A stretch of DNA of 64,000 nt from a virus (Duplodnaviria > Caudoviricetes), in the IMG/VR virus record IMGVR_UViG_3300029288_000101, positions 32,001-96,000 of that record; one strand, given 5' to 3'. Position 1 is the first letter of the stretch. Every line of letters starts with the position of its first letter. The notes beneath the pieces were generated by a model, which was given only the letters and a program-made list of their open reading frames with translations, did no database searches and had not been told where the DNA came from. Positions 1 through 64,000 of the stretch are shown here, piece by piece. Position numbers and translations under genes: made by a program.

Positions 1-22
1 TTCTGAATTTAGCATTATTTAA

Positions 23-1777
23 TTAATCTCCTGTCCAAGTACCCAATTTCGAACCTTTTCCTTCTATAAACACTTTAGCTTTCTGACCATAGCCTTTTGC
101 TGCTGCTTCTTCTTGCCACTGCTTACTTGTTTTCTTGCTTGCCTCTTCTCTCTCTCTTCGTTCTTCCTCTTTTATTGCTTTTTCTCTATGTTTTTCATAT
201 AACTCAGAAAAAGTTTTTTCAATTTTCATACCCTTTCTTATAATATCCTCAATCTTAGGTAAATTTTCTAATGCTACTTTTTTGCCTTCTGTAGTACCAT
301 GTTCTAATTCATTCTCATAACGTCTTCTCCATTCTCTCGAATTAGACATTATTTGCCTAAACTTTACATAATTAACTGATATATCTTTTGATTTTAAAAT
401 TGACGTGTCTATACTTTCATCAGACGCTTTTTGTCTTTCTGTTCTTTCTTTTCTTTCAAATGGTTTTATATCTCTAAATTTTGAATAAACTTTTTGTAAA
501 ACACTTTGTAATTCCGGAGTTAATTTAGATGATTCTTTATTTTTATTCTTCTTCTCTTCTCTAACAGTTTTTAAGGTTCTCTGAATAAAATCGTCCTCAG
601 ATTCTCCTGGGTTAGAAACATAAGTTTTACCTTCATATTCAATGTTCAATAATTTTTGTTCTTTTTTCTTTGATTCTTTTGATTTTGTGTTTTCTTTTGG
701 TTTTCTCTCAACCTTTTGCAGTTTATCCATTCTTCTATACAAAACTTTTCCATTGAAATTAATCAATTCAAAAGCACCTCTTTTAGTATCTCGATGCTCT
801 ATATATGTTCCCTCTACTAAACCACCATGAATACTCGGAAATTTAACAATATCGCCTTTTTTAAATTTTAATTCTTTCTCTTCCTTTGACTCTTTTAATT
901 TTTTAGGTTCTTCTTTTTTCTTTGGCTCTTTTTGTTCCTTATTTTGACTAACTTTCTTAGTCTCTTTCTTCTCCTTTCCTCTAGCTGTATTAAAATAAAT
1001 AACATTCCCTTCCTCATCAATTTTAAACTTCTTTTTATTATCTTCAAGCTTCCTACCTACAGTCATTAATCTTTTTGTCATCCTACCATTCCTGGTTACA
1101 TCCACTAATTCTTTATGCTTCCCTTCGCCATAATCTTTCTTTGATTTTGCTTTTTCAATTTTATCAAAAAAATCAAAGTCTTCAGATAAAACATTATATG
1201 CTTTTTGGATTTTATTATAATTCCTTAATTCTTCTTCCTTCTTAGTAAGTTCTTCTTTAAACCATTTTAATTCATCGGGTCTCTCACTACTTTTAAATGC
1301 GCTTATCTGTTTAGTCAAAGTCTTAATTCTTTCTCTCAATTCTTTTTTAGTAGGTTTTTCTTCATTATTTATTGTTTCTTTCTTTTCCTCCTTTATTACT
1401 ATTTTATTAGGCTGTTGAAAAGCAGCATTCAAACTAATATCTTCAGAACCAATCAAGCGATGCTGATAGAATGTGGTCCCATTTTTATTTGTTACCTTTA
1501 CATTTTCATAATGCTTTGCCTTTTCAATATCATTTTTATCAAACCAAAAATGTTCTCTCTTTCCTTCTTCTGAGATTTTAATAATTTTAATTAAATTAGG
1601 ATTAACTCTCGCTTTCTTAATATCTGTAATAAGTTCTACATGAGTTAAAATTCCGCTCTCAATTGCTTTATCAAAAGCTTCTTCAGTCAAAATTATCTCT
1701 TGTTGAGTGTTTAAAAAAGAAGCGTTTATTTGCTTCTTTATTTTTGCTTGATGTGTTGAAAGGTCTTGAAAATCCAT
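23..1777 (-). CDS. Lys/Glu-rich modular putative internal head protein
   Basis: 584 aa; repeated [ILF]xK[AS] motifs (FDKA, IKKA, IEKA x2, IQKA) followed by hairpin-like segments; SH3/KOW-like module shared with 2220..4322 and 63169; downstream of portal. Confidence 0.5.
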   Translation of the reverse strand: MDFQDLSTHQAKIKKQINASFLNTQQEIILTEEAFDKAIESGILTHVELITDIKKARVNPNLIKIIKISEEGKREHFWFDKNDIEKAKHYENVKVTNKNGTTFYQHRLIGSEDISLNAAFQQPNKIVIKEEKKETINNEEKPTKKELRERIKTLTKQISAFKSSERPDELKWFKEELTKKEEELRNYNKIQKAYNVLSEDFDFFDKIEKAKSKKDYGEGKHKELVDVTRNGRMTKRLMTVGRKLEDNKKKFKIDEEGNVIYFNTARGKEKKETKKVSQNKEQKEPKKKEEPKKLKESKEEKELKFKKGDIVKFPSIHGGLVEGTYIEHRDTKRGAFELINFNGKVLYRRMDKLQKVERKPKENTKSKESKKKEQKLLNIEYEGKTYVSNPGESEDDFIQRTLKTVREEKKNKNKESSKLTPELQSVLQKVYSKFRDIKPFERKERTERQKASDESIDTSILKSKDISVNYVKFRQIMSNSREWRRRYENELEHGTTEGKKVALENLPKIEDIIRKGMKIEKTFSELYEKHREKAIKEEERREREEASKKTSKQWQEEAAAKGYGQKAKVFIEGKGSKLGTWTGD

Positions 1778-1778
1778 C

Positions 1779-1919
1779 TTATATCTTTTTAATTTTTATA
1801 AAAACTTCTTTTAATACTTGTGATAAAATTTTGCCATATTCCTGTTTAAACTCCTTCTCTAATTCTTTTTGAACCTTATAACGTGGCTGTTCTTTTTTAT
1901 GTTTTTTTGTCGCAACCAT
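1779..1919 (-). CDS. small hypothetical protein (46 aa, MVATKKHKKEQPRY...)
   Basis: Read manually; fills the gap between 1929..2201 and 23..1777. Confidence 0.55.
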   Translation of the reverse strand: MVATKKHKKEQPRYKVQKELEKEFKQEYGKILSQVLKEVFIKIKKI

Positions 1920-1928
1920 AGATTTTAC

Positions 1929-2201
1929 TTATCTTGAATATGATAAGATATAACGATCGTCCCAAACATTATCATAATTCATATTACCATCAGCATATTC
2001 AGTTATTACAACACCAGAAGGTGCTACCGCACTAGCAGTTGTAATCCTCAATATTTTCCATTCTGGTCTTGAAGTAAGAGTCCCTAATGCTGCATATCCC
2101 ATATAAGTAATTTTAGTTGTCTTAATATCAACAATAGGAGCAGGCTGACTCTCAGTTAGAGTTTTATGTACTGGATAAGCGTCTTGGTCTTCTAATTTCA
2201 T
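1929..2201 (-). CDS. small conserved phage (probable virion) protein
   Basis: TYMGYAALG...WKILRI...WDDRYILSY pattern typical of a widespread small phage protein family. Confidence 0.55.
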   Translation of the reverse strand: MKLEDQDAYPVHKTLTESQPAPIVDIKTTKITYMGYAALGTLTSRPEWKILRITTASAVAPSGVVITEYADGNMNYDNVWDDRYILSYSR

Positions 2202-2219
2202 AGCTTTTTATTTTTAAAA

Positions 2220-4322
2220 TTATTTTTTCTGTTTTAATTTATTCTTATAAACTGAAATGGCAGAAGCGTAATTTGCCTTCTTTCCACCTTTTGTTAAATG
2301 AGTCACAGCTTTTACCCAAACTCCTTTATCTTTAACAAAAGCAGGAGGATTCTTTATCAAATGTTTTAAATCAAATTTGCCTTCTTTTTTAGTCCCTTCC
2401 TCTTTCCCCTCAGAAGTCTCAATTTTCTTTGCTTCTACTTTCTTCACTTCTTCCTTTTGTGGTTCTTGTCCTGGTCTCAAAATTCGCTTGGGTAATCTTG
2501 CAAAAATCTTATCTCCATATTTTATAAATACATATTCACCACGCTTTCCTGTATTATGACTTTTTACTACACCCTCAACCATCTTACCTTCTTTATTTAA
2601 GAATTTCACTTTATCTCCTGCCTTAAAATGTTCTCCCTCTGGGGTAAAGTCTTTTTTACTTTCTTTCTTTTTTTCTTCTTGAGTTCTTGGTACTATATTC
2701 CCACTCTCATCAACAGTATATTTACTTTTTTCTTGCCTTTTGCGTTCTTCTTCAAAACCTCTCATCTTCGCTTCTTCTTCTTGCTTTACTCTCTTTATCT
2801 GTTCTATCCAAGTTTCTTTCTTTAGCTTGTCTTCCTTCTTATTTTTGGTTTCTTCTATCCCAGTTTTATTTTTCTTTTTAAATATTACTTTAAATGCTTC
2901 TTCAACGAAATCTTTTACTTCATAATCATTATAATCCAATGAATCTATCATTTCTTCTATTGCAATTTCTTGTTTTTGATTTAAAGCCTTTCCAGATTTT
3001 TCTTTCTTCTCATTCTTCTCTTCTTTTCCTTCTAGTTTAGCTATTGAATTTTTAACTGATTTTATTTGATGAAGAACAGCTTTTTTGTTCATTTCAGATG
3101 TCTTAGGCAACATAGTAATATATTTTTTAAGGTTTTGTTTTTCTACCTCAAGTTTATGTTGTTTTTGTTCTTCAGTTTTCGGTTCTTTTTTAACTTCGTC
3201 TTTCTTCTCACCACTAATTTCATAATTATTTTCTAAGTCAACATTTTGAAAGCGAAGTTTTAAATGAGACGGCTCTTTTATAACTACAGTAACCTTTGGT
3301 CCAACACTAACAACTGTAAAGGTTTTATTCACACCACTTTCAAGTTCATGTTTATCATTATCCACACTAAATTTATATAATTTTGATATCTTAGTTCTAA
3401 ATTTCATACCAGGTTGTAATGTATTTTTTAATTCTTCTTTAACATCTTTCTTCTCACCACTTTCTACTTTTTTATTTTCTCCAATAATTCTTAATTCTCC
3501 ATTAGGGTTGATAGAGACTTTATCAGCTTTTAATTTCTCCTTTAAAATTCTCTCTTTTGCTGATGGATTCATCCTATTTATTTGAGACTTTGTGAATTTT
3601 AAATTTAAAAATTTATCTTCTTCTTCAGAACCAAGTTCTTGCCTTCTCTGAAAGGTTTTATTTTTACCGTGGACTGTTACCATTCCCATATGTTTAGCTT
3701 TTTCCAATTCTCCTTCCTCTGCTTTCTCTATTTTTGTTTTTTCGCAATGAATTGTAATATCTCCTTTTTTAATATTTAAATCTTTTGTTTTTTCAGACCA
3801 ACTTTCTGGGAGGATATCTTCTTTTCCAAGTTCTTTTGCTCTCCTCTTAATCCATGCCTTTGCTGCTGCAGGGTCTTTTGCTCTACCAACAGATTTTATT
3901 GCATCTTTCAAATCTTGGCTATTCCTAATAGGAAATGAACCATCCTTCATTGCCTCTCCTTTCTTTGAAAGGTTTTCACGTTCTTTAGTTGAAAAATCTG
4001 TTTTGTTTTTAGCTTTCTCAATATTATTATCAACATACATAACAGAAATATTTCCTGCTTTGTCAGAAACTTTTAAAACCTTTAAAGATTTTAAATCATT
4101 CCACGCTTTATCTATCAATTCCTTCGGTTTACTGTTTGATAGTTCTGCTTTCTTTAATTCTGTTTGAAAAATTCCAATTGCTTCAGAATTATAGTATTTC
4201 CAACCAAATTCCTCCACTGCTTTTTGAAATAATTCGTTAGTTACAATGATTTCTTTTTGAACACTACCACCTACACGCTGACTTACCAACGCTTTTTGTA
4301 AAACATCAAATTTTGCTTCCAT
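2220..4322 (-). CDS. modular Lys/Glu-rich head-associated protein with DUF6582-like domain
   Basis: ERENLSKKGEAMKDGSFPIRNSQDLKDAIKSVGRAKDP...IKRRAKELG resembles DUF6582; about seven xxKA motifs; SH3-like module; C-terminal NPPAFVKDKGVWVKA...YASAISVYK module. Confidence 0.55.
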   Translation of the reverse strand: MEAKFDVLQKALVSQRVGGSVQKEIIVTNELFQKAVEEFGWKYYNSEAIGIFQTELKKAELSNSKPKELIDKAWNDLKSLKVLKVSDKAGNISVMYVDNNIEKAKNKTDFSTKERENLSKKGEAMKDGSFPIRNSQDLKDAIKSVGRAKDPAAAKAWIKRRAKELGKEDILPESWSEKTKDLNIKKGDITIHCEKTKIEKAEEGELEKAKHMGMVTVHGKNKTFQRRQELGSEEEDKFLNLKFTKSQINRMNPSAKERILKEKLKADKVSINPNGELRIIGENKKVESGEKKDVKEELKNTLQPGMKFRTKISKLYKFSVDNDKHELESGVNKTFTVVSVGPKVTVVIKEPSHLKLRFQNVDLENNYEISGEKKDEVKKEPKTEEQKQHKLEVEKQNLKKYITMLPKTSEMNKKAVLHQIKSVKNSIAKLEGKEEKNEKKEKSGKALNQKQEIAIEEMIDSLDYNDYEVKDFVEEAFKVIFKKKNKTGIEETKNKKEDKLKKETWIEQIKRVKQEEEAKMRGFEEERKRQEKSKYTVDESGNIVPRTQEEKKKESKKDFTPEGEHFKAGDKVKFLNKEGKMVEGVVKSHNTGKRGEYVFIKYGDKIFARLPKRILRPGQEPQKEEVKKVEAKKIETSEGKEEGTKKEGKFDLKHLIKNPPAFVKDKGVWVKAVTHLTKGGKKANYASAISVYKNKLKQKK

Positions 4323-4364
4323 TTATTTTATTTTTATTAAATTATTTTTTTTAATTACTCTTCA

Positions 4365-5987
4365 TTAATCTTCTTTATTCAAATTATTTAAAAATAATTG
4401 AAGACTTTTTTCAATTGGATTAGTTTCCTCTTCTTCAGGAACAAGAATAGGATTTTGTTCTTCCATTGATTCTTGTCCTTCTTCGCCACCGCCTTGCTGT
4501 TCTTGCATTTGATTCTGTTTCTCCATTTGCAATGCATTTGTATAGACCCCGTCTAACAAAATATCTCCTCCCTGCAAATCTTTTAAACCATGAGATCTTC
4601 TCACCTCATTAACAGTTTTAGATACTTTTGATAATTTAGTATCTAAATCTACTTCTTCTTGAGGAGTTAATCCTGTTAGTCCTTCAAAACTAAATTCATA
4701 TTTTCCTTTATAAAATTGAGAAACCAAAAACTTATTTAATCTCTTTTGTAAAAATTTCAATATTGGAATTAAACCTTTATCTCTACTCCATTTCAATCTC
4801 GCTTCATTGTTACCTTCAAACAAAGACTTCTGACCACTGTTACCACCTTGAGAAAAATTGACTTCTGATGGATCCATGGCGAAAACTGCACACGCTAAAG
4901 TCAACAAATATTGTTGATATTTATTATATTCCATCTCACGATTTGACTTTTGCAAATCTACCCATTCTGCTTTATCTGCTTCTAATATTGGAGTTTTATG
5001 AGCATTATAAACGCCACGCATTTGAGAGTTCCACATTTGTTTGAATTCTTGAACCTTACTTTCGTTCAACATTCCTGAAACTCTTAAAATCCCTTTTGGT
5101 GCACTGCCTTGTTTGAAAAATCTCCTATTATATTCATCTCCCCATAACATAGCTGTTACAGTTGCTGTTAGTTCTTCCAACTCACTTACACCATAACCAT
5201 TTAAATAAATACTTGTGTCTGGGTTTCTTACACCAAAACACATTTCCCAAGGATAAAATTCTGCTTTTACTTGTTGTTGATATACTTGAACATAATTAGG
5301 ATAATAACCTTTTATTTTCTTTCTATTAGAAGTTTGGCCTGCTTGATAATTATCATCATCATAACTATCTGCTATGCGCATCGTTGAACTATCTACTGCA
5401 TAAAATTCACACGGCACACCTTTCCTGTTATGAATAACCTCAAAACACATCTGGTCGTATGTCAATGAATCTCTTATTATTTTTCTAACAAAACCATCAA
5501 AATCATCAGCTTCCCAGCTCTGACCGTCACCACAATTCTCAAGAAACTTAATTATCTCTTCTACTTCTTTTCGTTCTTCTTTTGTTAATTCTTCATTTTG
5601 ATCTTCTCCTTCAAAATTCTTCTTTTTCTTTATTTTATAGCCTATGCCAAATCTATCTGATTGTGGTTCTGCAAATGAAGCTATTTGGTTAATTCTTGTT
5701 CTAATTATTGCATTTATTATTGGCGTTTTCGCCATACTCTTTAGCATATTATAGCTTAATGCTGTTGGTTTATCTTTAAAGCCAAAAGAAGCATTAAATG
5801 CTTGAGGGTCAAAAAGAAAAGATTTGCGATCTCCAGTTTCTCTTGTCTGTATCTGATTTAAAACTTGAGAAGCTTTAATGATATCTGAAGGATTATCTCC
5901 AGTCATCATACCTTCTAAAAGTTTAAATTTTTTTACTTCAAGAATTTGTTGAGCTTTCTCAATTTTTGTTAAAGTTGCAGAAGACAT
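4365..5987 (-). CDS. portal protein
   Basis: RDSLTYDQ, GYGVSELE, RFFKQGSAPKGIL, GLIPILKFL, KTVNEVRR motifs as in SPO1/Twort-like portals. Confidence 0.92.
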   Translation of the reverse strand: MSSATLTKIEKAQQILEVKKFKLLEGMMTGDNPSDIIKASQVLNQIQTRETGDRKSFLFDPQAFNASFGFKDKPTALSYNMLKSMAKTPIINAIIRTRINQIASFAEPQSDRFGIGYKIKKKKNFEGEDQNEELTKEERKEVEEIIKFLENCGDGQSWEADDFDGFVRKIIRDSLTYDQMCFEVIHNRKGVPCEFYAVDSSTMRIADSYDDDNYQAGQTSNRKKIKGYYPNYVQVYQQQVKAEFYPWEMCFGVRNPDTSIYLNGYGVSELEELTATVTAMLWGDEYNRRFFKQGSAPKGILRVSGMLNESKVQEFKQMWNSQMRGVYNAHKTPILEADKAEWVDLQKSNREMEYNKYQQYLLTLACAVFAMDPSEVNFSQGGNSGQKSLFEGNNEARLKWSRDKGLIPILKFLQKRLNKFLVSQFYKGKYEFSFEGLTGLTPQEEVDLDTKLSKVSKTVNEVRRSHGLKDLQGGDILLDGVYTNALQMEKQNQMQEQQGGGEEGQESMEEQNPILVPEEEETNPIEKSLQLFLNNLNKED

Positions 5988-6001
5988 TCTACCAATTTAA
6001 G

Positions 6002-6023
6002 AATTTACAACTTTATAACTGTT
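6002..6023 (-). promoter_or_regulatory. candidate late promoter AACAGTTATAAAGTTGTAAATT
   Basis: 21/22 identical to 23590..23611; both lie directly upstream of head genes. Confidence 0.5.
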
Positions 6024-6028
6024 ACAAC

Positions 6029-7021
6029 TTAAACAACCTGAGTTTTTGGCGTAAATTTTTGACGTTGTTTACCAACCTTAAATTTCATTTTCATATATTT
6101 CTGAAACTCACAAAGGCTATGCTCAATTTCTCGCAGTGTCAATCTCTTATATTTATTTTGAAGATAAGGAAAATCTTCAAAACCAAACAGCTTTAAATAG
6201 CTTTCTTGCTCATCTCTTAAATGATAAATAACTTCTTTTGCATCTTCATAGTTACCTCTGTTAGGAAATATCCAACGCACACCTGTTACAGCACCTGGAC
6301 CAACGTTAACAAAATCATTCTGATTAAAACCAACTATCTCAGGGGAGAAATAATCAAAATCACAATACAGTTCATAAGTTATAAAATCATATAAAAAAGG
6401 TACTTTTTTTAAAACATCGATTAATTCCTTTGGCTTCTCTGATTCTAAAATTCTTTTTACAATTTGATTTTCTTTAATAAATTGGAAACTCCTAACAAAC
6501 AGTTTCAAAACTTCCTTTTTAAAATTATCGCCTTTTGGATAAAATCCTAAACTCTTCCCAATATACATAGTCACTGGAGAAGGTATAAATTGATAAGCAT
6601 TGCAAAAAGGCTTTTCAATTTTCATACAAACTTCTACTATCTTATTTAAATCAGTGTTCTTTAATCTGCATAAAGGTTCTATCTTATCATAAGTTTCTGT
6701 TCTATTAAAAAATCTAAAGATGATACAACCAAAAATTTTATTTTTAGTACTCAATTCCTCATTTCTAATTACTGTATTAATTAAATATTGGCTGTTTCTG
6801 TCTAATTCACGATAGGCATTTGTAAATTTATTATCTCTTAAAATTGAGTCTTTTGACCACGGAGCAGGGAGCTTCTTAATAAACCTTCTACAATATATAG
6901 AATGACGCTCATAAATCCAATACCAAAATGTTCTTAAATTTTCCTCGCAGACATCTAATTCTGCATCAGGCATAAATTTTAATACATTTGGTTGTAATTT
7001 AACTGTCTTTTTAGCTTTCAT
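6029..7021 (-). CDS. aGPT-Pplase1 / amino acid:DNA transferase family (thymine hypermodification)
   Basis: FWYWIYERHSIY...PWSKDSILRDNKFTNAYRELDR, VNVGPGA, REIEHSLCEFQKY signatures. Confidence 0.85.
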   Translation of the reverse strand: MKAKKTVKLQPNVLKFMPDAELDVCEENLRTFWYWIYERHSIYCRRFIKKLPAPWSKDSILRDNKFTNAYRELDRNSQYLINTVIRNEELSTKNKIFGCIIFRFFNRTETYDKIEPLCRLKNTDLNKIVEVCMKIEKPFCNAYQFIPSPVTMYIGKSLGFYPKGDNFKKEVLKLFVRSFQFIKENQIVKRILESEKPKELIDVLKKVPFLYDFITYELYCDFDYFSPEIVGFNQNDFVNVGPGAVTGVRWIFPNRGNYEDAKEVIYHLRDEQESYLKLFGFEDFPYLQNKYKRLTLREIEHSLCEFQKYMKMKFKVGKQRQKFTPKTQVV

Positions 7022-7026
7022 CTATT

Positions 7027-7995
7027 TTACAACAATTCTTTAAATTCTTTTGATGTTAACTTCAACAACTTTTTATCAATCTTCTCACTACCGAAAGTTA
7101 TTTTTGGAACTACATGAGTATAAAACCCTGGATGACCATTACATTCACGACAAAGAGCAAGTTTACTTCTACCAGCGTTCTGTAAATGTAACCGATAAAA
7201 ATTAATCAAATCACTGTTCCAAATATCTATTATGTTTTCTTTCAACACATTACCTAATTTTATTTTACTAAAAAAGTCATTGCAACAAATCAACATATTC
7301 CCTTTCCAATCTATAATTGGTCTTCTAAAAGGAAAAACGCAAATTTTATTTTGATTGCCAGGTTTCATTCCTGCTAATTTGCCGTTCAAAGCACCACCAT
7401 TATTTTCTAATAAATTATAAATCTGACTCTTTTTAGTTGAAAACACAGAGCAGTTTCCAGCTGTAAGATATTTGGTCTTATCAATAAGATCTACTACCTT
7501 TTTATCTTTACCAACTTTTGTGTACACCTCTCCTCCAAGAATTAATCCTCCAATATAAGTTTTAATCTCATACAACCATTCTGCAATCTTTATCACTCTG
7601 TTTCTATCTGAATAGACATTTATTTCCATTTGATTCAAACCAGCTTCAAATAAAATTCTAATATCTTTATCACTCTTAAATAAATCTCCATTCGTATTAA
7701 ACATAATACAAACATTTGGAAGTTTCTTTCGTATATATTTTATCTTTTCAATTAAATTCTTATCTAACAGTGGTTCATTATAAGAGTTCAATTCTATTCT
7801 TCCTTTATAATTCAACTCTTTTAATTGTTTTATTATTTGACTAAAAACTTCATCAGTCATAAATTCTTTTGGCTTTTCATAATAACCAAAACCACAAAAC
7901 TCACACTTCCTGTTACAAAAAGAAGTTGTTTGAATCAAAATTGTATTAAATTGAGGAACTTCTTCCTCTTTCCTTACATTTACTACCTTTTGCAT
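7027..7995 (-). CDS. radical SAM protein with SPASM/twitch domain
   Basis: CNRKCEFC (CxxxCxxC); NEPLL; C-terminal CVFPF...ICCND...LGNV...IW...CREC. Confidence 0.9.
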   Translation of the reverse strand: MQKVVNVRKEEEVPQFNTILIQTTSFCNRKCEFCGFGYYEKPKEFMTDEVFSQIIKQLKELNYKGRIELNSYNEPLLDKNLIEKIKYIRKKLPNVCIMFNTNGDLFKSDKDIRILFEAGLNQMEINVYSDRNRVIKIAEWLYEIKTYIGGLILGGEVYTKVGKDKKVVDLIDKTKYLTAGNCSVFSTKKSQIYNLLENNGGALNGKLAGMKPGNQNKICVFPFRRPIIDWKGNMLICCNDFFSKIKLGNVLKENIIDIWNSDLINFYRLHLQNAGRSKLALCRECNGHPGFYTHVVPKITFGSEKIDKKLLKLTSKEFKELL

Positions 7996-8001
7996 ATTGT
8001 T

Positions 8002-9417
8002 TTATCTTTTAAATGAAAAATTTCGTTTATCACCAATACCGTACCAAGTCCTTGATGCTTTCTCAATAAACTTTTTATCAGCTTTACCTGTTTCATATTT
8101 CTTATACCAGCCTGTTGGTTTACCTTCTATTACATCTATATATTGCTTACAAACATAATCAACATCAAAGTGTTTTAATAATTTATAATTATTCTGTACA
8201 ATTTTATTATATTTCTTCTCAGACATCGCTAAACCACTTAACATCTTATCTGCAAATTGTTTGGGAGTAGCGTCATAAGGAATCATTAAATAATTTTCAT
8301 CAGGTTTGAATATATCCCCAATACCTTCTTCATTATTACTTAAACCAAGATTTCTACTTATTGGTACAATACCATTCATTATCGCTTCAATTAATACTCT
8401 TGAAAAATGTTCACCATATTCCTTACTGATTGTGTAATAAGCTGTATCTATGAAAAAAGAAGAACTTTTAAAGCAAACATCTCGCTCTTCAGCAGACATC
8501 CAAAACAAAATAAATGTATTACATTTTTTAGCCAATTTTAAAATATACCGACCATAATATCTCTTATTAATATCAGGATCTATTTCTGGATTGACTAAAT
8601 ATTGCTTCTTTACCTTTGTCTTAGACATCATATAATAATATTCCAATCCCTTACCACCTATCAAAAACTCTGTTTCAGGATTTTCAAAATAAACATGAGG
8701 TATAGCTCTAATTAAATCATCAACGTGTTTTGATGCTTTCCAATTTTGTAAAGAGAAAAAAGTAGGCTTCTTTGCAATTGTATGAAAATTACTCTTTGAA
8801 TAATCTACTCCATCTAATATTTGAGGATTAAATATCATACAACGAGGAGTGTCAAAAACACCACAGGCATTATAAGAGGCTGGATGAACAGTGATAATTC
8901 TATCAAAATAAGGCATTATAAAGTATAGCCAAGAAGAATTTGCTCTTATATTCCCATCATGATGAAAAGCAATATTAACAGGATGCTTTAAATCCAAAAG
9001 CATTGGCCAAGTTGTATCTTTTTGGTAATCTTCTTGTTTGAACCAAAAAGGTGTATGCCAAAATACTGCGTCATAGCTCTCTAATTTTTCTTTAAATTGC
9101 TGTTTTTGTTTTAATGTTCCTAATGGAGTTGTAGGCACAAACCAACCAAAATGATTATGAAAATATTCCCCTGTCCCTATTCCTTTATCTAATAAATAAA
9201 CTCTTTGTTTTTCTATTTCAAGTTCTCCGTTCAAATATTCTTGAAGTTTCTTGATTACAAGCTTCTCGTTTGATTCTGCTTTACTTCCGATAAAATAAAA
9301 ATCCACTTCATGTCCTAATCTTTTTAGACCATAAATGGAATGTTCAACATGCTGCATAAATCCTCCATAAATAGAGGAACCTCTATGCATAATATAAGCA
9401 ATTTTATATTTTCTCAT
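8002..9417 (-). CDS. GT-B fold glycosyltransferase (GT4-like)
   Basis: KHVDDLIRA, GEHFSRVLIEAIMNGIVP (EX7E-like). Confidence 0.75.
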   Translation of the reverse strand: MRKYKIAYIMHRGSSIYGGFMQHVEHSIYGLKRLGHEVDFYFIGSKAESNEKLVIKKLQEYLNGELEIEKQRVYLLDKGIGTGEYFHNHFGWFVPTTPLGTLKQKQQFKEKLESYDAVFWHTPFWFKQEDYQKDTTWPMLLDLKHPVNIAFHHDGNIRANSSWLYFIMPYFDRIITVHPASYNACGVFDTPRCMIFNPQILDGVDYSKSNFHTIAKKPTFFSLQNWKASKHVDDLIRAIPHVYFENPETEFLIGGKGLEYYYMMSKTKVKKQYLVNPEIDPDINKRYYGRYILKLAKKCNTFILFWMSAEERDVCFKSSSFFIDTAYYTISKEYGEHFSRVLIEAIMNGIVPISRNLGLSNNEEGIGDIFKPDENYLMIPYDATPKQFADKMLSGLAMSEKKYNKIVQNNYKLLKHFDVDYVCKQYIDVIEGKPTGWYKKYETGKADKKFIEKASRTWYGIGDKRNFSFKR

Positions 9418-9856
9418 CCTCGAATAACTTTCTTAACCTTTCTCGTAAATCTGTTGAAGAAAAATGATGTCTTCTTGAATTATAATAATTCTCTATTCCT
9501 TCAATGTTTTTCCCTGTATGTTCTTTATCTTTATACTCTTCCCCAATGATTCTAATATCAGGTAAAAGCACTAACAACATATCAACCAAATCTTCTTCAG
9601 ACTCAAAAGGAATTATATAATCAACACATTCAATAGCCTGTAATTGAAGAAATCTTTCAAACAAAGATTGAATAGGTTTGTTCTTTTTCTTTCTACTAAT
9701 CGTAGGATCCGAAAGGATACCGACAATCAAAAAATCACACTTTGATTTTGCTTCAGCAAGCATAGCAACATGTCCAGCGTGTAAAAGGTCAAACGTGCTG
9801 CATGTAAATCCAATTTTCTTCCCTTCTGCTCTCAGTTTATAAATTTTATTTAACAT
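9404..9856 (-). CDS. cytidylyltransferase (TagD/RfaE-II family)
   Basis: FDLLHAGH (HxGH), R..H.FSSTDLR. Confidence 0.9.
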   Translation of the reverse strand: MLNKIYKLRAEGKKIGFTCSTFDLLHAGHVAMLAEAKSKCDFLIVGILSDPTISRKKKNKPIQSLFERFLQLQAIECVDYIIPFESEEDLVDMLLVLLPDIRIIGEEYKDKEHTGKNIEGIENYYNSRRHHFSSTDLRERLRKLFEDEKI

Positions 9857-10887
9857 ATCATCTTCATTTTTAATCTTACTATTTCCTTAAATTTTGATTT
9901 TAATTCAAAATTTTTTAAATATTTAATAACTCTTATCCACTGAGTGAGTTCTAATAAATCTAAATAACGCTCCTCGATTTGATATTCCTTAATAAAACAT
10001 TTTTTGAAATAATGGTAATGACTCATGTTATCATCTCTCTCAAAAGAATATAATAACTTTGAAATGTCTAAAAGATAAGAACTGTAACTATCAGGATTGT
10101 ATATCGGATCTATTAAATAAAGTTGACCTTCTTTTATCTCTCTAATCAAATTATCCACTGAAAAATCACCATGACAAAAACTTCTTCTTTCATTATAATA
10201 ATCTTCTTTCAAACGTAAAGCATCTAATACTTTAAAAAAATCTTTGTTCGCTTCGCAATGATTTTTCATCCTCTCAATATAACTTGAAAAACTAATTTCG
10301 CTTGGTATTGACTTGAAAGAATTTATTATTTGAAATAGCTCTTCTTTCCTTAAGAACAAAAAATCTTTTGATTGAATATATTGCAAACAAATAGTTTCAC
10401 CTACTACACTATAAACTTCTGGAGTATAAACTAATCCTCTAATTTTTTGATACCAAGAAGCTTCTGACAGGCTATTCTTTGAATTTTTATAAACTTTATT
10501 CCCTCTCCTTTCGACAGCAGCCCCACTTCCTTCTTTTTTTGTTAAATCTTCTATTTCTAATTGCAAAAATCCTTCTGGTGTGAGAGATTTATCATCAACA
10601 TAATAAGCAGCCAAAATCTTATTAAAAGATAATTGATGATATTTGACACCATATTTAGCGAGCCAATTTTCAATTTGAGTTTGATACTTCTGTTTTGCTC
10701 TTTCTCTATCACCTTCGCAAGAAATAAAACCACGAGCAGTCATTATTATTACTTCCCATCCTGAATGATATAGCTTGTTGATTTTCTCTATTATCAACAA
10801 ATTTGGTTCTGCGTTCTCAAAATCTCTATTCGTTGTTTTAGAAATCGTATCATCCAAGTCAAAAACAATTCTTTTATAATATCTCAT
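9850..10887 (-). CDS. HAD phosphatase (EcbF/BcbF-like) fused to APH/choline-kinase-like domain
   Basis: N-terminal DLDDT, TARG, YYVDDK; C-terminal CHGDFSVDN...YLIDP. Confidence 0.8.
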   Translation of the reverse strand: MRYYKRIVFDLDDTISKTTNRDFENAEPNLLIIEKINKLYHSGWEVIIMTARGFISCEGDRERAKQKYQTQIENWLAKYGVKYHQLSFNKILAAYYVDDKSLTPEGFLQLEIEDLTKKEGSGAAVERRGNKVYKNSKNSLSEASWYQKIRGLVYTPEVYSVVGETICLQYIQSKDFLFLRKEELFQIINSFKSIPSEISFSSYIERMKNHCEANKDFFKVLDALRLKEDYYNERRSFCHGDFSVDNLIREIKEGQLYLIDPIYNPDSYSSYLLDISKLLYSFERDDNMSHYHYFKKCFIKEYQIEERYLDLLELTQWIRVIKYLKNFELKSKFKEIVRLKMKMIC

Positions 10888-10915
10888 AAATTTAATTATT
10901 TTACCTCATTAACTT

Positions 10916-10941
10916 TGAAAAGAGGCTTTCGCCTCTCTTCA
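10916..10941 (-). terminator. intrinsic terminator/attenuator hairpin
   Basis: GAAGAGAGGC-GAAA-GCCTCTTTTC on - strand. Confidence 0.65.
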
Positions 10942-10945
10942 AATA

Positions 10946-11041
10946 GGTTTTTATCAACTCCCTCCGTATTGAGAGATGCAGAGCCACTTTGCAATTTAAC
11001 CTCATCCTTGTGGCAGAATAAGATTATTCAGATAAAAAACC
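10946..11041 (-). ncRNA. candidate structured RNA A (multi-way junction)
   Basis: Closing helix GGTTTTTTATC/GATAAAAACC; inner GAATA/TATTC, GCCAC/GTGGC, TCTCTC/GAGGGA; sits between a promoter and a terminator. Confidence 0.55.
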
Positions 11042-11051
11042 ATTTTCTTAA

Positions 11052-11083
11052 CAAATATAACAATCTTCGGAAATATAAGGCAA
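11052..11083 (-). promoter_or_regulatory. Bacteroidota-type primary sigma promoter
   Basis: TTG-N21-TATATTTG matches the -33/-7 consensus. Confidence 0.6.
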
Positions 11084-11140
11084 GCAAAAATGCTGCAATT
11101 TTCATTCTATTATCAAGTTTTATTCAGATCTTGTTTTTAG

Positions 11141-11263
11141 AATATAGTCTTTTTAGTATACATTATTAGACCTTTCTTTATAGCGGCAACACCTACAATG
11201 ATATTTAACCGCTTTGTAATTTCCACTGAAATTTTCGCGTCTTAAAAGAAAGACTGCTATATT
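11141..11263 (-). ncRNA. candidate structured RNA B, 3' of the tRNA
   Basis: AATATAG..GTCTT/AAGACTATATT closing stem; CTTTCTTT/AAAGAAAG; AATTTC/GAAATT; AGCGG/CCGCT. Confidence 0.45.
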
Positions 11264-11284
11264 TATTCAAAGAACTTTTATTTT

Positions 11285-11359
11285 TGGAGAAGTAGTAAGG
11301 TTCGAACTTACATCTATGCCTTTAGAAGGGGATCGCTTTAACTTTAAGCTACACTTCTC
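11285..11359 (-). tRNA. atypical tRNA with 8-nt anticodon loop (Arg-TCT-like or amber CTA-like)
   Basis: Acceptor AGAAGTG/TACTTCT, D arm GCTT/AAGC, T arm GTAAG-TTCGAAC-CTTAC; anticodon arm ATCCC-CTTCTAAA-GGCAT. Confidence 0.75.
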
Positions 11360-11384
11360 GCCAATCTGGAGGAACCAGAATGAA

Positions 11385-11591
11385 TTAATAACCTTTTTTT
11401 GCTATTCCTTCTTTAATAGCAGCCAAAGCATTTTCTTTCGACAGTATTTGAACCATTTTACTGCCACCTTTTGCTACTCCCTTAACCATATAACCACCAC
11501 GAGCAGTTTTTACGATTGTAGGTGTTCCTTCAAAAGGAACTTTCTTTTTCAATTTTACATTGTAGGCTGTTAAGCCTTCTGATTTTGCCAT
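11385..11591 (-). CDS. small basic protein, DUF5679-like without cysteines (possible nucleic-acid binder)
   Basis: AYNVKLKKK...KTARGGYMVKG...GSKMVQIL parallels the DUF5679 pattern. Confidence 0.45.
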   Translation of the reverse strand: MAKSEGLTAYNVKLKKKVPFEGTPTIVKTARGGYMVKGVAKGGSKMVQILSKENALAAIKEGIAKKGY

Positions 11592-11728
11592 TGTTTTTTT
11601 TGTTTTTTAAATTAATATTTGAATTACTTTTATATATAACTGTGTTTATCTTAAAATTTTAATTTTTCTTCTCTATTCTTTCACTTTTATCCTTATTCGC
11701 TTATCAAATATTTATTCTTTATAACTTC

Positions 11729-11908
11729 TTAAGATTCTTTTGTTGCTTCTTCCATATGAAGCAAAATATCTTTAAAATTTTTTGCTCGATTTGCTTTCAA
11801 TCCATGTCTTTTTGCAATTAAATTAAATATTTCACAATTAACTTTCGTTAATTTCATTTGACTAATTTCTTTAATTACTGTTAAATAAGCAATTTCAATG
11901 GTTTGCAT
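11729..11908 (-). CDS. hypothetical protein (59 aa, MQTIEIAYL...)
   Basis: Read manually; AGGAGG SD upstream. Confidence 0.6.
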   Translation of the reverse strand: MQTIEIAYLTVIKEISQMKLTKVNCEIFNLIAKRHGLKANRAKNFKDILLHMEEATKES

Positions 11909-11922
11909 TTTTAAGTTCCTCC

Positions 11923-13290
11923 TTATTTAATTTTATTTATATTATCTGCAGTGTTTTTATCAAAACGAATTTCAACGAGACGAGGCAAAAACAAACTCTT
12001 CTTACCAAACTTATCTTCAATTTTTGAATTGTATTTGACTGAGATTATCTTTCCTATAAAATAATTAGGGTTCTTTGCAATTTCAGTTAATTGTTTATCT
12101 GAAAAGCCTGAGCCAACTTCAACACTTAATAATTTATCAGCACTTTCACAAACAAAGCCACCAATAGTTGCTTCTCGTTTCGTTCCGGATTTTCCAGGAA
12201 ACACACTAACAACTTTTAAATCGCAAACTTTTTCTTCCTTCATCTTAATCCAGGATTTACTTCGCTTAGTTTCATATAAATGGTCTCCTAATTTTAAAAT
12301 TAAGCCTTCTCCACCTTCAGCAACCACCTTACCATAAATCTTTTCCACATCTCCCCAATTCTTCACAGGATATTTGCGTACATATTTTATTTGTGACCAA
12401 TCCTGCTCCCACGATTTCGCTACCTGAAACAAATTGCCTAATAACTTCTTTCTTAAAATGTATTTTAGTTTTCCAACACCATCAGCTACAGTTTGCATTT
12501 TATCATAATCAAAAACATGATAAACAAAATTCTTATCAATTTCTTTCGGTGCAGTTCCTTTTAATATTTTTGTAATTAACCCTGATACTGACTGTCTGTT
12601 TTTCCCTAACATTTCGCCATCAATAAAATAATGGAAATTATTTAAAGGAAATATCATACGAAGTTGTTTGGCTATGTTTTGCATACAATCCATATTTAAC
12701 TCCTGAAAGTTATAAGTATAAAAATGCTCAATTTTCCCTCTCACCATTTCACACCAAATTCTTACACCATCAAACTTCTCCTCAGCAAAAACAGATTTTC
12801 CTTCTTCTAACCATTTCTTAACTACCTCTTTGTTATCTTCTGCCTTCATCATTTCATTATTTGGAATAAGGTTAAAACCCAATGCCTCATTTATAATAGC
12901 TCTTCCAATTCCTATGTTCACATTCTTTGTAAAGATTTTTGCAAGCATTCGCTTTTCCTCCTCTAACAAATCAGTCATTTCAATAAAAATATAAACTTCT
13001 TTTCGAATTTCATCAGTGGCAGCTTTTAAGGAAATAAGCTTCTCTAAAAGTTCTCTAAAATTTTCAAAAGTTTTACACCCACCTTCTGGTCTATCCTCAT
13101 AATCTTCCTCACCTATCCTTTCAACTTTATTTATATGAGTGACAATAAGCGGGTCAAAGCAAAGTTTTAAAACATACCTCAATTCTAAACAATCATTTTC
13201 CCTTATTAATCTTTGTTTTTCTTTTTGAGAGCCTTCTCCAGTAACACTTTCTAACTGAATAAGTAATTGTACAATAGCTTTTAATTCCAT
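11923..13290 (-). CDS. lig: ATP-dependent DNA ligase
   Basis: EEKFDGVR, IDGEM, FD, EGLILK, WIKMK, VGSGFSD, LFLPR motifs. Confidence 0.95.
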   Translation of the reverse strand: MELKAIVQLLIQLESVTGEGSQKEKQRLIRENDCLELRYVLKLCFDPLIVTHINKVERIGEEDYEDRPEGGCKTFENFRELLEKLISLKAATDEIRKEVYIFIEMTDLLEEEKRMLAKIFTKNVNIGIGRAIINEALGFNLIPNNEMMKAEDNKEVVKKWLEEGKSVFAEEKFDGVRIWCEMVRGKIEHFYTYNFQELNMDCMQNIAKQLRMIFPLNNFHYFIDGEMLGKNRQSVSGLITKILKGTAPKEIDKNFVYHVFDYDKMQTVADGVGKLKYILRKKLLGNLFQVAKSWEQDWSQIKYVRKYPVKNWGDVEKIYGKVVAEGGEGLILKLGDHLYETKRSKSWIKMKEEKVCDLKVVSVFPGKSGTKREATIGGFVCESADKLLSVEVGSGFSDKQLTEIAKNPNYFIGKIISVKYNSKIEDKFGKKSLFLPRLVEIRFDKNTADNINKIK

Positions 13291-13307
13291 TTTTAGTTCC
13301 TCCTGTT

Positions 13308-13847
13308 TTAATTAATTGTTTTTATTTTATCTGTTAATTCAATTACATAACCTTTTAAAGACTCAGGACAATATCTAACAAAAACTTTGTTTTCTTCCCA
13401 ATCTTTAAAATTTATTTCTTTAAACCATTTTTTAATACTATTTGGAATAGAAGAAATCTTCAAACCTCGATTTACTGCCATTGCAATACGACTCAAACAA
13501 TGCCATGCCATTCTTCTATCCCATTCTTCTATCCCACCCATTTTCAGTAATACCATCTGCTTACGAGCAAACAAATCACAAGCAAACTCCTGTTCAAATC
13601 TTTTACCCACGTTCCCATCTAAAATATGTTTTACTTCGTGCATACAAACAGCAAACCTATCAGCATTGGTTGGGTGTGGTATTTGAATTTCCTTCTTCTT
13701 ACAATTAGCTCGTCCTGAAGAGGTAGTACGATATTTTACCACTTTTATTTTATAGCATTTCAGCAAAGTTTTCAAATGCTTCTCTGCTGCCAACTTATCA
13801 AATACTATTACTTCTTTTCTTTTTGTTTTCATTTTAAATTCCTCCAT
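13308..13847 (-). CDS. zincin-like metallopeptidase (true start probably 13833)
   Basis: HEVKH (HExxH) plus downstream EQEFAC. Confidence 0.6.
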   Translation of the reverse strand: MEEFKMKTKRKEVIVFDKLAAEKHLKTLLKCYKIKVVKYRTTSSGRANCKKKEIQIPHPTNADRFAVCMHEVKHILDGNVGKRFEQEFACDLFARKQMVLLKMGGIEEWDRRMAWHCLSRIAMAVNRGLKISSIPNSIKKWFKEINFKDWEENKVFVRYCPESLKGYVIELTDKIKTIN

Positions 13848-13852
13848 TTCAA

Positions 13853-14263
13853 TTAAACAAAAAATTTAAAATCAACTATTTTACCGTCTCTCGTAATACC
13901 TTTATAATAATTACCTGAAGGATTTATACGAGTAGTATCAAAACGAATTTTTTCATTATTTAAAGCATTAAATATTTTCCCTGCTAAGATCCTTTTATTC
14001 TTATGCTCTGTTTTTAAAATTGCTATTGAATGGATTATCAAAGCTGTCTCAGAAGTTATTGTATTATCAAGACCTGTTTGATACATATTCTGAAAGGAAA
14101 TCTCTTCGAATAATTTATTAAAAACAGGATTCTCACATAATTTATTTACAAGCCTATTGGCATTAAAAATTTTAACTTTATAGAAATTTTTATAAGTTTC
14201 AAATTCTTCTTCTTTTTTCTTAAAATCTTCATCAAATCTTGATGTATCAATTTTTGTTTTCAT
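13853..14263 (-). CDS. hypothetical protein
   Basis: ORF with strong SD. Confidence 0.7.
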   Translation of the reverse strand: MKTKIDTSRFDEDFKKKEEEFETYKNFYKVKIFNANRLVNKLCENPVFNKLFEEISFQNMYQTGLDNTITSETALIIHSIAILKTEHKNKRILAGKIFNALNNEKIRFDTTRINPSGNYYKGITRDGKIVDFKFFV

Positions 14264-14297
14264 TTTTTTTGGTTCCTCCTTATTAAATTAATATTCT

Positions 14298-14591
14298 TTA
14301 ATCACCATTCCATATTGTTAATTGTTGAGTTATCATTTCAATATTATTATTTAGCCAGTCTTTTGCATCTTGTACTGATTCTGATTCATGCTTTAAAGTA
14401 ATCCATCTCCATTTACAATTTTTATTCCCGTCTTCCAAAATATCCTTCTTTAAAACTTGTAATCTTATTTTAAAAGGTTTACGGCAATCAATATTTCCGC
14501 ATTCTTTTTTATTTAGTTTAATAATAATATCGTCATTGGAGAATGCTCTCCACTGACCTTTTGCTTTTTCTGTTTTAAATGTAAATTTCAT
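14298..14591 (-). CDS. hypothetical protein (start revised to ATG 14591)
   Basis: AGGAGGAAC SD upstream of MKFTFKTEK. Confidence 0.65.
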   Translation of the reverse strand: MKFTFKTEKAKGQWRAFSNDDIIIKLNKKECGNIDCRKPFKIRLQVLKKDILEDGNKNCKWRWITLKHESESVQDAKDWLNNNIEMITQQLTIWNGD

Positions 14592-14611
14592 TGTTTGGTT
14601 CCTCCTTTTTA

Positions 14612-14701
14612 ATTTTACAATTTTAGTTTTCAATTTCAATTTACAAACTAATTAATAACATTTTTCAGTACAAACAAAATTTTTTCATACTTATTTTTCA
14701 A
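14612..14701 (-). repeat. dispersed promoter-like repeat, copy 1
   Basis: 42-nt core 14660..14701 identical to 63552..63593; flanking similarity. Confidence 0.8.
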
Positions 14702-14817
14702 GTATGTTTCAAACTACTGATTCTCAGTAATTGAAAAACACCTTTTTCAAGGTGATTTTCAAGTTTTAACAAAAAACAAAATTTAATAATGAACTTAATT
14801 TTTAACTATGTTCTAAA

Positions 14818-15579
14818 TTATTTTTCAAAATGACTCTTCTCTGGGAATAAACTGCTAATCACACTCTTTAAATCTTCTGTTAAGCCCTTATCATTATAGC
14901 CTGCAACTTTTTTATTTAATAATTCTAATTTAATATCTTCTATATTGTTAAAGGGCTGCTCGAAATTAGCTTTAAATCCTTCAGGCACTTTCTTTCTCTT
15001 TTCGGCAACATTATTAAAATACAAAGTATTTATTGTAAATCCTGCTCTTTCCACTCCCCATTCATACTGGTTCATCACCCACTCAAAATCTTTCTTATTA
15101 TATAATGCTGGTAGATGAGAATCATAATGGTAGATTGGCTTTCCTTGTAATATTAAAACTTCAAAAGTTCTTTTCAATCGAGTCCTCCAACGATTCATAA
15201 ATGCCCAATTAATTTCACTCAAATCTCTAATATACATTGGAGAAAAATCTGATGCCACACAAGGTTGTAAAAGCAATTGATCGTCGCTCATCCTGACAAA
15301 GTTCTGAGTGAGCTGTTCTCTCTTGCAAGCTAATAAAACCTTTTGAATCAAATTAGCATCTTTATTAGCTTTAAAAGTATCTTCAGCTGGTATATGGATT
15401 ACATTTTGAATAAAGTTTGGAAGATAGCCAACAATATAGACTTCTCTTAAATCTAAAAAATTTTTCTCTAAACTCCTCAAACAATATCTAATTTCATTAT
15501 CATTCCACCCAGCTTTAATTCCTAATGGTATAACAACATCTATCTTCTTATTAATACTAAAATCTATTTCAGGACACAT
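14818..15579 (-). CDS. Stealth-like (CpsY/SacB) sugar-phosphotransferase
   Basis: IDVVIP...NEIRYCLRSLEKN...FVRMSDD. Confidence 0.7.
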   Translation of the reverse strand: MCPEIDFSINKKIDVVIPLGIKAGWNDNEIRYCLRSLEKNFLDLREVYIVGYLPNFIQNVIHIPAEDTFKANKDANLIQKVLLACKREQLTQNFVRMSDDQLLLQPCVASDFSPMYIRDLSEINWAFMNRWRTRLKRTFEVLILQGKPIYHYDSHLPALYNKKDFEWVMNQYEWGVERAGFTINTLYFNNVAEKRKKVPEGFKANFEQPFNNIEDIKLELLNKKVAGYNDKGLTEDLKSVISSLFPEKSHFEK

Positions 15580-15631
15580 TATATTTCTTATTTTGATTAT
15601 TGAAAAACAAAGAACAGATTTTATTAAGGAT

Positions 15632-16183
15632 TTATTTTAAATGTTGTTTTGATTTTCTTCCCCCTTCTAGCAATCTATAATAGTGAAAAACGTAAATCCC
15701 TTCCATTAACAAAATCTTTTTGCCTATGGCTAATACTTTTCTAGAAAAATTATTATCTATTGTTAGTATTCCCTGTTCTAGAAAGCCTCCCACTCTCTGC
15801 CAGGTTTTCTTTTGAATTACCATCAGAAATCCGCTTATTGAACGAGGAATTTCTTTTACTTCAAGATACTTCTCTTTTTGTAATTTTAAAGCTAAATCTA
15901 TATGATATTTCCAATCTTGATTTTCTGAAATGACTCCATTATATCGTTGCCATGGATTTCCCACTCTATTACAATAACAAGTAAAAATTCCAGTATCAGG
16001 ATACATTTTTATAATATCTTCTATTTGTTTTCCATAATCAGAAGTTAAGAACATTATATCACGATCTGTTAGTACTCCATAATCTGTGTCTTGAGGCAAT
16101 AGTTGCATATATTCATTATATGCTTTTCCTACATTACCATTTAAATCATAAGGTATAAAATAATATGTCATAATTTTTCTCAA
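15632..16183 (-). CDS. GT2-like glycosyltransferase
   Basis: GKAYN, TDRD, SGFLMVIQKKTWQRVGGF, D..FS, GIYVFH. Confidence 0.7.
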   Translation of the reverse strand: MRKIMTYYFIPYDLNGNVGKAYNEYMQLLPQDTDYGVLTDRDIMFLTSDYGKQIEDIIKMYPDTGIFTCYCNRVGNPWQRYNGVISENQDWKYHIDLALKLQKEKYLEVKEIPRSISGFLMVIQKKTWQRVGGFLEQGILTIDNNFSRKVLAIGKKILLMEGIYVFHYYRLLEGGRKSKQHLK

Positions 16184-16189
16184 GTTTAT

Positions 16190-16274
16190 TTAATTTTCTC
16201 TTCTCCCAACCTCTTTTTGCTGCCTCACTCTTTTTTTCTTTTTGTTTCTTCAGAATCTTCTCTTCATTTGTCAT
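16190..16274 (-). pseudogene. NUMOD3-like homing endonuclease remnant
   Basis: Encodes SEETKRK / KSEAAKRGWEKRK in offset frames. Confidence 0.35.
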
Positions 16275-16312
16275 TTTTATTATGTTATTACTAAATTAGT
16301 ACTAACAACACA

Positions 16313-17050
16313 TCATTTCATTGACTTTAATCTCTCCACTATATCATCGGGGAGAAACAATTGAATTTTTAAATCTGTTTCAACAAAAGGAAACACAATA
16401 TCGCTGAAAAATTTGCTTCTCTTTTTTGAAATATTATTAAAACCATGAGTATCTACTCCATATAACCAATCGTCAGTTTCATTAATAAATACTCTTTTTG
16501 GATCTATATTTTTTACTAACCAGCCATCTACTTTTGCTCTAACAGCTTCAAAAGAAAGTTTTCTAACATCTTCAGTTTTAGCACCCATATTCAAACCACC
16601 TCTTTGAATATTTTTTTTATCTGAAAATAAAATGTGTTGTTGTTTTTGAATCCAATAAAACAAGCCTTGATTCGCTTTATACCAATCATTTCCTAAATTT
16701 ATTGCTTCCATTGTTGTTCTCAACCTATTAGGTTCTGAATAGCAATCAGCTGCTTGAAATACAAAAGCAACAGAATTTACGTCTGCTCGCTGTCCTAATA
16801 ATCTCCATTTTTGGCTTAATGGAACCCAACAAGGCAAAGAAATATACAATATTCTTCTACAACCTATTTGTTTTAATCTTTCAAAATAAGAATCAAAAAA
16901 TTCCTTACCACAACTATTATCATCAGATTCTTCCACCACTATTATTTCCCAGCCAAAATCAATTCCTTTTTGCCTGCAAAGTCCTTCCATTGCCAGCCAA
17001 GCAATATTTTTACTATTAAACACTGGCAGACCAACTGTTAATTTTATCAT
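16313..17050 (-). CDS. GT-A fold glycosyltransferase-like protein
   Basis: LTVGLPVFNS...WEIIVVEE...AADCYS. Confidence 0.65.
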   Translation of the reverse strand: MIKLTVGLPVFNSKNIAWLAMEGLCRQKGIDFGWEIIVVEESDDNSCGKEFFDSYFERLKQIGCRRILYISLPCWVPLSQKWRLLGQRADVNSVAFVFQAADCYSEPNRLRTTMEAINLGNDWYKANQGLFYWIQKQQHILFSDKKNIQRGGLNMGAKTEDVRKLSFEAVRAKVDGWLVKNIDPKRVFINETDDWLYGVDTHGFNNISKKRSKFFSDIVFPFVETDLKIQLFLPDDIVERLKSMK

Positions 17051-17733
17051 CGTTTGAAATTATTTAAAAATTCTATTTTTACCTCTTCAAATCCCACTGA
17101 CTTCTTAAAGGTTCTTAATCCTGGTAAACAAGCCTTTAAAGTTAGATAATTTAAACACTTTACTTGCTTATAATTCTCTATGCAATCTTTAATTATAAAG
17201 TTAATTAAAAGATTCATTATACCAAACTTTAAATGTTCTGCGTGTCCTAAGATTTGATTAATTATTGCAAATTCATTCATAAAATTCACATTACACCAGG
17301 CTACTAATTTATCTTCTTTTAACACTCCAAAATATTTTATTTTATGAACATCGCAACAATTCAGAGTTCTCGCCTCTTCAGGATATTTTTGATATTTTGC
17401 TGACATTCTTTTACCTTGTCTAAATTCTTTTGAATTGTTAATTTCAAAAATATCTTCTAAAAATAAATTATAAGAAATCTCTCTTGCCTCATAATTATTC
17501 TTCTGAGATTTAACAATCATATTTCTACTTTTACAACCTATTTGTTTTAAATAGGCTTCATAAGTTTTAGAAATTATAATTACTGCTGGTAGATATTTAT
17601 GACTGATAATTTCTTCACTAATTAATACTTCTCCAAAAGGTCTATTGGATTTTATCCAATTTTCCCAAATAAAGAATAACTCTTCACAACCTTTTTGACA
17701 TCCTTCTGCGCTTCCAATTAAATCAATTTTCAT
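17047..17733 (-). CDS. GNAT/FemAB-like acyltransferase
   Basis: SRNMIVKS..NYE, YFGVLKEDKLVA, ILGHAEHLKFGIM, GLRTFKKSVGF. Confidence 0.6.
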   Translation of the reverse strand: MKIDLIGSAEGCQKGCEELFFIWENWIKSNRPFGEVLISEEIISHKYLPAVIIISKTYEAYLKQIGCKSRNMIVKSQKNNYEAREISYNLFLEDIFEINNSKEFRQGKRMSAKYQKYPEEARTLNCCDVHKIKYFGVLKEDKLVAWCNVNFMNEFAIINQILGHAEHLKFGIMNLLINFIIKDCIENYKQVKCLNYLTLKACLPGLRTFKKSVGFEEVKIEFLNNFKR

Positions 17734-18470
17734 AAATCTAAATACTCCTTGTAAGTCATAAAGACCACGCCTAAATTTTTAAAATGAGCAATAAACTTGT
17801 CATAATAAAAACCTGACAACTCTCCTATATTTAAACCTTCTGGTACATAAGGATTATATAAGGTTGGAATGAATTTCTTATAAAACTAAGTGTTATGAGT
17901 TAACATTGCTAAAGTTTGCTGTTCTTCTAATTTCTTTGTAAAAGCTCTTAAAAATCTATTAAAACCAACAAAACCATCTGTCTTTAAATAACCATCTAAA
18001 GTTAAATGGAAAGGTGTCAAGATCGACTTGAATTTATAATCTTCTGGTTTCATAACTACCATATCGCTACAAATATAATTCAAGCCTAATGAATCTTGAA
18101 CCAAATAGCCTAACGATTTATTCCATTTAAAATTACCACCACAAGCAGAAACTCCTAAAATATTTAAATCTAAAGACCTTACTTTTTTCAATTCTTGTAG
18201 AGGTGAAGGCAATTCTTTTGAATTAACATGATTTGCAAGATGTAAACCAAATTCCCAACCATTGTTCTCTAAAGTCTTATAAAAGTTTTGATATTTCAAT
18301 TCAGAAACTCCCCTGTCATATCTTAAGAATATTGTCGATCTAACTTCATGTTTCCTCTCAATACTAAACATCCTATCAACATTAAGATTTAGACCATGAA
18401 CCCAATCAAAATCATGTCTTAAAATAATAATCTTCTTTTCCTTAAATACTAAAGATTTAACAGTTTCCAT
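17730..18470 (-). pseudogene. polysaccharide deacetylase-like gene with in-frame TAG at 17886..17888
   Basis: LRHDFD, WEFGLH, THN; frame continues 51 codons past TAG (FYKKF...GVVFMTYKEYLDL) to an ATGA overlap with the next gene. Confidence 0.75.
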
Positions 18471-19320
18471 TGGTTATAACCTTTGACAAACACCATGCTG
18501 AATATGCTCTTACTCTAAAATTAGTGTGCTGAAGAGAGGTCAAAATCTCTTTGTCTAAAATCAACATTCTTTTATTTAATTTTTCTTCTCCTAAAATCGT
18601 TAAAAGCTCATTTTTATAAAGATTATAAATTAAAAAAGTTATAGGTATAGACCAGCCTATTGAGCCAGAAGATAGCCATTTCTCTTTATCTGAAAAATTT
18701 ATTAAACTTTTTAAAACTATTTCTTTTTTATAAATCAAAAATTTCAATCTATAAAAATGATAAAGCATTAAGCCTAAATGAAAGCTATCTTCCAATTTCA
18801 TTTTTTCCCATTTCTCTTCTTTAAAATATTGATAAGACCAATTACCATTTTCTTGGCTTGATTCTAATAAATTTACTAATTTTTTAGCTCTATCTAATTC
18901 TCCACACTCATTAAAAACCAAAGCCGCTGCTGATGTTACATTTGGAACAGCATAATTTGTTTCTTCACTACAATATTTTTGCCAACCATTTTCATAGCTA
19001 CCTATAGATTTTATATCTTCAAAAATCTTATCTGTTAGGTATTTAAATCTTAATTGTTTAAAAAACTCATAGCAAATCCATAAAGTATAAGTGTATAAAT
19101 TATTTTCTGAACAACGAGCCACATTAACTCTGTTTCTCTTATTTAAAATAAGATTTCTTTCCAATACTTTTATCAAACAATCATGATAATCTAATCCAAA
19201 TATTTGCTTTGCACTTCCTAATAAAGCAAAGCCATCGGCAGAAGATTTTTCAAAAAAAATATCTGTTTCAGGAAACCTTACTTCAGATATTAATTTCTTA
19301 ATATCAGATAAAATAATCAT
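18457..19320 (-). CDS. (alpha/alpha)-toroid carbohydrate-active-like protein
   Basis: VPNVTSAAA, QENGNWSY, EDSFH motifs; glycan cluster context. Confidence 0.45.
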   Translation of the reverse strand: MIILSDIKKLISEVRFPETDIFFEKSSADGFALLGSAKQIFGLDYHDCLIKVLERNLILNKRNRVNVARCSENNLYTYTLWICYEFFKQLRFKYLTDKIFEDIKSIGSYENGWQKYCSEETNYAVPNVTSAAALVFNECGELDRAKKLVNLLESSQENGNWSYQYFKEEKWEKMKLEDSFHLGLMLYHFYRLKFLIYKKEIVLKSLINFSDKEKWLSSGSIGWSIPITFLIYNLYKNELLTILGEEKLNKRMLILDKEILTSLQHTNFRVRAYSAWCLSKVITNGNC

Positions 19321-19898
19321 CTTACAATGCTATCAATTAAAAATAACTTATTATTATTTTTTGAACTCAAAGAAAACTCTTCAATATTTACAAATTTTAG
19401 CTTCTTATATCTTTTTCTAATTTGAAGCTTATTTTCAAAAAGCCTAACATGGCTCTCATTTTTAAAATTAGGTACTGAAAATATAAATCTAACATTAGAA
19501 GGCAACAATTTTATTACTTCCAAATCTTCTTCTAAATGTTCCAATACCTCGCAACAAATAATAGTCTCAAAAGGCAAATATTGTGCCTCTACACTATATA
19601 TATCTTTTACCTCAAAAGCACAATTAGAAGCAAAAGCAGAATTTAATTGTTTTGCTTTCTCAATAGCAACCTCACTAAAATCTATACCTTTTATATAATT
19701 CTTCTCCTCTCTTAAAAGATAATTTGCTAATTGACCAACACCACAACCTATTTCTAGAATACTTTCCTTTTTTGTTAATATCTCTCCAATCCTCTTCCAA
19801 ATAGGAAAATATATTGTTTGTTCTGGCTGTTTAAAATACATTCCTTTTGAACCGCCCTTCAAATAAATCTCGTCATAAAATTCTCTATTTTTTTCCAT
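19317..19898 (-). CDS. class I SAM-dependent methyltransferase
   Basis: ILEIGCGVG, GIDFS, EVLEHL, SVPN. Confidence 0.9.
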   Translation of the reverse strand: MEKNREFYDEIYLKGGSKGMYFKQPEQTIYFPIWKRIGEILTKKESILEIGCGVGQLANYLLREEKNYIKGIDFSEVAIEKAKQLNSAFASNCAFEVKDIYSVEAQYLPFETIICCEVLEHLEEDLEVIKLLPSNVRFIFSVPNFKNESHVRLFENKLQIRKRYKKLKFVNIEEFSLSSKNNNKLFLIDSIVR

Positions 19899-19901
19899 AT
19901 T

Positions 19902-20762
19902 CTATTTTTCTAAAAATCCTCTGAATTTTGTTTCTCTTCCTTCTAAAATATCAAACATATTTACCAATCTTTCTCCTGCTGTATGTTTCTTTTGATATAA
20001 TATTCTTCCTTGAGTTCTTACTCTCTCATAGCTCTTTTGTTTTGAAGTTCTTGAGTAAAACTCAATCATCTTCTTTGCTTCCTTTAATTTCTTAAACCAA
20101 ACCAAATGTTTATGATTTTCAAATAAATCTTCGATACCAGGAAACCAAGACACCAAAGCAAAACCACCTGAAGAGAGAATATTGTATAAGCGATTGCTTG
20201 TCACAGAATGCATTGGTAGACTAATGCTCAAATTAAATTTTGAGTTTCTATAAAGAAAGCTCTGGTCTTCTGTGGTTCTTTCTCCGCTAATTATCTTAAG
20301 CTTAAAATTTTCAGCAATACCGTCCAATAAAATTTTTCTATTACTATGCCAACGAGTTGAATTATTTCCTATAAATAACACTTCCCAGTCTATCTTCCTT
20401 CCTTCTGTTGCTTCTGGAATTAAACCACACTGAGGCATATAAAACACTGGCTTTTTAAAATATTCTTCATATAGCTTATTATATTCTAAGTTACAAAGAA
20501 AAATATAATCACAACCGCAGCCACAATTATCTTGTTTAATTAATTTTTCAGGCGGATTCAAATCACACATCCACCATCCCACTTTTGCTTTCGTATTTAT
20601 TTTAGGAAAAGTTTTATTGTAAAAAACAATCAAACTATCGTAATCCTTGACTAAATTTATTTCCGAAAAATCAAAGATCTCTATTCCTGTTGACTTTGCA
20701 GCATTAGCGATAGGACCTAATCTTTCTTTCTTTTCTTTTATTATAAAAGCTCTTTTAAGCAT
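19902..20762 (-). CDS. CgeB-like glycosyltransferase
   Basis: WWMCD, VLFIGN, SNRLYNILSSGGF, HTAGERL. Confidence 0.8.
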   Translation of the reverse strand: MLKRAFIIKEKKERLGPIANAAKSTGIEIFDFSEINLVKDYDSLIVFYNKTFPKINTKAKVGWWMCDLNPPEKLIKQDNCGCGCDYIFLCNLEYNKLYEEYFKKPVFYMPQCGLIPEATEGRKIDWEVLFIGNNSTRWHSNRKILLDGIAENFKLKIISGERTTEDQSFLYRNSKFNLSISLPMHSVTSNRLYNILSSGGFALVSWFPGIEDLFENHKHLVWFKKLKEAKKMIEFYSRTSKQKSYERVRTQGRILYQKKHTAGERLVNMFDILEGRETKFRGFLEK

Positions 20763-21441
20763 AGCGAACTCTTAAACGAATGTGCTTCCTTCTTCTAACT
20801 ATTGGCGAATTATAAAGTTTATCCCCAAATTCAGAAGAAATTACTCGTAAATTAATTTTTAATCTTTGTAATAAATAGGAAAATGAAATCTGGTCTCTTT
20901 TACTAAATTGAGAAATCTCTTCCCACCATAAATCATTGAAGCGATTTGTTCTAAAATTGCTTTTTCTTAATATTAAAGCTGTATGATAAAGTCCTGAATT
21001 AGTCTTTATTTTATCTCTCACATACTTTAATTTTTGCTCATCAAAAAGCTCTTTCCTGTCTAAATTCAACCTTCTACAAACATTTAATTCTTCAAACAAA
21101 CAAATTCTTTTAGGATGTTTAAACAATGAAATGTCTGTATCTTTTGGTAAATTCTTTAAACAAAAACTCTTAATATTTTCTATTAAAAGCTGATAGCAAG
21201 AATCAACCCAAATATTTATTTCATGCTTTGGTAAATATTTTTCAGGATGAGTCTTAATGAATCTTGCCGCTCTTTGAGGATCTCCATCAATCGTTTTATA
21301 ATTAATGATTTTTTGCTCCCATCCAAAACAATTATTTAATTTGTCAGTGAAGAGGATGTATCGAACACCCTCTTCTTTTTTCTTTGGATTGAAAACTCTG
21401 TCATAATTACCAAAATTACAACTAAAGACAATAATTTTCAT
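20755..21441 (-). CDS. DUF616/TOD1-MUCI70-like glycosyltransferase
   Basis: FGNYD, RFIKTHP, IWVD, HPKRICLFEE, RDQISF. Confidence 0.8.
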   Translation of the reverse strand: MKIIVFSCNFGNYDRVFNPKKKEEGVRYILFTDKLNNCFGWEQKIINYKTIDGDPQRAARFIKTHPEKYLPKHEINIWVDSCYQLLIENIKSFCLKNLPKDTDISLFKHPKRICLFEELNVCRRLNLDRKELFDEQKLKYVRDKIKTNSGLYHTALILRKSNFRTNRFNDLWWEEISQFSKRDQISFSYLLQRLKINLRVISSEFGDKLYNSPIVRRRKHIRLRVRYA

Positions 21442-21442
21442 T

Positions 21443-22006
21443 TTACAATTTTAAGAACTCATCTACAGAAATTAAGTTCAGCCATTCTTTTTTATTTTTT
21501 TCAAAGCCTTTAAAATCTACTTCGCCTTCAATTACTAACTTTGTCTGACGACCTCTCTGAATTATACCACATCCCATGTCAGTTTCTATGGTATACATTT
21601 TCAAATTTCCTTTTGTTTGACGACAATATACAAAAGACAGCCAACAGTCTCCAGTCCACGCTTTCACGATTCTTGGAACTTTTTGCATATCTTCATTGAC
21701 AGGCAAACAATCATGCACAACTATGGTTCCACCTTTATTTAAACAAGCCAAAGAATTGTTAATGTCTTTTAATACTTGTTCTGAGTGGTGTAAACCATCA
21801 ATAAATATTATATCAAACTTCTCTTTATTTTGAGCAAAGAACATATCAGAACTCATTCGATGAGTTCCACCTCGTTCAGGATCTACTCCCACTTTTGTTT
21901 TTATATTTATTGCATTAAAGGTTTTATCCTTTTGAGTGCCAATCTCAAGATAACTATTGTAGTTATTCTTTGAAATAAAATGGTGTATTATTTGAACTCG
22001 ATTCAT
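21443..22006 (-). CDS. class I SAM methyltransferase (Methyltransf_24-like)
   Basis: YLEIG, DIIFIDGLH, HDCLP. Confidence 0.85.
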   Translation of the reverse strand: MNRVQIIHHFISKNNYNSYLEIGTQKDKTFNAINIKTKVGVDPERGGTHRMSSDMFFAQNKEKFDIIFIDGLHHSEQVLKDINNSLACLNKGGTIVVHDCLPVNEDMQKVPRIVKAWTGDCWLSFVYCRQTKGNLKMYTIETDMGCGIIQRGRQTKLVIEGEVDFKGFEKNKKEWLNLISVDEFLKL

Positions 22007-22030
22007 AACTTCAATTTTTATTTAAAAATA

Positions 22031-22339
22031 TTAAAAAGAAAGACTGTGATCTGCAGGATCGTAGATATGAGTTTTTACCTGATTGTCAATCTTCCAACAA
22101 AGCATATCCTGAGCGATAGCAAAATCTTGTAGTTCTGTTTCTGTATAGGCATGTCCTATTTTAAAAGGAGCATATAAATCTGCTTCAGCCACAACTACAT
22201 CATCGAGTTCTCTTTTTATTGTTGCTATGATAATTCCTTTATCATCATTTTTAAAGCCTTCTATGGTTACCTTTTTTGACTGTGTAATTCCAAGACCATG
22301 TTTTTCTAATACATAAGTAATTTTTCCTGCTTGTCCCAT
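22031..22339 (-). CDS. hypothetical (possible virion) protein
   Basis: ORF co-oriented behind head protein. Confidence 0.55.
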   Translation of the reverse strand: MGQAGKITYVLEKHGLGITQSKKVTIEGFKNDDKGIIIATIKRELDDVVVAEADLYAPFKIGHAYTETELQDFAIAQDMLCWKIDNQVKTHIYDPADHSLSF

Positions 22340-22383
22340 TTTTATAAAATTTTTAATTATTAATTTTTACAATTTTATTTTAA

Positions 22384-23568
22384 TTAAAAGTCTAAATCAG
22401 ATATTTGTTGAGTAGTTAATTCATAGATTTTTTTATCTTCCAAATTTCTTTCTAACAAACCCACTTTCTTCTCGTCTCTAATACAACCAATCACTTTCCT
22501 AATTAACGTATTATATTCTGAACAGAGGTCAGCTTCTTCTTTTGTTGTTGCAGATTTTACATTATTACCACTACTTTCAACACAACAACTTTTCTCATTG
22601 GTATTAAAATAGGTTTTACACCATTCAAACATCTTCAAAGAAGCAACTTCCTTCTCAACATCTCGACTTTCCCATTCATCTAATTTACGTGTTGGGAACT
22701 CTTTGAGCTCGTCCAAAATAACCTGCATTCTCGCTTCACAATTATCTTTTAATCCTATAATTGAAGCAAGTACACCAACTAATTTCTCCTTTATTTCTTT
22801 TCCTGTTTTCTTAAAGGTCATTTTGTCAGCACCATAATTAAAAGAGTCTGAAGACTTCTCAATATCATTGTCAAGAGATTTTTCTATTTCTTTTTCTTTC
22901 CCCTCTGTTTCTTTTTTGTCTTTATAATTATTAATATATTCTTTTTTTAATTTTTTCCACAAATCTTCATATTTACTAGGAATTTCTTTTGAATCATATT
23001 TTCTAGAAGAACTTTTCTTATTTGAATCTGAAAGATAATTATTCCCAGAATAATACTCCATAAATTCTTCTCCTTTTTTGTTACCTTTTACATAAACTCC
23101 ATATGTAATAAGAGAATCTTTATTAATATGACCTTCAAGAATATCACAATCAGGATTATGGTTTTCATGAGAATTAAATACTAATTTTTTAAAACCTTTT
23201 TCTTTTCCCTCAGTTTCTTTTCCTTCTTCTTTATTAATCTTTACCCAAACACCTCTCCTACGACCATTTTTATCAACCACTATCTTTTTAACAAGTTTTG
23301 ATAAATCCTTCTTTGCCTTTTCAAAATAATCAAGTCCATCTTTTTCTCCCACTGCCTTACAAATCTCATTACTTTTTGCAACCACATCTGAAATATATCT
23401 CCTCAAATCTAACTCAGTATAGATTTCCCATTGTTCTTGCTTTGCTTGTTTTGCAAAGTCTTCAAGAGACATCGCTTTTTCAATATTAAAATCTGTAAAG
23501 TTAGAAAAATCTAATCTTCCACCACCATTTTTAAAGTCTTCGAAGCTTAATGTTAAGTTCTTATTCAT
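22384..23568 (-). CDS. putative head protein with IEK[AS] motifs
   Basis: IEKA, ICKA, FEKAKKDLSKLVKKIVVDKNGRRRGVWVK, IEKS x2. Confidence 0.55.
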   Translation of the reverse strand: MNKNLTLSFEDFKNGGGRLDFSNFTDFNIEKAMSLEDFAKQAKQEQWEIYTELDLRRYISDVVAKSNEICKAVGEKDGLDYFEKAKKDLSKLVKKIVVDKNGRRRGVWVKINKEEGKETEGKEKGFKKLVFNSHENHNPDCDILEGHINKDSLITYGVYVKGNKKGEEFMEYYSGNNYLSDSNKKSSSRKYDSKEIPSKYEDLWKKLKKEYINNYKDKKETEGKEKEIEKSLDNDIEKSSDSFNYGADKMTFKKTGKEIKEKLVGVLASIIGLKDNCEARMQVILDELKEFPTRKLDEWESRDVEKEVASLKMFEWCKTYFNTNEKSCCVESSGNNVKSATTKEEADLCSEYNTLIRKVIGCIRDEKKVGLLERNLEDKKIYELTTQQISDLDF

Positions 23569-23589
23569 ATCGCTATTATTTTAGTTTTA

Positions 23590-23611
23590 AATTTACAATT
23601 TTATAACTGTT
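23590..23611 (-). promoter_or_regulatory. candidate late promoter AACAGTTATAAAATTGTAAATT
   Basis: Matches 6002..6023. Confidence 0.5.
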
Positions 23612-23644
23612 TCAGAACAAAAAAAACTAATAAATCTTTTGCCA

Positions 23645-25348
23645 TCAAATATCTTCCAAAAATGTTAGTCCGACACCATAATTGATTTTCTTTGCTCCTA
23701 TTTTCGATAAATAAGTTGAACTACAAGCATCGTCATGAGTTCCCACACTTTCCAATCCTTTATCTGTAAAGGCAATGGAAGAAAATTCTGACAGCATCAA
23801 GTCTGTTTGGTCACAACTGTATTGGTCTCCACGAGGAAGATGTATTTTTCCTCGCTCAAAATCTAAACTTAATCCTGGCCAGCCTTCTTTTAAATCATTT
23901 TTTGCTTTTCCTGTTGTATGCGGAAAAATAGGCAGTCCAGCATTTTGACCTTCTTGAGTAAAAATCATTTGAAAAACATTTGCCTCTGCAACTATCACAT
24001 CTGGTGAGAAATTTGAATTTAAAGTTTTTAAAATTCCTATCTGTTCAGCATAAGAACGTCCTTTCTCTCGGTAAACATGCATTAAATACATATCATCTCC
24101 ATCAATTCCCCACGTTGTAAAAAATGAATAATCAGCTGCCACACTTGCACTAAGAGCAAAATCACAACCAATTACTACTTTATTAAACTTTCTAAAATAG
24201 CTTCCTCTGTTCTTAACTAATTTAGCTTCTCCCATTCCAATAAAGGAGCGTTTCAAAATATTGAAAGGGAAAATGGTGCTTGACTCTGAAATTGGACGAC
24301 ATAAAAGTTCTCGGGAAAAAATTAAATTCCCTTGTTCTTCTCTTTTTTCTAAAAGTAACTTTAATGGAAAACGGTTCTTCCAAAGTATTCTTCCATCAGG
24401 AAATATTGCTGGATATTCAAAAATCTTCCACCCTTTTTTCTGTTTTAAATCTCCATATAAATCTTTCTCATGAAAAGGTGTTCCAACTACAATCACTTGA
24501 CCTTCTGGAACGATAGCATTCATTATAACAGAATGAAAATAGTTTGTTGCCTTTCTGCGCTGAAGTTCTGAATAAATTACATTATCTTTTAAATAATCGT
24601 CAACAATAATATATCCTGGGTGTCGTCCTCGAAAACTACCGCCATAAGATTTAATTTTTAATTGAGCTCCATTTTTACACCGTATCGCTTCTTTTCCCCA
24701 AAAATCTTTATTTTCAGGAAAAAGTTTCTCTCTCAATATTGCACTCTCTTCTATAGAAGTTTTAACTATCTCTAAAAAATCTTTTGCTAATTCATTCTCA
24801 TTAGTTAATAAAAAACCCTTAGAACAATTAACTAATTCTTTTCTTGGTTTTCCAATAAAATCTCTTGCTGCTCGATATCTATACATTTTCCAGCAAGGTG
24901 TTGCATTACTAAAATAAAAAGATTTACCATGACCACGAGCAGCGAGTATTCCAACTTTGTCCCATTTCATTACTTCTTGACCCCATTCAAGATGGTGCCA
25001 ATTCAATTCAAAATCAGGTAACGTTGATAAAATAAAATAATTCAAGTTTTCAATGCGAAAAGTTTCTTCAACGCTATCTTGAAGTTTCTCTAAATAAAAT
25101 AAATTTGCATCTTTTATTAACCCTAATTTTCCATATAAGGTATTAAAGGATTCTTCTCTTAATATTTCAAACAGCTTTTCAACATCATTTTGGTTTCCAG
25201 AAAGCATTTGAGCTAATGCTGCATCAGAAAGGTTATCAACAATTTCTCCAGTTACACGATTCACTTCTCTCAATTGTCCTAAAGTAAGAAACTTTGCTTT
25301 ATGACTTTTGATAGGATTCAAAACCTCCAAACTATCTTTAATTCCCAT
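23645..25348 (-). CDS. terL: terminase large subunit
   Basis: AARGHGKS Walker A, IIVDD Walker B, VGTP, GCDFA, HDDA nuclease motif. Confidence 0.95.
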   Translation of the reverse strand: MGIKDSLEVLNPIKSHKAKFLTLGQLREVNRVTGEIVDNLSDAALAQMLSGNQNDVEKLFEILREESFNTLYGKLGLIKDANLFYLEKLQDSVEETFRIENLNYFILSTLPDFELNWHHLEWGQEVMKWDKVGILAARGHGKSFYFSNATPCWKMYRYRAARDFIGKPRKELVNCSKGFLLTNENELAKDFLEIVKTSIEESAILREKLFPENKDFWGKEAIRCKNGAQLKIKSYGGSFRGRHPGYIIVDDYLKDNVIYSELQRRKATNYFHSVIMNAIVPEGQVIVVGTPFHEKDLYGDLKQKKGWKIFEYPAIFPDGRILWKNRFPLKLLLEKREEQGNLIFSRELLCRPISESSTIFPFNILKRSFIGMGEAKLVKNRGSYFRKFNKVVIGCDFALSASVAADYSFFTTWGIDGDDMYLMHVYREKGRSYAEQIGILKTLNSNFSPDVIVAEANVFQMIFTQEGQNAGLPIFPHTTGKAKNDLKEGWPGLSLDFERGKIHLPRGDQYSCDQTDLMLSEFSSIAFTDKGLESVGTHDDACSSTYLSKIGAKKINYGVGLTFLEDI

Positions 25349-25406
25349 CCCAATTAATTAGTTTTTATTAAGAAATCCTTTACACTTCAATTTACTAATC
25401 CACCTA

Positions 25407-25898
25407 CTATTTAAAAAATATAATATATCCTGTCCATTTACCTCTAACATTACATACTGTAGGATTTGAAATTAATAAATCTACATGACTTCTTAAACTT
25501 TTTTTACTTGTTGTATGAAGTTTCCACTCTCCATTTAAATATGGTGCTTGCGGAATATGCAAAGTTATATTGTTTCCATAACCTATTAATTGCACAAGTT
25601 CTCTGCTTGCTCCACACCACCTTTGTGGATTTTTAGGATTAATTATGCTACCATCTGCACAAGTATAAGCTAATTTACCCTTTCCACATTGCTCTACAGT
25701 TGGATTAAATACAGTGACTGTCACTTTAATTGAGTCACAAACTGGTTTGGCTAATTCAATCTGTTTCAATCTTAATTCTTTTTTATTTAACGGTTTTATA
25801 CAAAAATATAAAACAATTATAAAAATACACCCAAGTATAAATGCAAATAATAGTATTCCTACATCTTTTGCTGTTACTTTTTTCATTAATTCTTTCAT
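25407..25898 (-). CDS. membrane-anchored 3D-domain-like (peptidoglycan-related) protein
   Basis: N-terminal TM helix; VTVTVFNP..QC...TCADGS...WCGASR...VDLLI; conserved Asp positions partly lost. Confidence 0.5.
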   Translation of the reverse strand: MKELMKKVTAKDVGILLFAFILGCIFIIVLYFCIKPLNKKELRLKQIELAKPVCDSIKVTVTVFNPTVEQCGKGKLAYTCADGSIINPKNPQRWCGASRELVQLIGYGNNITLHIPQAPYLNGEWKLHTTSKKSLRSHVDLLISNPTVCNVRGKWTGYIIFFK

Positions 25899-25921
25899 TG
25901 TTTTTATTTTTAAACTTTTAA

Positions 25922-26638
25922 TTAATTCTTTTCACTCTCTTGTGCCATATCATCGTTAGCACTGTCTCTAAGCGAATTTTTATATTCTTCTTGAGTTATA
26001 TTTTCCTCTTCTGTTTCAATTATTTGTTCTTCAGCTTTTTGTTGTTTTTCAACTGGAGCTTCTTCATTTTCTATTTTTAAATAACCTTCCACAACTTTTT
26101 GTTTTTCATTTTCTATTGATTTTTTCTCTACCTGTTCTAATCTCGCTTTTAATTCTTCAAATTCTTTCTCTATAGCGACACATTCTTTCTTTTTATTTAC
26201 CAATACCTCTGTTAGGTGAAACAATCTTGCTGCATCGTTTGGTATAAATTTAAACCAGCCTTCGCCACTCACTTTATCTTCCACCACCATTCCGAAAAGC
26301 TCTAACTGAATTAATAATAATTTTGCATCCGCATATTTCAAATCAAAGTTATTCACCAAATCCTTTATTCTGAATAGTGTTACTTTATATTCTTCAAATT
26401 TATTTCTCCAAATCTCAACATTTTTTATGTTTTCAGGATCGCTTTTAAATTTATTCTCATCAAACTTACCTTTTATTTTTAATACTTTAGCATGAATTGC
26501 TGATAGATTTGCATTATACATTTCTTCATCAAGAAAAACTATTTGTTTATCCGATGAAAATTGAGAAACTATTTGTTTCTGAATTTCAGGTTCAACTTTT
26601 TTCAAACCAATTACGACCACTTCTTTAGTTATTTCCAT
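25922..26638 (-). CDS. hypothetical coiled-coil protein
   Basis: 238-aa ORF. Confidence 0.7.
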   Translation of the reverse strand: MEITKEVVVIGLKKVEPEIQKQIVSQFSSDKQIVFLDEEMYNANLSAIHAKVLKIKGKFDENKFKSDPENIKNVEIWRNKFEEYKVTLFRIKDLVNNFDLKYADAKLLLIQLELFGMVVEDKVSGEGWFKFIPNDAARLFHLTEVLVNKKKECVAIEKEFEELKARLEQVEKKSIENEKQKVVEGYLKIENEEAPVEKQQKAEEQIIETEEENITQEEYKNSLRDSANDDMAQESEKN

Positions 26639-26863
26639 TTTATTTATTTTTAATTAAACATTAGAACTATCTTTGTTTTTTTATCCTATTAGCTTTTTGA
26701 AAAATTCTTTATCATTCTTATTATTCTGGTATATTAGTTTTATATTCAATAAAATTCCCCTTGCAATCATATATAATAACAACATAAAATTCAAATCTTT
26801 TTGTTAAAGTATTAACAAAAATAAAACTTTCTGAAATCATTTTCCCTTAACAATCATTAATTT

Positions 26864-27214
26864 TTATTTCGTATCTCCTCTTAAGATTTTTATAATCTTT
26901 TTAATTTCTTCAGGATTTACTTGATGCTCTTTTATCTTCCAAACTTCTGTACTAATCCTTATTGCCATATCTCTAAGAAATTCTTCCAACACAGCATCAT
27001 TAGTTCCATCATCGTCATCATCGTCTCCACTATCTATTTGTTCCCATGATAAAAACCTCCCTCCAGGAACATCAAAAGTAATTGTTCCAACAGTACCTAC
27101 TGTTGCTTCTCTTCTTGCTTCTAATTCTAAAGCATTCAATACTCTTATTGCAAGAGCTTCATTCTTCAGCTTCGCAATCAAGATTGTTAATGGTTGCCTA
27201 ACAATTCCTGCCAT
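26864..27214 (-). CDS. hypothetical protein
   Basis: 116-aa ORF with acidic run. Confidence 0.6.
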   Translation of the reverse strand: MAGIVRQPLTILIAKLKNEALAIRVLNALELEARREATVGTVGTITFDVPGGRFLSWEQIDSGDDDDDDGTNDAVLEEFLRDMAIRISTEVWKIKEHQVNPEEIKKIIKILRGDTK

Positions 27215-27249
27215 CTCTTAATTTTTATTTATGAATCTTTACCAATTTA

Positions 27250-27918
27250 TTAAAATTCAAAATGCTTTCTAAATTGTTCCACTTCACTGTTACCAGCTTC
27301 TTTCTCTTTTAAATCAACTGTTTTTATTTTTTTATCAGTTCTCAATAAGCCAACATAATATTCTAATAATTTTTTTGTCATTATTACATCTGCCATTGCC
27401 CTATGTGCTTCAGGAGCTTCAAAACCTAATTTCTCACTTAAATTTGATAATTTATGTTTCCCTGTTATGTTTTGTGCCATTGCTAATTCTAAGGTATCAA
27501 AGCATTTAATAAGATTATTACTTGAAGAAACATATTCATTTAAATTCTTTCCAACTCTCTTAAACAAATAATCTAAAAAAGAAATATCAAACCCAATGTT
27601 ATGTCCTACAATTAATGGAAAATATTTTCCACGGTCACCTTTTGGAGTTAATTGTTTAAATAAACTTATCAAGAGTCTCACAAGTTCTTCCGGCTCAATT
27701 CCTTTATTTATTTCTTTGAAAGTTATTCCTGTCTTCGCAAGTGCCTCAGGTGTGTAAATTAAATTATCGTAACCTTTTACAAAAGTTTCAAATCTGGTGA
27801 TTTCTTTAAAGGTCTCTACATCAACAGCTATAATTGCTATTTCTGTTATTGGATTCTCGGTTGCTAATAAACCACCTGTCTCAAGGTCTAAAATTACAAA
27901 AGCTCTTTTAAATTCCAT
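27250..27918 (-). CDS. DEDDh 3'-5' exonuclease (DnaQ/epsilon-like)
   Basis: DLETGG, GHNIGFD, HRAMAD. Confidence 0.92.
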   Translation of the reverse strand: MEFKRAFVILDLETGGLLATENPITEIAIIAVDVETFKEITRFETFVKGYDNLIYTPEALAKTGITFKEINKGIEPEELVRLLISLFKQLTPKGDRGKYFPLIVGHNIGFDISFLDYLFKRVGKNLNEYVSSSNNLIKCFDTLELAMAQNITGKHKLSNLSEKLGFEAPEAHRAMADVIMTKKLLEYYVGLLRTDKKIKTVDLKEKEAGNSEVEQFRKHFEF

Positions 27919-27924
27919 TTTAAT

Positions 27925-28317
27925 TTAATCTAAAACTTTTTCCCATTGTTTAGAAAAATGTTTCTTTCGTTTTTGTATTCCTATAACATATAAACCTTTG
28001 TTTAAAATAGTAGGTTTATGATCAGCTACCTCAGTCACTTGATTTTTATTCCAATATTCTTCATTTAAATTTTGTAACCTTGTATGGTTCAATGTAGCTC
28101 CATCACTACCTACTTTAACTAAGAAAGCTTCTGGTATATCAGGGCACTCCATCAGTTCATAATCACCACATAAAGCATGACAGTGACCACTCTTTTCTGA
28201 TTTTGCAAAAAAAGTTTTTGGTAAAACTTTTACACTCTTAGGTAATTCTTCAATCGAAAAAATTTCTACATCGCCTTGATGAGCTTGAAATTTTCCATTT
28301 AATTTTAATTTTTCCAT
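27925..28317 (-). CDS. conserved phage protein, usual partner of DUF6745 proteins
   Basis: HQGDV, EKSGHCH, H...GLYVI..Q...VLD. Confidence 0.65.
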   Translation of the reverse strand: MEKLKLNGKFQAHQGDVEIFSIEELPKSVKVLPKTFFAKSEKSGHCHALCGDYELMECPDIPEAFLVKVGSDGATLNHTRLQNLNEEYWNKNQVTEVADHKPTILNKGLYVIGIQKRKKHFSKQWEKVLD

Positions 28318-28351
28318 TTTATTTTCTCCTTTATTAAATATTTAACTTTGT

Positions 28352-29521
28352 TTAATTTCTTAAATCCCAACAATAACTCAATTCTTTTGGGATAAAAGTT
28401 GGGCGATGATATTTTGCTGCATCAATAACACTATTAAAACTACTATCAGTAGGTATTAAATAATTTGTTCCTGTTGATGGACAAGTCATCTTCAACCAAG
28501 CTAATGCTGCTGGTGATTTTCCTTTTAAATCTTCTTCTCCTTCAAATAATTCTTTTGTTTTATATAAAATTAATGTTTCAGAGCCTGTTTTATGTTTTAT
28601 TATTTGCTTATCCACTTCTTCTGCTCCAAGTACAGATAACATACTACCCTCTCCTTTATTTGCTTCTATTATCTCATAAATACCTGCTTTTATATCCTCA
28701 TTTTGTTCATTTATAAAATCTTTTTTCGTTATTAAACCATTATTGCACTTTAAAAATACATCTGATGGAATATTTCGTCCATGAAGGAAATAATATTCAC
28801 ATTTAGTAGCTTCTGTTAAATATCCCCATTCTACTGCTATATTCCTTGTATTATGTAACCTGTTTTGTTCATCTCTATAAACTTTTTTAGGATATTTACA
28901 AACTACACAAACAGCTTCACTAAATATGGCTGAATAAATATTTGACTCTCTTTGCAGTTTAAAACATTCTTCAAAATCTTTTTCTATTGTTAAAGATAGT
29001 TTAAATTCCTCTTTTATAAATTTATACCAACTATAAAAGCAATCAGAATAAACGTTTAAAGTGAATAGGTATGAATTATTATAGTCTTCAAGCTGACTAT
29101 CAAGCTGACTATGAAGCTGACTATCAAGCTGATTATCAAGCTGATTATAAAGCTGATTATAAAGCTGACTATCAAGCTGACTATAAAGCTGACTATCAAG
29201 CTGTAGGATTTTTATTTCTTCATTTAAAGGTATTTCATTTTTAAAATTAAACAACAACTGTATTAATTGCCTTAATTCTTCATTGTTTTTTAAATAATTA
29301 AACAATAATTGCTGTTCCAGAATATTCTCTGCTACTATAATAGTAGGTTTCTTATATCCGCATTTTTCATAATTCCAATTAACTGCTGCTGCTGCTGATT
29401 CAATATTAAATTTCTCATATCTTTCACCATCAAACACACCTTCTAATGCTCGTTCAATATAAGAAGGTATTTTTGCTTGAATTTTAGGTGTAAAGTCTTC
29501 TAATGTTTTCATTTTAATCAA
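28352..29521 (-). CDS. DUF6745-like protein with tetrapeptide repeat
   Basis: QLDS/QLYN repeats, RLHN...AVEW, YFLHG, CPSTG. Confidence 0.7.
   Translation of the reverse strand: MIKMKTLEDFTPKIQAKIPSYIERALEGVFDGERYEKFNIESAAAAVNWNYEKCGYKKPTIIVAENILEQQLLFNYLKNNEELRQLIQLLFNFKNEIPLNEEIKILQLDSQLYSQLDSQLYNQLYNQLDNQLDSQLHSQLDSQLEDYNNSYLFTLNVYSDCFYSWYKFIKEEFKLSLTIEKDFEECFKLQRESNIYSAIFSEAVCVVCKYPKKVYRDEQNRLHNTRNIAVEWGYLTEATKCEYYFLHGRNIPSDVFLKCNNGLITKKDFINEQNEDIKAGIYEIIEANKGEGSMLSVLGAEEVDKQIIKHKTGSETLILYKTKELFEGEEDLKGKSPAALAWLKMTCPSTGTNYLIPTDSSFNSVIDAAKYHRPTFIPKELSYCWDLRN
29090..29203. repeat. 12-bp coding tandem repeat, about 9.5 copies
   Basis: AAGCTGA(C/T)TAT(C/A/G) units. Confidence 0.95.
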
Positions 29522-29783
29522 TTTTGATTATTTCTACTTCTAAACCTTTTAACTTTGACTTCAAAGAATTATATTTTTGGGCTCTTAATTTTTCTGTTGC
29601 AAAAGAAAAACACTCCTCTTCGCCTAAATAATAAATAATTAAAATATCAAAAGAAAATCCTGTTGGAAATTCTAAATTTTGAGAATCTTTTATTTTTATG
29701 TTTTTAATTAAGCGATAATCAATCAAAAAATCTTCAAATTCAATTAAAATCTTAACATATTTTTCTGTTTCTCCTTTATTCAT
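29514..29783 (-). CDS. hypothetical protein
   Basis: ORF overlapping the next start. Confidence 0.6.
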   Translation of the reverse strand: MNKGETEKYVKILIEFEDFLIDYRLIKNIKIKDSQNLEFPTGFSFDILIIYYLGEEECFSFATEKLRAQKYNSLKSKLKGLEVEIIKID

Positions 29784-29822
29784 TCAAAATATTTATTGTT
29801 AATTGTTTCTTTCTTTTAAAAA

Positions 29823-31106
29823 TTATTCCTCATCTAACTTAATAGGCTTTTTAAGTTTCAAATTTCTCTTTTTTGCTCCTCCCTTACCAATTGGTGCTAC
29901 CCATTCTTTCTTCTCTTTTTTTATTTCTTTTGTTGTAATAGCAGAATCTACCAAATTCTCTTTACTTTGAATGGCGAATTTTTCTGTTTCAATCTTCGCT
30001 TTTAATAATTTTCTAGGATCTGTCAAACCTTCCGTATATCTAACACGAGAACTTTCTCTTAATTCTCTTAAAATTTGTTCTTCTTCTGATTCTTTCTTCT
30101 CTACTTTTCCTCTTATATGGTCGAAGTCATAGGTTTCTGTCGTCGGATAAGAAACTCCTTCATAATCTTGTTCCTCACCTATTAATCCTAAATAATTCGC
30201 ATAGTAGCTTCTCGCTAATTCGCTTAAAACAAATAAAGGATCTACACCTAATTTTACAGCTACTCTGGAAAGAATAATTTGATTCAAATTCACTGTTTTA
30301 AATACTTCAAGTTGTAAATGTTGATTAACACGACTTTCAATTTGAATATCTAAATTTCCTGTAAAGGTAATTCTGTCTCCTTCTATTTCTTTTCTAATCT
30401 GCTCTATGTTTCCAATTAATGTTCGGTGTTCCATTACACCGAAATTCTTCTTATATTTCTCTTTCATTGATTGATAGAGCCATATAAGTTCTTCTAATCT
30501 TCCACGCTTTGTTCCTAAGCGTGTATCATCATGAGTGGATTTAAAAGTTTCTATTCGCTGAGTGATCTCTTCAATATGGTCTTTTCTCCAAGTTAATATT
30601 GTTCCATAAGTTAATGGCATCTTCCACTCTTCCACCACAATCTTATGTACTTCAGTGGCAGAAAACATACGACCAAATAAATCCAACAACTCTTCCATCT
30701 TAGAATCCAACGAACTGCCTTTCTTAAACCTTGATAAATTGTCATTAAATATTCCTTTTCCAAAGGCTTGCAAACAGAGGCAATTCAACCTACATCTTAA
30801 AGAATGAAAGGTTTTTCTTTTTGCTTCTAATTGCTTTTGTTCTTCTTCTGGAAGGTGCTCTATTCTCTTATGAAATCTACCTGGAAAGAGATTTAAGGTA
30901 ACTATTGCACCATCAGAGCACTCTACTTCTGACTTCTCGTGGAATATAGGATTAAGCCTTAATTTTTTGACTTTCTCGTATGCAATCTCATTTACAACAG
31001 GAGGATCTCCTTGCTGCTGTCGTAACAATTTGACTTCCTCGTTTAAAAGTCCTGCCTCTGAAATCTTTTTTGGCTTTTCAAACTGTTGTTTTTTTGGTTT
31101 TTCCAA
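29823..31106 (-). CDS. hypothetical helical protein (possible terminase small subunit)
   Basis: HTH-like segment plus RLEELIWLY coiled region; upstream of terL; CAGTTAT motif upstream. Confidence 0.4.
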   Translation of the reverse strand: MEKPKKQQFEKPKKISEAGLLNEEVKLLRQQQGDPPVVNEIAYEKVKKLRLNPIFHEKSEVECSDGAIVTLNLFPGRFHKRIEHLPEEEQKQLEAKRKTFHSLRCRLNCLCLQAFGKGIFNDNLSRFKKGSSLDSKMEELLDLFGRMFSATEVHKIVVEEWKMPLTYGTILTWRKDHIEEITQRIETFKSTHDDTRLGTKRGRLEELIWLYQSMKEKYKKNFGVMEHRTLIGNIEQIRKEIEGDRITFTGNLDIQIESRVNQHLQLEVFKTVNLNQIILSRVAVKLGVDPLFVLSELARSYYANYLGLIGEEQDYEGVSYPTTETYDFDHIRGKVEKKESEEEQILRELRESSRVRYTEGLTDPRKLLKAKIETEKFAIQSKENLVDSAITTKEIKKEKKEWVAPIGKGGAKKRNLKLKKPIKLDEE

Positions 31107-31169
31107 TTTTACTTTTTGTTCTATAATTGTTTAACAATATAATAACTGAAATGACATATAAAGATAGCT

Positions 31170-31461
31170 CTAAAGAAGGTCACATTCAGCTTCAAATAAC
31201 AATAAGTTTTGTTCTTGCAATAGTTTAATTTTAATGTGTTCATAATTTAAAACATTTGAATCTTGATTAGTATCTTGTAGAATTTCTTCACTTTCCGATG
31301 AAAAGGGATCTGTTTTCTTAAATTTCATTAATTTTTGTAATTCTGTAAAGGGTATATCAGCCACTATTTTTATTGCTAATTCACGAAACAAAATATTCTT
31401 CTGTAATGGGTATATTCCTAAATAATTCAGGAGATACTTTCATACTAACTCTATTTTTCAT
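31170..31461 (-). pseudogene. small gene with probable frameshift
   Basis: ATG 31461 frame stops early; 3' part continues in another frame (LFRELAIK...). Confidence 0.4.
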
Positions 31462-31481
31462 AAACTTATTTTTACCTATTA

Positions 31482-32093
31482 TTAAAATGTTTCATGTAAA
31501 AAGAATCGTTTTATTTTATAACAAATAGTAGGAGTTAGACCATTAAAATTATCTGTTTGAAAGAAGTGATTTTGTTGTCCTAATAACATATCTGAGTCGT
31601 CGTCTATTATTACATATTTATAAAAATCATAATAATTACAGCCAAATGTTTCCTTTGTTATATTTTCAACTAACCATTTATGGATTTCACATCCTCTGGT
31701 TCTACAATCACAAAAACCTGTTTTACTAATAATCTTAAACGTACCGCCACAATAATCAAAAATTTCCTGAAGTTGCTCAATTGTTTTTCCAGATCTCATT
31801 GAAGCAGACAAAACTACGACTGCGTTTGTTTCTTCACATAATTCATTAAACCAGCCTATTCTTTCTATATCAATTTGACTTTTATAATAATTTAAATCTA
31901 AAATATGTGAGTCTTTAATCTTCCCTCTGATATTGTGTAACTTTCTCAAATATTTCTTAACAACTTTATACAGCGGAACACCATCAAATCTATTTAAATG
32001 ATTAAAATATTTAGTATAATATAATTGACAATTAAACACACCATCTACATCAAGAAATATTATGTTTTTATTAAACATTTTTAGATTTTTCAA
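31482..32093 (-). CDS. HAD-family phosphatase (Swiss-army-knife RNA repair type)
   Basis: FLDVDGV, VLSASMR, RGCEI, IIDDDSDM, GLT. Confidence 0.8.
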   Translation of the reverse strand: MKNLKMFNKNIIFLDVDGVFNCQLYYTKYFNHLNRFDGVPLYKVVKKYLRKLHNIRGKIKDSHILDLNYYKSQIDIERIGWFNELCEETNAVVVLSASMRSGKTIEQLQEIFDYCGGTFKIISKTGFCDCRTRGCEIHKWLVENITKETFGCNYYDFYKYVIIDDDSDMLLGQQNHFFQTDNFNGLTPTICYKIKRFFLHETF

Positions 32094-32137
32094 AAGTTTC
32101 CATAATTATTCCTTTTTAATATTTTTTGTCAATGCAC

Positions 32138-32539
32138 TTAAAAATATAATATAAACAAATAATTACAAATTAGATGAAGTGTATTATCTGTGAAGATTAA
32201 CAGCCAAATCGTTATTGCAAAAGGTCTTTCCGGTAAAAATCCAAAATTACTAACATCTAAAGTATGCCATCCATCGCATAAATTTTCACCTTCTTTAACA
32301 ACATTATTTCTTATTGCTAAAAAATAAGCAACAATGTTAGTTTTATCAATTATAAAATGAGTTAATCCAATTCCGATAACAGCCTTCCAGTTTGTAATCA
32401 AAAGAAATGGTAAAGCATAAGTAATGCAGTGAAAAAAACAATAAATCCATCCTTTTAATGTGTTATTCTTTTTATTCAATGCCACATAGTCATTTTGAAC
32501 TATAAAATCGCCGAATAAATGTAATAGTAATTGTTCCAT
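32138..32539 (-). CDS. DUF3307-like membrane protein
   Basis: HLFGDFIVQ, HCITY, THFIID, DNTLH. Confidence 0.8.
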   Translation of the reverse strand: MEQLLLHLFGDFIVQNDYVALNKKNNTLKGWIYCFFHCITYALPFLLITNWKAVIGIGLTHFIIDKTNIVAYFLAIRNNVVKEGENLCDGWHTLDVSNFGFLPERPFAITIWLLIFTDNTLHLICNYLFILYF

Positions 32540-32782
32540 AATTATTTTTGTTTATATATTTTATAATTTATTTAACATTTCATTCAAAGGCAGCACAAAC
32601 ACAATTAGATTCAGGATAAAATATTTTCTTAGGAACTTTTTCTAAACCATCTTCCATAGTAGTTTCTTTAGAAATATTATTCGGTATGCCTTGACCAAAT
32701 TTGCACCAAACAAAATTGTCATCTTCTTTCACTTTAAACTTACAACCGCCATAAGTATTACAAGGTTTTTCATATAAGAAAT

Positions 32783-33130
32783 TTATAATTCATTGATTAA
32801 TTGTATTATCTCATTGTAAACATCTAATTCTCCAACATATAACAATTGTCTATTTCCTGTTGCCATTATAAAATCATGTTGAATTTCTTTGTTCTTAGAG
32901 TTTATCCATGAATCTAGTCTATCTCTCTTCTCGGTAATTATATTTAATAATTTTTCTGATTTATTCTCTAATATTACATAACCTTCATTCCCTCTCATTA
33001 TAGAGTGATGTGCAGAAAGAAATTCTGCTGTTAGTTCTTTTCCATTATTTGTTATAAAATTACCTTCTTTTAATTGGAAAAATATCACTTTAGAAACAGG
33101 CAAATCATTAATATTTTCAATTTTACTCAT
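32783..33130 (-). CDS. hypothetical protein
   Basis: ORF track. Confidence 0.6.
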   Translation of the reverse strand: MSKIENINDLPVSKVIFFQLKEGNFITNNGKELTAEFLSAHHSIMRGNEGYVILENKSEKLLNIITEKRDRLDSWINSKNKEIQHDFIMATGNRQLLYVGELDVYNEIIQLINEL

Positions 33131-33145
33131 AGCTTAGATGTTTCT

Positions 33146-33448
33146 TTATTTTTTAAAAGGTTTTGTTTTTGTAATTATGTTTTCTCTACATTCAATAGTT
33201 CTTTCACCATCCGAAAGTTTATAAAAATTACAGCGTTCCATACTACTATCATCGTAATAAGGTTCAATATTTATAACCGTCCATCGTTTATCTTGACTAT
33301 CCTGATCAACACCACAAATATAAACAACATCTAATATCTTAAATTTTGGCGGATTTTTGATTTTCCAAATTTGTTTAAAAAGAATCAAATAATCATTTTC
33401 CAATTCTTCTATCTTCTTAAGAAGTTGCTTTTTAGTTATCATAATCAT
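33146..33448 (-). CDS. hypothetical protein (SH3-like)
   Basis: PPKFKILDVV motif. Confidence 0.6.
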   Translation of the reverse strand: MIMITKKQLLKKIEELENDYLILFKQIWKIKNPPKFKILDVVYICGVDQDSQDKRWTVINIEPYYDDSSMERCNFYKLSDGERTIECRENIITKTKPFKK

Positions 33449-33452
33449 AGTT

Positions 33453-33689
33453 TTAAATTACTGAATTTCCAACAGTTTCTATTTTTTGTTTTATTTTACT
33501 TTCAATCAAATCTAATAACTTTGAAATCTCATCTATTTCCTGAATGATTGCCTCTGTTCTTGAAAATCTTTTTTCTAAAATTGAAGGTTTTATTTTTGAA
33601 AAATCTCTTAATAACTTCGCCTTCGAATTTAACAAACCTCTCTTTATTCTGAAGAGGGTCTCTGTGTCTTCAATAACTAAGCAGCTCAA
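33453..33689 (-). CDS. hypothetical protein
   Basis: ORF track, coupled overlap. Confidence 0.55.
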   Translation of the reverse strand: MSCLVIEDTETLFRIKRGLLNSKAKLLRDFSKIKPSILEKRFSRTEAIIQEIDEISKLLDLIESKIKQKIETVGNSVI

Positions 33690-33955
33690 AGTTTATTCCT
33701 TTTCTCTAAATTCTCTTCTGTGTTCAATTCTCGTCTTCCAGTTCCTATTTGAATGTTTAAAATTCTTATAACCTTTTCAGCTTCTTCTTTTGTACATTCT
33801 AAAATAACAGTACTTTCATTACTGGTTCTGCTTTTAAAATATATAATCAAATCTTTGATTGTTTTTAATTCTTCAGGTTTTAGTAGTCTGTAGTATTCTA
33901 ACAATTTTTTAATTTCTTCAATAGAAGGTGAAACTACTATTTCACTTTTAGTCAT
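33686..33955 (-). CDS. hypothetical protein
   Basis: ORF track. Confidence 0.55.
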   Translation of the reverse strand: MTKSEIVVSPSIEEIKKLLEYYRLLKPEELKTIKDLIIYFKSRTSNESTVILECTKEEAEKVIRILNIQIGTGRRELNTEENLEKRNKL

Positions 33956-33957
33956 GA

Positions 33958-34218
33958 TTACTTTGTTTTTTGAAATTTATTACAACCAAAACCTTGAGTT
34001 GTTTCAACTTTATTCAAAACTACACTCATGCGCCCACTCTCTACAACTCTTGAAAGTCCTTTAAAAATTTCATTTGGCTTTTCACAAATCTCCTCACAAC
34101 TACCTGTTTGTTCGTTTGTTTTTGAATTTGATTCCCAAAACAAACAATTCTTACAAACTCTAAAACTTATTTTCTTTTCTATCAAAAATTCTATAGCTTG
34201 TCTTTTAGTCATTTTCAT
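33958..34218 (-). CDS. small Cys-rich protein
   Basis: CKNCLFW...GSC...FGCNKF. Confidence 0.6.
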   Translation of the reverse strand: MKMTKRQAIEFLIEKKISFRVCKNCLFWESNSKTNEQTGSCEEICEKPNEIFKGLSRVVESGRMSVVLNKVETTQGFGCNKFQKTK

Positions 34219-34340
34219 TTTTTGATATTTTAATTTCTTTGTTTTTTAAGTTTCTGATTGTTTTGTTTTAACATCATTAAACCATTTTAACCATTCCAAG
34301 AAATGTTCTACTTTTGTTACTGTTATTTTTGCTCATATGC

Positions 34341-34868
34341 CTAATTTTTATAAATATAGTTATCTCTGATAATTAATTTTCGTTCAACTGATGCGATTGT
34401 ATCATGAATTGCTCCTCCATGCGAAAACAAAGCAATCTTCTCAACCTTAAATCCTCTATTTAATCCCATTACATTTGAATGATAACCAAATGTAATTACT
34501 TTTCCACCTTCTTTCAATACATTTTTTATCTCATCTTTTAATTGTCTAAAAGGACTACATTTAATGCCTTTATACATTTCCATACTTTTACGGTAAGCAT
34601 AAGGAGGATCAAGCAATACTGTATCAAATTTTTTGCCTTTCCAAGTTCTTAAAAATTCAACAGCGTCCATTCTATAATCTGCTAATGCTTCTAAATCTAA
34701 ATCATTCCTAATTTCATTAATATTTAATTTTGTTTTACCAGCAAATAAATTCAGCGTTCTCCCTTCGCAATTATCTTCTACCCATTCTCTTATATTTCTA
34801 ACTCGAAATGTATATCTATGCAATGGACATTTAATATAATCAAATAAAGGAGTTTCACTGTTTTTCAT
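34341..34868 (-). CDS. small amino-methyltransferase (DPPY; possible DNA N6-adenine MTase)
   Basis: LNLFAG, DA, LLDPPY. Confidence 0.75.
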   Translation of the reverse strand: MKNSETPLFDYIKCPLHRYTFRVRNIREWVEDNCEGRTLNLFAGKTKLNINEIRNDLDLEALADYRMDAVEFLRTWKGKKFDTVLLDPPYAYRKSMEMYKGIKCSPFRQLKDEIKNVLKEGGKVITFGYHSNVMGLNRGFKVEKIALFSHGGAIHDTIASVERKLIIRDNYIYKN

Positions 34869-34873
34869 AAATT

Positions 34874-35350
34874 TTACTTTAATAATCCACTGATTGTTTT
34901 TCTTTCTCTTGAGGCTAATTCGTCAACCACCTCATTCCAACGGTTTCCACTATGTCCTTTTACCTTTACGAATTTAACTTTGTTTTTATAGTTTCTTAAT
35001 TCCTTTATACACTTCAACATTGCTTCCCAAAGATCTCTATTTTTAATACCAAGATAATTCATTTCCTGCCAACCTTGCCACCAACCCTGATGAAGGCAAT
35101 TAACAATATAAGCAGAATCACTATGAATTAAAATCAAAGAGCGATTTACTTTTTGTTCTATTAATTCTTGGAGACAATTTAACACAGCGGACATTTCCGC
35201 ACGTTGAGAAGTTGTCGGAGCAGCAATCGTTCCAGAATATTCAGTTCTCCCATTTTCAAAACGTATGAGAAATGCCCAACCTCCAAATCGTTCTTCATCA
35301 GGCAAACGATTGTTGCAACTACCGTCAGTATATACAATAATTTCTTTCAA
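34874..35350 (-). CDS. rnhA: ribonuclease HI
   Basis: YTDGS, RAEMSA, SDSAY, NRDLW, VKGHSG..WNEVVDELA. Confidence 0.95.
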   Translation of the reverse strand: MKEIIVYTDGSCNNRLPDEERFGGWAFLIRFENGRTEYSGTIAAPTTSQRAEMSAVLNCLQELIEQKVNRSLILIHSDSAYIVNCLHQGWWQGWQEMNYLGIKNRDLWEAMLKCIKELRNYKNKVKFVKVKGHSGNRWNEVVDELASRERKTISGLLK

Positions 35351-35358
35351 TTTAAAAT

Positions 35359-35676
35359 TTATTTTTCAAGTACTTCGTGATTCTGAATGGAGATTTCCGC
35401 TGTCTTTAAATTGCACTCTTTACAAGTACATTTTTTGGTTCTTACTATTATGGTTTGCTTTAATTCTTTAAATATGGTTTTCAATTTTTCTAAAACCAAA
35501 TTTATGTTTTGTTCTTCAACAGAAACTGTCATCGTCTCATTAAATATAGACACCACAGCATAATTATAAAGATCTCTAATTATTAAAATTGATTCGTGGT
35601 GATTAACTTTTGAAGAACCTTCAAAAGAGGCAATCTCTTCGCCTTCCTTTGTCCAAACCTTAACAAAATTTATCAT
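35359..35676 (-). CDS. hypothetical protein
   Basis: ORF track. Confidence 0.55.
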   Translation of the reverse strand: MINFVKVWTKEGEEIASFEGSSKVNHHESILIIRDLYNYAVVSIFNETMTVSVEEQNINLVLEKLKTIFKELKQTIIVRTKKCTCKECNLKTAEISIQNHEVLEK

Positions 35677-35690
35677 TATTTTATTAATTT

Positions 35691-35969
35691 TTAAAATCCA
35701 ATATCTCTAAAAACTTTATAATGGTAATAAGGAAGATGTTTCCAAATCCGTTCAATAACTTCTTTTTTAATTTCTTCAACAGTAAATTCATCTGAATAAT
35801 TACACCCTCTTTCTTCTACAAATCCTTTTACTTTAAAGTAAGGTATATTATTTTCTTTAATCTCTATTTTACAAATTTGAAAAACTATCTCTTCTTTTGT
35901 ACCAATAAATGCTTTATTATCTTCTAATTTGACTGCACAATAAGAATATGTTGTTATAGACCCTGCCAT
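35691..35969 (-). CDS. hypothetical protein
   Basis: ORF track. Confidence 0.6.
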   Translation of the reverse strand: MAGSITTYSYCAVKLEDNKAFIGTKEEIVFQICKIEIKENNIPYFKVKGFVEERGCNYSDEFTVEEIKKEVIERIWKHLPYYHYKVFRDIGF

Positions 35970-36002
35970 AAACTTTTATTTAATTATTCAAAAATATTAT
36001 CT

Positions 36003-37196
36003 TTATCCTTTTATAACAGCTAATGGTTTTAATTCTACTAAAATCCTTACAAGATCTTTCTGATTCTCCATCACAACATCAATATCTTTATAAGCATTCG
36101 ATGCTTCATCTAAATCCGATATATTTTTCATCTCATGAAGAATGCCTTGCTCATCCATAAGTCTAATTTCATCCTCGAGATTTAAAGTTCTTGTTGCAGC
36201 AGCTCTTCCCATTTTACGACCAACACCATGTGAACAAGATTTAAATGATTGTTCATTACCAAGTCCTTCAACAATATAAGATTTTGTTCCTTGAGAACCA
36301 GGAATAATCCCAATCTCATGTAATCTTGCTGAAGTTGCTCCTTTACGATGAACTAAAACATTAGAATTAAAATGATTTTCCCATCTTGCATAATTATGTT
36401 CAACATCAATAAACATATTACTATTAAAAGGATAAACTGTTGACTTTGGAATAACTTCAGAGAATAAATCTATTATTCTCTGCATCATTAAATTTCTATT
36501 TAAAAATGCAAATCGTATACAAAATTCCATTTCAGCAATATATTTCTTTGCTTCATCTGTTTGAATAGGTAAAAATGCTAATTCTTTTGATTTTTCAATA
36601 GAGGAATACCATTGTTTATTTAGTTTCACTGCGATATTATTGTAATAATCTGCAACTTTTTTACCCAAGTTACGAGAGCCTGAATGGATCATAATCCAAA
36701 TATGTCCATCATTACCTCTTTGAATTTCAATGAAATGATTTCCTCCACCAAGCGTACCAATTTGATATCGAGCGGATTCAAATTCTTGAAGAGTAATAAA
36801 GTTAAAATCAGAAAGATTCGTTCCGGAAACCAAAGGCATTAATTTTATATCTTGGGGTGCTACATGATGATTAAATCCACAAGGAATTCTTTCATGTATT
36901 AATTCTACTATAGAGGATAACTCATCCTTAGATATTGAAGTTAAGGATGTTTTAACTGCACACATTCCACAGCCAATATCTGCACCTACAGCGTTTGGAA
37001 CGACAACATCCTTTGTTGCAATTATACCACCTATTGGCATGCCATAGCCTTTATGACAATCAGGCATTAAAGCCACATGCTTAAAAACAAAAGGCAAATT
37101 TGCTAAATTATGAGCCTGTATTAATGGTTCAGACTCAATATCGGAACACCAAGATTTTATAGGCACTTTTAAACCGTTTGCAATTACTTCTTTCAT
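36003..37196 (-). CDS. rtcB: RtcB RNA ligase
   Basis: MPDCH, DIGCGM, GGGNHFIE, HSGSR, HN, HRKGA, SHGVGR, AYK, IKG. Confidence 0.95.
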   Translation of the reverse strand: MKEVIANGLKVPIKSWCSDIESEPLIQAHNLANLPFVFKHVALMPDCHKGYGMPIGGIIATKDVVVPNAVGADIGCGMCAVKTSLTSISKDELSSIVELIHERIPCGFNHHVAPQDIKLMPLVSGTNLSDFNFITLQEFESARYQIGTLGGGNHFIEIQRGNDGHIWIMIHSGSRNLGKKVADYYNNIAVKLNKQWYSSIEKSKELAFLPIQTDEAKKYIAEMEFCIRFAFLNRNLMMQRIIDLFSEVIPKSTVYPFNSNMFIDVEHNYARWENHFNSNVLVHRKGATSARLHEIGIIPGSQGTKSYIVEGLGNEQSFKSCSHGVGRKMGRAAATRTLNLEDEIRLMDEQGILHEMKNISDLDEASNAYKDIDVVMENQKDLVRILVELKPLAVIKG

Positions 37197-37624
37197 TTGT
37201 TATTTTTTAAAAATCTTGTTGATTCTAATACTGGTAAGTTTGTTTCTGTTGGAACATAAATAACATTATTTGATTTATCTATATTATCAATCCAAAACCA
37301 ATGCAAATAAGCATCAGTTAATGACGCTCCAATTATTTGATTTGTTCTTGCTATTCCATGTGCTCTAACAGTATCAGCAGAAGCAAGCATATATGAACTT
37401 TCTAATTTTGCCTTTGCTTCGCAAACGGTTACTTCTTTTGATGATTGAGCATGTGCAAGTAACGATTCACCTTCTTTAGTTTGATTATAAACCTTATATT
37501 GTGGACATCCCCACATACCAAGAATTATAAATCCAATAATTCCAAGTATAATAGATGTACTCCATCTCATTATACTTCTTGCTAATCTCATTCCTTCAAT
37601 TGTATTTTCATCATACTGTTTCAT
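37193..37624 (-). CDS. membrane protein with SPFH-like C-terminal coil
   Basis: TM helix; RAHGIARTNQIIGASLT..YL; VIYVPTETNLP. Confidence 0.6.
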   Translation of the reverse strand: MKQYDENTIEGMRLARSIMRWSTSIILGIIGFIILGMWGCPQYKVYNQTKEGESLLAHAQSSKEVTVCEAKAKLESSYMLASADTVRAHGIARTNQIIGASLTDAYLHWFWIDNIDKSNNVIYVPTETNLPVLESTRFLKNNK

Positions 37625-37653
37625 TTTTGTTTCTCCTATTTTTTAATTAATAA

Positions 37654-37905
37654 TTAAAATTTCTTACATTTTTTATAATTTTTAATTATTATTTCAAATG
37701 TTTCTTTACTAAGAAAAAAATTATTTACTCTAATTTTATTTTTTAATGAATAAAAATTACACGCTGGTTTATTATGATTTTTAGGATCATATTCTATTAC
37801 AGAAATAGCTATTTCCTTAGCTTTGTTTATTGACAATATTATTCTCTTATTATAAAGTCTTGTTACTATTCCGTTAGAATAAATTTTATTTGTAAGTCTT
37901 TTCAT
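37654..37905 (-). CDS. hypothetical protein
   Basis: ORF track. Confidence 0.55.
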   Translation of the reverse strand: MKRLTNKIYSNGIVTRLYNKRIILSINKAKEIAISVIEYDPKNHNKPACNFYSLKNKIRVNNFFLSKETFEIIIKNYKKCKKF

Positions 37906-38315
37906 ACTTTATGTTTTAAAAATATTTTGTCAATCATTTCAATAAGGTCTAATACATCTGAATTTTTGCGTTTTTCGAATTCTTCTTTTAATCCTTCTAA
38001 AAGTTGCTCTCTCGTTATGCGCTGAGGTATGTTTAATGTATCTAACAAACTACATTGCGTAGCAACAGGTTGTTTGAGACGATACGCAAATTTTCCTTTT
38101 GTCACTGAATGAAAACAAATTTTATTTGCATCAGTCCTTTCAAACAAATTTGTATTACTATAAAGGAATATTAATATGTTTGACCACGCCCAGCCATGAT
38201 ATTTATAATCTAACTTCCTTCGCAAAATATAAGAAGTATACCAGCAGCCATCGTTCATTATGGGTGCTATTATCTGAAGTAAATTATCAACGGTTCTTTT
38301 GTTTGTTGTTTTCAT
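37902..38315 (-). CDS. hypothetical protein (winged-helix-like)
   Basis: ORF track. Confidence 0.55.
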   Translation of the reverse strand: MKTTNKRTVDNLLQIIAPIMNDGCWYTSYILRRKLDYKYHGWAWSNILIFLYSNTNLFERTDANKICFHSVTKGKFAYRLKQPVATQCSLLDTLNIPQRITREQLLEGLKEEFEKRKNSDVLDLIEMIDKIFLKHKV

Positions 38316-38328
38316 ATATCTGTTAAAT

Positions 38329-38754
38329 CTAAAAATAATTCAAGTTTCTATTTGTTGCGCTTAATTTTAAAACTTCTTCCCATTCCCATTCGTAACATTT
38401 CTTTAATATAACTTGAGCTAATCTGTCGCCTTGTTTGAATATAAATGGTTGTTTTGAACAATTATGTACTATCAATTTTATTTCATTACGATAGTTTTCG
38501 TCAATAGTACCTGGAGAGTTTAAAATAAATACGCTTGTTGTCGCCGCCAGGCCACTACGACTTCTAATTTGAAATTCATAACCTTCAGGCAATTCAACAA
38601 ACAAGCCTGTGCCTATAACTTTTGTATCACCTGAATGTAAACATACAACAGGATCAGTTCCAGGTAAATCAGCTCTTAAATCCATACCAGCATCGCCTAT
38701 ATGTTCATACTGAGGGAGGGGATTCTTTGATTTGTTAATAATTCTTACTTTCAT
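38329..38754 (-). CDS. dut: trimeric dUTPase lacking motif V
   Basis: AGMDL, RSGLA, GTIDENYRNE, GDRLAQ; ends TNRNLNYF with no GFGST. Confidence 0.9.
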   Translation of the reverse strand: MKVRIINKSKNPLPQYEHIGDAGMDLRADLPGTDPVVCLHSGDTKVIGTGLFVELPEGYEFQIRSRSGLAATTSVFILNSPGTIDENYRNEIKLIVHNCSKQPFIFKQGDRLAQVILKKCYEWEWEEVLKLSATNRNLNYF

Positions 38755-38822
38755 ATAGTTTTTCTTCTTAAATATTGCCCCGAAAGATTTAATTTATTAA
38801 CTTTGTTAAATAAAAATCTCAA

Positions 38823-39062
38823 TTAATTCTTTTTTTTCTTATACAGGAAAGAGATTGCTTCGTTTTTTAAAAATTCAGAAACTTCTTTTTCATTCATGGG
38901 TTCTTCACCAAGCAATCGCAAACAGCTCTCAAAACCCTTTATAAAATTTATAACATCTCGCCAATCTTTTTTCTCTACACTTCTTAAAAATTCTATGTCT
39001 TTCAAAGATAATTCTCGTTGAAGCTCTTTTTTAAAGGCGTTTTTATCAAAAATTATGGCCAT
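38823..39062 (-). CDS. hypothetical protein
   Basis: ORF track. Confidence 0.6.
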   Translation of the reverse strand: MAIIFDKNAFKKELQRELSLKDIEFLRSVEKKDWRDVINFIKGFESCLRLLGEEPMNEKEVSEFLKNEAISFLYKKKKN

Positions 39063-39201
39063 TTAAGACTGTTTTTGTGTTTAATTTTAAAATTTTAAGT
39101 ATTTCCTTATTAAAGGAATTGATAATGTCAAACAGTCTTCTTTTCTACTGTTTTAATTATCTATAAAGGTACAATGTTTTTTACAATTTTATTTTACTGT
39201 T

Positions 39202-39507
39202 TTAAGAATATATTGAAATTTTTTGATTCTTACTAAATGAAACCTTGTTTGTTTTTTTATTTTCCAACCATTGCTCAAGCTCTATCACTGTAGACTTTGA
39301 ATTTTGACCAATTTTTAATTTTATAAAATCAGAAACATTATACCCGATAAATTTATACATTGTTCCTCCGTCCAATTCATTAGTAGGATTATCCTCAAAA
39401 CTTTTTATTAACCAATACTCAAACTCCTTTAAATTCTCTACTACAAGAATTTGATTCCCTTGTCCAACTATTGTTTCTAATATCAATGTTCTTATTTGCG
39501 AATCCAT
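39202..39507 (-). CDS. hypothetical protein
   Basis: ORF track. Confidence 0.6.
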   Translation of the reverse strand: MDSQIRTLILETIVGQGNQILVVENLKEFEYWLIKSFEDNPTNELDGGTMYKFIGYNVSDFIKLKIGQNSKSTVIELEQWLENKKTNKVSFSKNQKISIYS

Positions 39508-39513
39508 AACAAA

Positions 39514-40143
39514 TTAATTAACAAGTTCGTGTTTTATTTTATTTATCTTCTCTTTAATTGAATTAAATAATCTATAATATTCATTTTCATTAATAGAATT
39601 ATCTTTTATAAAATCTTTAATCTTAATTTGCTCTATTTTCGATAAAAAAACTTTTTCTTCTTTTTCTGTTAAGTTTAAGATTTTGCTATAATAGCCTAAA
39701 AAATCTGCTCTTGATTCTTCTGTTATTTTTAAATTAAGAAAATTTTTATGATTTTCAATCTTTAAATTCCTCAAATAACTTTCATCCATTATTCTCTTCA
39801 GACCTCTAGTCAAGGAAGTATTAAAATACCAAAAAAAATCCTTACCACTCTTAGTATTAAAAGAACTTTGAATACACCGTTCAAAAATTATATAACATTC
39901 ATTAATCAAATCCTCTTTTGTGTAAATGCAAGGTTTATCAAAATTTCTTATAAAATAAAAAAAATTATTTATATTTTTTATAATGATTACACCCATGCTT
40001 CTAAACAAAGACAATTTATATTGTTCTACTATTTTAGCATTTTTGCACTTACGACAAATCATTAAATAACAATTAGTTTTTCTTTTATCAAAGCCTCTTT
40101 CGATTTTAGACAAAGAATAATAAGAAATTTTTTCTATTTTCAC
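39514..40143 (-). CDS. phage sigma70-family factor
   Basis: Region 2-like EDLINECYIIFERCIQ...GKDFFWYF; region 4-like LTEKEEKVF...HTH. Confidence 0.65.
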   Translation of the reverse strand: MKIEKISYYSLSKIERGFDKRKTNCYLMICRKCKNAKIVEQYKLSLFRSMGVIIIKNINNFFYFIRNFDKPCIYTKEDLINECYIIFERCIQSSFNTKSGKDFFWYFNTSLTRGLKRIMDESYLRNLKIENHKNFLNLKITEESRADFLGYYSKILNLTEKEEKVFLSKIEQIKIKDFIKDNSINENEYYRLFNSIKEKINKIKHELVN

Positions 40144-40168
40144 TATGCTAAAATTTTAAATTAATTTC

Positions 40169-40516
40169 TTAATTCTTTCCTGTTTTATCGAATCTTCTTA
40201 TCATTTCTACTTGTTTTTCCTTTACATTTTTCAAAAAATGTTGATGGCTGCGCTTTTTCAATTCAGCCTTCTTTTGTTCTGGTGTCATAGAACCTATTTT
40301 TGCAAAAGAAATAGACAGCAAATCACTCCTAGAATCTTCTGCAGAGTTTATTCCTTTACTATAAAGAATCTCACCACATCTATCACAAGCTTCTGGCTCA
40401 AATTCATCGCCATATGGTTTTGTAATTATTACCATTTTATGATAACCATTACAATTTATATTATTACACCAATATAAAAAATCGCAAGAATCCTCTGATT
40501 TATATACTTTCATCAC
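40169..40516 (-). CDS. zinc-ribbon protein
   Basis: CNNINC...CDRCG; KKRSHQHF. Confidence 0.6.
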   Translation of the reverse strand: MMKVYKSEDSCDFLYWCNNINCNGYHKMVIITKPYGDEFEPEACDRCGEILYSKGINSAEDSRSDLLSISFAKIGSMTPEQKKAELKKRSHQHFLKNVKEKQVEMIRRFDKTGKN

Positions 40517-40541
40517 ATTTTTATTTTAAAATATTCTTTAT

Positions 40542-41006
40542 TTAATTTAATTCGTTTATCGCTAATTCTCTTATCCACATAGCATCTGCAACGTTATCGT
40601 CCGCTCCTCTATATCCTAATTTTTTTATAGCAGCCTGAACCATAAGTTTTTTATTTGCATTTCCCTTCCCAGTTGCAAACTTTTTTATCTCACTTGCGGA
40701 AAAACCTCTTGTTGGAATATCATTCTCAATACCAAACTTCTCTATCACCCCCACAAATTTACTATGGGAGATAACAGCATTAGCATGAAAACCAGAAGGT
40801 CGTTCATAAACTATGTATTCAATTTTTTCTTTTTTAACTATTTCTTCAATATTATTATTAAAGCGCATCAATTTTATACCAAATCCCGCTTCATCCCTTT
40901 TTAATTTAAAATCCCAGACCCCATACAAACCAGAAGATGTTGCGAACCCTGTTTTTTCTGCGGGATCAATTGCTAATATTCTTAACTGCTTCTTTTTTTC
41001 TTTCAT
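40542..41006 (-). CDS. ruvC: RuvC-like Holliday junction resolvase
   Basis: LAIDP, VYE, IKKFATGKGNANK, DNVADA. Confidence 0.9.
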   Translation of the reverse strand: MKEKKKQLRILAIDPAEKTGFATSSGLYGVWDFKLKRDEAGFGIKLMRFNNNIEEIVKKEKIEYIVYERPSGFHANAVISHSKFVGVIEKFGIENDIPTRGFSASEIKKFATGKGNANKKLMVQAAIKKLGYRGADDNVADAMWIRELAINELN

Positions 41007-41016
41007 AACTTCATTT

Positions 41017-41826
41017 TTATTTTAATTTAAAATCTGTACCATTCTTAATCACATCAGAATAAGTTAAATTACAATACTCATCAATCCAATCAGCTATAAA
41101 AAATAGTTTTGTACACCCAACCACTACACCAAAAACAATAGGATCTTTTGGTTTTGGTTTTTCTGTATAATACACATTTTTTATTTTCTCCTTATCATAA
41201 TACAAAATATAAAAATTATCAAATATCTTTAATTTATCAGCTTTATTTATTTTTTGACAAACTCCATTTGGTATTATTTTATCAAAATTATCAATTTCAA
41301 CCAAACACAACCCTCTTTTACTAGATTTTATAAAATTAATCAAAGATTCTTCTGTTTGATATCTATTAAATTCAGTAGAAGCAAGTTTATTCTCTATTTC
41401 AATTATTTCCTTATCATCTAATAATCCTTTTCTTGCTTTTACTTGCATAGAAGTTTCTAAATCATTTAAAAGTTTTTTAATAATTTCTTCTTCTTTTAAA
41501 TTAATCTTTAAAGTAGTAAGTGCTGCTCTTATCTTAAGAAAAGTCTCAACTGGTTCTTTTGGTTTTGATTTCAAAAACAATAAAAATTTAATATAAGATT
41601 CAACTAAATTTCTTCTAAATTTATTTTTATAAATTCTTTTTATAGTAAAAGGTATTCCATCCCAAATATTTTCTGATCTAATTTGTTGTTCCCACGCATT
41701 GTTTCCAGTTATATCAGTCAATACTGATGTTACTCCATCTGAGAGGGGTTTCTTATCTTTTGATAAATTATAATTAATCCTAACTGGATGTAGCATTAAT
41801 ATTTGTTTTAAATCATTTGATAACAT
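41017..41826 (-). CDS. conserved hypothetical phage protein
   Basis: KDPIVFG...FIADWIDEYCNLT motif. Confidence 0.7.
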   Translation of the reverse strand: MLSNDLKQILMLHPVRINYNLSKDKKPLSDGVTSVLTDITGNNAWEQQIRSENIWDGIPFTIKRIYKNKFRRNLVESYIKFLLFLKSKPKEPVETFLKIRAALTTLKINLKEEEIIKKLLNDLETSMQVKARKGLLDDKEIIEIENKLASTEFNRYQTEESLINFIKSSKRGLCLVEIDNFDKIIPNGVCQKINKADKLKIFDNFYILYYDKEKIKNVYYTEKPKPKDPIVFGVVVGCTKLFFIADWIDEYCNLTYSDVIKNGTDFKLK

Positions 41827-41853
41827 AAGAATATATTTTTAATTTATTTTCTT

Positions 41854-43725
41854 TTATTCTGTAATCATTTTAGAAACATTGTTTTTAAAACTGACTAATA
41901 TCTGATTGTCCCATCCAATGTCGTTATTGTGATGACTCACCACCAATGTCGTTATTTCACTTTTTTTAAAAATTTCAAGCACTGCTGCCTGTCCTTTATT
42001 ATCTAGTCCTTCTAAATATTCATCCATTAACAACAAATCTAAACCGCCACTCTTTGATGTCGAGTTTATCATTCGCTGAAGGGTCAAAATGCCACAACTA
42101 TTAATGCGCTGTTTTTGACCACCAGAAAATCGTTTAAAATTTTTATACGTTCCATCTCCTTTTCCCACTAATATATCTATCTTTTCAGATATTTTTCCAT
42201 TCTTTAATTTTTTGTAACCATTAATAATGATGGTGAGATTTGTTTTGAATTGTTTTAAATATTTGTTTACATAACCTTCAATGAATATTAATGCTTTATT
42301 TGCTAAATAAGTTGAAAAGCCTGAGTTTCCAAAATTAACTTTCCAAAACTTTAATTCATTCATCTTATTCTCTAAGCCTAACAACTCATCTTTCAAAATA
42401 GTCATTTGCTTTTTTATTTTTCCTATCAATCCAACAAGCTCTATAATTTTAGTCTTATTAATTGTGTAATTTTGAATGTCCTTAATGGTCTTCTCAATCT
42501 TCTCAATATTATCTTTCTTAGTTCTAACACTTTCATTAAAAAAATCTAAATCATTCTTCTTATTATTTAGCTTTCTCTCAAAACTATCTAATAAATCTAC
42601 TGATTCTTTTTGTTTACTCAATTTCACTTTTAACTCCACTATATTTTGCTCAAATTTTTCTATTTGAGATTCTACAGCAATAGACTCTTCTTCATACTTC
42701 TTAAGCAATTTTTTTACAATTCCTAAATTTATTTCTGGAGAGGTAAACGAAAATTCATGGCTACATTTAGGACAAGTTATTGATTGCTTTAATATTTTTT
42801 TATTTTCAACAATTTTATAAGAAAGTGAAGCATGATTTTCTTCTTTTACTTCAAGTTCTTTTCTCTTATTTTCAATATCTTCTTTTATCTTTTTTATTGT
42901 TCCTGGTTTTTGTTTTTCTTTCAATTCCATTAATTGAATACCTAATTCATTTACAGAGTCTCTTATAACTACTCGCTCCTCTATTGTATCTTTTAAAACC
43001 TGCTTTGTTTCTTTTAAAAGATTATTCTGTACCTTTAATTGTTCTTCTATTAATTGCTCTTTATTCTTTTGTTCATTTTCAAGCTGTTCCTTATAAACTT
43101 CCAACTTTCCTTCAAAATTAACTAATTTAGAAGACGCTTCCTCATATTTAATACTCAATTTTTTTAAATCTTCATCTATAAATCTTAAAACTCTCTCTAA
43201 CATCACTGAATTAGTAAACCTGGCAATGATTCTTTTCTTCTCACCATCAGTAGATTTAAAGAAAGAACTACTGTTCTCTTGATTAATTAAAAAATAATCC
43301 AACAAATCTTCTTTAGAAATCCCTATTAATTCCAATATTCTTTTATTAGCATCATCAACAGAAACTAAATTTTTCTCTATTTTACCGTTTTCTTCAATAG
43401 TTACCACTTCAGATTTTCCTCGCTCAAACTTCCGTTTGATGAGCAATTCCTTCTTCAAAAACTTGTTGACTAATAATCCTTCCAAGAAGCATGTTTTTCT
43501 TCCATCTCTGATATAATCCTCTTTTAAAATATCACGATTTGTTATGTCAAGTAACAATATAGAGATTGCTTCTATTATTGAAGATTTTCCGGAGCCATTT
43601 GAGTCAGCTCCCTCATCATCTAAATTTAAACCGTATAAAAGTGTGGTTTGGTTTGATAAGGGTTCTATTAAAGTATCTTTATGAGAACGAAAATTTTGAA
43701 TTTTAATATAACTTAATTGCCACAT
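41854..43725 (-). CDS. SbcC/Rad50/gp46-like ATPase
   Basis: NGSGKSS, CPKC zinc hook, FSGGQ, LLMDE, VSH. Confidence 0.93.
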   Translation of the reverse strand: MWQLSYIKIQNFRSHKDTLIEPLSNQTTLLYGLNLDDEGADSNGSGKSSIIEAISILLLDITNRDILKEDYIRDGRKTCFLEGLLVNKFLKKELLIKRKFERGKSEVVTIEENGKIEKNLVSVDDANKRILELIGISKEDLLDYFLINQENSSSFFKSTDGEKKRIIARFTNSVMLERVLRFIDEDLKKLSIKYEEASSKLVNFEGKLEVYKEQLENEQKNKEQLIEEQLKVQNNLLKETKQVLKDTIEERVVIRDSVNELGIQLMELKEKQKPGTIKKIKEDIENKRKELEVKEENHASLSYKIVENKKILKQSITCPKCSHEFSFTSPEINLGIVKKLLKKYEEESIAVESQIEKFEQNIVELKVKLSKQKESVDLLDSFERKLNNKKNDLDFFNESVRTKKDNIEKIEKTIKDIQNYTINKTKIIELVGLIGKIKKQMTILKDELLGLENKMNELKFWKVNFGNSGFSTYLANKALIFIEGYVNKYLKQFKTNLTIIINGYKKLKNGKISEKIDILVGKGDGTYKNFKRFSGGQKQRINSCGILTLQRMINSTSKSGGLDLLLMDEYLEGLDNKGQAAVLEIFKKSEITTLVVSHHNNDIGWDNQILVSFKNNVSKMITE

Positions 43726-43739
43726 AAAGTTCTACTGTG

Positions 43740-44759
43740 TCAGAGTTTCTTTAAATAACATAACCCTGTTGACATTTTATTTTTTTTAATTTTATTGTCT
43801 TCACAAAACTGATGGAAGGATTCAATTATACTACTCTTATTAAATCCTTCAAAAACTATTTCTTGCACAACCTCAATAGATTTTGTTATCTTAATGTCTT
43901 CCTTCTTTACATCAATACCAACTTTTTCAAATTGTTTTTTATCTATTTGAACTAATTGATCGTCACTACCCTTAAAAACAAATCTCACGAAATTTTCTGA
44001 ATTGGCATATTTTTCTTTAGCTTCCTGAATCTCTTCTAATCCCACTTCTCCTAATACAAAAACTTTCTTTATATATTTCTTAAAGTTTAAAGATTGATAC
44101 TCAAAGCTGCCATCATCATAAAGTACAATAAAACCTTTCTTATTATCTTCTCCATAATTTTGAGGACATAACCCTCCGATATAATGAATATTGTTCCCTA
44201 TTTGCTGACGATTATGGTAATGCCCAAGAAATACATTTTTGAATGGCTTTAATAAAGAAGGACTCACACCATCTTCTACTACAGAACCATCATTATTCTT
44301 AGCACCATTAGCTGAAAAATGTGATATTAAAATTTTATCTCCTTCTACACTATCAATTAAAGATTTTAATCTTTCTGTCATTTGTGTTTTAAAATAAGGT
44401 AAAAAACAAACAGAAAGATTCTCAATCTCAACCACCACTTGTTTATTAGCTAAAAAGAAATTTGAAAATTCATTATACACATCTAAATAAGATTGTTCAC
44501 TATCAGCATCTTGCTTATCGTGATTGCCAGGTACGGCAAAAATCTGAAAATCTTTTAAGCAATATAATATTTTCTGAAAACCTAATAATGTTGGTAGAGG
44601 TTGTCCAACACGAGACTGAAATATATCACCAGCAATGATTATATTATTAATTTGATTTTCTTTTGCATAAACCTTAATCTGTTTAATCAAAGACAAAATA
44701 GAATCTGAATTAAGTTTTGTTAAATGGATATCTGATATAAGAATTGCTATTTTCTTCAT
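43740..44759 (-). CDS. SbcD/Mre11/gp47-like nuclease
   Basis: SDIH, AGDIF, GNHD, GHYH. Confidence 0.92.
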   Translation of the reverse strand: MKKIAILISDIHLTKLNSDSILSLIKQIKVYAKENQINNIIIAGDIFQSRVGQPLPTLLGFQKILYCLKDFQIFAVPGNHDKQDADSEQSYLDVYNEFSNFFLANKQVVVEIENLSVCFLPYFKTQMTERLKSLIDSVEGDKILISHFSANGAKNNDGSVVEDGVSPSLLKPFKNVFLGHYHNRQQIGNNIHYIGGLCPQNYGEDNKKGFIVLYDDGSFEYQSLNFKKYIKKVFVLGEVGLEEIQEAKEKYANSENFVRFVFKGSDDQLVQIDKKQFEKVGIDVKKEDIKITKSIEVVQEIVFEGFNKSSIIESFHQFCEDNKIKKNKMSTGLCYLKKL

Positions 44760-44775
44760 AATTTTTCTATAAAAT

Positions 44776-44930
44776 AACCAACTAATAGGATTCTTCTTTT
44801 TAAAATTAGCTTACTCACCTGCTTTATTTCAAATACACAGTTGCTTAATTATCCTAATTTCCCATCGTTATGTGACTTTGCTTATTGCGATAGGTCAAAT
44901 ATATTTCCTCATCACGATTATTAGTTGATT
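44776..44930 (-). ncRNA. candidate structured RNA C between recA and sbcD
   Basis: 12-bp closing helix AATCAACTAATA/TATTAGTTGGTT with nested stems. Confidence 0.6.
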
Positions 44931-46005
44931 ATTCTAACTCTTTTTCTGATAGGACATCTTTATGTCTTTCACTTGTAATTTTCTGATGTAGTATTGATAA
45001 AAATTTATTCTTATCCTTATACAACTTAAAGAATGTTCTTGGTGAGTTCCATGACATTTTTAAAAAAGAATATTTTGTTGCACTTTCCTTCTTTATTATT
45101 CCTTTTTCAACACCGTATTCAATATCCTCACTACTTAAAACTATACCTTCACCTAATAATATAGTGAATTCAGTCTTTTTACGACTACCAAAATCATTCT
45201 TCTCTACTTTTATAATACCAGTTTGAGCAACCTCAACATCATCAAGTCTAATCCATTCTTTAAATATTGTTCTTATTCGAGCGTATGGGATATACTCAAT
45301 CCAACCTCCTCCAGTACTATTATAACCACCAGTGTTAAAATCAGCAATTAAGTGATTCAAACAAATAAAAATAATATCTTTTTCATATAATTGAGCTAAA
45401 ATTGATTTTACACTAGATTTGGCTGATTTTGCAAAATCAGCCATCTTAACATGTTTGAATTCAGTTGCAGTACCTTTTTCTGCATTCTTTCTGGAAATTG
45501 CCACATTTTCTTTAAAGGTGGAAAGTTCGCCTCTGGCGAGGGTTGACCCAATCGAATCCCAGAATGCATATATTTTAGGTTTTCCAGGAAGTTTCTCTTC
45601 TTTCCAAATAGCTTCTGTCTCATCAATTAATATTTGAAATCTAAAAAATAAATCATCAACAAACTTACTTTTTATAATAATTACATTCTCAGTATTTACT
45701 CCAATTTTTTCTGCATATAATTTATTATCCCTATTCTCGCTTGATAATATCACACAAAGACCATCAGGATATTTTTTCTGAAAATTCTTCATTATTTGCA
45801 AAGCAAGAGTGGTTTTCCCTGACCGTGATTTTCCTGCTATTTCAATTATACCAGGACAAAAACCTAAAGTTCCCATATTATAATCAAAACATGGTACTCC
45901 TGAAGGAATCCACACATTTTTTTCAGAAAACATATTCTTCTCACTAAATTTAAAGGTATCTCCACCTTTTTCCATCCTTCTAATCACTTTATCTACTATT
46001 CCCAT
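44929..46005 (-). CDS. recA: RecA/UvsX recombinase
   Basis: GKSRSGKTT, WDSIG, ICLNH, STGG, VEKN. Confidence 0.9.
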   Translation of the reverse strand: MGIVDKVIRRMEKGGDTFKFSEKNMFSEKNVWIPSGVPCFDYNMGTLGFCPGIIEIAGKSRSGKTTLALQIMKNFQKKYPDGLCVILSSENRDNKLYAEKIGVNTENVIIIKSKFVDDLFFRFQILIDETEAIWKEEKLPGKPKIYAFWDSIGSTLARGELSTFKENVAISRKNAEKGTATEFKHVKMADFAKSAKSSVKSILAQLYEKDIIFICLNHLIADFNTGGYNSTGGGWIEYIPYARIRTIFKEWIRLDDVEVAQTGIIKVEKNDFGSRKKTEFTILLGEGIVLSSEDIEYGVEKGIIKKESATKYSFLKMSWNSPRTFFKLYKDKNKFLSILHQKITSERHKDVLSEKELE

Positions 46006-46047
46006 ATGTTTATTGTTTTAATTACTAATATAAATCTTCACTTTTAT

Positions 46048-46118
46048 TTGCAGAGTAACCAGGATTCGAACCTGAATGGTTTTAACCATTAAGAATACCA
46101 ATTATCTCTTATTACTCT
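46048..46118 (-). tRNA. tRNA-like element without a canonical anticodon arm
   Basis: Acceptor AGAGTAA/TTACTCT, T arm TCAGG-TTCGAAT-CCTGG, D arm AGAG/TTCT; central AATGGTT-AA-AACCATT hairpin. Confidence 0.6.
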
Positions 46119-46212
46119 AACCAACCCCTTAAACAAAACTTTTATAAAATAGAGAATACACTCTTCAGATTATAAAATATTTAAGGCTGGGATTTGCTTC
46201 TTCCCATATCTA

Positions 46213-47484
46213 TTAATCGTCGTCATCGTCTAAGACAATCTTTTTCTTCTTTTTCTTAGGAGTTTCGTCCTCATCCTCTTCGTCATCTTCTTCATCGTCA
46301 TCATCGTCCTTATTTGTTTTATTGAGACGATTTTTAATATCAGAGAGAGTCATTTTCTTTTCTCCTGTTTTCTTTTTCTTTGGTGTATCATCCTCATCAT
46401 CGCCTTCAATTACCTTTTTCTTAGGAATCTCATCGTCGTCATCGTCATCGTCGTCTTCTACTATGACTTTTTTCTTTTTCTTAGGCACTTCATCCTCGTC
46501 ATCATCGTCAAGCACAATTTTTTTATGTTTCTTTTCTGGCTTTTCATCTTCATCATCCTCATCATCGTCAATCACCACTTTTTTCTTTTTCTTTGGTGTA
46601 TCATCCTCGTCATCGTCGTCATCAATTCTTTTCTTCTTTAAATCGGCTGATGTTGTAGATTTTTTAGAATATTGTTTGCGAACTTTTTCTTTAATTTCTT
46701 CAAATTCTTCCGACTCAAAAACATCCATATCATTTTCCTCATCAAAGAATTTTAATCCTTCCAAAGCTAATTCAAAATTTTGAAGATTATAATTGTTGCG
46801 ATAAATTTCTGTTAACGATTTAATAGAATCAAAATCTTCCAATTCTTCTTCTGTAAGGGCGGTAGGCTTTTTTGCTAATGTTACTTCATATTTTGCTTTC
46901 TGACCTTTTTTCTTTGGAGTATAAGTAATAATAATTGCACGACCCTCATCAGGGTCAGTAAAAGGATCTATTTCAATAGGGTCGTCAGCGTCTTCTACAG
47001 TTGCCTCTTTATTCATACCATCTCTAACCATTTTCTTTATTTCAAGAAAACCAAATTCAGATGATTCTTTTTCAACCTTCTTTGCATACATAATCCAAGA
47101 AGTAGATGGCAAAAGTCCTTGATTCCAACTAACTAATTTGCTTAATTTTTCAGCAGCATCTTCATCATCAGAATCAGCATACTTTGCCTTACACGACTTG
47201 ACATACTCTTCTATGATGTCAAATTTCGTTCCTCCATGAACTCTACTATTAGGAACAGTTTTACGTTTTTCTTCACCTTCTTCATCTTCTACTGTTATCC
47301 AATGCACAACTCTTGTTTGATAATATTGTTCCTCACCAGGATGTTTAGGAAAAATCCTAAACTTATTCGCTCCTGGCTCAATACTTAAAAAATCAGACCT
47401 GGAGGATAGACTCGCATCCTCTTCCTTGATTTTGTTCTTTAAGACAGCAACTTTAGTTGCTGAATATTTTTCTCTTAGTCCCAT
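46213..47484 (-). CDS. single-stranded DNA-binding protein (gp32-like) with D/K block tail
   Basis: NKFRIFP, VHW, DPDEGRAIII; next to recA; acidic C-terminus. Confidence 0.75.
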   Translation of the reverse strand: MGLREKYSATKVAVLKNKIKEEDASLSSRSDFLSIEPGANKFRIFPKHPGEEQYYQTRVVHWITVEDEEGEEKRKTVPNSRVHGGTKFDIIEEYVKSCKAKYADSDDEDAAEKLSKLVSWNQGLLPSTSWIMYAKKVEKESSEFGFLEIKKMVRDGMNKEATVEDADDPIEIDPFTDPDEGRAIIITYTPKKKGQKAKYEVTLAKKPTALTEEELEDFDSIKSLTEIYRNNYNLQNFELALEGLKFFDEENDMDVFESEEFEEIKEKVRKQYSKKSTTSADLKKKRIDDDDDEDDTPKKKKKVVIDDDEDDEDEKPEKKHKKIVLDDDDEDEVPKKKKKVIVEDDDDDDDDEIPKKKVIEGDDEDDTPKKKKTGEKKMTLSDIKNRLNKTNKDDDDDEEDDEEDEDETPKKKKKKIVLDDDDD

Positions 47485-47546
47485 AGTTTTGTCTTGTTTT
47501 AATTAATAAATCGGTTTATTTTATAGATTAACTTTGTTTTAATTCC

Positions 47547-48074
47547 TTACTCTTTTAACGATTTCTTTCTTGAATTTATTTGCACTCCATTATAAATATT
47601 TCTAATAATTGTTGGATCTATATCACCTGGAGATATCGTTAATGCTAATTTACTGAGTAGATCAGATTTTGATTTTGCGCTCCAATAAATCGATGACACG
47701 TAATCACGTTCCTTCACAAATTTATTCAAGATTTTACTTTTTAAATAATATGTTTTATCTATTCGACGCAAATCATCTATTTTATCGTTCGTGATTTTCT
47801 GTTTAGAATCAATCAATTCATTTCTTAAACGCTCATTCAATTTGCTCCTATAAACTTTAAAATCTAAAGTTTTTTCTCTAACTGTATTTTCAGCTTCAGC
47901 TAATAAAATTCCAAGTCTATTAAGAAACACTGAAAATGAGGATAGCTCTCCTAAAATTTGCGCATAATCTATCCTGAGTAGGGAATCAAGATCAATTTCT
48001 TCATCTTCATCCCACATATTAACCTTTATGTTAATTTCTTTAATCCCATCATATTTAACTTTTAGCTTTTCCAT
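47547..48074 (-). CDS. UvsY-like recombination mediator
   Basis: LLRIDY..I..EL, helical, AKSKSDLL; next to SSB and recA. Confidence 0.55.
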   Translation of the reverse strand: MEKLKVKYDGIKEINIKVNMWDEDEEIDLDSLLRIDYAQILGELSSFSVFLNRLGILLAEAENTVREKTLDFKVYRSKLNERLRNELIDSKQKITNDKIDDLRRIDKTYYLKSKILNKFVKERDYVSSIYWSAKSKSDLLSKLALTISPGDIDPTIIRNIYNGVQINSRKKSLKE

Positions 48075-48103
48075 AAATTATTTTGTTTTTCTTAAATATT
48101 TTA

Positions 48104-48481
48104 CTAAACTTTTTTTCTTTTAAATGAAGTATCCTCCCCAGCTAAAATTGACTTTGATTTTTCTATTCCAATTCTTTCCCTAAGCACACATTCAAGTAAA
48201 ATGCAATAATTTATTAAATCACCCAACTTTTCGTCAATTAAAGATTCTGCTGGAACTTTTTCTTCTTCTATTCTATCTATAATGTCCATAGTAGAAATAA
48301 AGTGTTTTACAAGCTGTCCAAAAAGAACTCTTTCAGGAATTACATTTAATATTCTAGCTCCTGCATGATAATGATGCAACCGATCTCCAGCAAAAGAATA
48401 TTCATTTTGTTTTTTTGCAAGAATATCAATTATCTTCTCGCAACGAGCTTTAACAATTTCATTAAATTCTTGTTCTTTCAT
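48104..48481 (-). CDS. MazG-like / nucleotide-modification-associated (DUF1599-like) protein
   Basis: KKQNEYS, KH, EKLGDLINYCILL. Confidence 0.65.
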   Translation of the reverse strand: MKEQEFNEIVKARCEKIIDILAKKQNEYSFAGDRLHHYHAGARILNVIPERVLFGQLVKHFISTMDIIDRIEEEKVPAESLIDEKLGDLINYCILLECVLRERIGIEKSKSILAGEDTSFKRKKV

Positions 48482-48502
48482 AAATAGTTTTATAAATAAT
48501 TT

Positions 48503-48772
48503 CTAAACTAAAGGATGTTCTCTAAATTCAGATCCTGGTTTTTCTGTTTGGACTTCTTCTTTATTTATGCCAACACCTATAATTTCTATTCTGCCTTCAT
48601 CAAACCATTCAGTCTCTGCACGTTTTGCTTTTTCACTGTCATATTTTTAGCCTGCAATACCATATGTATTACAACCGAATAAATGTTCGCATCTGCATAC
48701 AATTATGCCTTCGTATCCAGTAATTTTATCCTTTGCTTCTTTACCTAATTCATGTTTAAAAATTGTTTCCAT
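48503..48772 (-). pseudogene. small SH3-like phage gene with in-frame TAA at 48647..48649
   Basis: METIFKHELGKEAKDKITGYEG...GCNTYGIAG*KYD...WFDEGRI. Confidence 0.75.
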
Positions 48773-48820
48773 AATTTTATTTATTTTAATTAATAATTTA
48801 TTTTAATGTTTTCCCATCAT

Positions 48821-49477
48821 TTAATTTTTTAACAATTCTTCAATTAAACATATTAAACTTAATAATATTGAATCGTCCAAACGCAATCTTTCTTTATTAT
48901 TTTCAAAATATTCAGAAGGACTTGACAACCAACTAATAAATTTTTTCAAATATTCATCCAAACATTCAAGACTTCTACGATATTCTATTTCCACTCCCTT
49001 ATTACCTAATCTTTTTTCTTTTGTTAAATAAAAAACACAAGATAGCCAATCTCCTACTTTTACAATAAATTTGACTAATTCATTAGATTCTATAGTTGAC
49101 TTTTTAAAATAATCATTTAACCCTTGTTTTAACTTCTCATTCATTCTAAATTTTGTATAATTATCTAATACAGTTCTAATTGACTCGCCATTATAAGAAT
49201 TATATTTTACTGTATAATTAACATCAAAATCAAAAATTTCACAAACATCATGAAGTAAAGCATAATCCATTACCTCTAATAACAAAGATTTTTTATTAAT
49301 ACCTAATTCTTTTGCTAACAATCGGCTAAATAGAAGTACATTATAAGTATGTTCTCTAACGGATTCTCTATTAATTAATAACAAACCGTTGAAACGATAC
49401 AAATTATCTAAAATAATTAAATCCTTATCCTCTAAGAACTGTTGAAAGAAATTTCTTTTCTCGTTCACTTTTTTCAT
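48821..49477 (-). CDS. HD-domain 5'-deoxynucleotidase (YfbR-like)
   Basis: RF, ESVREH, ALLHDVCE, VKVGD. Confidence 0.85.
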   Translation of the reverse strand: MKKVNEKRNFFQQFLEDKDLIILDNLYRFNGLLLINRESVREHTYNVLLFSRLLAKELGINKKSLLLEVMDYALLHDVCEIFDFDVNYTVKYNSYNGESIRTVLDNYTKFRMNEKLKQGLNDYFKKSTIESNELVKFIVKVGDWLSCVFYLTKEKRLGNKGVEIEYRRSLECLDEYLKKFISWLSSPSEYFENNKERLRLDDSILLSLICLIEELLKN

Positions 49478-49784
49478 ATTTATAATTTTTCCAGCGTTGA
49501 TATGTCAAACATATTAATTTTGAAGAAAACTCTTTTGCATTATAACCAACTTGAAAATTTTTACTATTATATTTCTTAATATAAAATTCTTTTAATTTTT
49601 TTAGAGCTTCTTTTCTACAGCGACAAAGTATTTCTATTGTAAAATTATCATCACCAAAAATCCTTTGAGCATTTCTGAAATAACGATTATCTATAAATCC
49701 ATAGCCTTTTTCGCTTATACTTTCTGCAATAAATACTTTGTTATTTATAATATTTGTTATTTTAAAAATCTTCATAAACACCAA
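49425..49784 (-). CDS. degenerate GIY-YIG-like protein
   Basis: IFKITNIINNKVFIAE...FGDDNF...YIKKYNS...GYN; catalytic Tyr/Gly replaced. Confidence 0.6.
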   Translation of the reverse strand: MVFMKIFKITNIINNKVFIAESISEKGYGFIDNRYFRNAQRIFGDDNFTIEILCRCRKEALKKLKEFYIKKYNSKNFQVGYNAKEFSSKLICLTYQRWKNYKYEKSEREKKFLSTVLRG

Positions 49785-49864
49785 CCTTTTACTTTCATAA
49801 GAAAACTTTGTTATTTTACTTATTATAACACCACTAAATAACGTTGTTTATAAATTAGCAAAAA

Positions 49865-50140
49865 TTAAACTAATCCCAATCGTTCCATTTCTTTTATTGC
49901 AGCATAATGATTAAATGCTTTATGTCCACATGTAAATTGAATGAATTTTTCTTCACCTATATAAATTGCTAAATGATGCTTATTAGGAGACAAAGGAAAA
50001 GATTCTACGTCTTTTTTATCATATAATCTATAAACACCACTCGCAAAGTGGAGCATTTCACAATTTTCAAAATTTATAAACTGCTTTGCTCTGTCTGAAA
50101 ATCCTACCTTGGCTATTTGAATTAGTTGTTCTTTTGTCAT
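49865..50140 (-). CDS. hypothetical protein
   Basis: ORF track. Confidence 0.6.
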   Translation of the reverse strand: MTKEQLIQIAKVGFSDRAKQFINFENCEMLHFASGVYRLYDKKDVESFPLSPNKHHLAIYIGEEKFIQFTCGHKAFNHYAAIKEMERLGLV

Positions 50141-50177
50141 AATTTTTAATTTATATACAATATTACCTATTCACTAT

Positions 50178-50618
50178 TCAAAAATCGTATCTATGCAATT
50201 CTTGTAATTCAGCCACCTTTTCATCCCAAATTTTTGCTGATTTCGTTTCGTAACAATCACTACATAAAAATTCAGCAAAGTAACCAAATGATTCTTGTTT
50301 TTTACTACTTGGTTTCCTTTACTTACATAAAGCACACAGTATTGTAGCTTTATCTGCTTGTTCACACTCAACACAAATTCTTCTATCATCAACTAATATG
50401 TTACTTGAATAGACCAAGCTAGCAGCTTCCATTTGTGCTTTTTGGTTTATTTTTATATAATGAGGAAATATACTATTATCCTCAAGTTTACTTATCATAA
50501 TTTTATCACAGCATTTACATCTTTCTGCCTCAATAAGCATTTCAACATATCTACCTTTTTCATGAATTTTTGGAGTATAATTTTCCATCACTTTTTGTTT
50601 TAAATTAGTAAAAATCAA
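50178..50618 (-). pseudogene. zinc-finger protein gene with in-frame TAA at 50319..50321
   Basis: CALCK*RKPSSKKQESFG...FLCSDCYE...HRYDF continues in frame. Confidence 0.7.
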
Positions 50619-50625
50619 AATATAT

Positions 50626-50841
50626 CTACATAATTAATAACAAAGTGCCAACCTTATCATAATAGTCAATAAAATCAGATTTTATCTTGTTATCCCTTTT
50701 AATACGTTGTTGATATTTGTTTTCTATTAAATTATATTGAATGATTATTTCTTCAAATAATTTTAATATAAGATTTTTAACGGACAGTTTCATTGTTGAT
50801 TCCGATACACATTTAATTATTATATCAATCTTTTTTTGCAT
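50626..50841 (-). CDS. hypothetical protein
   Basis: ORF track. Confidence 0.4.
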   Translation of the reverse strand: MQKKIDIIIKCVSESTMKLSVKNLILKLFEEIIIQYNLIENKYQQRIKRDNKIKSDFIDYYDKVGTLLLIM

Positions 50842-51058
50842 ATCTTTTATTCATTAATTTTCCTGATTTTCCAAATGTGTGTTTTCATCAATAATTCCTG
50901 CTTCCAATAAATGTTTATAAATTTTATTTAATGTTTCTTTTGAATGTTGAGTAAATACATTTGGAAAACCATCCTCCGATACCGTAATTAAACAAATCGG
51001 TGTTTGTTTTTTTCAAGCATAATTTTGTCCAAAGATTTAATAATTCTTTATTTTCCAT
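50825..51058 (-). pseudogene. small gene frameshifted in an A7 run (about 51007..51013)
   Basis: MENKELLNLWTKLCL joins KQTPICLITVSEDGFPNVF after removing one A. Confidence 0.5.
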
Positions 51059-51068
51059 AGTTTTATTT

Positions 51069-51296
51069 TCAAGAGTTATAATTTATTTTATTTTCATACG
51101 CTATTTGTTCCTTAATAACAAACATATTTTCTTTAATGTAATTTTTTACATCACCATAACATTTATTGTTTTCATACAACCACAACAAATAACTGGCTGG
51201 GATATTAGCCATTGTATCACCTTTATATTTACCAAAAGGCATTATCGAATTATCATCCATAATAAATAAATTAAAATAAATTATTCCATAATCCAA
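51069..51296 (-). CDS. DUF3820-like small protein
   Basis: MPFGKYKG..MANIPASYLLWL. Confidence 0.8.
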   Translation of the reverse strand: MDYGIIYFNLFIMDDNSIMPFGKYKGDTMANIPASYLLWLYENNKCYGDVKNYIKENMFVIKEQIAYENKINYNS

Positions 51297-51713
51297 CCCA
51301 CATAAAAAGGAAAAACTGTATTATTATTGATACAAATGAATAAAAAGCGTTATATTTACCTTTAGCTTCTCCATGTTTTGCACAATTTAATATAAACCCA
51401 CCAAATAGTAGGCATAAAATAATAATCTTAGCTATTTTCATAATTTTATATTTAAGTTGTTAATTAATTCAATTTAAAATAAATTACTCCCCAATCCAAG
51501 CTAACCAGCTATTAACTATTGCATAAAACTTTTTAATTATTAAGCAATTATCCATAAATAGCCATAACATACTACTAATGATAGTAATTAAAATAAACAA
51601 TACTATTACCAATGGTACAGATAATATTTTTAAAAGTCTTTTTGCTGTTGCTTTCATATTATATTATAAGTTTAAAATTTTTAACTACGGCAATAAAATA
51701 GTTAGGTGTAATA

Positions 51714-51929
51714 CTAAGACTCACCTCTAAGTTCTCTGCGTTCTAAAACTTCACTTTTTTCCGTATAACCATCAATAAGTGCTTCGCCTATTTTATCCCA
51801 TGACACCCACAATTCAGTGCATGTTATATTACCTGTTTTTAATTTTGCTCTCTTGTTTAGATGAAGCATTATACCTTCTTTTGTTACATTACTATATCCA
51901 GTAATAATAATATCTTTAATTTCGCTCAT
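51714..51929 (-). CDS. hypothetical protein
   Basis: ORF track. Confidence 0.6.
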   Translation of the reverse strand: MSEIKDIIITGYSNVTKEGIMLHLNKRAKLKTGNITCTELWVSWDKIGEALIDGYTEKSEVLERRELRGES

Positions 51930-51945
51930 TTTAATTTATATTTAG

Positions 51946-52538
51946 TTAGTCATTTAATTCGTTCTTTGTATGTATCTCCGTCCAGCATTTCTGATTAATC
52001 CATGTTGTTAGCACTTTCCATTCTGGCACAAATTTACCAACTTCTTTAAAAGCCTTGCGCCATTTTATTTGGTTTTGTAAAGCTGGTAGGAGTTTAGGTA
52101 TTATCTCATTCCAATCCTTATTTTTATTTGTAAAGTTTTCAAACTCTTCATTTAATCCTCTTTTAGTTCCAATATAACTAACTCTGAATTTTTCAAATTC
52201 TGCTTTTAAATTTTCATTAAGATTAAGATTTTCATTAACATTTACATTATTATTAGCTTTTGTTTTGCTTATCTTTCGCTTCCGTTTCGCTTCCATTTCG
52301 CTTTCTTTTTACTCTTGTTTTGGTTGTTTGCCGTTAATATATCTTTGTCTATTTGCCTCTAATTGAGGCTTTATAAGAATAAATATTGTTTTAGAAATTC
52401 CGGTTAATTCAACTTCATTAAAATTTAAAGAGAACTCAAAAATTGCTTTAAAAACTTCATTTTGGTTTTGTTCTGGAAGCTCTTTTATTGCTTCATAAAA
52501 ACTCCTGTAAAAAAAATAAAACTATCTCTATTTTCCAT
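51946..52538 (-). pseudogene. DUF6291-family replication-initiator-like pseudogene
   Basis: MENRDSFIF/YRSFYEAIKELP...IKPQLEAN...NG; frameshift in T8 run near 52505..52512 and in-frame TAA 52309..52311; NNNVNVNEN linker; TWINQKCW. Confidence 0.8.
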
Positions 52539-52546
52539 AAAATAAA

Positions 52547-52700
52547 AAACCGGAAGGGTGCTGTTCAGGTAGCGGTACAAAGACACTCCCTTGCAGTTTA
52601 AAACTGCACACCCAAACCGGAATATTTTTATTGAGATTAAACATTGTACTATTGTAATTTGAACATTGCAAATATAAACAAATTTTCAATATAAAAAATA
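52547..52700 (-). promoter_or_regulatory. Bacteroidota-type promoter plus structured leader of the initiator-like gene
   Basis: TATATTTG at 52669..52676; leader CCGG...TGCAGTTTTAAACTGCA...CCGGTTTTTT. Confidence 0.5.
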
Positions 52701-52749
52701 ATTAGTGAACTTTTTTGTTAAAATTTTTTTTATAATAAAGGAATTTTCC

Positions 52750-53085
52750 TTAAACAAACTCGTGGTTTATATCTATATATTTTTTTATTTGTGTTGAATC
52801 TTGGTTGTTATCTACAATAGTTGCACAAGCTAAAACATCTAATTTTCTTAATGCTTTTTTTATTGCTGATAGTGATTTATATTCTTTAATTTCATGGTAT
52901 TTAAAATTACTATCTTTAAATCGTGCAGAAAAACTATGTTTAATATTAGGATTGGAATTTTCTACTTGCTGACCTGCAAATTCAGCGAGAAGCATTACTA
53001 CTTCTCGGTATGGTATATTTCTTTCAGAATTAGTCCATCCTCTTTCTTTTAAATATTCTATTACTATTTCAAAATCTATACTCAT
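52750..53085 (-). CDS. hypothetical protein
   Basis: ORF track. Confidence 0.55.
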   Translation of the reverse strand: MSIDFEIVIEYLKERGWTNSERNIPYREVVMLLAEFAGQQVENSNPNIKHSFSARFKDSNFKYHEIKEYKSLSAIKKALRKLDVLACATIVDNNQDSTQIKKYIDINHEFV

Positions 53086-53276
53086 ATTTTTATTAAGTTT
53101 TAATTTTCTGTTTTTATAATCATTTTACTTTTGGTAATTCTTTAAAACATTTATCACATTGCCTAACTCCATATATGTAGCGTTTAGGTTTTTTGCAAGA
53201 GCAAACTGAACTATTAATGTATAATAAGCGTAATTTCGCCTGATCCTTATCAAATATTTCTAATGTTTTCATAAAA

Positions 53277-53741
53277 TTTTTTTAATCTTTTTTTAAAGTA
53301 GAGCAATATTGTTGTTTACGCAAAGCTAACATTAGTCATCCGAATAAACACAATGATATTCGATAGTTAATTTAGCTTCTCTTGTAAATTTAAGATCAAC
53401 ATACTTTCCTTCTCTAACAATCTTTACTTTTTTACGCTTAAATTTCGCTTCAAGTTCTTTATTATCACTTATTATTTTAATGCGATAATCTTCTTTAAAC
53501 TTGTTGTAATCGACTGGATAAAGTTCTTCCACATCAAGTGAAATTTCATCTCCGATTTTAAATGGATTTGAAGTTAAATCATACATTGATGTAATTTGAG
53601 TTTCTTCTTCGTTGTCTAAATAAAAATGTATATTCATTTCGTTTAAGTTTATTTGATGTATATTTTATCTGGAAGTTTTTCGATTTCTGTTTTTATAAAC
53701 TTTTTTTTAATCTTTTTTTAAAATAGAGCAATATGGTTGTT
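53277..53741. repeat. about 40-bp direct repeats (53277..53316, 53701..53741) flanking 53332..53637
   Basis: TTTTTTAATCTTTTTTTAAA(G/A)TAGAGCAATAT(T/G)GTTGTT. Confidence 0.8.
53332..53637 (-). CDS. hypothetical protein
   Basis: ORF track. Confidence 0.65.
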   Translation of the reverse strand: MNIHFYLDNEEETQITSMYDLTSNPFKIGDEISLDVEELYPVDYNKFKEDYRIKIISDNKELEAKFKRKKVKIVREGKYVDLKFTREAKLTIEYHCVYSDD

Positions 53742-53949
53742 ATAAACTATTAATTTCTTTAATATAATCGTCAACATTTATTTCATCTAAGAAATTACAC
53801 TCATCAAATTTATCTGATAACCATTTGGAATAAGAAATTAACAGTTCACTTCGTTGCATAACAGCAAATATGGTTAATTTTTCAACAGCCGTATCGTTAT
53901 CAAACCCCCCCCCATTCACCAGTATCTCTATTATAACAGTTACATTCAT
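53740..53949 (-). CDS. hypothetical protein whose N-terminus lies inside an attC-like repeat
   Basis: LTIFAVMQRSELL encoded by the repeat arm and core. Confidence 0.5.
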   Translation of the reverse strand: MNVTVIIEILVNGGGFDNDTAVEKLTIFAVMQRSELLISYSKWLSDKFDECNFLDEINVDDYIKEINSL

Positions 53950-54025
53950 TTATTATTTTTTTTATTTCTTTTTTCATGTTTGTGTTATTTACGTTAAAAC
54001 TAACCATATTTGCGAACCGTTATAT
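53856..54025 (-). repeat. attC-like inverted repeat
   Basis: ATATAAC-ggttc-GCAAATATGGTTAGTTTT ... AAAATTAACCATATTTGC-t-GTTATGC. Confidence 0.7.
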
Positions 54026-54031
54026 GTAATT

Positions 54032-54400
54032 TTAATCCGAAATATTCCCGACAATTTCAAAGTCACCGATATGGTCTCCAAAAAAGAAATTACCATCGCA
54101 TCTATGGCATGAAATACAAATGTATTTAGTCGTAATGTCTAATTGAGCAAACTCAAATCCGTTACAATTTTCACACCAGACGATACATATTCCATCGGCA
54201 TCATAATCACCTTCAAAAACCTTTTTGCCATTTTTGTCTTTTTGATTAATAAACTGGCTTAATGATTTTGGCTCAATGCCAATCCATTTATTTTCGTCAA
54301 TTTCCATAAAAATATCATCTCGTTTTCTTTTAATGGTCATACTTTCGACCCATTCACCAGTATTAATCGATTTTCCTTTAAATAATATTTCTCTTTTCAT
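54032..54400 (-). CDS. YopX-family protein
   Basis: MKREILFKGK...WV, QF...DKNGKKVFEGD, EIVGNI. Confidence 0.85.
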   Translation of the reverse strand: MKREILFKGKSINTGEWVESMTIKRKRDDIFMEIDENKWIGIEPKSLSQFINQKDKNGKKVFEGDYDADGICIVWCENCNGFEFAQLDITTKYICISCHRCDGNFFFGDHIGDFEIVGNISD

Positions 54401-54528
54401 AATTTTTCCTCCTCATTATCAGTTTCAAAATGTTCAGGATTCTTAATTCTGCCTTTATTTGCTCCGTAGCCTAAGAGTATAAGAAAGGCTAACAAGGCTA
54501 TTATTATTACTGTCATAGATTTATTGGT

Positions 54529-54723
54529 TTAAAAGATTATTATAAAAACATTCTGCTTCTTTGTCTGCTTTTTGCATTTATAAATAATAATGTATTTGCT
54601 ATTAAACATATAAAACGAAGCTCTTTCAAAAGAAGTTAAACCGCCCTCAACCAGTTTTTGCATGGGACTTTTAATTTCAAATTCCTTTATAATTTCGTAG
54701 TCATGTTCACAAAATAATTTCAT
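54529..54723 (-). CDS. small hypothetical protein
   Basis: FCEHDY...YKCKK. Confidence 0.5.
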   Translation of the reverse strand: MKLFCEHDYEIIKEFEIKSPMQKLVEGGLTSFERASFYMFNSKYIIIYKCKKQTKKQNVFIIIF

Positions 54724-54884
54724 TTTATTTAAAATATAATAGGTTTTATATCAATTTCTCTTATTTTTAAATTTTTAGCATAAACAATCGCTTCTTTATC
54801 TGTATTACCTGGAATTCGTATTCTTCCTTTACAAACACCATCTTTAAATACAATTATATAATATTTTGACATATAATTTTTATT

Positions 54885-55118
54885 TTATTTAAAATATTTA
54901 CATTTTTCACAATTACCTAGTGCTAAAAATTGATTACAATCAATCGGTCTATTATTTTCTAAACAAACCGATTTTATAACACCAGATAAAATTAATTGTT
55001 TCATTACATAGTTAGCACCAGCAATAAATCCATCATATTGCCCCGTTGCTACTTCACTTGTTAAAGTATGATTTGCATACTCTTTTGCTTTTTCTTTAAT
55101 ATGGTTCTTCGTTATCAT
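54885..55118 (-). CDS. hypothetical protein whose N-terminus lies inside an attC-like repeat
   Basis: AKEYA, FIAGA, QLILSGVIKS encoded by the repeat arm. Confidence 0.6.
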   Translation of the reverse strand: MITKNHIKEKAKEYANHTLTSEVATGQYDGFIAGANYVMKQLILSGVIKSVCLENNRPIDCNQFLALGNCEKCKYFK

Positions 55119-55166
55119 AGTTATTAAATCTTAAATTACAACTAATTTTATCTGTAAACATTATGG
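54974..55166 (-). repeat. attC-like inverted repeat
   Basis: CCATAAT-gttta-CAGATAAAATTAGTTG ... CAATTAATTTTATCTG-gt-GTTATAA. Confidence 0.65.
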
Positions 55167-55349
55167 AGTAATTCGCTTCGCTTTACGACAAGGCGAATTT
55201 TTGTTTAAAATTTTTAGTGCTTTTTCTAATTGTTCAATTCTAATTTTAGTTCCATGAATTAAATCTTCATCTTTTAAATGTTTGAAATTATCCAAATGGA
55301 TTTTCTCATCCTTTAGTGCGTCTGTTAATATAAAAATAGCATACCTCAT
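55161..55349 (-). CDS. hypothetical protein
   Basis: Stop codon lies in the inverse-core-like site. Confidence 0.5.
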   Translation of the reverse strand: MRYAIFILTDALKDEKIHLDNFKHLKDEDLIHGTKIRIEQLEKALKILNKNSPCRKAKRITP

Positions 55350-55379
55350 ATTATAAAAATTTTAAATATTTCAAAAATT

Positions 55380-55586
55380 CTAAACCTTGTCTATTACTCT
55401 TTCGTTAATAAAATTAATGTAATCCTCTTGCGACATCTCCACTAATACAGAGTTTTTTATTAATTCTTTCGCAAATACATTCTTTTAAAATTAGTAATTG
55501 TTTTTATCCTCGCCCAGAATAAAATAGTCGGTTATTATTTTATCTATAAATTCTGGTGGCAGTATTAATATTTTTTTCTTTGCCAT
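55380..55586 (-). pseudogene. small gene with two in-frame TAA codons
   Basis: MAKKKILILPPEF...NNY*F*KNVFAKELIKNSVLVE. Confidence 0.5.
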
Positions 55587-55597
55587 ATTAAAATATT

Positions 55598-56105
55598 TTA
55601 AAAATCATCAACTATTATAATATATAGAATAAAACTTACCACTAAAATAAGAGATAACCAAAGCATTATTCCAAATAATAAATTGTTTGGATACCTACTA
55701 ATGCCATTAGGACAAGTTACCGATTCAGAACTTTCACTTTTCTCAAGTAAGGTTTCTCTTAATTTCATAAGCATATTACTTTTTAAAAGTGGCGATGCAG
55801 TATCGGGGATAGCAATAAGTTCGTTATATGAATTCTTTATGTTAATATACCAAAATCCTATATCTTCATTAGGAGTTTTATATAAAACAGATGTATAACC
55901 AGTCGTTAATTCATTTTTTTTCGGCATAATCAATAGCAATTTTTAATTGAGATGTTGCTATTTTAATTGTATTTGCGTCCGCCGCTCTTTTCAGATAACC
56001 TTTGCATTGTTGTTCAAATATAATGCTTTTTACAATTACTGTTGTTGCAGTTGATAAAAAAATAATCATCATAATTACTGCTAATACTGTCATTAATGTT
56101 TTCAT
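55598..56105 (-). pseudogene. membrane protein gene frameshifted in an A8 run (55914..55921)
   Basis: GYLKRAADAN...IDYAEK joins NELTTGYTSVLYKTPNEDIGFWY after removing one A. Confidence 0.75.
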
Positions 56106-56357
56106 TTTTTTAATTTTTGATTTATAATTTGGTTTATTTCTTTCTTTGCCATAATCTTAATTTAAAAAGGATATTTTAAATCATAACTTAATCTAATTCT
56201 GAAAATTGTCAATGATATAATTAGTCCGCATTCTTTATCAAATTTTATATCAAATTCTATTAATGAAAAATGTGAAGCATAATAAATTGATATTTCTTTA
56301 TACCATTTATTAAAAGATATTGATAATATTCTTTTCATATAATTTTTTATTTATTTT

Positions 56358-56720
56358 TTAAATTATAGTTTGCCATTCACACTTATCACTTATTGCGTTG
56401 CTTTCTTTCAGATCAACAATCATTTTAATTAATCCTTCGGAATGTTGCTGCTTGCGGAGTTCACTCAATTCGTTTTCTCTTATTATCTGCTTGTTTTCAA
56501 ACAAAATTAAGTATCTTTTGATGTCTGGTGTTTTATTGGTTGTTAACAAGTTTGTACACGATAACCATTCTACTAATGTTTTGCAATTAGTCATTTCTTT
56601 ACCTTCAAGCGAAATAAACCATTCTCCGCCATCGTGCCAGATTTTATATCTTTTCTTTGTATCTAAAGAATTAATAACATCTTGAATATTTAATGAAACA
56701 GTAATATCAGATTTAAACAT
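56358..56720 (-). CDS. hypothetical protein
   Basis: ORF track. Confidence 0.55.
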   Translation of the reverse strand: MFKSDITVSLNIQDVINSLDTKKRYKIWHDGGEWFISLEGKEMTNCKTLVEWLSCTNLLTTNKTPDIKRYLILFENKQIIRENELSELRKQQHSEGLIKMIVDLKESNAISDKCEWQTII

Positions 56721-56723
56721 ATT

Positions 56724-56948
56724 TTATGTATTTTTAATTAAAATAGCTTTTCGGTTCGGAATATCCACTTCATAAATTGTCCCGCATTTACAATGACAAG
56801 GAGAATGTCTATTGACATCAGCTAATACATTATCAGGGCAATTATCTAACTCATAAACTTCCAAAAAACAATCTCCACTTTTAGTTTGGAAATCATTTTT
56901 CTTTCCGCATTTTGGACATTTTACTAAAACAGTATCAAATACTCCCAT
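56724..56948 (-). CDS. small zinc-ribbon protein
   Basis: MGVFD...CPKCG...FQTKSGDC...CKCG. Confidence 0.7.
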   Translation of the reverse strand: MGVFDTVLVKCPKCGKKNDFQTKSGDCFLEVYELDNCPDNVLADVNRHSPCHCKCGTIYEVDIPNRKAILIKNT

Positions 56949-57213
56949 AATATATTTATTTTAATGATTAAATTTTAAATTTATTAATCACAATACTGTG
57001 ACATGGTTTCATAAAAAGTTTTTACCATCTTTTCAAATTCTGGCAAGTCAATATCTTTACTCACATTCATATCAATTCTGTTATCAATATTAATTAATCT
57101 ACATTGATACATTATGCTAATTCTTATTGCCATTGATTTATCATTTTGAAACCTTCTTAAATTATAAAAGAGTATGCCAACTTCATATATTTTCTTTTTT
57201 CATTTTTTTGTTT

Positions 57214-59277
57214 TTATAAAATATAAATCTCAGTGTTATTATTTGAATATAAAACGTTTTGTTTATTATAATTATCATATTTTATTTTTCCTGAAATAGT
57301 AATCAAATCTTTATTCTTTTTAGCCTCTTCTAACTTTTTCTTATATTCTTTCCACTCATCAGACCATATCGTGATTAGAATCTGTTCATAATTACTAAGA
57401 ATTCTCATGCTACCAAACTTACCTTTTTTAGTTTTTCTTTCAACAAGTGTCAGTATTTCTCCTGCCACTGATGCTCTTTTATAATCTTTTTCAACATCAA
57501 AAAAATCTTCTGAATTAATAAACATACCAGCGAGTTTCTTTGATTTTTTCTTAATTATTTCAGGAAAACATAAAATGCCAAAGCCTGTAAGTTCTCGTTG
57601 TTTTCGTAAAAAATTAAAACCTTTTGAATAATAACTTTGTTGCTCTTTAGTTATTAAATCACCAGTAATTTTATGCAAAGATTCTAATAATTCAAATCTA
57701 TCTGCTGCTTCTTCTATTTCATATAGATTATCAAAAGCTCCAGAAAGTATCAAAACCTCTACAATATTCTTTCCACAGTGCTTTCCTTTCATTCTATTAA
57801 TAAAGTTCTTGAGACCCTTAAACTCTCCATTCTGTTTTCGTTCCCTTACAATACACTTCACTATTGCTTCTCCGACACCTTTAATACTCTTTAAAGACCA
57901 ATAAATTACATGACTTTCAACATCACAAGTAAAAGTTCCTTTAGAATAATTAATGTCTGGAGGAGACAGTGTTAAATCTAAATTTCTCTTCTTTATTTCA
58001 TTTATCAATGCAGGTATATCCTCTGGCTTATTATAATTAAAACTAACACAATAAAACTCTTCTGGATAATAGCACTTAAGATATTGACACCAATACGACA
58101 TTATAGAATAAGAGGCAGAATGCGATCTGTTATAGCCATAGCCACTAAAAAATAATAATTTTTTCCATATTTTTTTTGCTTCATTTTTCTCACAACCATT
58201 CTTTAATGCTCCTGAAATAAATTTCTTTTCAAATTCTAAAAATTCTTCTTTTTTAAAATGCTTTATCATTGACCTTATGCGATCAGCCTCAGACAAAGAA
58301 AAACCACCTAAAATATGCACTGCTTGTATAATTTGTTCTTGATAAACAAATAAACCATGAGTTTTTTTAGTTATTTCTTCTAACATATAATCAAACTCAG
58401 GCTCTTTTTTACCATGTTTTATTTCACCATACAAAATATGACTATTACTTTTCATAGGACCAGGGCGAAACAAAGCGTTCATGGCAATTAAATCTTCCAT
58501 ACTATCTGGCTTTACAAATTTACAATAATTCTTTAAACCGCCAGTAGAAAATTGAAATACTTCTTCATTAAAACCTTGAGCAAATATTTTAAACACTTCT
58601 TTATCATTCATAGGGATTTTTTCTAAAATAATATCTTCTTTCCTATGATTCTTTATTAATTTCAAAATCATATCAAATTTATCCAACAAATTTAATCCTA
58701 ATAAATCTTCCTTTAAAAATCCTGCTCTATCTATATACTTCCCTTCCCATTCTGAAACAAGTACATATTGATTAGTTTTCTTATCTAATATCTTTCTAAC
58801 AGGAACCCATTCAAATATATCTTTTCTTTCTCCATTAATATCTTTTCTTGGAACTATTAACACTGCTGAAGCATGTATAGAGTTTGTTTTTGGTTGTCCC
58901 ATTACATTTTTCAACTGATTAATTAGCTTAAAATTTTCTTGAATAAATTTTGCTAATTCTATAGATTGTTGAGCATACTTAAATAAATCTTCAAATTTAT
59001 AATCAAGTTGATCGTCTATCTTTTTAGTTAAAAAATTCATTTGAGAAGGTGTAAAAGATGTGTTAACTCTTGCAAAATCTTTTAAAATGCCCTTTAACTT
59101 TAATCTTGTAAAAGTACCAACAGAAGCAACATAATTCTCACCATATTTGCTTTCTAAATATCTCTTAACATCGTCTTTCCTTATGCTGCTATAATCTACA
59201 TCAACATCAGGTAATTGGTCGGAACGTAATTTACTCTCTTTTAATATCTTAATTATTTTTGCCATCCATTCCCCCAT
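57214..59277 (-). CDS. dnaE: DNA polymerase III alpha, C-terminal fragment (start probably 59265)
   Basis: LPDVDVDY, HASAV, KEDLLGL, VFQF, FRPGP, VYQEQ, YGYNRSHS, PDINYS, HhH and OB fold. Confidence 0.93.
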   Translation of the reverse strand: MGEWMAKIIKILKESKLRSDQLPDVDVDYSSIRKDDVKRYLESKYGENYVASVGTFTRLKLKGILKDFARVNTSFTPSQMNFLTKKIDDQLDYKFEDLFKYAQQSIELAKFIQENFKLINQLKNVMGQPKTNSIHASAVLIVPRKDINGERKDIFEWVPVRKILDKKTNQYVLVSEWEGKYIDRAGFLKEDLLGLNLLDKFDMILKLIKNHRKEDIILEKIPMNDKEVFKIFAQGFNEEVFQFSTGGLKNYCKFVKPDSMEDLIAMNALFRPGPMKSNSHILYGEIKHGKKEPEFDYMLEEITKKTHGLFVYQEQIIQAVHILGGFSLSEADRIRSMIKHFKKEEFLEFEKKFISGALKNGCEKNEAKKIWKKLLFFSGYGYNRSHSASYSIMSYWCQYLKCYYPEEFYCVSFNYNKPEDIPALINEIKKRNLDLTLSPPDINYSKGTFTCDVESHVIYWSLKSIKGVGEAIVKCIVRERKQNGEFKGLKNFINRMKGKHCGKNIVEVLILSGAFDNLYEIEEAADRFELLESLHKITGDLITKEQQSYYSKGFNFLRKQRELTGFGILCFPEIIKKKSKKLAGMFINSEDFFDVEKDYKRASVAGEILTLVERKTKKGKFGSMRILSNYEQILITIWSDEWKEYKKKLEEAKKNKDLITISGKIKYDNYNKQNVLYSNNNTEIYIL

Positions 59278-60215
59278 CTTTCATATTTTCCCCAACGAAA
59301 TCCACCAGCTTGTTCTTGTTTACCATATACACAACTTATAATTTCTCTTGCTTTTATGCCTGTTTCTTCAGAAGCTTCTTTCCAATCTAAATACATCTTA
59401 ATGTATTTTCCTCTTAAATTCATTTTAATAATTTTTTGAGATTTCAAATATTTCCAATAAAAACCACCTGCTATTTTTGTAAAATTACTACCACCAGCAC
59501 TACATATTGAACCTCTATTAATCCCTGTCTGTCTAGAAGCATCCCCAGAACCATCATATTCTTTTATAAATTTTTTATTTAGATCAAATTGTAGTATTTT
59601 TTGTGACATTCTTTTCCTATTTTTAATTTTTTGTTCTTCAGACCATTTATTATTAAAATTAGGATTATTTTCTCCTTTATTTTGTATTTTTTTTATTTTT
59701 CTTAAATTCTCTTTTTGTTCTTCAGACCATTTATTACCAAAATTAGGATTCTTGTCTCCTATTAAATTTTTTCCTAATTCACTCAAATGTTTAATTAATT
59801 CTGGATGTTCTTTATAATATTTCTTTCTTAATTTTGAAATTTTCTTAAGAGTCTTTTTCCCTCTCTTTGTTTTATAAAATTTTTTTAAAGATTTTTTAAA
59901 TTTTTCAACAACTTCTGGGATTTTCATTGGTGAGCCAGAACCAAATTTATTTGCTATTCCAGGAAGAATATTATAGCCTATCTTATTATCTGTAGAGTTA
60001 AATTCTTTTATAAAATATTTTTCATATAAATCTAATTGTTCTTGTGTCTTACATTTTATTAATGTAATTCTTTCAAAACTTTCTTCTCCATATTTCTTAA
60101 TAGCATATTTAATATTTCTTCCTGATCCTATATAATTTTGATCTTCTCCAGAATATTGTCCAATATAAATTTTGCTATTAATTAAATTTGTTGTTAAATA
60201 AATAATCCCTTTCAT
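59253..60215 (-). mobile_element. free-standing GIY-YIG homing endonuclease with NUMOD3/NUMOD1 modules
   Basis: GIIY...KIYIGQ...YIGSG, GYNI; NPNFGNKWSEEQK x2; AGGFYWKY and AGGFRW. Confidence 0.92.
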
Positions 60216-60232
60216 AATTAGCTTTAACTAAT

Positions 60233-61861
60233 TTATACCTGATATTGACTAAGACTTTTAAAATCTTCTTTTGTTAGCTCTTTCCCTTCTTTTAAAAATT
60301 CAAAATCTTTTTCTGGAATGTTAAATTTTCTTCCATCATCTAATTCAACAATCAATCTTTTCTCCAAAGTTCCTCTCGTTTCATTCAAAAATCTTTCAAA
60401 CAATAAATCATATTTAATCGGATCTACAGTTGTTATATCAATTAAAAAAGCAACTAAAGAGCCAGCTACTGAACCACGAGCATTGCCAACTCTTATTTTA
60501 TTACTCTTTGCCCAACTTATTATATCAAAATTTATCAAAAAATAATCAAGAAAACCTAATCTTAAAATAAAATCTCTTTCATATTGCATTCGCTCTTTAT
60601 ATTCTTTCAATTTACTTTTTTCTACCTTCCCTAATATTTTCTTTCGCCACCCATCTTGAATTAAATAATCAAACAATTCAGTCTTATCTCCCTCATAAGG
60701 AAACAAAGGTAATTTTGGGATACCAAGTTGTATTTTAAAGTTACATTCTTCAACAATTTTATTTACATTATTAATTGCAAGTTCTAATATTTGCTCGCCT
60801 TCTAAATCATTATATTTCTTCCCTTCTGGAAAATAATCAATTAAATTTCTCACTGATTCTTCTACATCTTTATAATGCTCATTTTTACTATAAGGTCTAA
60901 ATTCTCCTGCAAGTTTTCCTAAACTTAATCTGGACTCATATTCTTCTGGTTCAAGATAATAAGAGTCATTTATTAAAACTGGTTCTATTGTGTCAGCAAA
61001 CTCCTCCAAATATTGCTTGATGGAAAACAAATGTCTCTTCTCAAACTCAAGGTTTTCATATTTGACTGAATCCATTTGAAAATATACTTCATCAAAGCAC
61101 TTCTTTAATAACTTAACATAGCTTTTATTCAAAAAACTTTCCTTGAACAAAACTAAAATTAAGCCTGTTCCAAATTCCAAAAATTGTTTCTCTTTTATAA
61201 ATCCTTCATTGATTACATTTATTTCTTTATTTATCCTTAATAAATTTTTCCATCCTTCTTCATTTTTAACGTATAATTTTACATCATATTTTTCATTTTC
61301 AGTGTTTTCATCATAAAGTATTGTTACTGTCTCTCCTAATATTGGTTTTATTCCTTTTTCTGTACAGGATATTTGAAAAGGTAATGTTCCTGCTAAAGAA
61401 TTTTTATCTACTATTCCTAAACTTTTATGCCCTAAAAATATTGCCTTTTGACACCACGCTTTTGCTGAATGAGAACCTGAAAGGAGTTCATATTCATCGT
61501 GAACACCAAGATGATTAAAAATAATTTTATTTTTATTCTCCGCTTCTCCAAGATATTTAAAATCAATCAAAACGCAAGGAACAATTAAATTTCCTTGTTT
61601 GTCTTCTAATTCTAAATTTACTTTTGAATAATAATATTGACCACCAAAAAGAAAAACAACAAATTCAATCCTATTATTTTGTATTGATATTTGTTCTTTT
61701 TCTGTTAAAACCAAATTAAAATCCTTATCAATAATAATTTCCTTTTCAGATAAAAGTAAAAAGTTGCCAAATCCTTTTATTGAATTAATATTATCTTCTA
61801 AGAAATCTTGTTGAAGCTGTATTTTATTTCTTTTAACCCAATTATTAAATCGTTCTAACAT
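60233..61861 (-). CDS. dnaE: DNA polymerase III alpha, N-terminal fragment (PHP domain plus palm start)
   Basis: HLGVHDEYELL, KPILGE, NDSYY, GNARGSVAGSLVAF, LLFERFLN. Confidence 0.92.
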   Translation of the reverse strand: MLERFNNWVKRNKIQLQQDFLEDNINSIKGFGNFLLLSEKEIIIDKDFNLVLTEKEQISIQNNRIEFVVFLFGGQYYYSKVNLELEDKQGNLIVPCVLIDFKYLGEAENKNKIIFNHLGVHDEYELLSGSHSAKAWCQKAIFLGHKSLGIVDKNSLAGTLPFQISCTEKGIKPILGETVTILYDENTENEKYDVKLYVKNEEGWKNLLRINKEINVINEGFIKEKQFLEFGTGLILVLFKESFLNKSYVKLLKKCFDEVYFQMDSVKYENLEFEKRHLFSIKQYLEEFADTIEPVLINDSYYLEPEEYESRLSLGKLAGEFRPYSKNEHYKDVEESVRNLIDYFPEGKKYNDLEGEQILELAINNVNKIVEECNFKIQLGIPKLPLFPYEGDKTELFDYLIQDGWRKKILGKVEKSKLKEYKERMQYERDFILRLGFLDYFLINFDIISWAKSNKIRVGNARGSVAGSLVAFLIDITTVDPIKYDLLFERFLNETRGTLEKRLIVELDDGRKFNIPEKDFEFLKEGKELTKEDFKSLSQYQV

Positions 61862-61887
61862 TTTATATTTCTAAGATTTTTAAAAAT

Positions 61888-63063
61888 TTAAAAAGTTCCA
61901 ACAAAATTATCTCCTCTTTTGTTTAACCTTTTATAAAAAAAATTTCGAGCTAACATACAAAAATCAGCTCTCTTATAAACTGAATTATTGCTTAAAAGTT
62001 CTTCTATACTTTCCAAAGCTAATCTTCTTCTATAATCAGTATTATTTGCATCATCAATAATACTGTGCTTATAAATTATATAAATCTTCAATAATTTAAA
62101 AATTATAAACAAACCTTTTGAAAAATCTTTTAATTCTTCTTCAAATCCCACTTTCTCAACTTCAGCTTTTATTATTATTCTTAATTGTTGAAGCATATTA
62201 CAAGTCATTATATCTAATTCATCTAATCTTATCACAGGTGCTTTTGAATTGAAATTAAAATTCAAAGGAACAGTATTTGCATTCGAGTATAATTCTCCTC
62301 TTAACATATCAACATTATTACTAATAAACCATTCAAAAGAATCATACATATTTTTTGCAATAGAGTTATCAATATAAAAATGCAAAGACTGGCTATTATG
62401 TACCTGCTCGCCTTGTATTATTCCTAAACAATTTGCCATTAATTCTGATAAAAAACTAAATTGAAACACATTAGTAGGTAATCCCCAATGTACATCATTT
62501 GACCTGTTTTGAACGGTTGTAAATAATTTATTATCTCTTATCTTTAACATCACCATACAATTGCAAGCTAGATCTTTTGATTTAACTCCAAGGTCAAAAA
62601 AAGGATTCCACAAAGTTAAAACAACTCTCCTATCTTCAGAGTTTTCACTAAACATTTTAATAGCTAATAAAATTTGGTCTATAAACTTTCCTTCTGATTG
62701 CGTCTCAATACTATCTTGACCATAATAGCGCAATCTAAAACCATAAGGAGCATGAAATGCCTTTCCGTTATCTGAAAAATCAATCATACGAGAATTAAAA
62801 AACTTAAGAAATTCTACATCTTTTTGCCCAGTCCAAATCCACAATGCTTCTGCTAATAGAAAGAAAATATTAATGTCTCTGCCAAAACCGCCTACACATC
62901 TTTTAACAGGCTTTGTTATTATAGTTTTAAAATTCAATAATTCTTTTGTATTGCCAAACCTTGATTTCTGTTCTAAAGCTTCTTCAACCATATATTTATT
63001 TATTAAAGGATACACCTCTGAGAATGTCGAGGATTTTGAGCAATTCAATATTTTATCTAGCAT
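61888..63063 (-). CDS. thymidylate synthase family, probably dUMP hydroxymethylase
   Basis: APYGFRLR, DRRVV, KDLACN, NRSNDVHWGLPTN, SLHFY. Confidence 0.8.
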   Translation of the reverse strand: MLDKILNCSKSSTFSEVYPLINKYMVEEALEQKSRFGNTKELLNFKTIITKPVKRCVGGFGRDINIFFLLAEALWIWTGQKDVEFLKFFNSRMIDFSDNGKAFHAPYGFRLRYYGQDSIETQSEGKFIDQILLAIKMFSENSEDRRVVLTLWNPFFDLGVKSKDLACNCMVMLKIRDNKLFTTVQNRSNDVHWGLPTNVFQFSFLSELMANCLGIIQGEQVHNSQSLHFYIDNSIAKNMYDSFEWFISNNVDMLRGELYSNANTVPLNFNFNSKAPVIRLDELDIMTCNMLQQLRIIIKAEVEKVGFEEELKDFSKGLFIIFKLLKIYIIYKHSIIDDANNTDYRRRLALESIEELLSNNSVYKRADFCMLARNFFYKRLNKRGDNFVGTF

Positions 63064-63123
63064 ATTTTATTATTTTTTTTACTTGTTTATAACTCTGTCT
63101 CAATAAATAACTTTGTTGGCAAT

Positions 63124-63153
63124 AAAAAAGGCGACCATACGGTCGCCTCTTTC
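63124..63153 (-). terminator. intrinsic terminator
   Basis: AGGCGACC-GTAT-GGTCGCCT followed by a T run. Confidence 0.85.
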
Positions 63154-63168
63154 AAAATTTAAAGAAAA

Positions 63169-63474
63169 CTATTTGTTTTGTTTTTCAACAGCATCAGGAC
63201 GGCGAAATAGTGCTTTTCCTTTATAAAGAATAACAACGTATTCACCACGATTACCATCGATATGTTTTAAGTAAACCCCCACCACTTTCTTTTCTTCTTT
63301 AATGAAGACAATCTTATCGCCTTCTTTTAATTTAGAAGAAGTTTTTGTTTTTGATTCAACTTTCGGTTCTACTTTCTTTCCGTTCTTTTTGTTGCTGGTA
63401 ACGGTTTCAGCTTTTTTAGTTTCAGCTTTTTTGCTTACTTCTTTTGTTCCCGATTTTTTAGTTTTTGTTCCCAT
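63169..63474 (-). CDS. small basic protein: Lys-rich tail plus SH3/KOW-like module
   Basis: LKEGDKIVF...GVYLKHIDGNRGEYVVILYKGKALFRR homologous to modules in 23..1777 and 2220..4322. Confidence 0.7.
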   Translation of the reverse strand: MGTKTKKSGTKEVSKKAETKKAETVTSNKKNGKKVEPKVESKTKTSSKLKEGDKIVFIKEEKKVVGVYLKHIDGNRGEYVVILYKGKALFRRPDAVEKQNK

Positions 63475-63503
63475 GATTTCAATTTTTAAGTTTAACAATT
63501 TGG

Positions 63504-63593
63504 TTTTACAATTTTAGTTTACATTTTCGAATTTACAAGCTAATTAAAGGTATTTTTCAGTACAAACAAAATTTTTTCATACTTATTTTTCAA
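63504..63593 (-). repeat. dispersed promoter-like repeat, copy 2
   Basis: See 14612..14701. Confidence 0.8.
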
Positions 63594-63646
63594 AATATTT
63601 TATAATTAACAGTGAATTAAATTATTATAACATGACATTTTTATAT

Positions 63647-63675
63647 AAAAAAAAGCGTTCAAATTGAACGCTTTT
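63647..63675 (-). terminator. intrinsic terminator
   Basis: AAAAGCGTTCA-ATT-TGAACGCTTTTTTTT. Confidence 0.85.
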
Positions 63676-63697
63676 ACCTTTTTAATCAAAATTACCC

Positions 63698-64000
63698 CTA
63701 CCTTTTTCCTTTTTTCAATGATAATTTCGATTTCTTTTTAGGAACTTCTTCCTCTTCAACATCATCATCTTCGTCGTCCTCATCTTCGTCGTCAACAACC
63801 TTTTTAGCAGGTTTTTTAGTTGATTTCTTTTTGGGAGCTTCTTCCTCGTCGTCTTCGTCTTCTTCTACTACAACTTTTTTCTTTGGTGTTTCCTCTTCGT
63901 CTTCATCGTCTTCATCATCCTTTTTAGCAGCCTTTTTTGCAGGTTTCATTTTCTCTTCTAACTTCTCACGATTTTTACCAAGTTTTTTATCAACACCCTG
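63698..64000 (-). CDS. C-terminal part of a protein with alternating acidic/Lys blocks (5' truncated by window)
   Basis: Frame open to the window edge (QGVDKKLGKNREK...). Confidence 0.7.
   Translation of the reverse strand, partial: QGVDKKLGKNREKLEEKMKPAKKAAKKDDEDDEDEEETPKKKVVVEEDEDDEEEAPKKKSTKKPAKKVVDDEDEDDEDDDVEEEEVPKKKSKLSLKKGKR

Follow-up and report, generated by a model that had tools for sequence, protein, structure and literature searches.

Thymidine hypermodification has been described for the phages Pseudomonas M6, PaMx11, Salmonella ViI, Delftia PhiW-14, and Acinetobacter SH-Ab 15599 (PMC5889632, PMC8989533, PMC11472151, PMC13458397). Glycosylation of hydroxymethyl-pyrimidines is carried out by the T4 alpha/beta-glucosyltransferases, by phage 5mYOX/TAGT (PMC8256090, bioRxiv 2023.12.21.572611), and in base J (JBP + JGT). 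Sugar- or polyol-bearing thymidines have been found chemically in SP-15 (dihydroxypentyl-U with glucose and phosphoglucuronate), YerA41 and Carin-5 (PMC12686479), and Pbunavirus F8 and 14-1 (PMC12191111), and RP13 is suspected of carrying one (PMC13697223). Every solved thymine-hypermodification pathway uses a DNA kinase and an amino-acid transferase; the phage operon presented here most likely operates without both.

The operon lies in the window (the whole 64,000-nucleotide stretch analyzed) of an uncultured phage genome that is complete at 109,727 bp (CheckV 100%). Five tightly coupled minus-strand ORFs occupy 6029-10887, with successive genes overlapping by 7 and 14 nt or sitting 5-6 nt apart. 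The operon and its coordinates are exactly those of the initial annotation. These genes and three distant ones are as follows.

9850-10887, minus strand: HAD phosphatase/APH-like kinase fusion, 345 aa
9404-9856, minus strand: cytidylyltransferase-like enzyme (CTase), 150 aa, PF01467
8002-9417, minus strand: GT4-type GT-B glycosyltransferase (GT), 471 aa, PF00534
7027-7995, minus strand: BtrN-family radical SAM enzyme (rSAM), 322 aa, PF04055 + PF13186
6029-7021, minus strand: Pplase1 (aGPT-Pplase clade 1/HMUDK_hel), 330 aa, PF18723
61888-63063, minus strand: dUMP hydroxymethylase-type TS homologue, predicted hmdUMP source, PF00303
48821-49477, minus strand: HD-domain YfbR-like 5'-deoxynucleotidase, PF12917, 50.3 bits
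38329-38754, minus strand: dUTPase, predicted dUMP supply, PF00692, 65 bits

We lean toward the view that the operon, with the distant hydroxymethylase, deoxynucleotidase, and dUTPase, makes a sugar-type thymine derivative in DNA without the canonical route. The sequences are best read as encoding a sugar-type modification of hmdU, possibly a keto-sugar or cyclitol, that is added after replication, which supports the earlier proposal of a hmdU hypermodification locus with an undescribed enzyme combination. We infer the acceptor of the GT, its sugar donor, and the substrate of the rSAM, and the chemistry below is predicted.

The TS homologue (PF00303, 81 bits) shares 35-42% identity with the dUMP hydroxymethylases SPO1 gp29, SP-10, and YungSlug and 39% with M6 gp58, has a RSNDVHWGLPTN motif with a uracil-type Asn at the ThyA N177 position, and scores far under the cut-off of every NCBIfam ThyA model. 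By sequence it groups with proven or accepted dUMP hydroxymethylases; the Pfam match, these identities, and the Asn bear out the likely hmdU synthase proposed at 61888. The HD nucleotidase, whose orthologue follows the TS gene in lineages L006, L009, L013, and L015, is by analogy with other hmdU phages a candidate for dTMP/dTTP exclusion, and the dUTPase is 46% identical to its L006 homologue. The phage should substitute 5-hydroxymethyluracil for thymine: as family membership suggests, hmdUMP would be made before replication, and hmdU would replace T in the DNA.

That no 5-hmdU DNA kinase is visible in the window, as first noted, extends to the entire genome. The hmdU DNA kinase families PF18748 and PF18747 were both absent from all 109,727 bp, in which positive controls matched, and the clade 2 amino acid:DNA transferase PF18724 was absent from the complete genome. 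All three families were also absent, with positive controls, from other genomes bearing the GT4 module, including a 100%-complete DTR genome, and an independent jackhmmer census agreed. On the best explanation, the pathway bypasses canonical activation by a hmdU DNA kinase and the amino-acid transfer that would come next.

The fusion protein combines an N-terminal HAD-IIIA-type domain (~residues 1-118, DxDxT motif), matching PDB 1xpj (profile E 1.6e-26) and, below cut-off, TIGR01689 (E 7e-18), with a C-terminal APH/choline-kinase-like domain (~residues 120-345) in which HGDFSxxN and LIDP motifs are conserved (alignment A1). Pfam matches of the kinase domain fall below cut-off, which counts against our explanation, and MtnK is a weak profile match of the fusion. 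Its structural look-alikes in the ESM Atlas are viral APH-like proteins, including ~616-aa fusions to NTP_transferase; this recurrence of the kinase fold in viral fusions to sugar-1-P nucleotidyltransferases counts in favor. In L015, kinase and HAD are two separate adjoining genes. The APH-fold kinases of the NahK, AmgK/MurU, and MtnK salvage routes phosphorylate anomeric hydroxyls, and we predict that the fusion is an anomeric sugar (or polyol) kinase plus phosphatase of the small-molecule type. The CTase (CTP_transf_like, 56.6 bits; TIGR02199 rfaE_dom_II, E 9e-26, below cut-off) matches ECT (3elb, E 1e-15), HldC (5x9q, E 4e-14), and TagD (1coz, E 3e-11) in the PDB, with invariant HxGH and C-terminal RxHxFSS motifs, and is predicted to make an NDP-activated donor in the manner of HldE domain II, TagD, or ECT. 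By pathway logic, the kinase would phosphorylate a sugar/polyol, the anomeric position being the probable site, its HAD fusion partner would remove a second phosphate, and the HldE-II/TagD-like enzyme would then yield the NDP-activated donor. The earlier suggestion of a sugar/polyol donor made in this way and used by the GT is thus supported as the best reading. The same three activities, in one phage operon, recall the ADP-heptose pathway (HldE kinase, GmhB phosphatase, HldE adenylyltransferase), down to a HAD-IIIA phosphatase and a HldE-domain-II-like nucleotidyltransferase. However, the phage kinase is of the APH and not of the PfkB fold, a GmhA isomerase was not seen, and all NCBIfam scores stay far below the equivalog cut-offs, so that they do not predict the sugar.

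The GT (Glycos_transf_1, 44 bits; AF2 model pLDDT 90.9) best matches BshA, PimA, and MshA in Foldseek (E 1e-13 to 1e-12), and T4 alpha-glucosyltransferase with DNA (1y6f) also matches, at equal TM (E 5.5e-11); since this likeness equals that to small-molecule GTs, it does not discriminate between a DNA and a mononucleotide route. A search for AGT HMM matches found none. The family is small (38 proteins), with no match among 50,697 cultured-phage records, and in L049 it forms a single 838-aa GT4-linker-Pplase1 fusion protein. We predict that this GT4-like, retaining-type GT-B moves a sugar onto hmdU in DNA. From gene context and the natural fusion, it would attach the sugar to the 5-hydroxymethyl group, acting together with Pplase1, which would engage the flipped-out base. 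T4 AGT/BGT and JGT glycosylate DNA without a partner protein, which leaves the need for Pplase1 unexplained and counts against this explanation.

Pplase1 matches PF18723 (207 bits, E 5e-61), formerly aGPT-Pplase1 and now HMUDK_hel in Pfam; the former clade 2, PF18724, is now "ADDT." It is 24% identical to M6 gp55, lacks a Walker A motif, and keeps R39, N68, D74, F213, G243, C304, E305, and K308 invariant in 92 diverse relatives. Among PDB entries, its AF2 model (pLDDT 92.5) best matches the PaMx11 gp46 5-PmdU glycinyltransferase (8z2n_B), with 211 residues aligned at rmsd 3.6 A (VIA Z 10.7; Foldseek prob 0.95); this is a solved clade 2 transferase with which Pplase1 has fold and Cys motif in common. 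Pplase1 is predicted to be the hmdU-engaging component: it resembles helix-hairpin-helix DNA glycosylases, conserves a Cys-Glu pair, and, as a glycosylase-shaped module, is probably catalytic via Cys304/Glu305. The invariant Cys, Glu, Asp, Arg, and Lys suggest a reaction of its own, one that our explanation does not name.

An AADT-like substitution is an alternative that we regard as unlikely: hmdU in DNA would be activated (phosphorylated by the APH-like kinase, or also cytidylylated), Cys304 would add to C6, the leaving group would depart, a sugar/polyol nucleophile would be captured, and the GT would extend it. In alignment, the Cys motif coincides with the catalytic Cys of M6 gp51, several invariant Arg/Lys could hold a phosphate, the APH-like kinase is the sole kinase candidate found in the genome, and elsewhere Pplase1 is often fused to or adjoins P-loop hmdU kinases; work cited in PMC5977210 reports a pyrophosphorylated hmU intermediate for PhiW-14. 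Nevertheless, transferase activity has been shown for no clade 1 protein, and clade 1 M6 gp55 is dispensable in vitro (PMC8989533). The transferase chemistry on which the initial annotation drew (putrescine and glutamate), like that with glycine and serine, is a property of clade 2, to which all characterized transferases belong. The phosphate displacement it proposed found no support either, since no DNA kinase anywhere in the genome provides a visible source of phosphorylated hmdU. The kinase, fused to a phosphatase, always accompanied by a nucleotidyltransferase, and of a fold that other viruses join to sugar-1-P nucleotidyltransferases, has the hallmarks of a donor-making enzyme rather than of one acting on DNA, and the L011/L022 lineage has no kinase beside Pplase1-GT.

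The Z score of Pplase1 against DUF2419/QNG1, a queuosine-nucleotide hydrolase whose substrates are free nucleotides, is 10.4, nearly equal to that against the DNA enzyme. This is consistent with a pre-replicative route, as reported for SP-15, with Pplase1 working on the mononucleotide while a sugar/polyol is placed on hmdUMP/hmdUTP before polymerization; according to references in PMC5977210, SP-15 makes DHPU as the triphosphate. We consider this route improbable, because an invariant GPG hairpin of Pplase1 is typical of DNA-binding helix-hairpin-helix motifs, and its sequence kinship is with clade 2 enzymes, which act on DNA.

The rSAM (PF04055, 58.9 bits; SPASM domain PF13186, 44.1 bits) has invariant cysteines in CxxxCxxC (C27, C31, C34) and at C237, C238, C282, and C285. 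The BtrN analogy drawn earlier proved to be real homology: phmmer against the PDB matched BtrN (4m7s_A, E 1e-24) over both halves, as did profile A6 (E 4.5e-57). The M6 parallel did not hold, the radical SAM isomerase gp53 being unrelated. By sequence the rSAM is a clear BtrN homologue of the alcohol dehydrogenase type with a twitch/SPASM auxiliary-cluster domain, predicted to act as an anaerobic alcohol-to-ketone dehydrogenase on a sugar or cyclitol; following BtrN, it would oxidize a secondary hydroxyl of the attached sugar/cyclitol to a ketone. Compared with BtrN itself (2-deoxy-scyllo-inosamine dehydrogenase of butirosin biosynthesis, PDB 4m7s/4m7t), the likeness is full-length, covering radical SAM core and auxiliary-cluster domain, whereas the phage enzyme has a ~65-residue insertion (roughly residues 127-194), a DNA-modification context, and a substrate that is only predicted.

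Close rSAM homologues (50-57%) lie between TAGT and Pplase1 in the closest relatives, L017 and L018, which have kinase + AADT + TAGT in place of the GT cassette; the rSAM travels with Pplase1, not with the cassette. Such constancy of the pair, and the presence of rSAM-family genes close to Pplase1 at 20 of 89 loci, where stop and start codons frequently overlap, would fit two independent hmdU chemistries, rSAM-Pplase1 acting on the base (e.g., anSME/BtrN-type oxidation of the 5-hydroxymethyl to 5-formyluracil, Pplase1 holding the flipped base) and an imported GT cassette glycosylating other hmdU residues. The BtrN/anSME class oxidizes carbinol carbons, primary alcohols included, which also speaks for this. 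Even so, we give it little weight: a glycosyltransferase of some family (TAGT, GT61, GT4-like, or A7, a family that hhalign matches to GT4 at E 2e-5) precedes the rSAM wherever checked, distant homologues sit in bacterial polysaccharide clusters, and the BtrN substrate is a cyclitol.

GT, nucleotidyltransferase, kinase/phosphatase, Pplase1, and hydroxymethylase are found as a set in five or more further phage lineages; the GT4, CTase, HAD/kinase, Pplase1, TS, and HD genes turn up again in L013, L006, L009, L015, L011, and six IMG/VR contigs, with the CTase 52-64% identical throughout all GT4-module lineages. L038 keeps kinase and HAD, with GT exchanged for TAGT and CTase for an NTP_transf_3 enzyme. 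In the L011 lineage, no kinase/HAD was seen in 17 kb, which counts against our explanation. The five genes of the proposed pathway are not one conserved unit: they are a mobile three-gene cassette (HAD/kinase-CTase-GT4) plus a resident rSAM-Pplase1 pair. The phage's Pplase1 is ~30% identical to that of the lineage that donated the cassette, which argues against a tight, co-evolved GT-Pplase1 complex. Co-occurrence with Pplase1, put forward as a refutation test, gave a mixed picture: it was found for the GT (adjoining in 7 of 8 contexts looked up) and close rSAM homologues, while CTase homologues (50-56% identical) are widespread among cultured phages, in surroundings that look unrelated and in which no hmdU gene was noticed, again a point against our explanation. 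That point, the polysaccharide-cluster rSAM relatives, and a ten-gene glycan operon (Stealth-like, GNAT, GTs) at 14818-22006, 4 kb away, whose proximity means that the sugar nucleotides could serve another target, would suit a pathway not directed at DNA, in which kinase, HAD, CTase, GT, and rSAM make or tailor a virion/host-envelope glycan and Pplase1 merely adjoins. This we think very improbable, given that six lineages of differing gene order have the GT family beside both Pplase1 and a hydroxymethylase, that GT and Pplase1 are fused in L049, and that L017 has a glycan operon too, yet carries the other cassette.

On our preferred reading, glycosylation of hmdU in DNA, the phage compares with described systems as follows. 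Like M6, PaMx11, ViI, PhiW-14, and SH-Ab 15599, it would form hmdU before replication through a TS-like hydroxymethylase and an HD nucleotidase; M6 (gp55) and ViI (gp160) likewise carry a gene for a clade 1 aGPT-Pplase, and M6 tailoring also includes a radical SAM enzyme, there an isomerase rather than a BtrN-type dehydrogenase. In place of the P-loop hmdU DNA kinase and clade 2 transferase, the phage has an NDP-sugar module and a GT4 glycosyltransferase, and it shows no sign of amino acid or polyamine logic. With T4, TAGT, and base J it has in common the predicted core step, a GT acting on the hydroxymethyl of a pyrimidine in DNA; like T4 AGT, its GT is a retaining-type GT-B, and its sister cassettes use TAGT, a JGT-like family. 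It differs in its base, a pre-replicatively made hmdU instead of hmC or oxidized T; in its donor, apparently produced by the phage through the kinase/phosphatase/nucleotidyltransferase set; and in the addition of a Pplase1 partner and radical SAM oxidase. RP13, whose Pplase1 is 30% identical, has a HMUD2-type kinase that the phage lacks. The biosynthetic genes of SP-15, YerA41, Carin-5, F8, and 14-1 are unsolved, and the phage GT family has no homologue in any cultured-phage record. For SP-15 and Carin-5, TagD-like and glycosyltransferase genes have been discussed too, and as in all five of these phages, thymidine is predicted to be partly replaced by sugar, sugar-alcohol, or phospho-sugar adducts.

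The window covers bases 32001-96000 of its parent contig. This contig, 109,727 bp long and 100% complete by CheckV, had a GC content of ~29% and carried almost all of its genes on the minus strand. The initial annotation had claimed five ORFs at 6029-10887; all five were found with exactly those coordinates, and the domain assigned to each was upheld by HMM, motif and profile matches. The operon and its flanking genes are:

4365-5987: portal gene, flanking the operon
6029-7021, minus strand: Pplase1 (aGPT-Pplase clade 1, PF18723)
7027-7995, minus strand: radical SAM enzyme (rSAM)
8002-9417, minus strand: GT4 glycosyltransferase (GT)
9404-9856, minus strand: cytidylyltransferase (CTase)
9850-10887, minus strand: HAD phosphatase/kinase fusion (HAD/kinase)
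11923-13290: ATP-dependent DNA ligase, flanking the operon on the other side

The five genes are translationally coupled, with overlaps of 7 and 14 nt and gaps of 5-6 nt. The contig came from a landfill metagenome, and identical pieces of all five genes were recovered in groundwater metagenomes from another study. The matching records listed were all contigs, with no RNA data set among them, and short-sided joints were set aside as noise. A megablast search of cultured phages with the operon gave no match.

We examined the supply of 5-hydroxymethyldeoxyuridine (hmdU) in this genome. The thymidylate-synthase (TS) homologue at 61888-63063 scored far below every ThyA equivalog cut-off, and in 50,697 phage records it was most similar to dUMP hydroxymethylases of hmU phages (42% identity to YungSlug, 41% to SP-10 and 35% to SPO1 gp29); it was also 39% identical to M6 gp58. 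It contains RSNDVHWGLPTN, in which an Asn occupies the uracil-specifying site of ThyA, and would be the dUMP hydroxymethylase of the canonical hypermodification system. An HD YfbR-like deoxynucleotidase (HD) and a dUTPase were also encoded. When the complete genome was searched for the hmdU DNA kinases PF18748 (HMUDK_HMUD1) and PF18747 (HMUD2), no match was obtained at E <= 1; a Walker A scan of the genome found no small P-loop kinase, and an independent jackhmmer profile search detected no hmdU kinase either. Positive controls for the kinase search were recovered in four of five known cases (M6 and three of four IMG/VR loci) and in Ralstonia phage RP13. The complete genome likewise gave nothing for PF18724 (ADDT, the clade 2 amino acid:DNA transferase), no remnant of an ADDT or of a TAGT (a JGT-like glycosyltransferase), and no homologue of M6 gp53 (rSAM) or gp52 (PLP enzyme).

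The locus is real, its role in DNA modification is well supported, and its product is predicted. We propose a sugar-type modification of hmdU that would proceed without an hmdU DNA kinase: the kinase, HAD phosphatase and nucleotidyltransferase would synthesize a sugar donor, the GT4 enzyme would transfer the sugar, working with Pplase1 on a flipped base, and the BtrN homologue (rSAM) would oxidize the product. Each chemical step of this pathway is inferred; the sequence itself shows the genes and their families, the missing canonical genes, the conserved linkage, a natural fusion and a cassette swap. The main weakness of this pathway is that it names no reaction for Pplase1.

Pplase1 matched PF18723 at 207 bits (cut-off 25) over profile positions 3-277 of 281, and this was the sole family in a Pfam scan at E <= 0.01, the clade 2 HMM being unmatched. 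In Pfam, PF18723 (formerly aGPT-Pplase clade 1) now bears the name "HMUDK_hel, 5-hmdU DNA kinase helical domain," and the next accession, PF18724 (formerly clade 2), the name "ADDT." Pplase1 is homologous to M6 gp55, not to the kinase gp54, and lacks a Walker A motif; the Pfam name probably arose because natural fusions of a kinase domain to Pplase1 exist. In four loci (L026, L029, L044 and L039), Pplase1 ORFs of 564-615 aa are such fusions with a P-loop or thymidylate-kinase-like domain, and in L039 a SPASM rSAM gene follows directly.

Across 92 diverse family members, R39, N68, D74, F213, G243, C304, E305 and K308 were invariant. The segment IEHSLC304E305 aligned with VETVLC of M6 gp51, and the LCExxKY motif with the catalytic-cysteine region of the same protein; C304 and E305 correspond to the catalytic Cys plus nearby Glu of clade 2. 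The AF2 model (pLDDT 92.5) had the helix-hairpin-helix DNA-glycosylase-like fold related to clade 2 transferases. Its closest structure was the PaMx11 5-PmdU glycinyltransferase (8z2n_B; Z 10.7, rmsd 3.6 A, 211 aligned residues, Foldseek prob 0.95), followed by the queuosine hydrolase DUF2419 and, at Z 7-9, by HhH DNA glycosylases; these Z scores lie under the tool's caution line for helical proteins, and clades 1 and 2 are linked by sequence profiles too. A phmmer comparison of Pplase1 with PDB sequences returned chance matches only. From its sequence and model, Pplase1 looks like an enzyme. The family comprises ~3,200 clusters (50% identity, E <= 1e-3), and most of 80 sampled loci had a TS homologue, present in this genome as well, no more than 10 kb from Pplase1. 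No activity has been published for clade 1 proteins, and in vitro work could dispense with M6 gp55 (PMC8989533). An unlikely rival places the modification at the nucleotide level, as in SP-15; in the kinase-free pathway proposed here, Pplase1 would instead act on a base in DNA.

We then considered the enzymes that would make the donor. The HAD phosphatase domain has a DxDxT motif; the kinase domain fused to it is APH/choline-kinase-like and contains HGDFSxxN and LIDP. The kinase domain scored under the Pfam cut-offs (17.7 bits vs 23.2 for PF01636; 16.4 bits vs 29 for PF01633), while HGDxxxxN in the catalytic loop and the D motif further downstream were conserved and its Atlas look-alikes were annotated as APH. 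Among its structural look-alikes are viral proteins in which such a domain is joined to a sugar-1-phosphate nucleotidyltransferase. The CTase matched PF01467 at 56.6 bits (cut-off 21), with an invariant LLHAGH (HxGH), and scored below the equivalog cut-offs for HldE domain II (TIGR02199, 90.4 bits vs 181.5) and TagD (TIGR01518, 55.7 vs 165.4). This small CTase family (50-56% identical) is common in cultured phages, among them cyanophages and Vibrio and Acinetobacter phages (e.g., Ab1-TPeters, L020, and phiKT1024, L021); its neighbors in Ab1-TPeters include a ParB-like gene and a dCTP deaminase.

In a rival reading, held as less likely, the APH-like kinase would provide the activation for an AADT-like substitution. 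The locus L038 (L038:3302-10128) bears on the role of the kinase, its order being Pplase1 - 329 aa - TAGT - APH-like kinase - HAD - NTP_transf_3 - sulfotransferase-like (weak match) - TS - HD. It keeps the kinase and HAD and swaps in a TAGT and NTP_transf_3, which argues that kinase, phosphatase and nucleotidyltransferase would build a donor that the glycosyltransferase spends, as in the sugar-donor pathway.

The GT matched Glycos_transf_1 at 44.1 bits (cut-off 26.4), and its model (pLDDT 90.9) had a retaining-type GT4 fold with the two Rossmann domains of GT-B (Foldseek matches to BshA, PimA and MshA, prob 1.00, TM 0.55-0.72). T4 alpha-glucosyltransferase (AGT) bound to DNA was one of many equal structural matches, which leaves the acceptor undecided; AGT also appeared as a language-model look-alike, and its HMM, PF11440, gave no match to the GT at E <= 10. 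The GT family is small: a search of 5.8 billion proteins brought up 38 members at E <= 1e-3, and tblastn found no homologue in 50,697 records of cultured phages.

For the rSAM, the CxxxCxxC cysteines (C27, C31 and C34) were present, the auxiliary-cluster cysteines C237, C238, C282 and C285 were conserved, and both family HMMs scored above cut-off (PF04055, 58.9 bits vs 29.5; PF13186, 44.1 bits vs 21.5). Residues 16-126 and 195-306 of the protein both aligned with BtrN (4m7s_A, E 1e-24), and its profile matched BtrN at E 4.5e-57. By these sequence comparisons, the homology to BtrN is genuine and extends across both domains, which suggests that a secondary alcohol of a sugar or cyclitol would be oxidized. 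A different oxidation is an unlikely rival, in which rSAM and Pplase1 would separately convert hmdU to 5-formyl-U. Distant homologues of the rSAM sit in bacterial polysaccharide clusters; a further, unlikely rival would place the target in a glycan, not DNA. In seven of eight GT contexts, PF18723, CTP_transf_like, TS homologue and HD genes lay within a few kb.

All-against-all comparison identified six conserved families in these modules: Pplase1, CTase, GT, TS, HAD/kinase and HD.

Gene order in related GT loci of other phages
L013: HAD/kinase-CTase-GT-Pplase1-TS-HD
L006: as L013, plus a 169-aa insert
L009: TS-HD-...-GT-HAD/kinase-CTase-296aa-Pplase1
L015: kinase and HAD are separate genes
L011/L022: Pplase1-GT-TS; CTase 4 kb off

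In another locus (L049:8453-10966), a single 838-aa ORF joins a GT4, 50% identical to that of the window, to Pplase1 through a Lys/Glu/Pro-rich linker. Five other GT4-module genomes, one of them complete with terminal repeats, lacked PF18748 and PF18724 (5/5), and PF18747 was absent from all four tested for it. A 187-aa P-loop protein in L009 was rejected as an hmdU kinase, being dNK-like and not PF18748. The accessory ORFs of related modules (169, 149, 296, 299, 132, 141 and 148 aa) matched no Pfam family.

We also surveyed the partners of Pplase1 in the 80 sampled IMG/VR loci, within 10 kb on either side; L034, which had no Pplase1 ORF in the ORF set, was not counted.

Pplase1 census: partners and number of loci
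Kinase and/or clade 2 transferase: 17
SPASM-type rSAM only: 15
TAGT: 5
Full GT4 module: 6
GT4-like alone or with rSAM: 5
HAD/kinase-profile match only: 2 (one, L038, turned out to encode TAGT and HAD as well as an NTP_transf_3 enzyme)
None of the listed partners: 29

Several "rSAM only" loci actually hold a TAGT, a GT61, a fusion of CTP_transf with mannose-6-P isomerase, or a member of an unnamed family (A7) that aligns with the GT4 profile at hhalign E 2e-5. This A7 family, which precedes the rSAM at such loci, had no match among PDB sequences.

Two syntenic relatives of the phage, L017 and L018, hold close rSAM homologues (50-57%); identities to the window phage were 59% for the ligase, 60% for a 67-aa gene, 49% for the rSAM, 50% for Pplase1 and 68% for the portal. 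Before its portal gene, L017 (L017:5114-9895) carries HMUDK-like - ADDT - TAGT - BtrN-like rSAM - Pplase1, and the short contig L018 (L018:743-4922) the same ADDT-TAGT-rSAM-Pplase1 run. The L017 set, itself undescribed, combines amino-acid transfer, glycosylation and radical oxidation. The contents of this slot indicate that the three upstream genes of the operon replace a kinase/transferase/TAGT set, with rSAM-Pplase1 resident. The closest GT relatives (62%, L013) have no rSAM, and the L013 Pplase1 is only 30% identical to that of the window. The five-gene operon is therefore a chimera. Just after a conserved 68-aa gene (11385-11591), ~500 bp (10888-11387) upstream of the operon hold no minus-strand ORF of at least 50 aa and border the exchanged cassette on the left; this stretch may contain the promoter or a recombination scar. 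Promoter and terminator scans gave nothing usefully above background.

In a maximum-likelihood tree of 86 Pplase1 sequences, module types were interleaved, and GT4-module members needed at least four independent placements, some as sisters to kinase-adjacent Pplase1s. This interleaving indicates that Pplase1 follows the phage lineage while partner enzymes are exchanged around it. We tentatively extend this to a reading in which Pplase1 would be a general module that captures hmdU and is itself catalytic, with hydroxyl-derivatizing enzymes (P-loop kinase, GT4, TAGT or BtrN-type oxidase) swapped around it by phages; the DNA of this phage would then carry a keto-sugar- or cyclitol-type hmdU adduct whose base is never phosphorylated, a possibility that we hold with considerable doubt.

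Other genes in the window were noted. The DnaE-type polymerase III alpha (57214-61861) is split into two ORFs, 60233-61861 (PHP and the start of the NTPase domain) and 57214-59277 (the remainder, which includes the finger and HHH domains), between which lies a complete GIY-YIG/NUMOD homing-endonuclease gene (59253-60215); the polymerase is unsplit in L007 and L013 (1137-1156 aa) and also split in L006 and L008. A glycan-type gene run (14818-22006; Stealth_CR2-like, GNAT and others), adjacent to the terminase and separated from the operon by 4 kb, could serve virion decoration or DNA-adduct extension; the same genes occur in L017, which has the other modification cassette. A possible tRNA-repair counter-defense set comprises an RtcB RNA ligase (36003-37196; 374 bits) together with a protein bearing the HAD_SAK_2 "Swiss army knife RNA repair" domain (31482-32093).

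If the reading of Pplase1 as a general hmdU-capturing module is correct, it would imply a new base and a new anaerobic radical oxidation of a DNA-borne sugar. The kinase-free gene set (hydroxymethylase, Pplase1, GT4, nucleotidyltransferase, kinase/phosphatase and an optional BtrN-type oxidase) is compact and testable; it could give the large uncharacterized Pplase1 family a function, add a radical SAM dehydrogenase to the enzymes acting on DNA modifications, and explain one sugar/polyol-thymidine chemistry of cultured phages. Such bases are relevant to restriction/CRISPR evasion, sequencing failures and DNA-labeling tools, and the Pbunaviruses are relevant to therapy.

All solved thymidine pathways use a kinase and a clade 2 transferase (PMC5889632, PMC8989533, PMC11472151, PMC13458397), whereas the window phage has neither an hmdU DNA kinase nor a clade 2 transferase. 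A metavirome survey reported GT + ThyS contigs with APH phosphotransferases, read mainly as cytosine pathways and unconnected to PF18723 (bioRxiv 2023.12.21.572611). Sugar/polyol thymidines are known chemically from SP-15, YerA41, Carin-5 and Pbunavirus F8/14-1, with their genes unsolved (PMC5977210, PMC12686479, PMC12191111). The DNA of RP13 has been reported as heavily modified, and this phage is suspected of belonging to the sugar/polyol-thymidine group (PMC13697223). In RP13 (L103, 13066-14346 and 17353-18609), a myo-inositol-1-phosphate-synthase-like gene and an HMUD2-type kinase both lie within 9 kb of Pplase1, and a weak GT4-like gene and a WbqC gene are present too; a cyclitol adduct is conceivable there. 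RP13 has Pplase1 like the window phage, but it also carries an HMUD2 kinase.

Follow-up and report, generated by a model that had tools for sequence, protein, structure and literature searches.

Two attC-like hairpins of a 110-kb phage, probable orphans of an integron-like cassette system of uncultured phages

The DNA analysed here (the window, 64,000 nucleotides) is part of a phage genome of 109,727 bp (109.7 kb) with 29% G+C. The genes of the region under study are all coded on the minus strand, and it is to this sense strand that the element description of a first-pass annotation corresponds. About 25 small genes form an array around two long inverted repeats, E1 and E2, spaced by 1.1 kb. 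These repeats, first reported in that annotation, are real and share one layout: TAAC or TAAT, 5 nt, an arm of 17-18 nt, a loop, the second arm, 1-2 nt and GTTAT. It also holds that the loop contains the start of the next gene, with ATG codons at 53949 (E1) and 55118 (E2), and that the right arm is translated, reading LTIFAV in E1 and LILSGV in E2. The repeats were further said to structure the small-gene array, which is overstated for this phage because only two sites are found among its genes. The features of the locus are as follows.

53120-53272, minus strand: 50-aa gene
53263..53316, minus strand: direct repeat copy 1 of two, length about 50 nt, sense-strand sequence AACAATATTGCTCTACTTTAAAAAAAGATTAAAAAAA
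53332-53637, minus strand: 101-aa gene
53688..53741, minus strand: direct repeat copy 2
53739..54019, minus strand: E1 cassette, composed of spacer, hairpin, 69-aa gene and end core (delimited with the L184 homologue)
53740-53949, minus strand: 69-aa gene of E1, its ATG at 53949 within the loop
53744-53739, minus strand: end core TATAAC of the E1 cassette, including the stop codon of the 69-aa gene
53858..54023, minus strand: E1 attC-like site with expanded loop (repeat search, covariance model, fold)
54023-54019, minus strand: E1 5' core ATAAC, sense-strand reading
54018-54014, minus strand: E1 spacer GGTTC, sense-strand reading
54013-53996, minus strand: E1 5' arm, 18 nt
53995-53882, minus strand: E1 loop with leader, ATG and 22 codons
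53881-53864, minus strand: E1 3' arm, 18 nt
53863, minus strand: E1 3' spacer T, then 3' core GTTAT at 53862-53858
53859-53857, minus strand: second in-frame ATG, in the E1 3' core (GTT-ATG)
54885..55118, minus strand: E2 cassette gene, 77 aa, Cys-rich in its C-terminal half (homologues, DNA alignment A2)
54976..55164, minus strand: E2 attC-like site with expanded loop, partly decayed (repeat search, fold, homologues)
55164-55160, minus strand: E2 5' core ATAAT, including the upstream stop codon TAA
55159-55155, minus strand: E2 spacer GTTTA, sense-strand reading
55154-55138, minus strand: E2 5' arm, 17 nt
55137-55000, minus strand: E2 loop with the ATG at 55118
54999-54983, minus strand: E2 3' arm, 17 nt
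E2 3' spacer GT, then 3' core GTTAT at 54980-54976, minus strand

The arms of E1 lie 114 nt apart and those of E2 138 nt apart, each pair with a single mismatch that is a G.U wobble on the sense strand, for total lengths of 166 and 189 nt. Both stems appear in the minimum-free-energy fold of the sense RNA (z -1.6 for the long stem of E1, -2.8 for E2). A search of the genome for inverted repeats (arms of 17 nt or longer, no more than one mismatch, gap 20-300 nt) gives four, where second-order Markov sequences predict 0.6; the two besides E1 and E2 consist of A and T only. The motif ATAAYGKTT is not enriched in the genome as a boundary motif and is accompanied by arms only at E1 and E2. The 3' arms of the two sites are identical at 12 of 17 positions, a level that is only marginal in AT-rich DNA; paralogy of the two genes, which would explain this similarity, was rejected as BLASTP finds nothing between them.

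A homologous E1 cassette is present in another phage contig (L184:389-693). It has the same layout and shares 22 identical nucleotides (GCTGTTATGCAACGAAGTGAAC) with E1, while its arms are different yet complementary (fully covarying). It is the last cassette of its array and terminates in ATAAC immediately ahead of an attI-like site and a recombinase gene. Direct search of viral contigs with the E1 protein gave a single weak match. Three half-site remnants had been proposed around the array; TTATAAC near 53738 is accepted as the end core of the cassette because the L184 homologue has the same ending, while CCTAAC near 51700 and GTTAGC near 53325 are indistinguishable from chance. The direct repeat (two copies, none expected) has its copy 2 immediately after the E1 end core, at the head of the 101-aa gene. 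A segment of this copy, AACCATATTGCTCTAT, resembles by eye the E1 3' arm and core. Copy 1, at the head of the 50-aa gene, comes after a core-like GTAAAC; it is possibly a leader devoid of hairpin or a remnant. The counterpart of the 50-aa gene (79% identity) is a cassette within the recombinase-linked array of L138.

The E2 protein has eight homologues (50-78% identity); a direct search of viral contigs with it returned nothing. Homologues L080-L084 retain ATAAC-GGTTN-CAGATAAAATTAGTTG ... CAATTAATTTTATCTG-GT-GTTAT at the equivalent position. The cores of the homologues are canonical, with compact canonical sites as neighbours. In alignment A2 their similarity is bounded by TAAC cores; that of the window ends after ...GAAAAATGTAAATATTTT, and the end core of the homologues (...GTTTTATAAC) is missing at the 3' end of the window's gene. 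Judged from these sequences, with its 5' core changed to ATAAT and its 3' end core lost, E2 is a site already in decay. Around its 3' arm some 41 nt have zero synonymous changes across homologues, and variation in the E2 family falls in the middle of the loop, away from the cores.

The architecture of E1 and E2 is not private to them: as anticipated by the first-pass annotation, further copies occur between genes in numerous uncultured phages, for which Bacteroidota are the probable hosts. The family consensus on the sense strand is (T)ATAAC-GKTTN-GCA..arm..TGC-T-GTTAT. A strict pattern is found in 35 viral contigs against fewer than one expected by chance (a rough estimate), with the predicted fold in 33 of them, and the same pattern has two true matches among 185,579 prokaryotic genomes; the family is essentially viral. 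Over 22 distinct sites 92% of the cells are paired, compared to 25-53% in slid controls, and double changes occur at 8 of the 11 arm pairs. AAC-G, the first G of the arm and T-GTTA are invariant in 57/57 sites. The internal loop is asymmetric, with 5 nt (GKTTN) facing a single T, and the fourth arm position is unpaired in 13/22 sites. The wobbles of the 57 sites (38 G.U pairs on the sense strand versus 4 A.C pairs) indicate that the folding strand is the gene-sense strand. An unpaired spacer combined with asymmetric wobbles marking one strand may be seen as an integron-type feature, a likeness of form. The attC-like character originally put forward (AAC...GTT cores, asymmetric unpaired spacer, frequent conserved mismatch, free arm sequences) is thereby supported by the family alignment.

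Family sites sit between stop and start codons, with an A-rich leader and the conserved motif GGATTATTAAC downstream; the same hairpin variant occurs with different genes on either side. Members with an expanded loop that contains an ATG recur at other loci, including arrays adjoining the recombinase. In this long-loop variant the leader, the start codon and the first 20-40 codons are inside the loop, and the 3' arm and core are translated in the frame GCT-GTT-ATN (Ala-Val-Met/Ile). Assignment of E1 and E2 as long-loop members of this large sense-strand hairpin family, which conserves structure over arm sequence, is largely supported; it was judged with the family's own model and homologues rather than with a standard attC model. 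The proposed covariance-model search of the genome was successful for one site of the two: model R1, trained on other phages only, matches E1 at 53858-54027 on the minus strand (20.2 bits, E 0.0022) and fails to detect E2. A known RNA family was discarded on the basis of Rfam 15, which gives no match to the window at gathering thresholds nor to eight hairpin-bearing loci at E up to 1.

No integrase had been noticed in the window. This is correct and extends to the complete 109,727-bp genome, which has no match to PF00589 or PF00239 in a profile search for tyrosine and serine recombinases. The search for a tyrosine recombinase, negative for this phage, revealed in other phages a small Xer-like enzyme of about 267 aa that adjoins the arrays on their strand. 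Examples are encoded at L184:743-1537 and L092:5666-6469, and recombinase relatives number roughly 200. The enzyme scores best to XerA/XerC/XerD models, while IntI models align to it in two pieces, skipping about 60 IntI residues. The implied integron integrase is thus not the linked enzyme, which is Xer-like and without the IntI-specific insert. At 80 recombinase loci all model matches (86/86) are upstream of the gene on the same strand. An independent structural scan of 27 recombinase loci found 144 sites upstream on its strand, one downstream and none on the opposite strand, with at least one site in 26/27 loci. The end of the array is followed by a conserved simple site, TAAC-TAYTATATRTA, located 45-65 nt before the recombinase ATG in about 30/34 loci, and then by the recombinase gene. 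From this strict linkage between sites and recombinase we infer that the Xer-like protein would catalyse the cassette steps. The simple site is absent from the genome of the window's phage, and 12 of the 14 other hairpin-bearing viral records, seven of them at least 95% complete, have no tyrosine recombinase. The persistence of sites without the enzyme in most records is also compatible with a regulatory role.

One-gene cassettes are mobile in the relatives. The E2 cassette is found in five unrelated gene contexts, for example beside DnaB and an Acb2/Tad1-like gene or beside RecT, and across contexts its similarity starts and stops at TAAC cores. A neighbouring cassette in L081 resembles the Acb2/Tad1 anti-defence hairpin domain of Pfam, weakly and with a score below the cutoff. 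Between contigs that are 99.9-100% identical, a 960-nt cassette is shifted to the recombinase-proximal position with junctions within TAAC (...GTATAAC/G-hairpin versus ...GTATAAC/TATTTTATATA, the slash marking the junction). Cassette B is recombinase-proximal in L195 and L196 and internal in L215. Re-entry at the recombinase-proximal simple site was observed once, in the form of a cassette both moved and duplicated. Between homologous cassettes the stem is maintained through fully compensating changes, one arm being coding and the other non-coding.

These data modify the mechanism initially suggested, in which recombination at the GTT within the gene swaps protein C-termini as well as whole genes. 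Breakpoints in near-identical contigs of relatives do not map to a G/TT position; they fall in the TAAC core that borders the hairpin on its 5' (upstream) side. Since the crossover is at TAAC and not at the in-gene GTT, swapping of C-termini is unsupported; none was found, whole genes move, and the E2 family varies in mid-loop. The idea of cassette shuffling stands for the relatives, while no rearrangement is seen in the window's phage. Five independent assemblies of this phage have the same region except for a poly-G length difference and one SNP, with no sign of ongoing rearrangement at E1 and E2. Samples holding the phage are ERZ27247350, SRR8542065, SRR6484787 and IMG 3300035208. Its other assemblies are at least 99.9% identical and its DnaE relatives, with only about 40% protein identity, are too distant for breakpoint mapping in the phage itself. 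No DNA match was found in a cultured-phage collection.

We consider it probable that E1 and E2 head single-gene cassettes of an integron-like shuffling system of uncultured phages that uses a different enzyme, and that they are orphans in the present genome. In the complete system, units made of spacer, hairpin, gene and ...TAAC would be disposed in a one-strand row terminating at TAAC-TAYTATATRTA, followed on the same strand by the gene of the ~267-aa Xer-like tyrosine recombinase. The site folds on the gene-sense strand, as the asymmetry of wobble pairs shows; cassettes are cut and joined within the 5' core TAAC, as shown by the junctions of near-identical contigs, and re-enter at the recombinase-proximal simple site. 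The layout mirrors that of an integron in all but one respect: cassette genes and recombinase are co-directional, which places the site at the 5' end of its gene. As the window's phage has neither recombinase nor simple site, its two cassettes are taken to be orphans, probably acquired from recombinase-bearing phages and at best mobilisable by them in trans. Against this system weigh the lack of a tyrosine recombinase in most other records and in the window's genome, the failure of the model to find E2 and the stability of the region in five assemblies.

The main rival, displaced as leading reading by the recombinase linkage and the TAAC junctions and now regarded as rather unlikely, is that the hairpins are chiefly regulatory, acting as terminator, attenuator or stem-loop for RNA processing and stabilisation, combined with a promoter and leader. 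Shuffling would then be a by-product of homologous recombination in repeats of about 55 nt, and the recombinase link an operon that ends with a phage integrase. The folded strand is indeed the mRNA-sense one, its specificity marked by the G.U wobbles, and the placement between stop and start codons, the GGATTATTAAC motif and the A-rich leader suit an RNA or transcription signal. The occurrence of identical hairpins joined to different genes fits homologous exchange in the ~55-nt element equally well, and most carriers have no tyrosine recombinase at all. The succession of lower stem, asymmetric internal loop and upper stem also recalls the RNase III sites of phage T7. However, operon layout alone hardly explains the 144/1/0 distribution of sites around one small Xer-like family in contigs of varied sizes; the recombinase-proximal site also shares the TAAC core, and a cassette was transferred exactly to that site, joined within TAAC. 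The conserved unpaired spacer and fixed mismatch point to protein recognition of a folded site, and no U-tract was found after the stem in the family, which is not expected for a classical intrinsic terminator. Regulatory and recombination roles can coexist, being not mutually exclusive.

This rival has a precedent in the promoter-early stem-loop (PeSL) cassettes of T4-type phages (Arbiol et al. 2010, PMC2839356; Comeau et al. 2014, PMC4122927). As in PeSLs, a repeated stem-loop with a conserved downstream motif is found among small, non-essential phage genes and exchange at the elements shuffles single-gene modules between phages. PeSLs, in contrast, are sigma-70 early promoters and terminators of hyperplastic regions, thought to recombine by homology without a dedicated recombinase, whereas the hairpin family has invariant stem feet and spacer with covarying arms, junctions in a 4-nt core, and arrays linked to a specific recombinase and simple site. 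The window's phage itself is not T4-type, given its DnaE-type polymerase and relatives of about 90-100 kb.

Action of the repeats only in the mRNA of this phage, where stems enclosing the translation start would modulate how the 69-aa and 77-aa genes are translated or how stable they are, without acting at the DNA level, is very improbable: the presence of both stems in the sense-RNA folds, the G.U wobbles and the ~41 nt free of synonymous change at the E2 3' arm are in its favour, but the fold z-scores are modest, and the invariant cores and spacer common to hundreds of sites in other phages, the TAAC cassette boundaries and the recombinase linkage would be left unexplained. Virtually no credence is given to invertible switches (17-18-nt repeats around 114-138 nt being within the size range of known invertons) or to chance repeats, some of which are expected at 29% G+C, as the five assemblies have a single orientation, the genome lacks an invertase or other tyrosine or serine recombinase and inversion of E1 would throw its downstream part out of frame, while shuffles, the E2 stem conserved in homologues, the model match on E1 and the covarying arms of L184 rule out chance. 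A miniature transposon with terminal repeats was likewise rejected: no target duplication accompanies the repeats, and the sequences they enclose are coding and unlike each other.

The preferred reading, a cassette system, is best compared with integrons (IntI integrase, attI and cassettes bounded by attC) and with CALINs, which are clusters of two or more attC sites within a few kb that have no integron integrase close by. The likeness includes imperfect hairpins that retain structure, AAC...GTT cores, an unpaired spacer and a fixed mismatch, a single folding strand, and arrays of one-gene cassettes, all on one strand and terminated by a simple site next to a tyrosine recombinase. In relatives, not in the window's phage, it extends to crossover in the AAC core and recombinase-proximal re-insertion of a cassette. 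E1 and E2, 1.1 kb apart in a recombinase-free genome, would be comparable to the enzyme-less orphan clusters of CALINs. The differences are as clear. The recombinase gene of the family comes after the array and is read in the same direction; the enzyme is Xer-like and free of the IntI-specific insert. The attC of integrons is at the 3' end of the gene, on the non-folding top strand, whereas the family's site is 5' on the gene-sense strand and may include the start codon, as in E1 and E2. The 7-mers TATAAC-G and T-GTTAT-A/G, which contain the family cores TATAAC/GTTAT, depart from the strict RYYYAAC/GTTRRRY of integrons, despite AAC and GTT being invariant in 57/57 sites. E1 and E2 exceed the usual attC length of 57-141 nt, and the family is essentially viral.

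CTX-phi provides another parallel, its attP(+) hairpin being a folded single-strand site used by host XerCD. Both cases would associate a Xer-family enzyme, in a role assigned by linkage for the hairpin family, with a site formed only by one folded DNA strand. CTX-phi, however, integrates its whole genome at host dif with host enzymes, whereas the cassettes described here carry one gene each and stand in arrays, and any enzyme accompanying them is encoded by the phage; a dif-like sequence was not identified. CALINs have been reported in virulent phages by Qi et al. 2023 (PMC9892861), who assigned one to a region of Polaribacter phage P12002L; in their study IntI1 recombined P12002L_attC2, a predicted attC of that phage. 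Weak matches to the family model, with a loop TCGTTTTAATG identical to the family's, lie in the methyltransferase region of P12002L; this is an overlap of region, and no match is equated with the tested P12002L_attC2. The related region of that phage encodes DNA methyltransferases.

A wider proposal is advanced with reserve, as one that is somewhat doubtful: phages may run their own integron-like gene capture, with a minimal Xer-type recombinase and a 5' site, in which one hairpin would govern both mobility, through folded sense-strand DNA, and expression, through structure at the 5' end of the mRNA. The site may accordingly enclose promoter or leader and start codon. Orphan cassettes such as E1 and E2, whose carriers devoid of recombinase would be lytic-type phages, would be picked up and pass in trans at co-infection and feed a shared phage-borne pool of small early and anti-defence genes. 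Integrons are regarded as bacterial devices with a specialised integrase, and to our knowledge the reports on phages have so far concerned classical integron parts or attC clusters detected with bacterial models. The family described here is set apart by its own site consensus, mirror-image gene orientation, a simpler and different recombinase, and near-confinement to viral contigs. The window adds that orphan cassettes survive in a 110-kb phage without the enzyme, that the loop can take in the gene start, with translation of a portion of the site as a result, and that the stem is kept by compensating changes between a coding and a non-coding arm. Proof that the recombinase acts on the hairpins would make this a second system of cassette exchange, built independently, and would account for the spread of small early genes between unrelated phages.

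The two inverted repeats of the first-pass annotation, named here E1 and E2, are both present with the layout it gave and lie on the minus strand, which is the sense strand of the small genes that they head:

53864-53881 and 53996-54013, minus (sense) strand: arms of E1, 18 nt with one mismatch, 114 nt between them
54983-54999 and 55138-55154, minus (sense) strand: arms of E2, 17 nt with one mismatch, 138 nt between them

On the sense strand E1 reads ATAAC-GGTTC-arm...arm-T-GTTAT and E2 ATAAT-GTTTA-arm...arm-GT-GTTAT, the mismatch of each being a G.U wobble. In both elements the 5' foot is found at or just past the upstream stop codon, the loop contains the next gene's start codon (ATG), and translation covers the 3' arm, as had been described. 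The genome (a viral record of 109,727 bp, of which the window covers bases 32001-96000, rated complete by CheckV, 29% G+C) has four inverted repeats of this length against 0.6 in second-order Markov sequences, about six times more; the remaining two are A/T-only.

All genes between 50 and 57 kb are small, on the minus strand and downstream of a DnaE-type polymerase whose relatives beyond the phage's own assemblies share only about 40% protein identity. The polymerase is split exactly at profile position 99 in the region 57214-61861:

60233-61861, minus strand: polymerase ORF 1, PHP domain and first 99 positions of the Pol III alpha domain
59253-60215, between both polymerase ORFs: GIY-YIG/NUMOD homing-endonuclease-like gene, 320 amino acids
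57214-59277, minus strand: polymerase ORF 2, rest of the protein

The small array gene 51069-51296 (minus) scores 36 bits, and so passes the cutoff, against Pfam QSregVF_b, whose members are putative quorum-sensing-regulated factors. The 116-amino-acid gene 51946-52296 has at its 5' end (52263-52310) an 11-nt unit that resembles TTTCGCTTCC on the plus strand and is repeated three times in tandem. Two successive small genes are headed by the copies of a direct repeat of ~50 nt (53263-53316 and 53688-53741), which are 86-95% identical where chance would give 0 such repeats; both copies come just behind a TAAC-like core. The repeat may serve as a promoter or leader, or be what is left of a site that has lost its 5' arm and loop.

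The 77-amino-acid protein headed by E2 has eight homologues, with 50-78% identity, on short metagenome contigs. Five of these loci were retrieved, and their neighbours are unrelated to those in the window and to one another: one locus carries DnaB and a gene that weakly matches the Acb2/Tad1 type, and another carries RecT and adenylosuccinate synthase. DNA similarity starts abruptly at ATAAC-GGTTN-CAGATAAAATTAGTTG and stops abruptly at ...GTTTTATAAC. The stem position is kept in all five, with the 5' arm at positions -35 to -20 relative to the ATG and the 3' arm in the QLILSG codons. About 41 nt around this arm show zero synonymous change while adjacent codons do change, and the mid-loop, coding the N-terminal half of the protein, occurs in three variants. 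The copy of E2 in the window has ATAAT in place of ATAAC and lost the end core. In contig L081 the cassette (one-gene mobile unit; 2396-2737) adjoining the E2 homologue codes a 113-amino-acid protein that weakly matches an Acb2/Tad1 hairpin domain (20.3 bits, below the 27-bit cutoff), which suggests anti-defence cargo in the arrays.

Compact hairpins of 48-85 nt directly follow the E2-type cassettes and occupy further junctions of those contigs; their feet and spacing are like those of E2-type sites, while their arms differ. The strict pattern derived, TATAACGKTTNGCA-N(15-45)-TGCTGTTAT, matches 35 viral contigs, with a chance expectation roughly estimated below one, and the predicted fold is found in 33 of them. 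Over 22 distinct sites 92% of cells are paired, slid controls being all far lower, and 8 of 11 arm pairs have changes on both sides. The hairpins match no Rfam family. The strict pattern is nearly missing from 185,579 prokaryote genomes: its seven matches are about the chance level and include only two true family members, both on small contigs.

A covariance model, R1, built from other phages only, detects 57 sites in 30 loci. A locus often holds several of these, on one strand and with one-small-gene spacing. AAC-G, the first arm G and T-GTTA are invariant in all 57, and the fourth arm position is mostly a G.G mismatch. Non-Watson-Crick pairs on the sense strand are G.U in 38 cases and A.C in 4, in an alignment fitted to the model and thus biased towards structure; the folded strand is therefore the gene-sense strand only. 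R1 matches E1 at 53858-54027 (minus; 20.2 bits, E 0.0022), where the loop carries a 109-nt insertion, but did not detect E2, which is assigned to the family through its homologues. Long-loop sites with the ATG in the loop occur again in other loci, where the 3' core is translated as GCT-GTT-ATN (Ala-Val-Ile/Met). In compact sites the start codon is sometimes the ATG of GTT-ATG; more commonly the gene starts 30-55 nt past the hairpin, behind a conserved GGATTATTAAC motif, found inside the loop in long-loop sites, and an A-rich leader.

The absence of an integrase noted for the window extends to the whole genome, which has no tyrosine or serine recombinase; of 14 other viral records with hairpins, 12 likewise have none, and 7 of them are at least 95% complete. 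Because of these carriers, and of one hairpin variant joined to different genes on either side, a regulatory element of the PeSL kind (PMC2839356, PMC4122927), shuffled by homology, was the reading first favoured. The same hairpins may have a regulatory role, alone or alongside mobility. On the strand of a three-site array and ~150 nt past it, one record codes a 267-amino-acid tyrosine recombinase, for which Xer models give the best scores; IntI models align only to either side of their specific insert. Relatives of this recombinase are found in 203 viral stretches; in the best 80 loci, 86 of 86 R1 hits are upstream and on the recombinase strand. A separate structural scan of 27 loci, with ~6 kb either side of the recombinase, gave 144 sites upstream on the same strand, one downstream and none on the opposite strand, with at least one site in 26 loci. 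In about 30 of 34 loci the attI-like simple site TAAC-TAYTATATRTA lies 45-65 nt ahead of the recombinase ATG; it is missing from the window's genome. In some loci (L188, L180; ~5840-5900, just upstream of the recombinase start) a reversed-core hairpin GTTATGGCA-TCGTTTTAATG-TGCCATAAC is found right before the simple site, its two cores pairing as a stem around the family loop consensus TCGTTTTAATG.

Genes of the window have counterparts in such arrays. The homologue of the E1 gene in locus L184 (38% identity, E 6e-10) is the last cassette ahead of the simple site and recombinase. Its long-loop site, CTAAC-GTTTA-GCGTATTGTTGCA ... TGCAACAATACGC-T-GTTATGCAACGAAGTGAAC, has arms wholly unlike those of E1 yet complementary to each other; over 22 nt at the 3' core it is identical to the window's site, and the cassette also ends ...ATAAC. 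In the L138 array two hairpins flank a homologue (79%) of the 50-amino-acid gene 53120-53272, and in L161 a homologue (65%) of the 49-amino-acid gene 56984-57133 lies upstream of the recombinase.

Independent samples gave four further assemblies of the phage, with at least 99.9% identity over the E1/E2 region and no inversion, cassette loss or arm change; breakpoints are therefore not mappable within the phage's own lineage. The sole differences between the assemblies are one SNP and the length of a poly-G run in the E1 loop and its 69-amino-acid gene (nine G on the sense strand, 53905-53913, in a 29% G+C genome), which has 10 G in three independent assemblies and 9 G in two. A run of 10 G leaves a downstream ATG as the only possible start of the gene (58 amino acids), an in-frame ATG in the 3' core being unaffected; the difference reflects either phase variation by slippage or an assembly error in the homopolymer.

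Movement is seen in the recombinase-linked contigs L195, L196 and L215, which have common blocks at 99.9-100% identity. In L215 a 960-nt cassette has an internal position, but in L195 and L196 it directly adjoins the simple site and recombinase, and L195 additionally retains the end of the old cassette copy. Sequences at the right junction are identical through ...GTATAAC, after which comes either the G-spacer-hairpin of the next cassette or TATTTTATATA from the simple site; the left-junction flanks are unlike up to TAAC. These junctions place the exchange point within the sense-strand 5' core, not at G/TT, and a cassette consists of spacer, hairpin, gene and ...TAAC. Recombination at the in-gene GTT, proposed to swap protein C-termini, is thus replaced by crossover at the TAAC foot, which moves whole genes. 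We infer that the recombinase catalyses this exchange.

In site polarity and in the succession of simple site and recombinase, the arrays show the reverse complement of integron geometry; the single geometric difference is that cassette genes run with the recombinase. Clusters of attC without integrase were described in virulent phages, including Polaribacter phage P12002L, of which IntI1 recombined one predicted site (Qi et al. 2023, PMC9892861). R1 gives weak matches between methyltransferase genes of P12002L, with the family loop TCGTTTTAATG, their identity with the sites of Qi et al. being unconfirmed. A search of a limited literature collection found no paper on Xer-linked arrays. The attC-like cassette shuffling first proposed is supported at the family level by structure, mobility, recombinase linkage and the simple site. 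The system is not a classical integron, and in the window's phage the E1 and E2 cassettes are orphans, one of them decaying.
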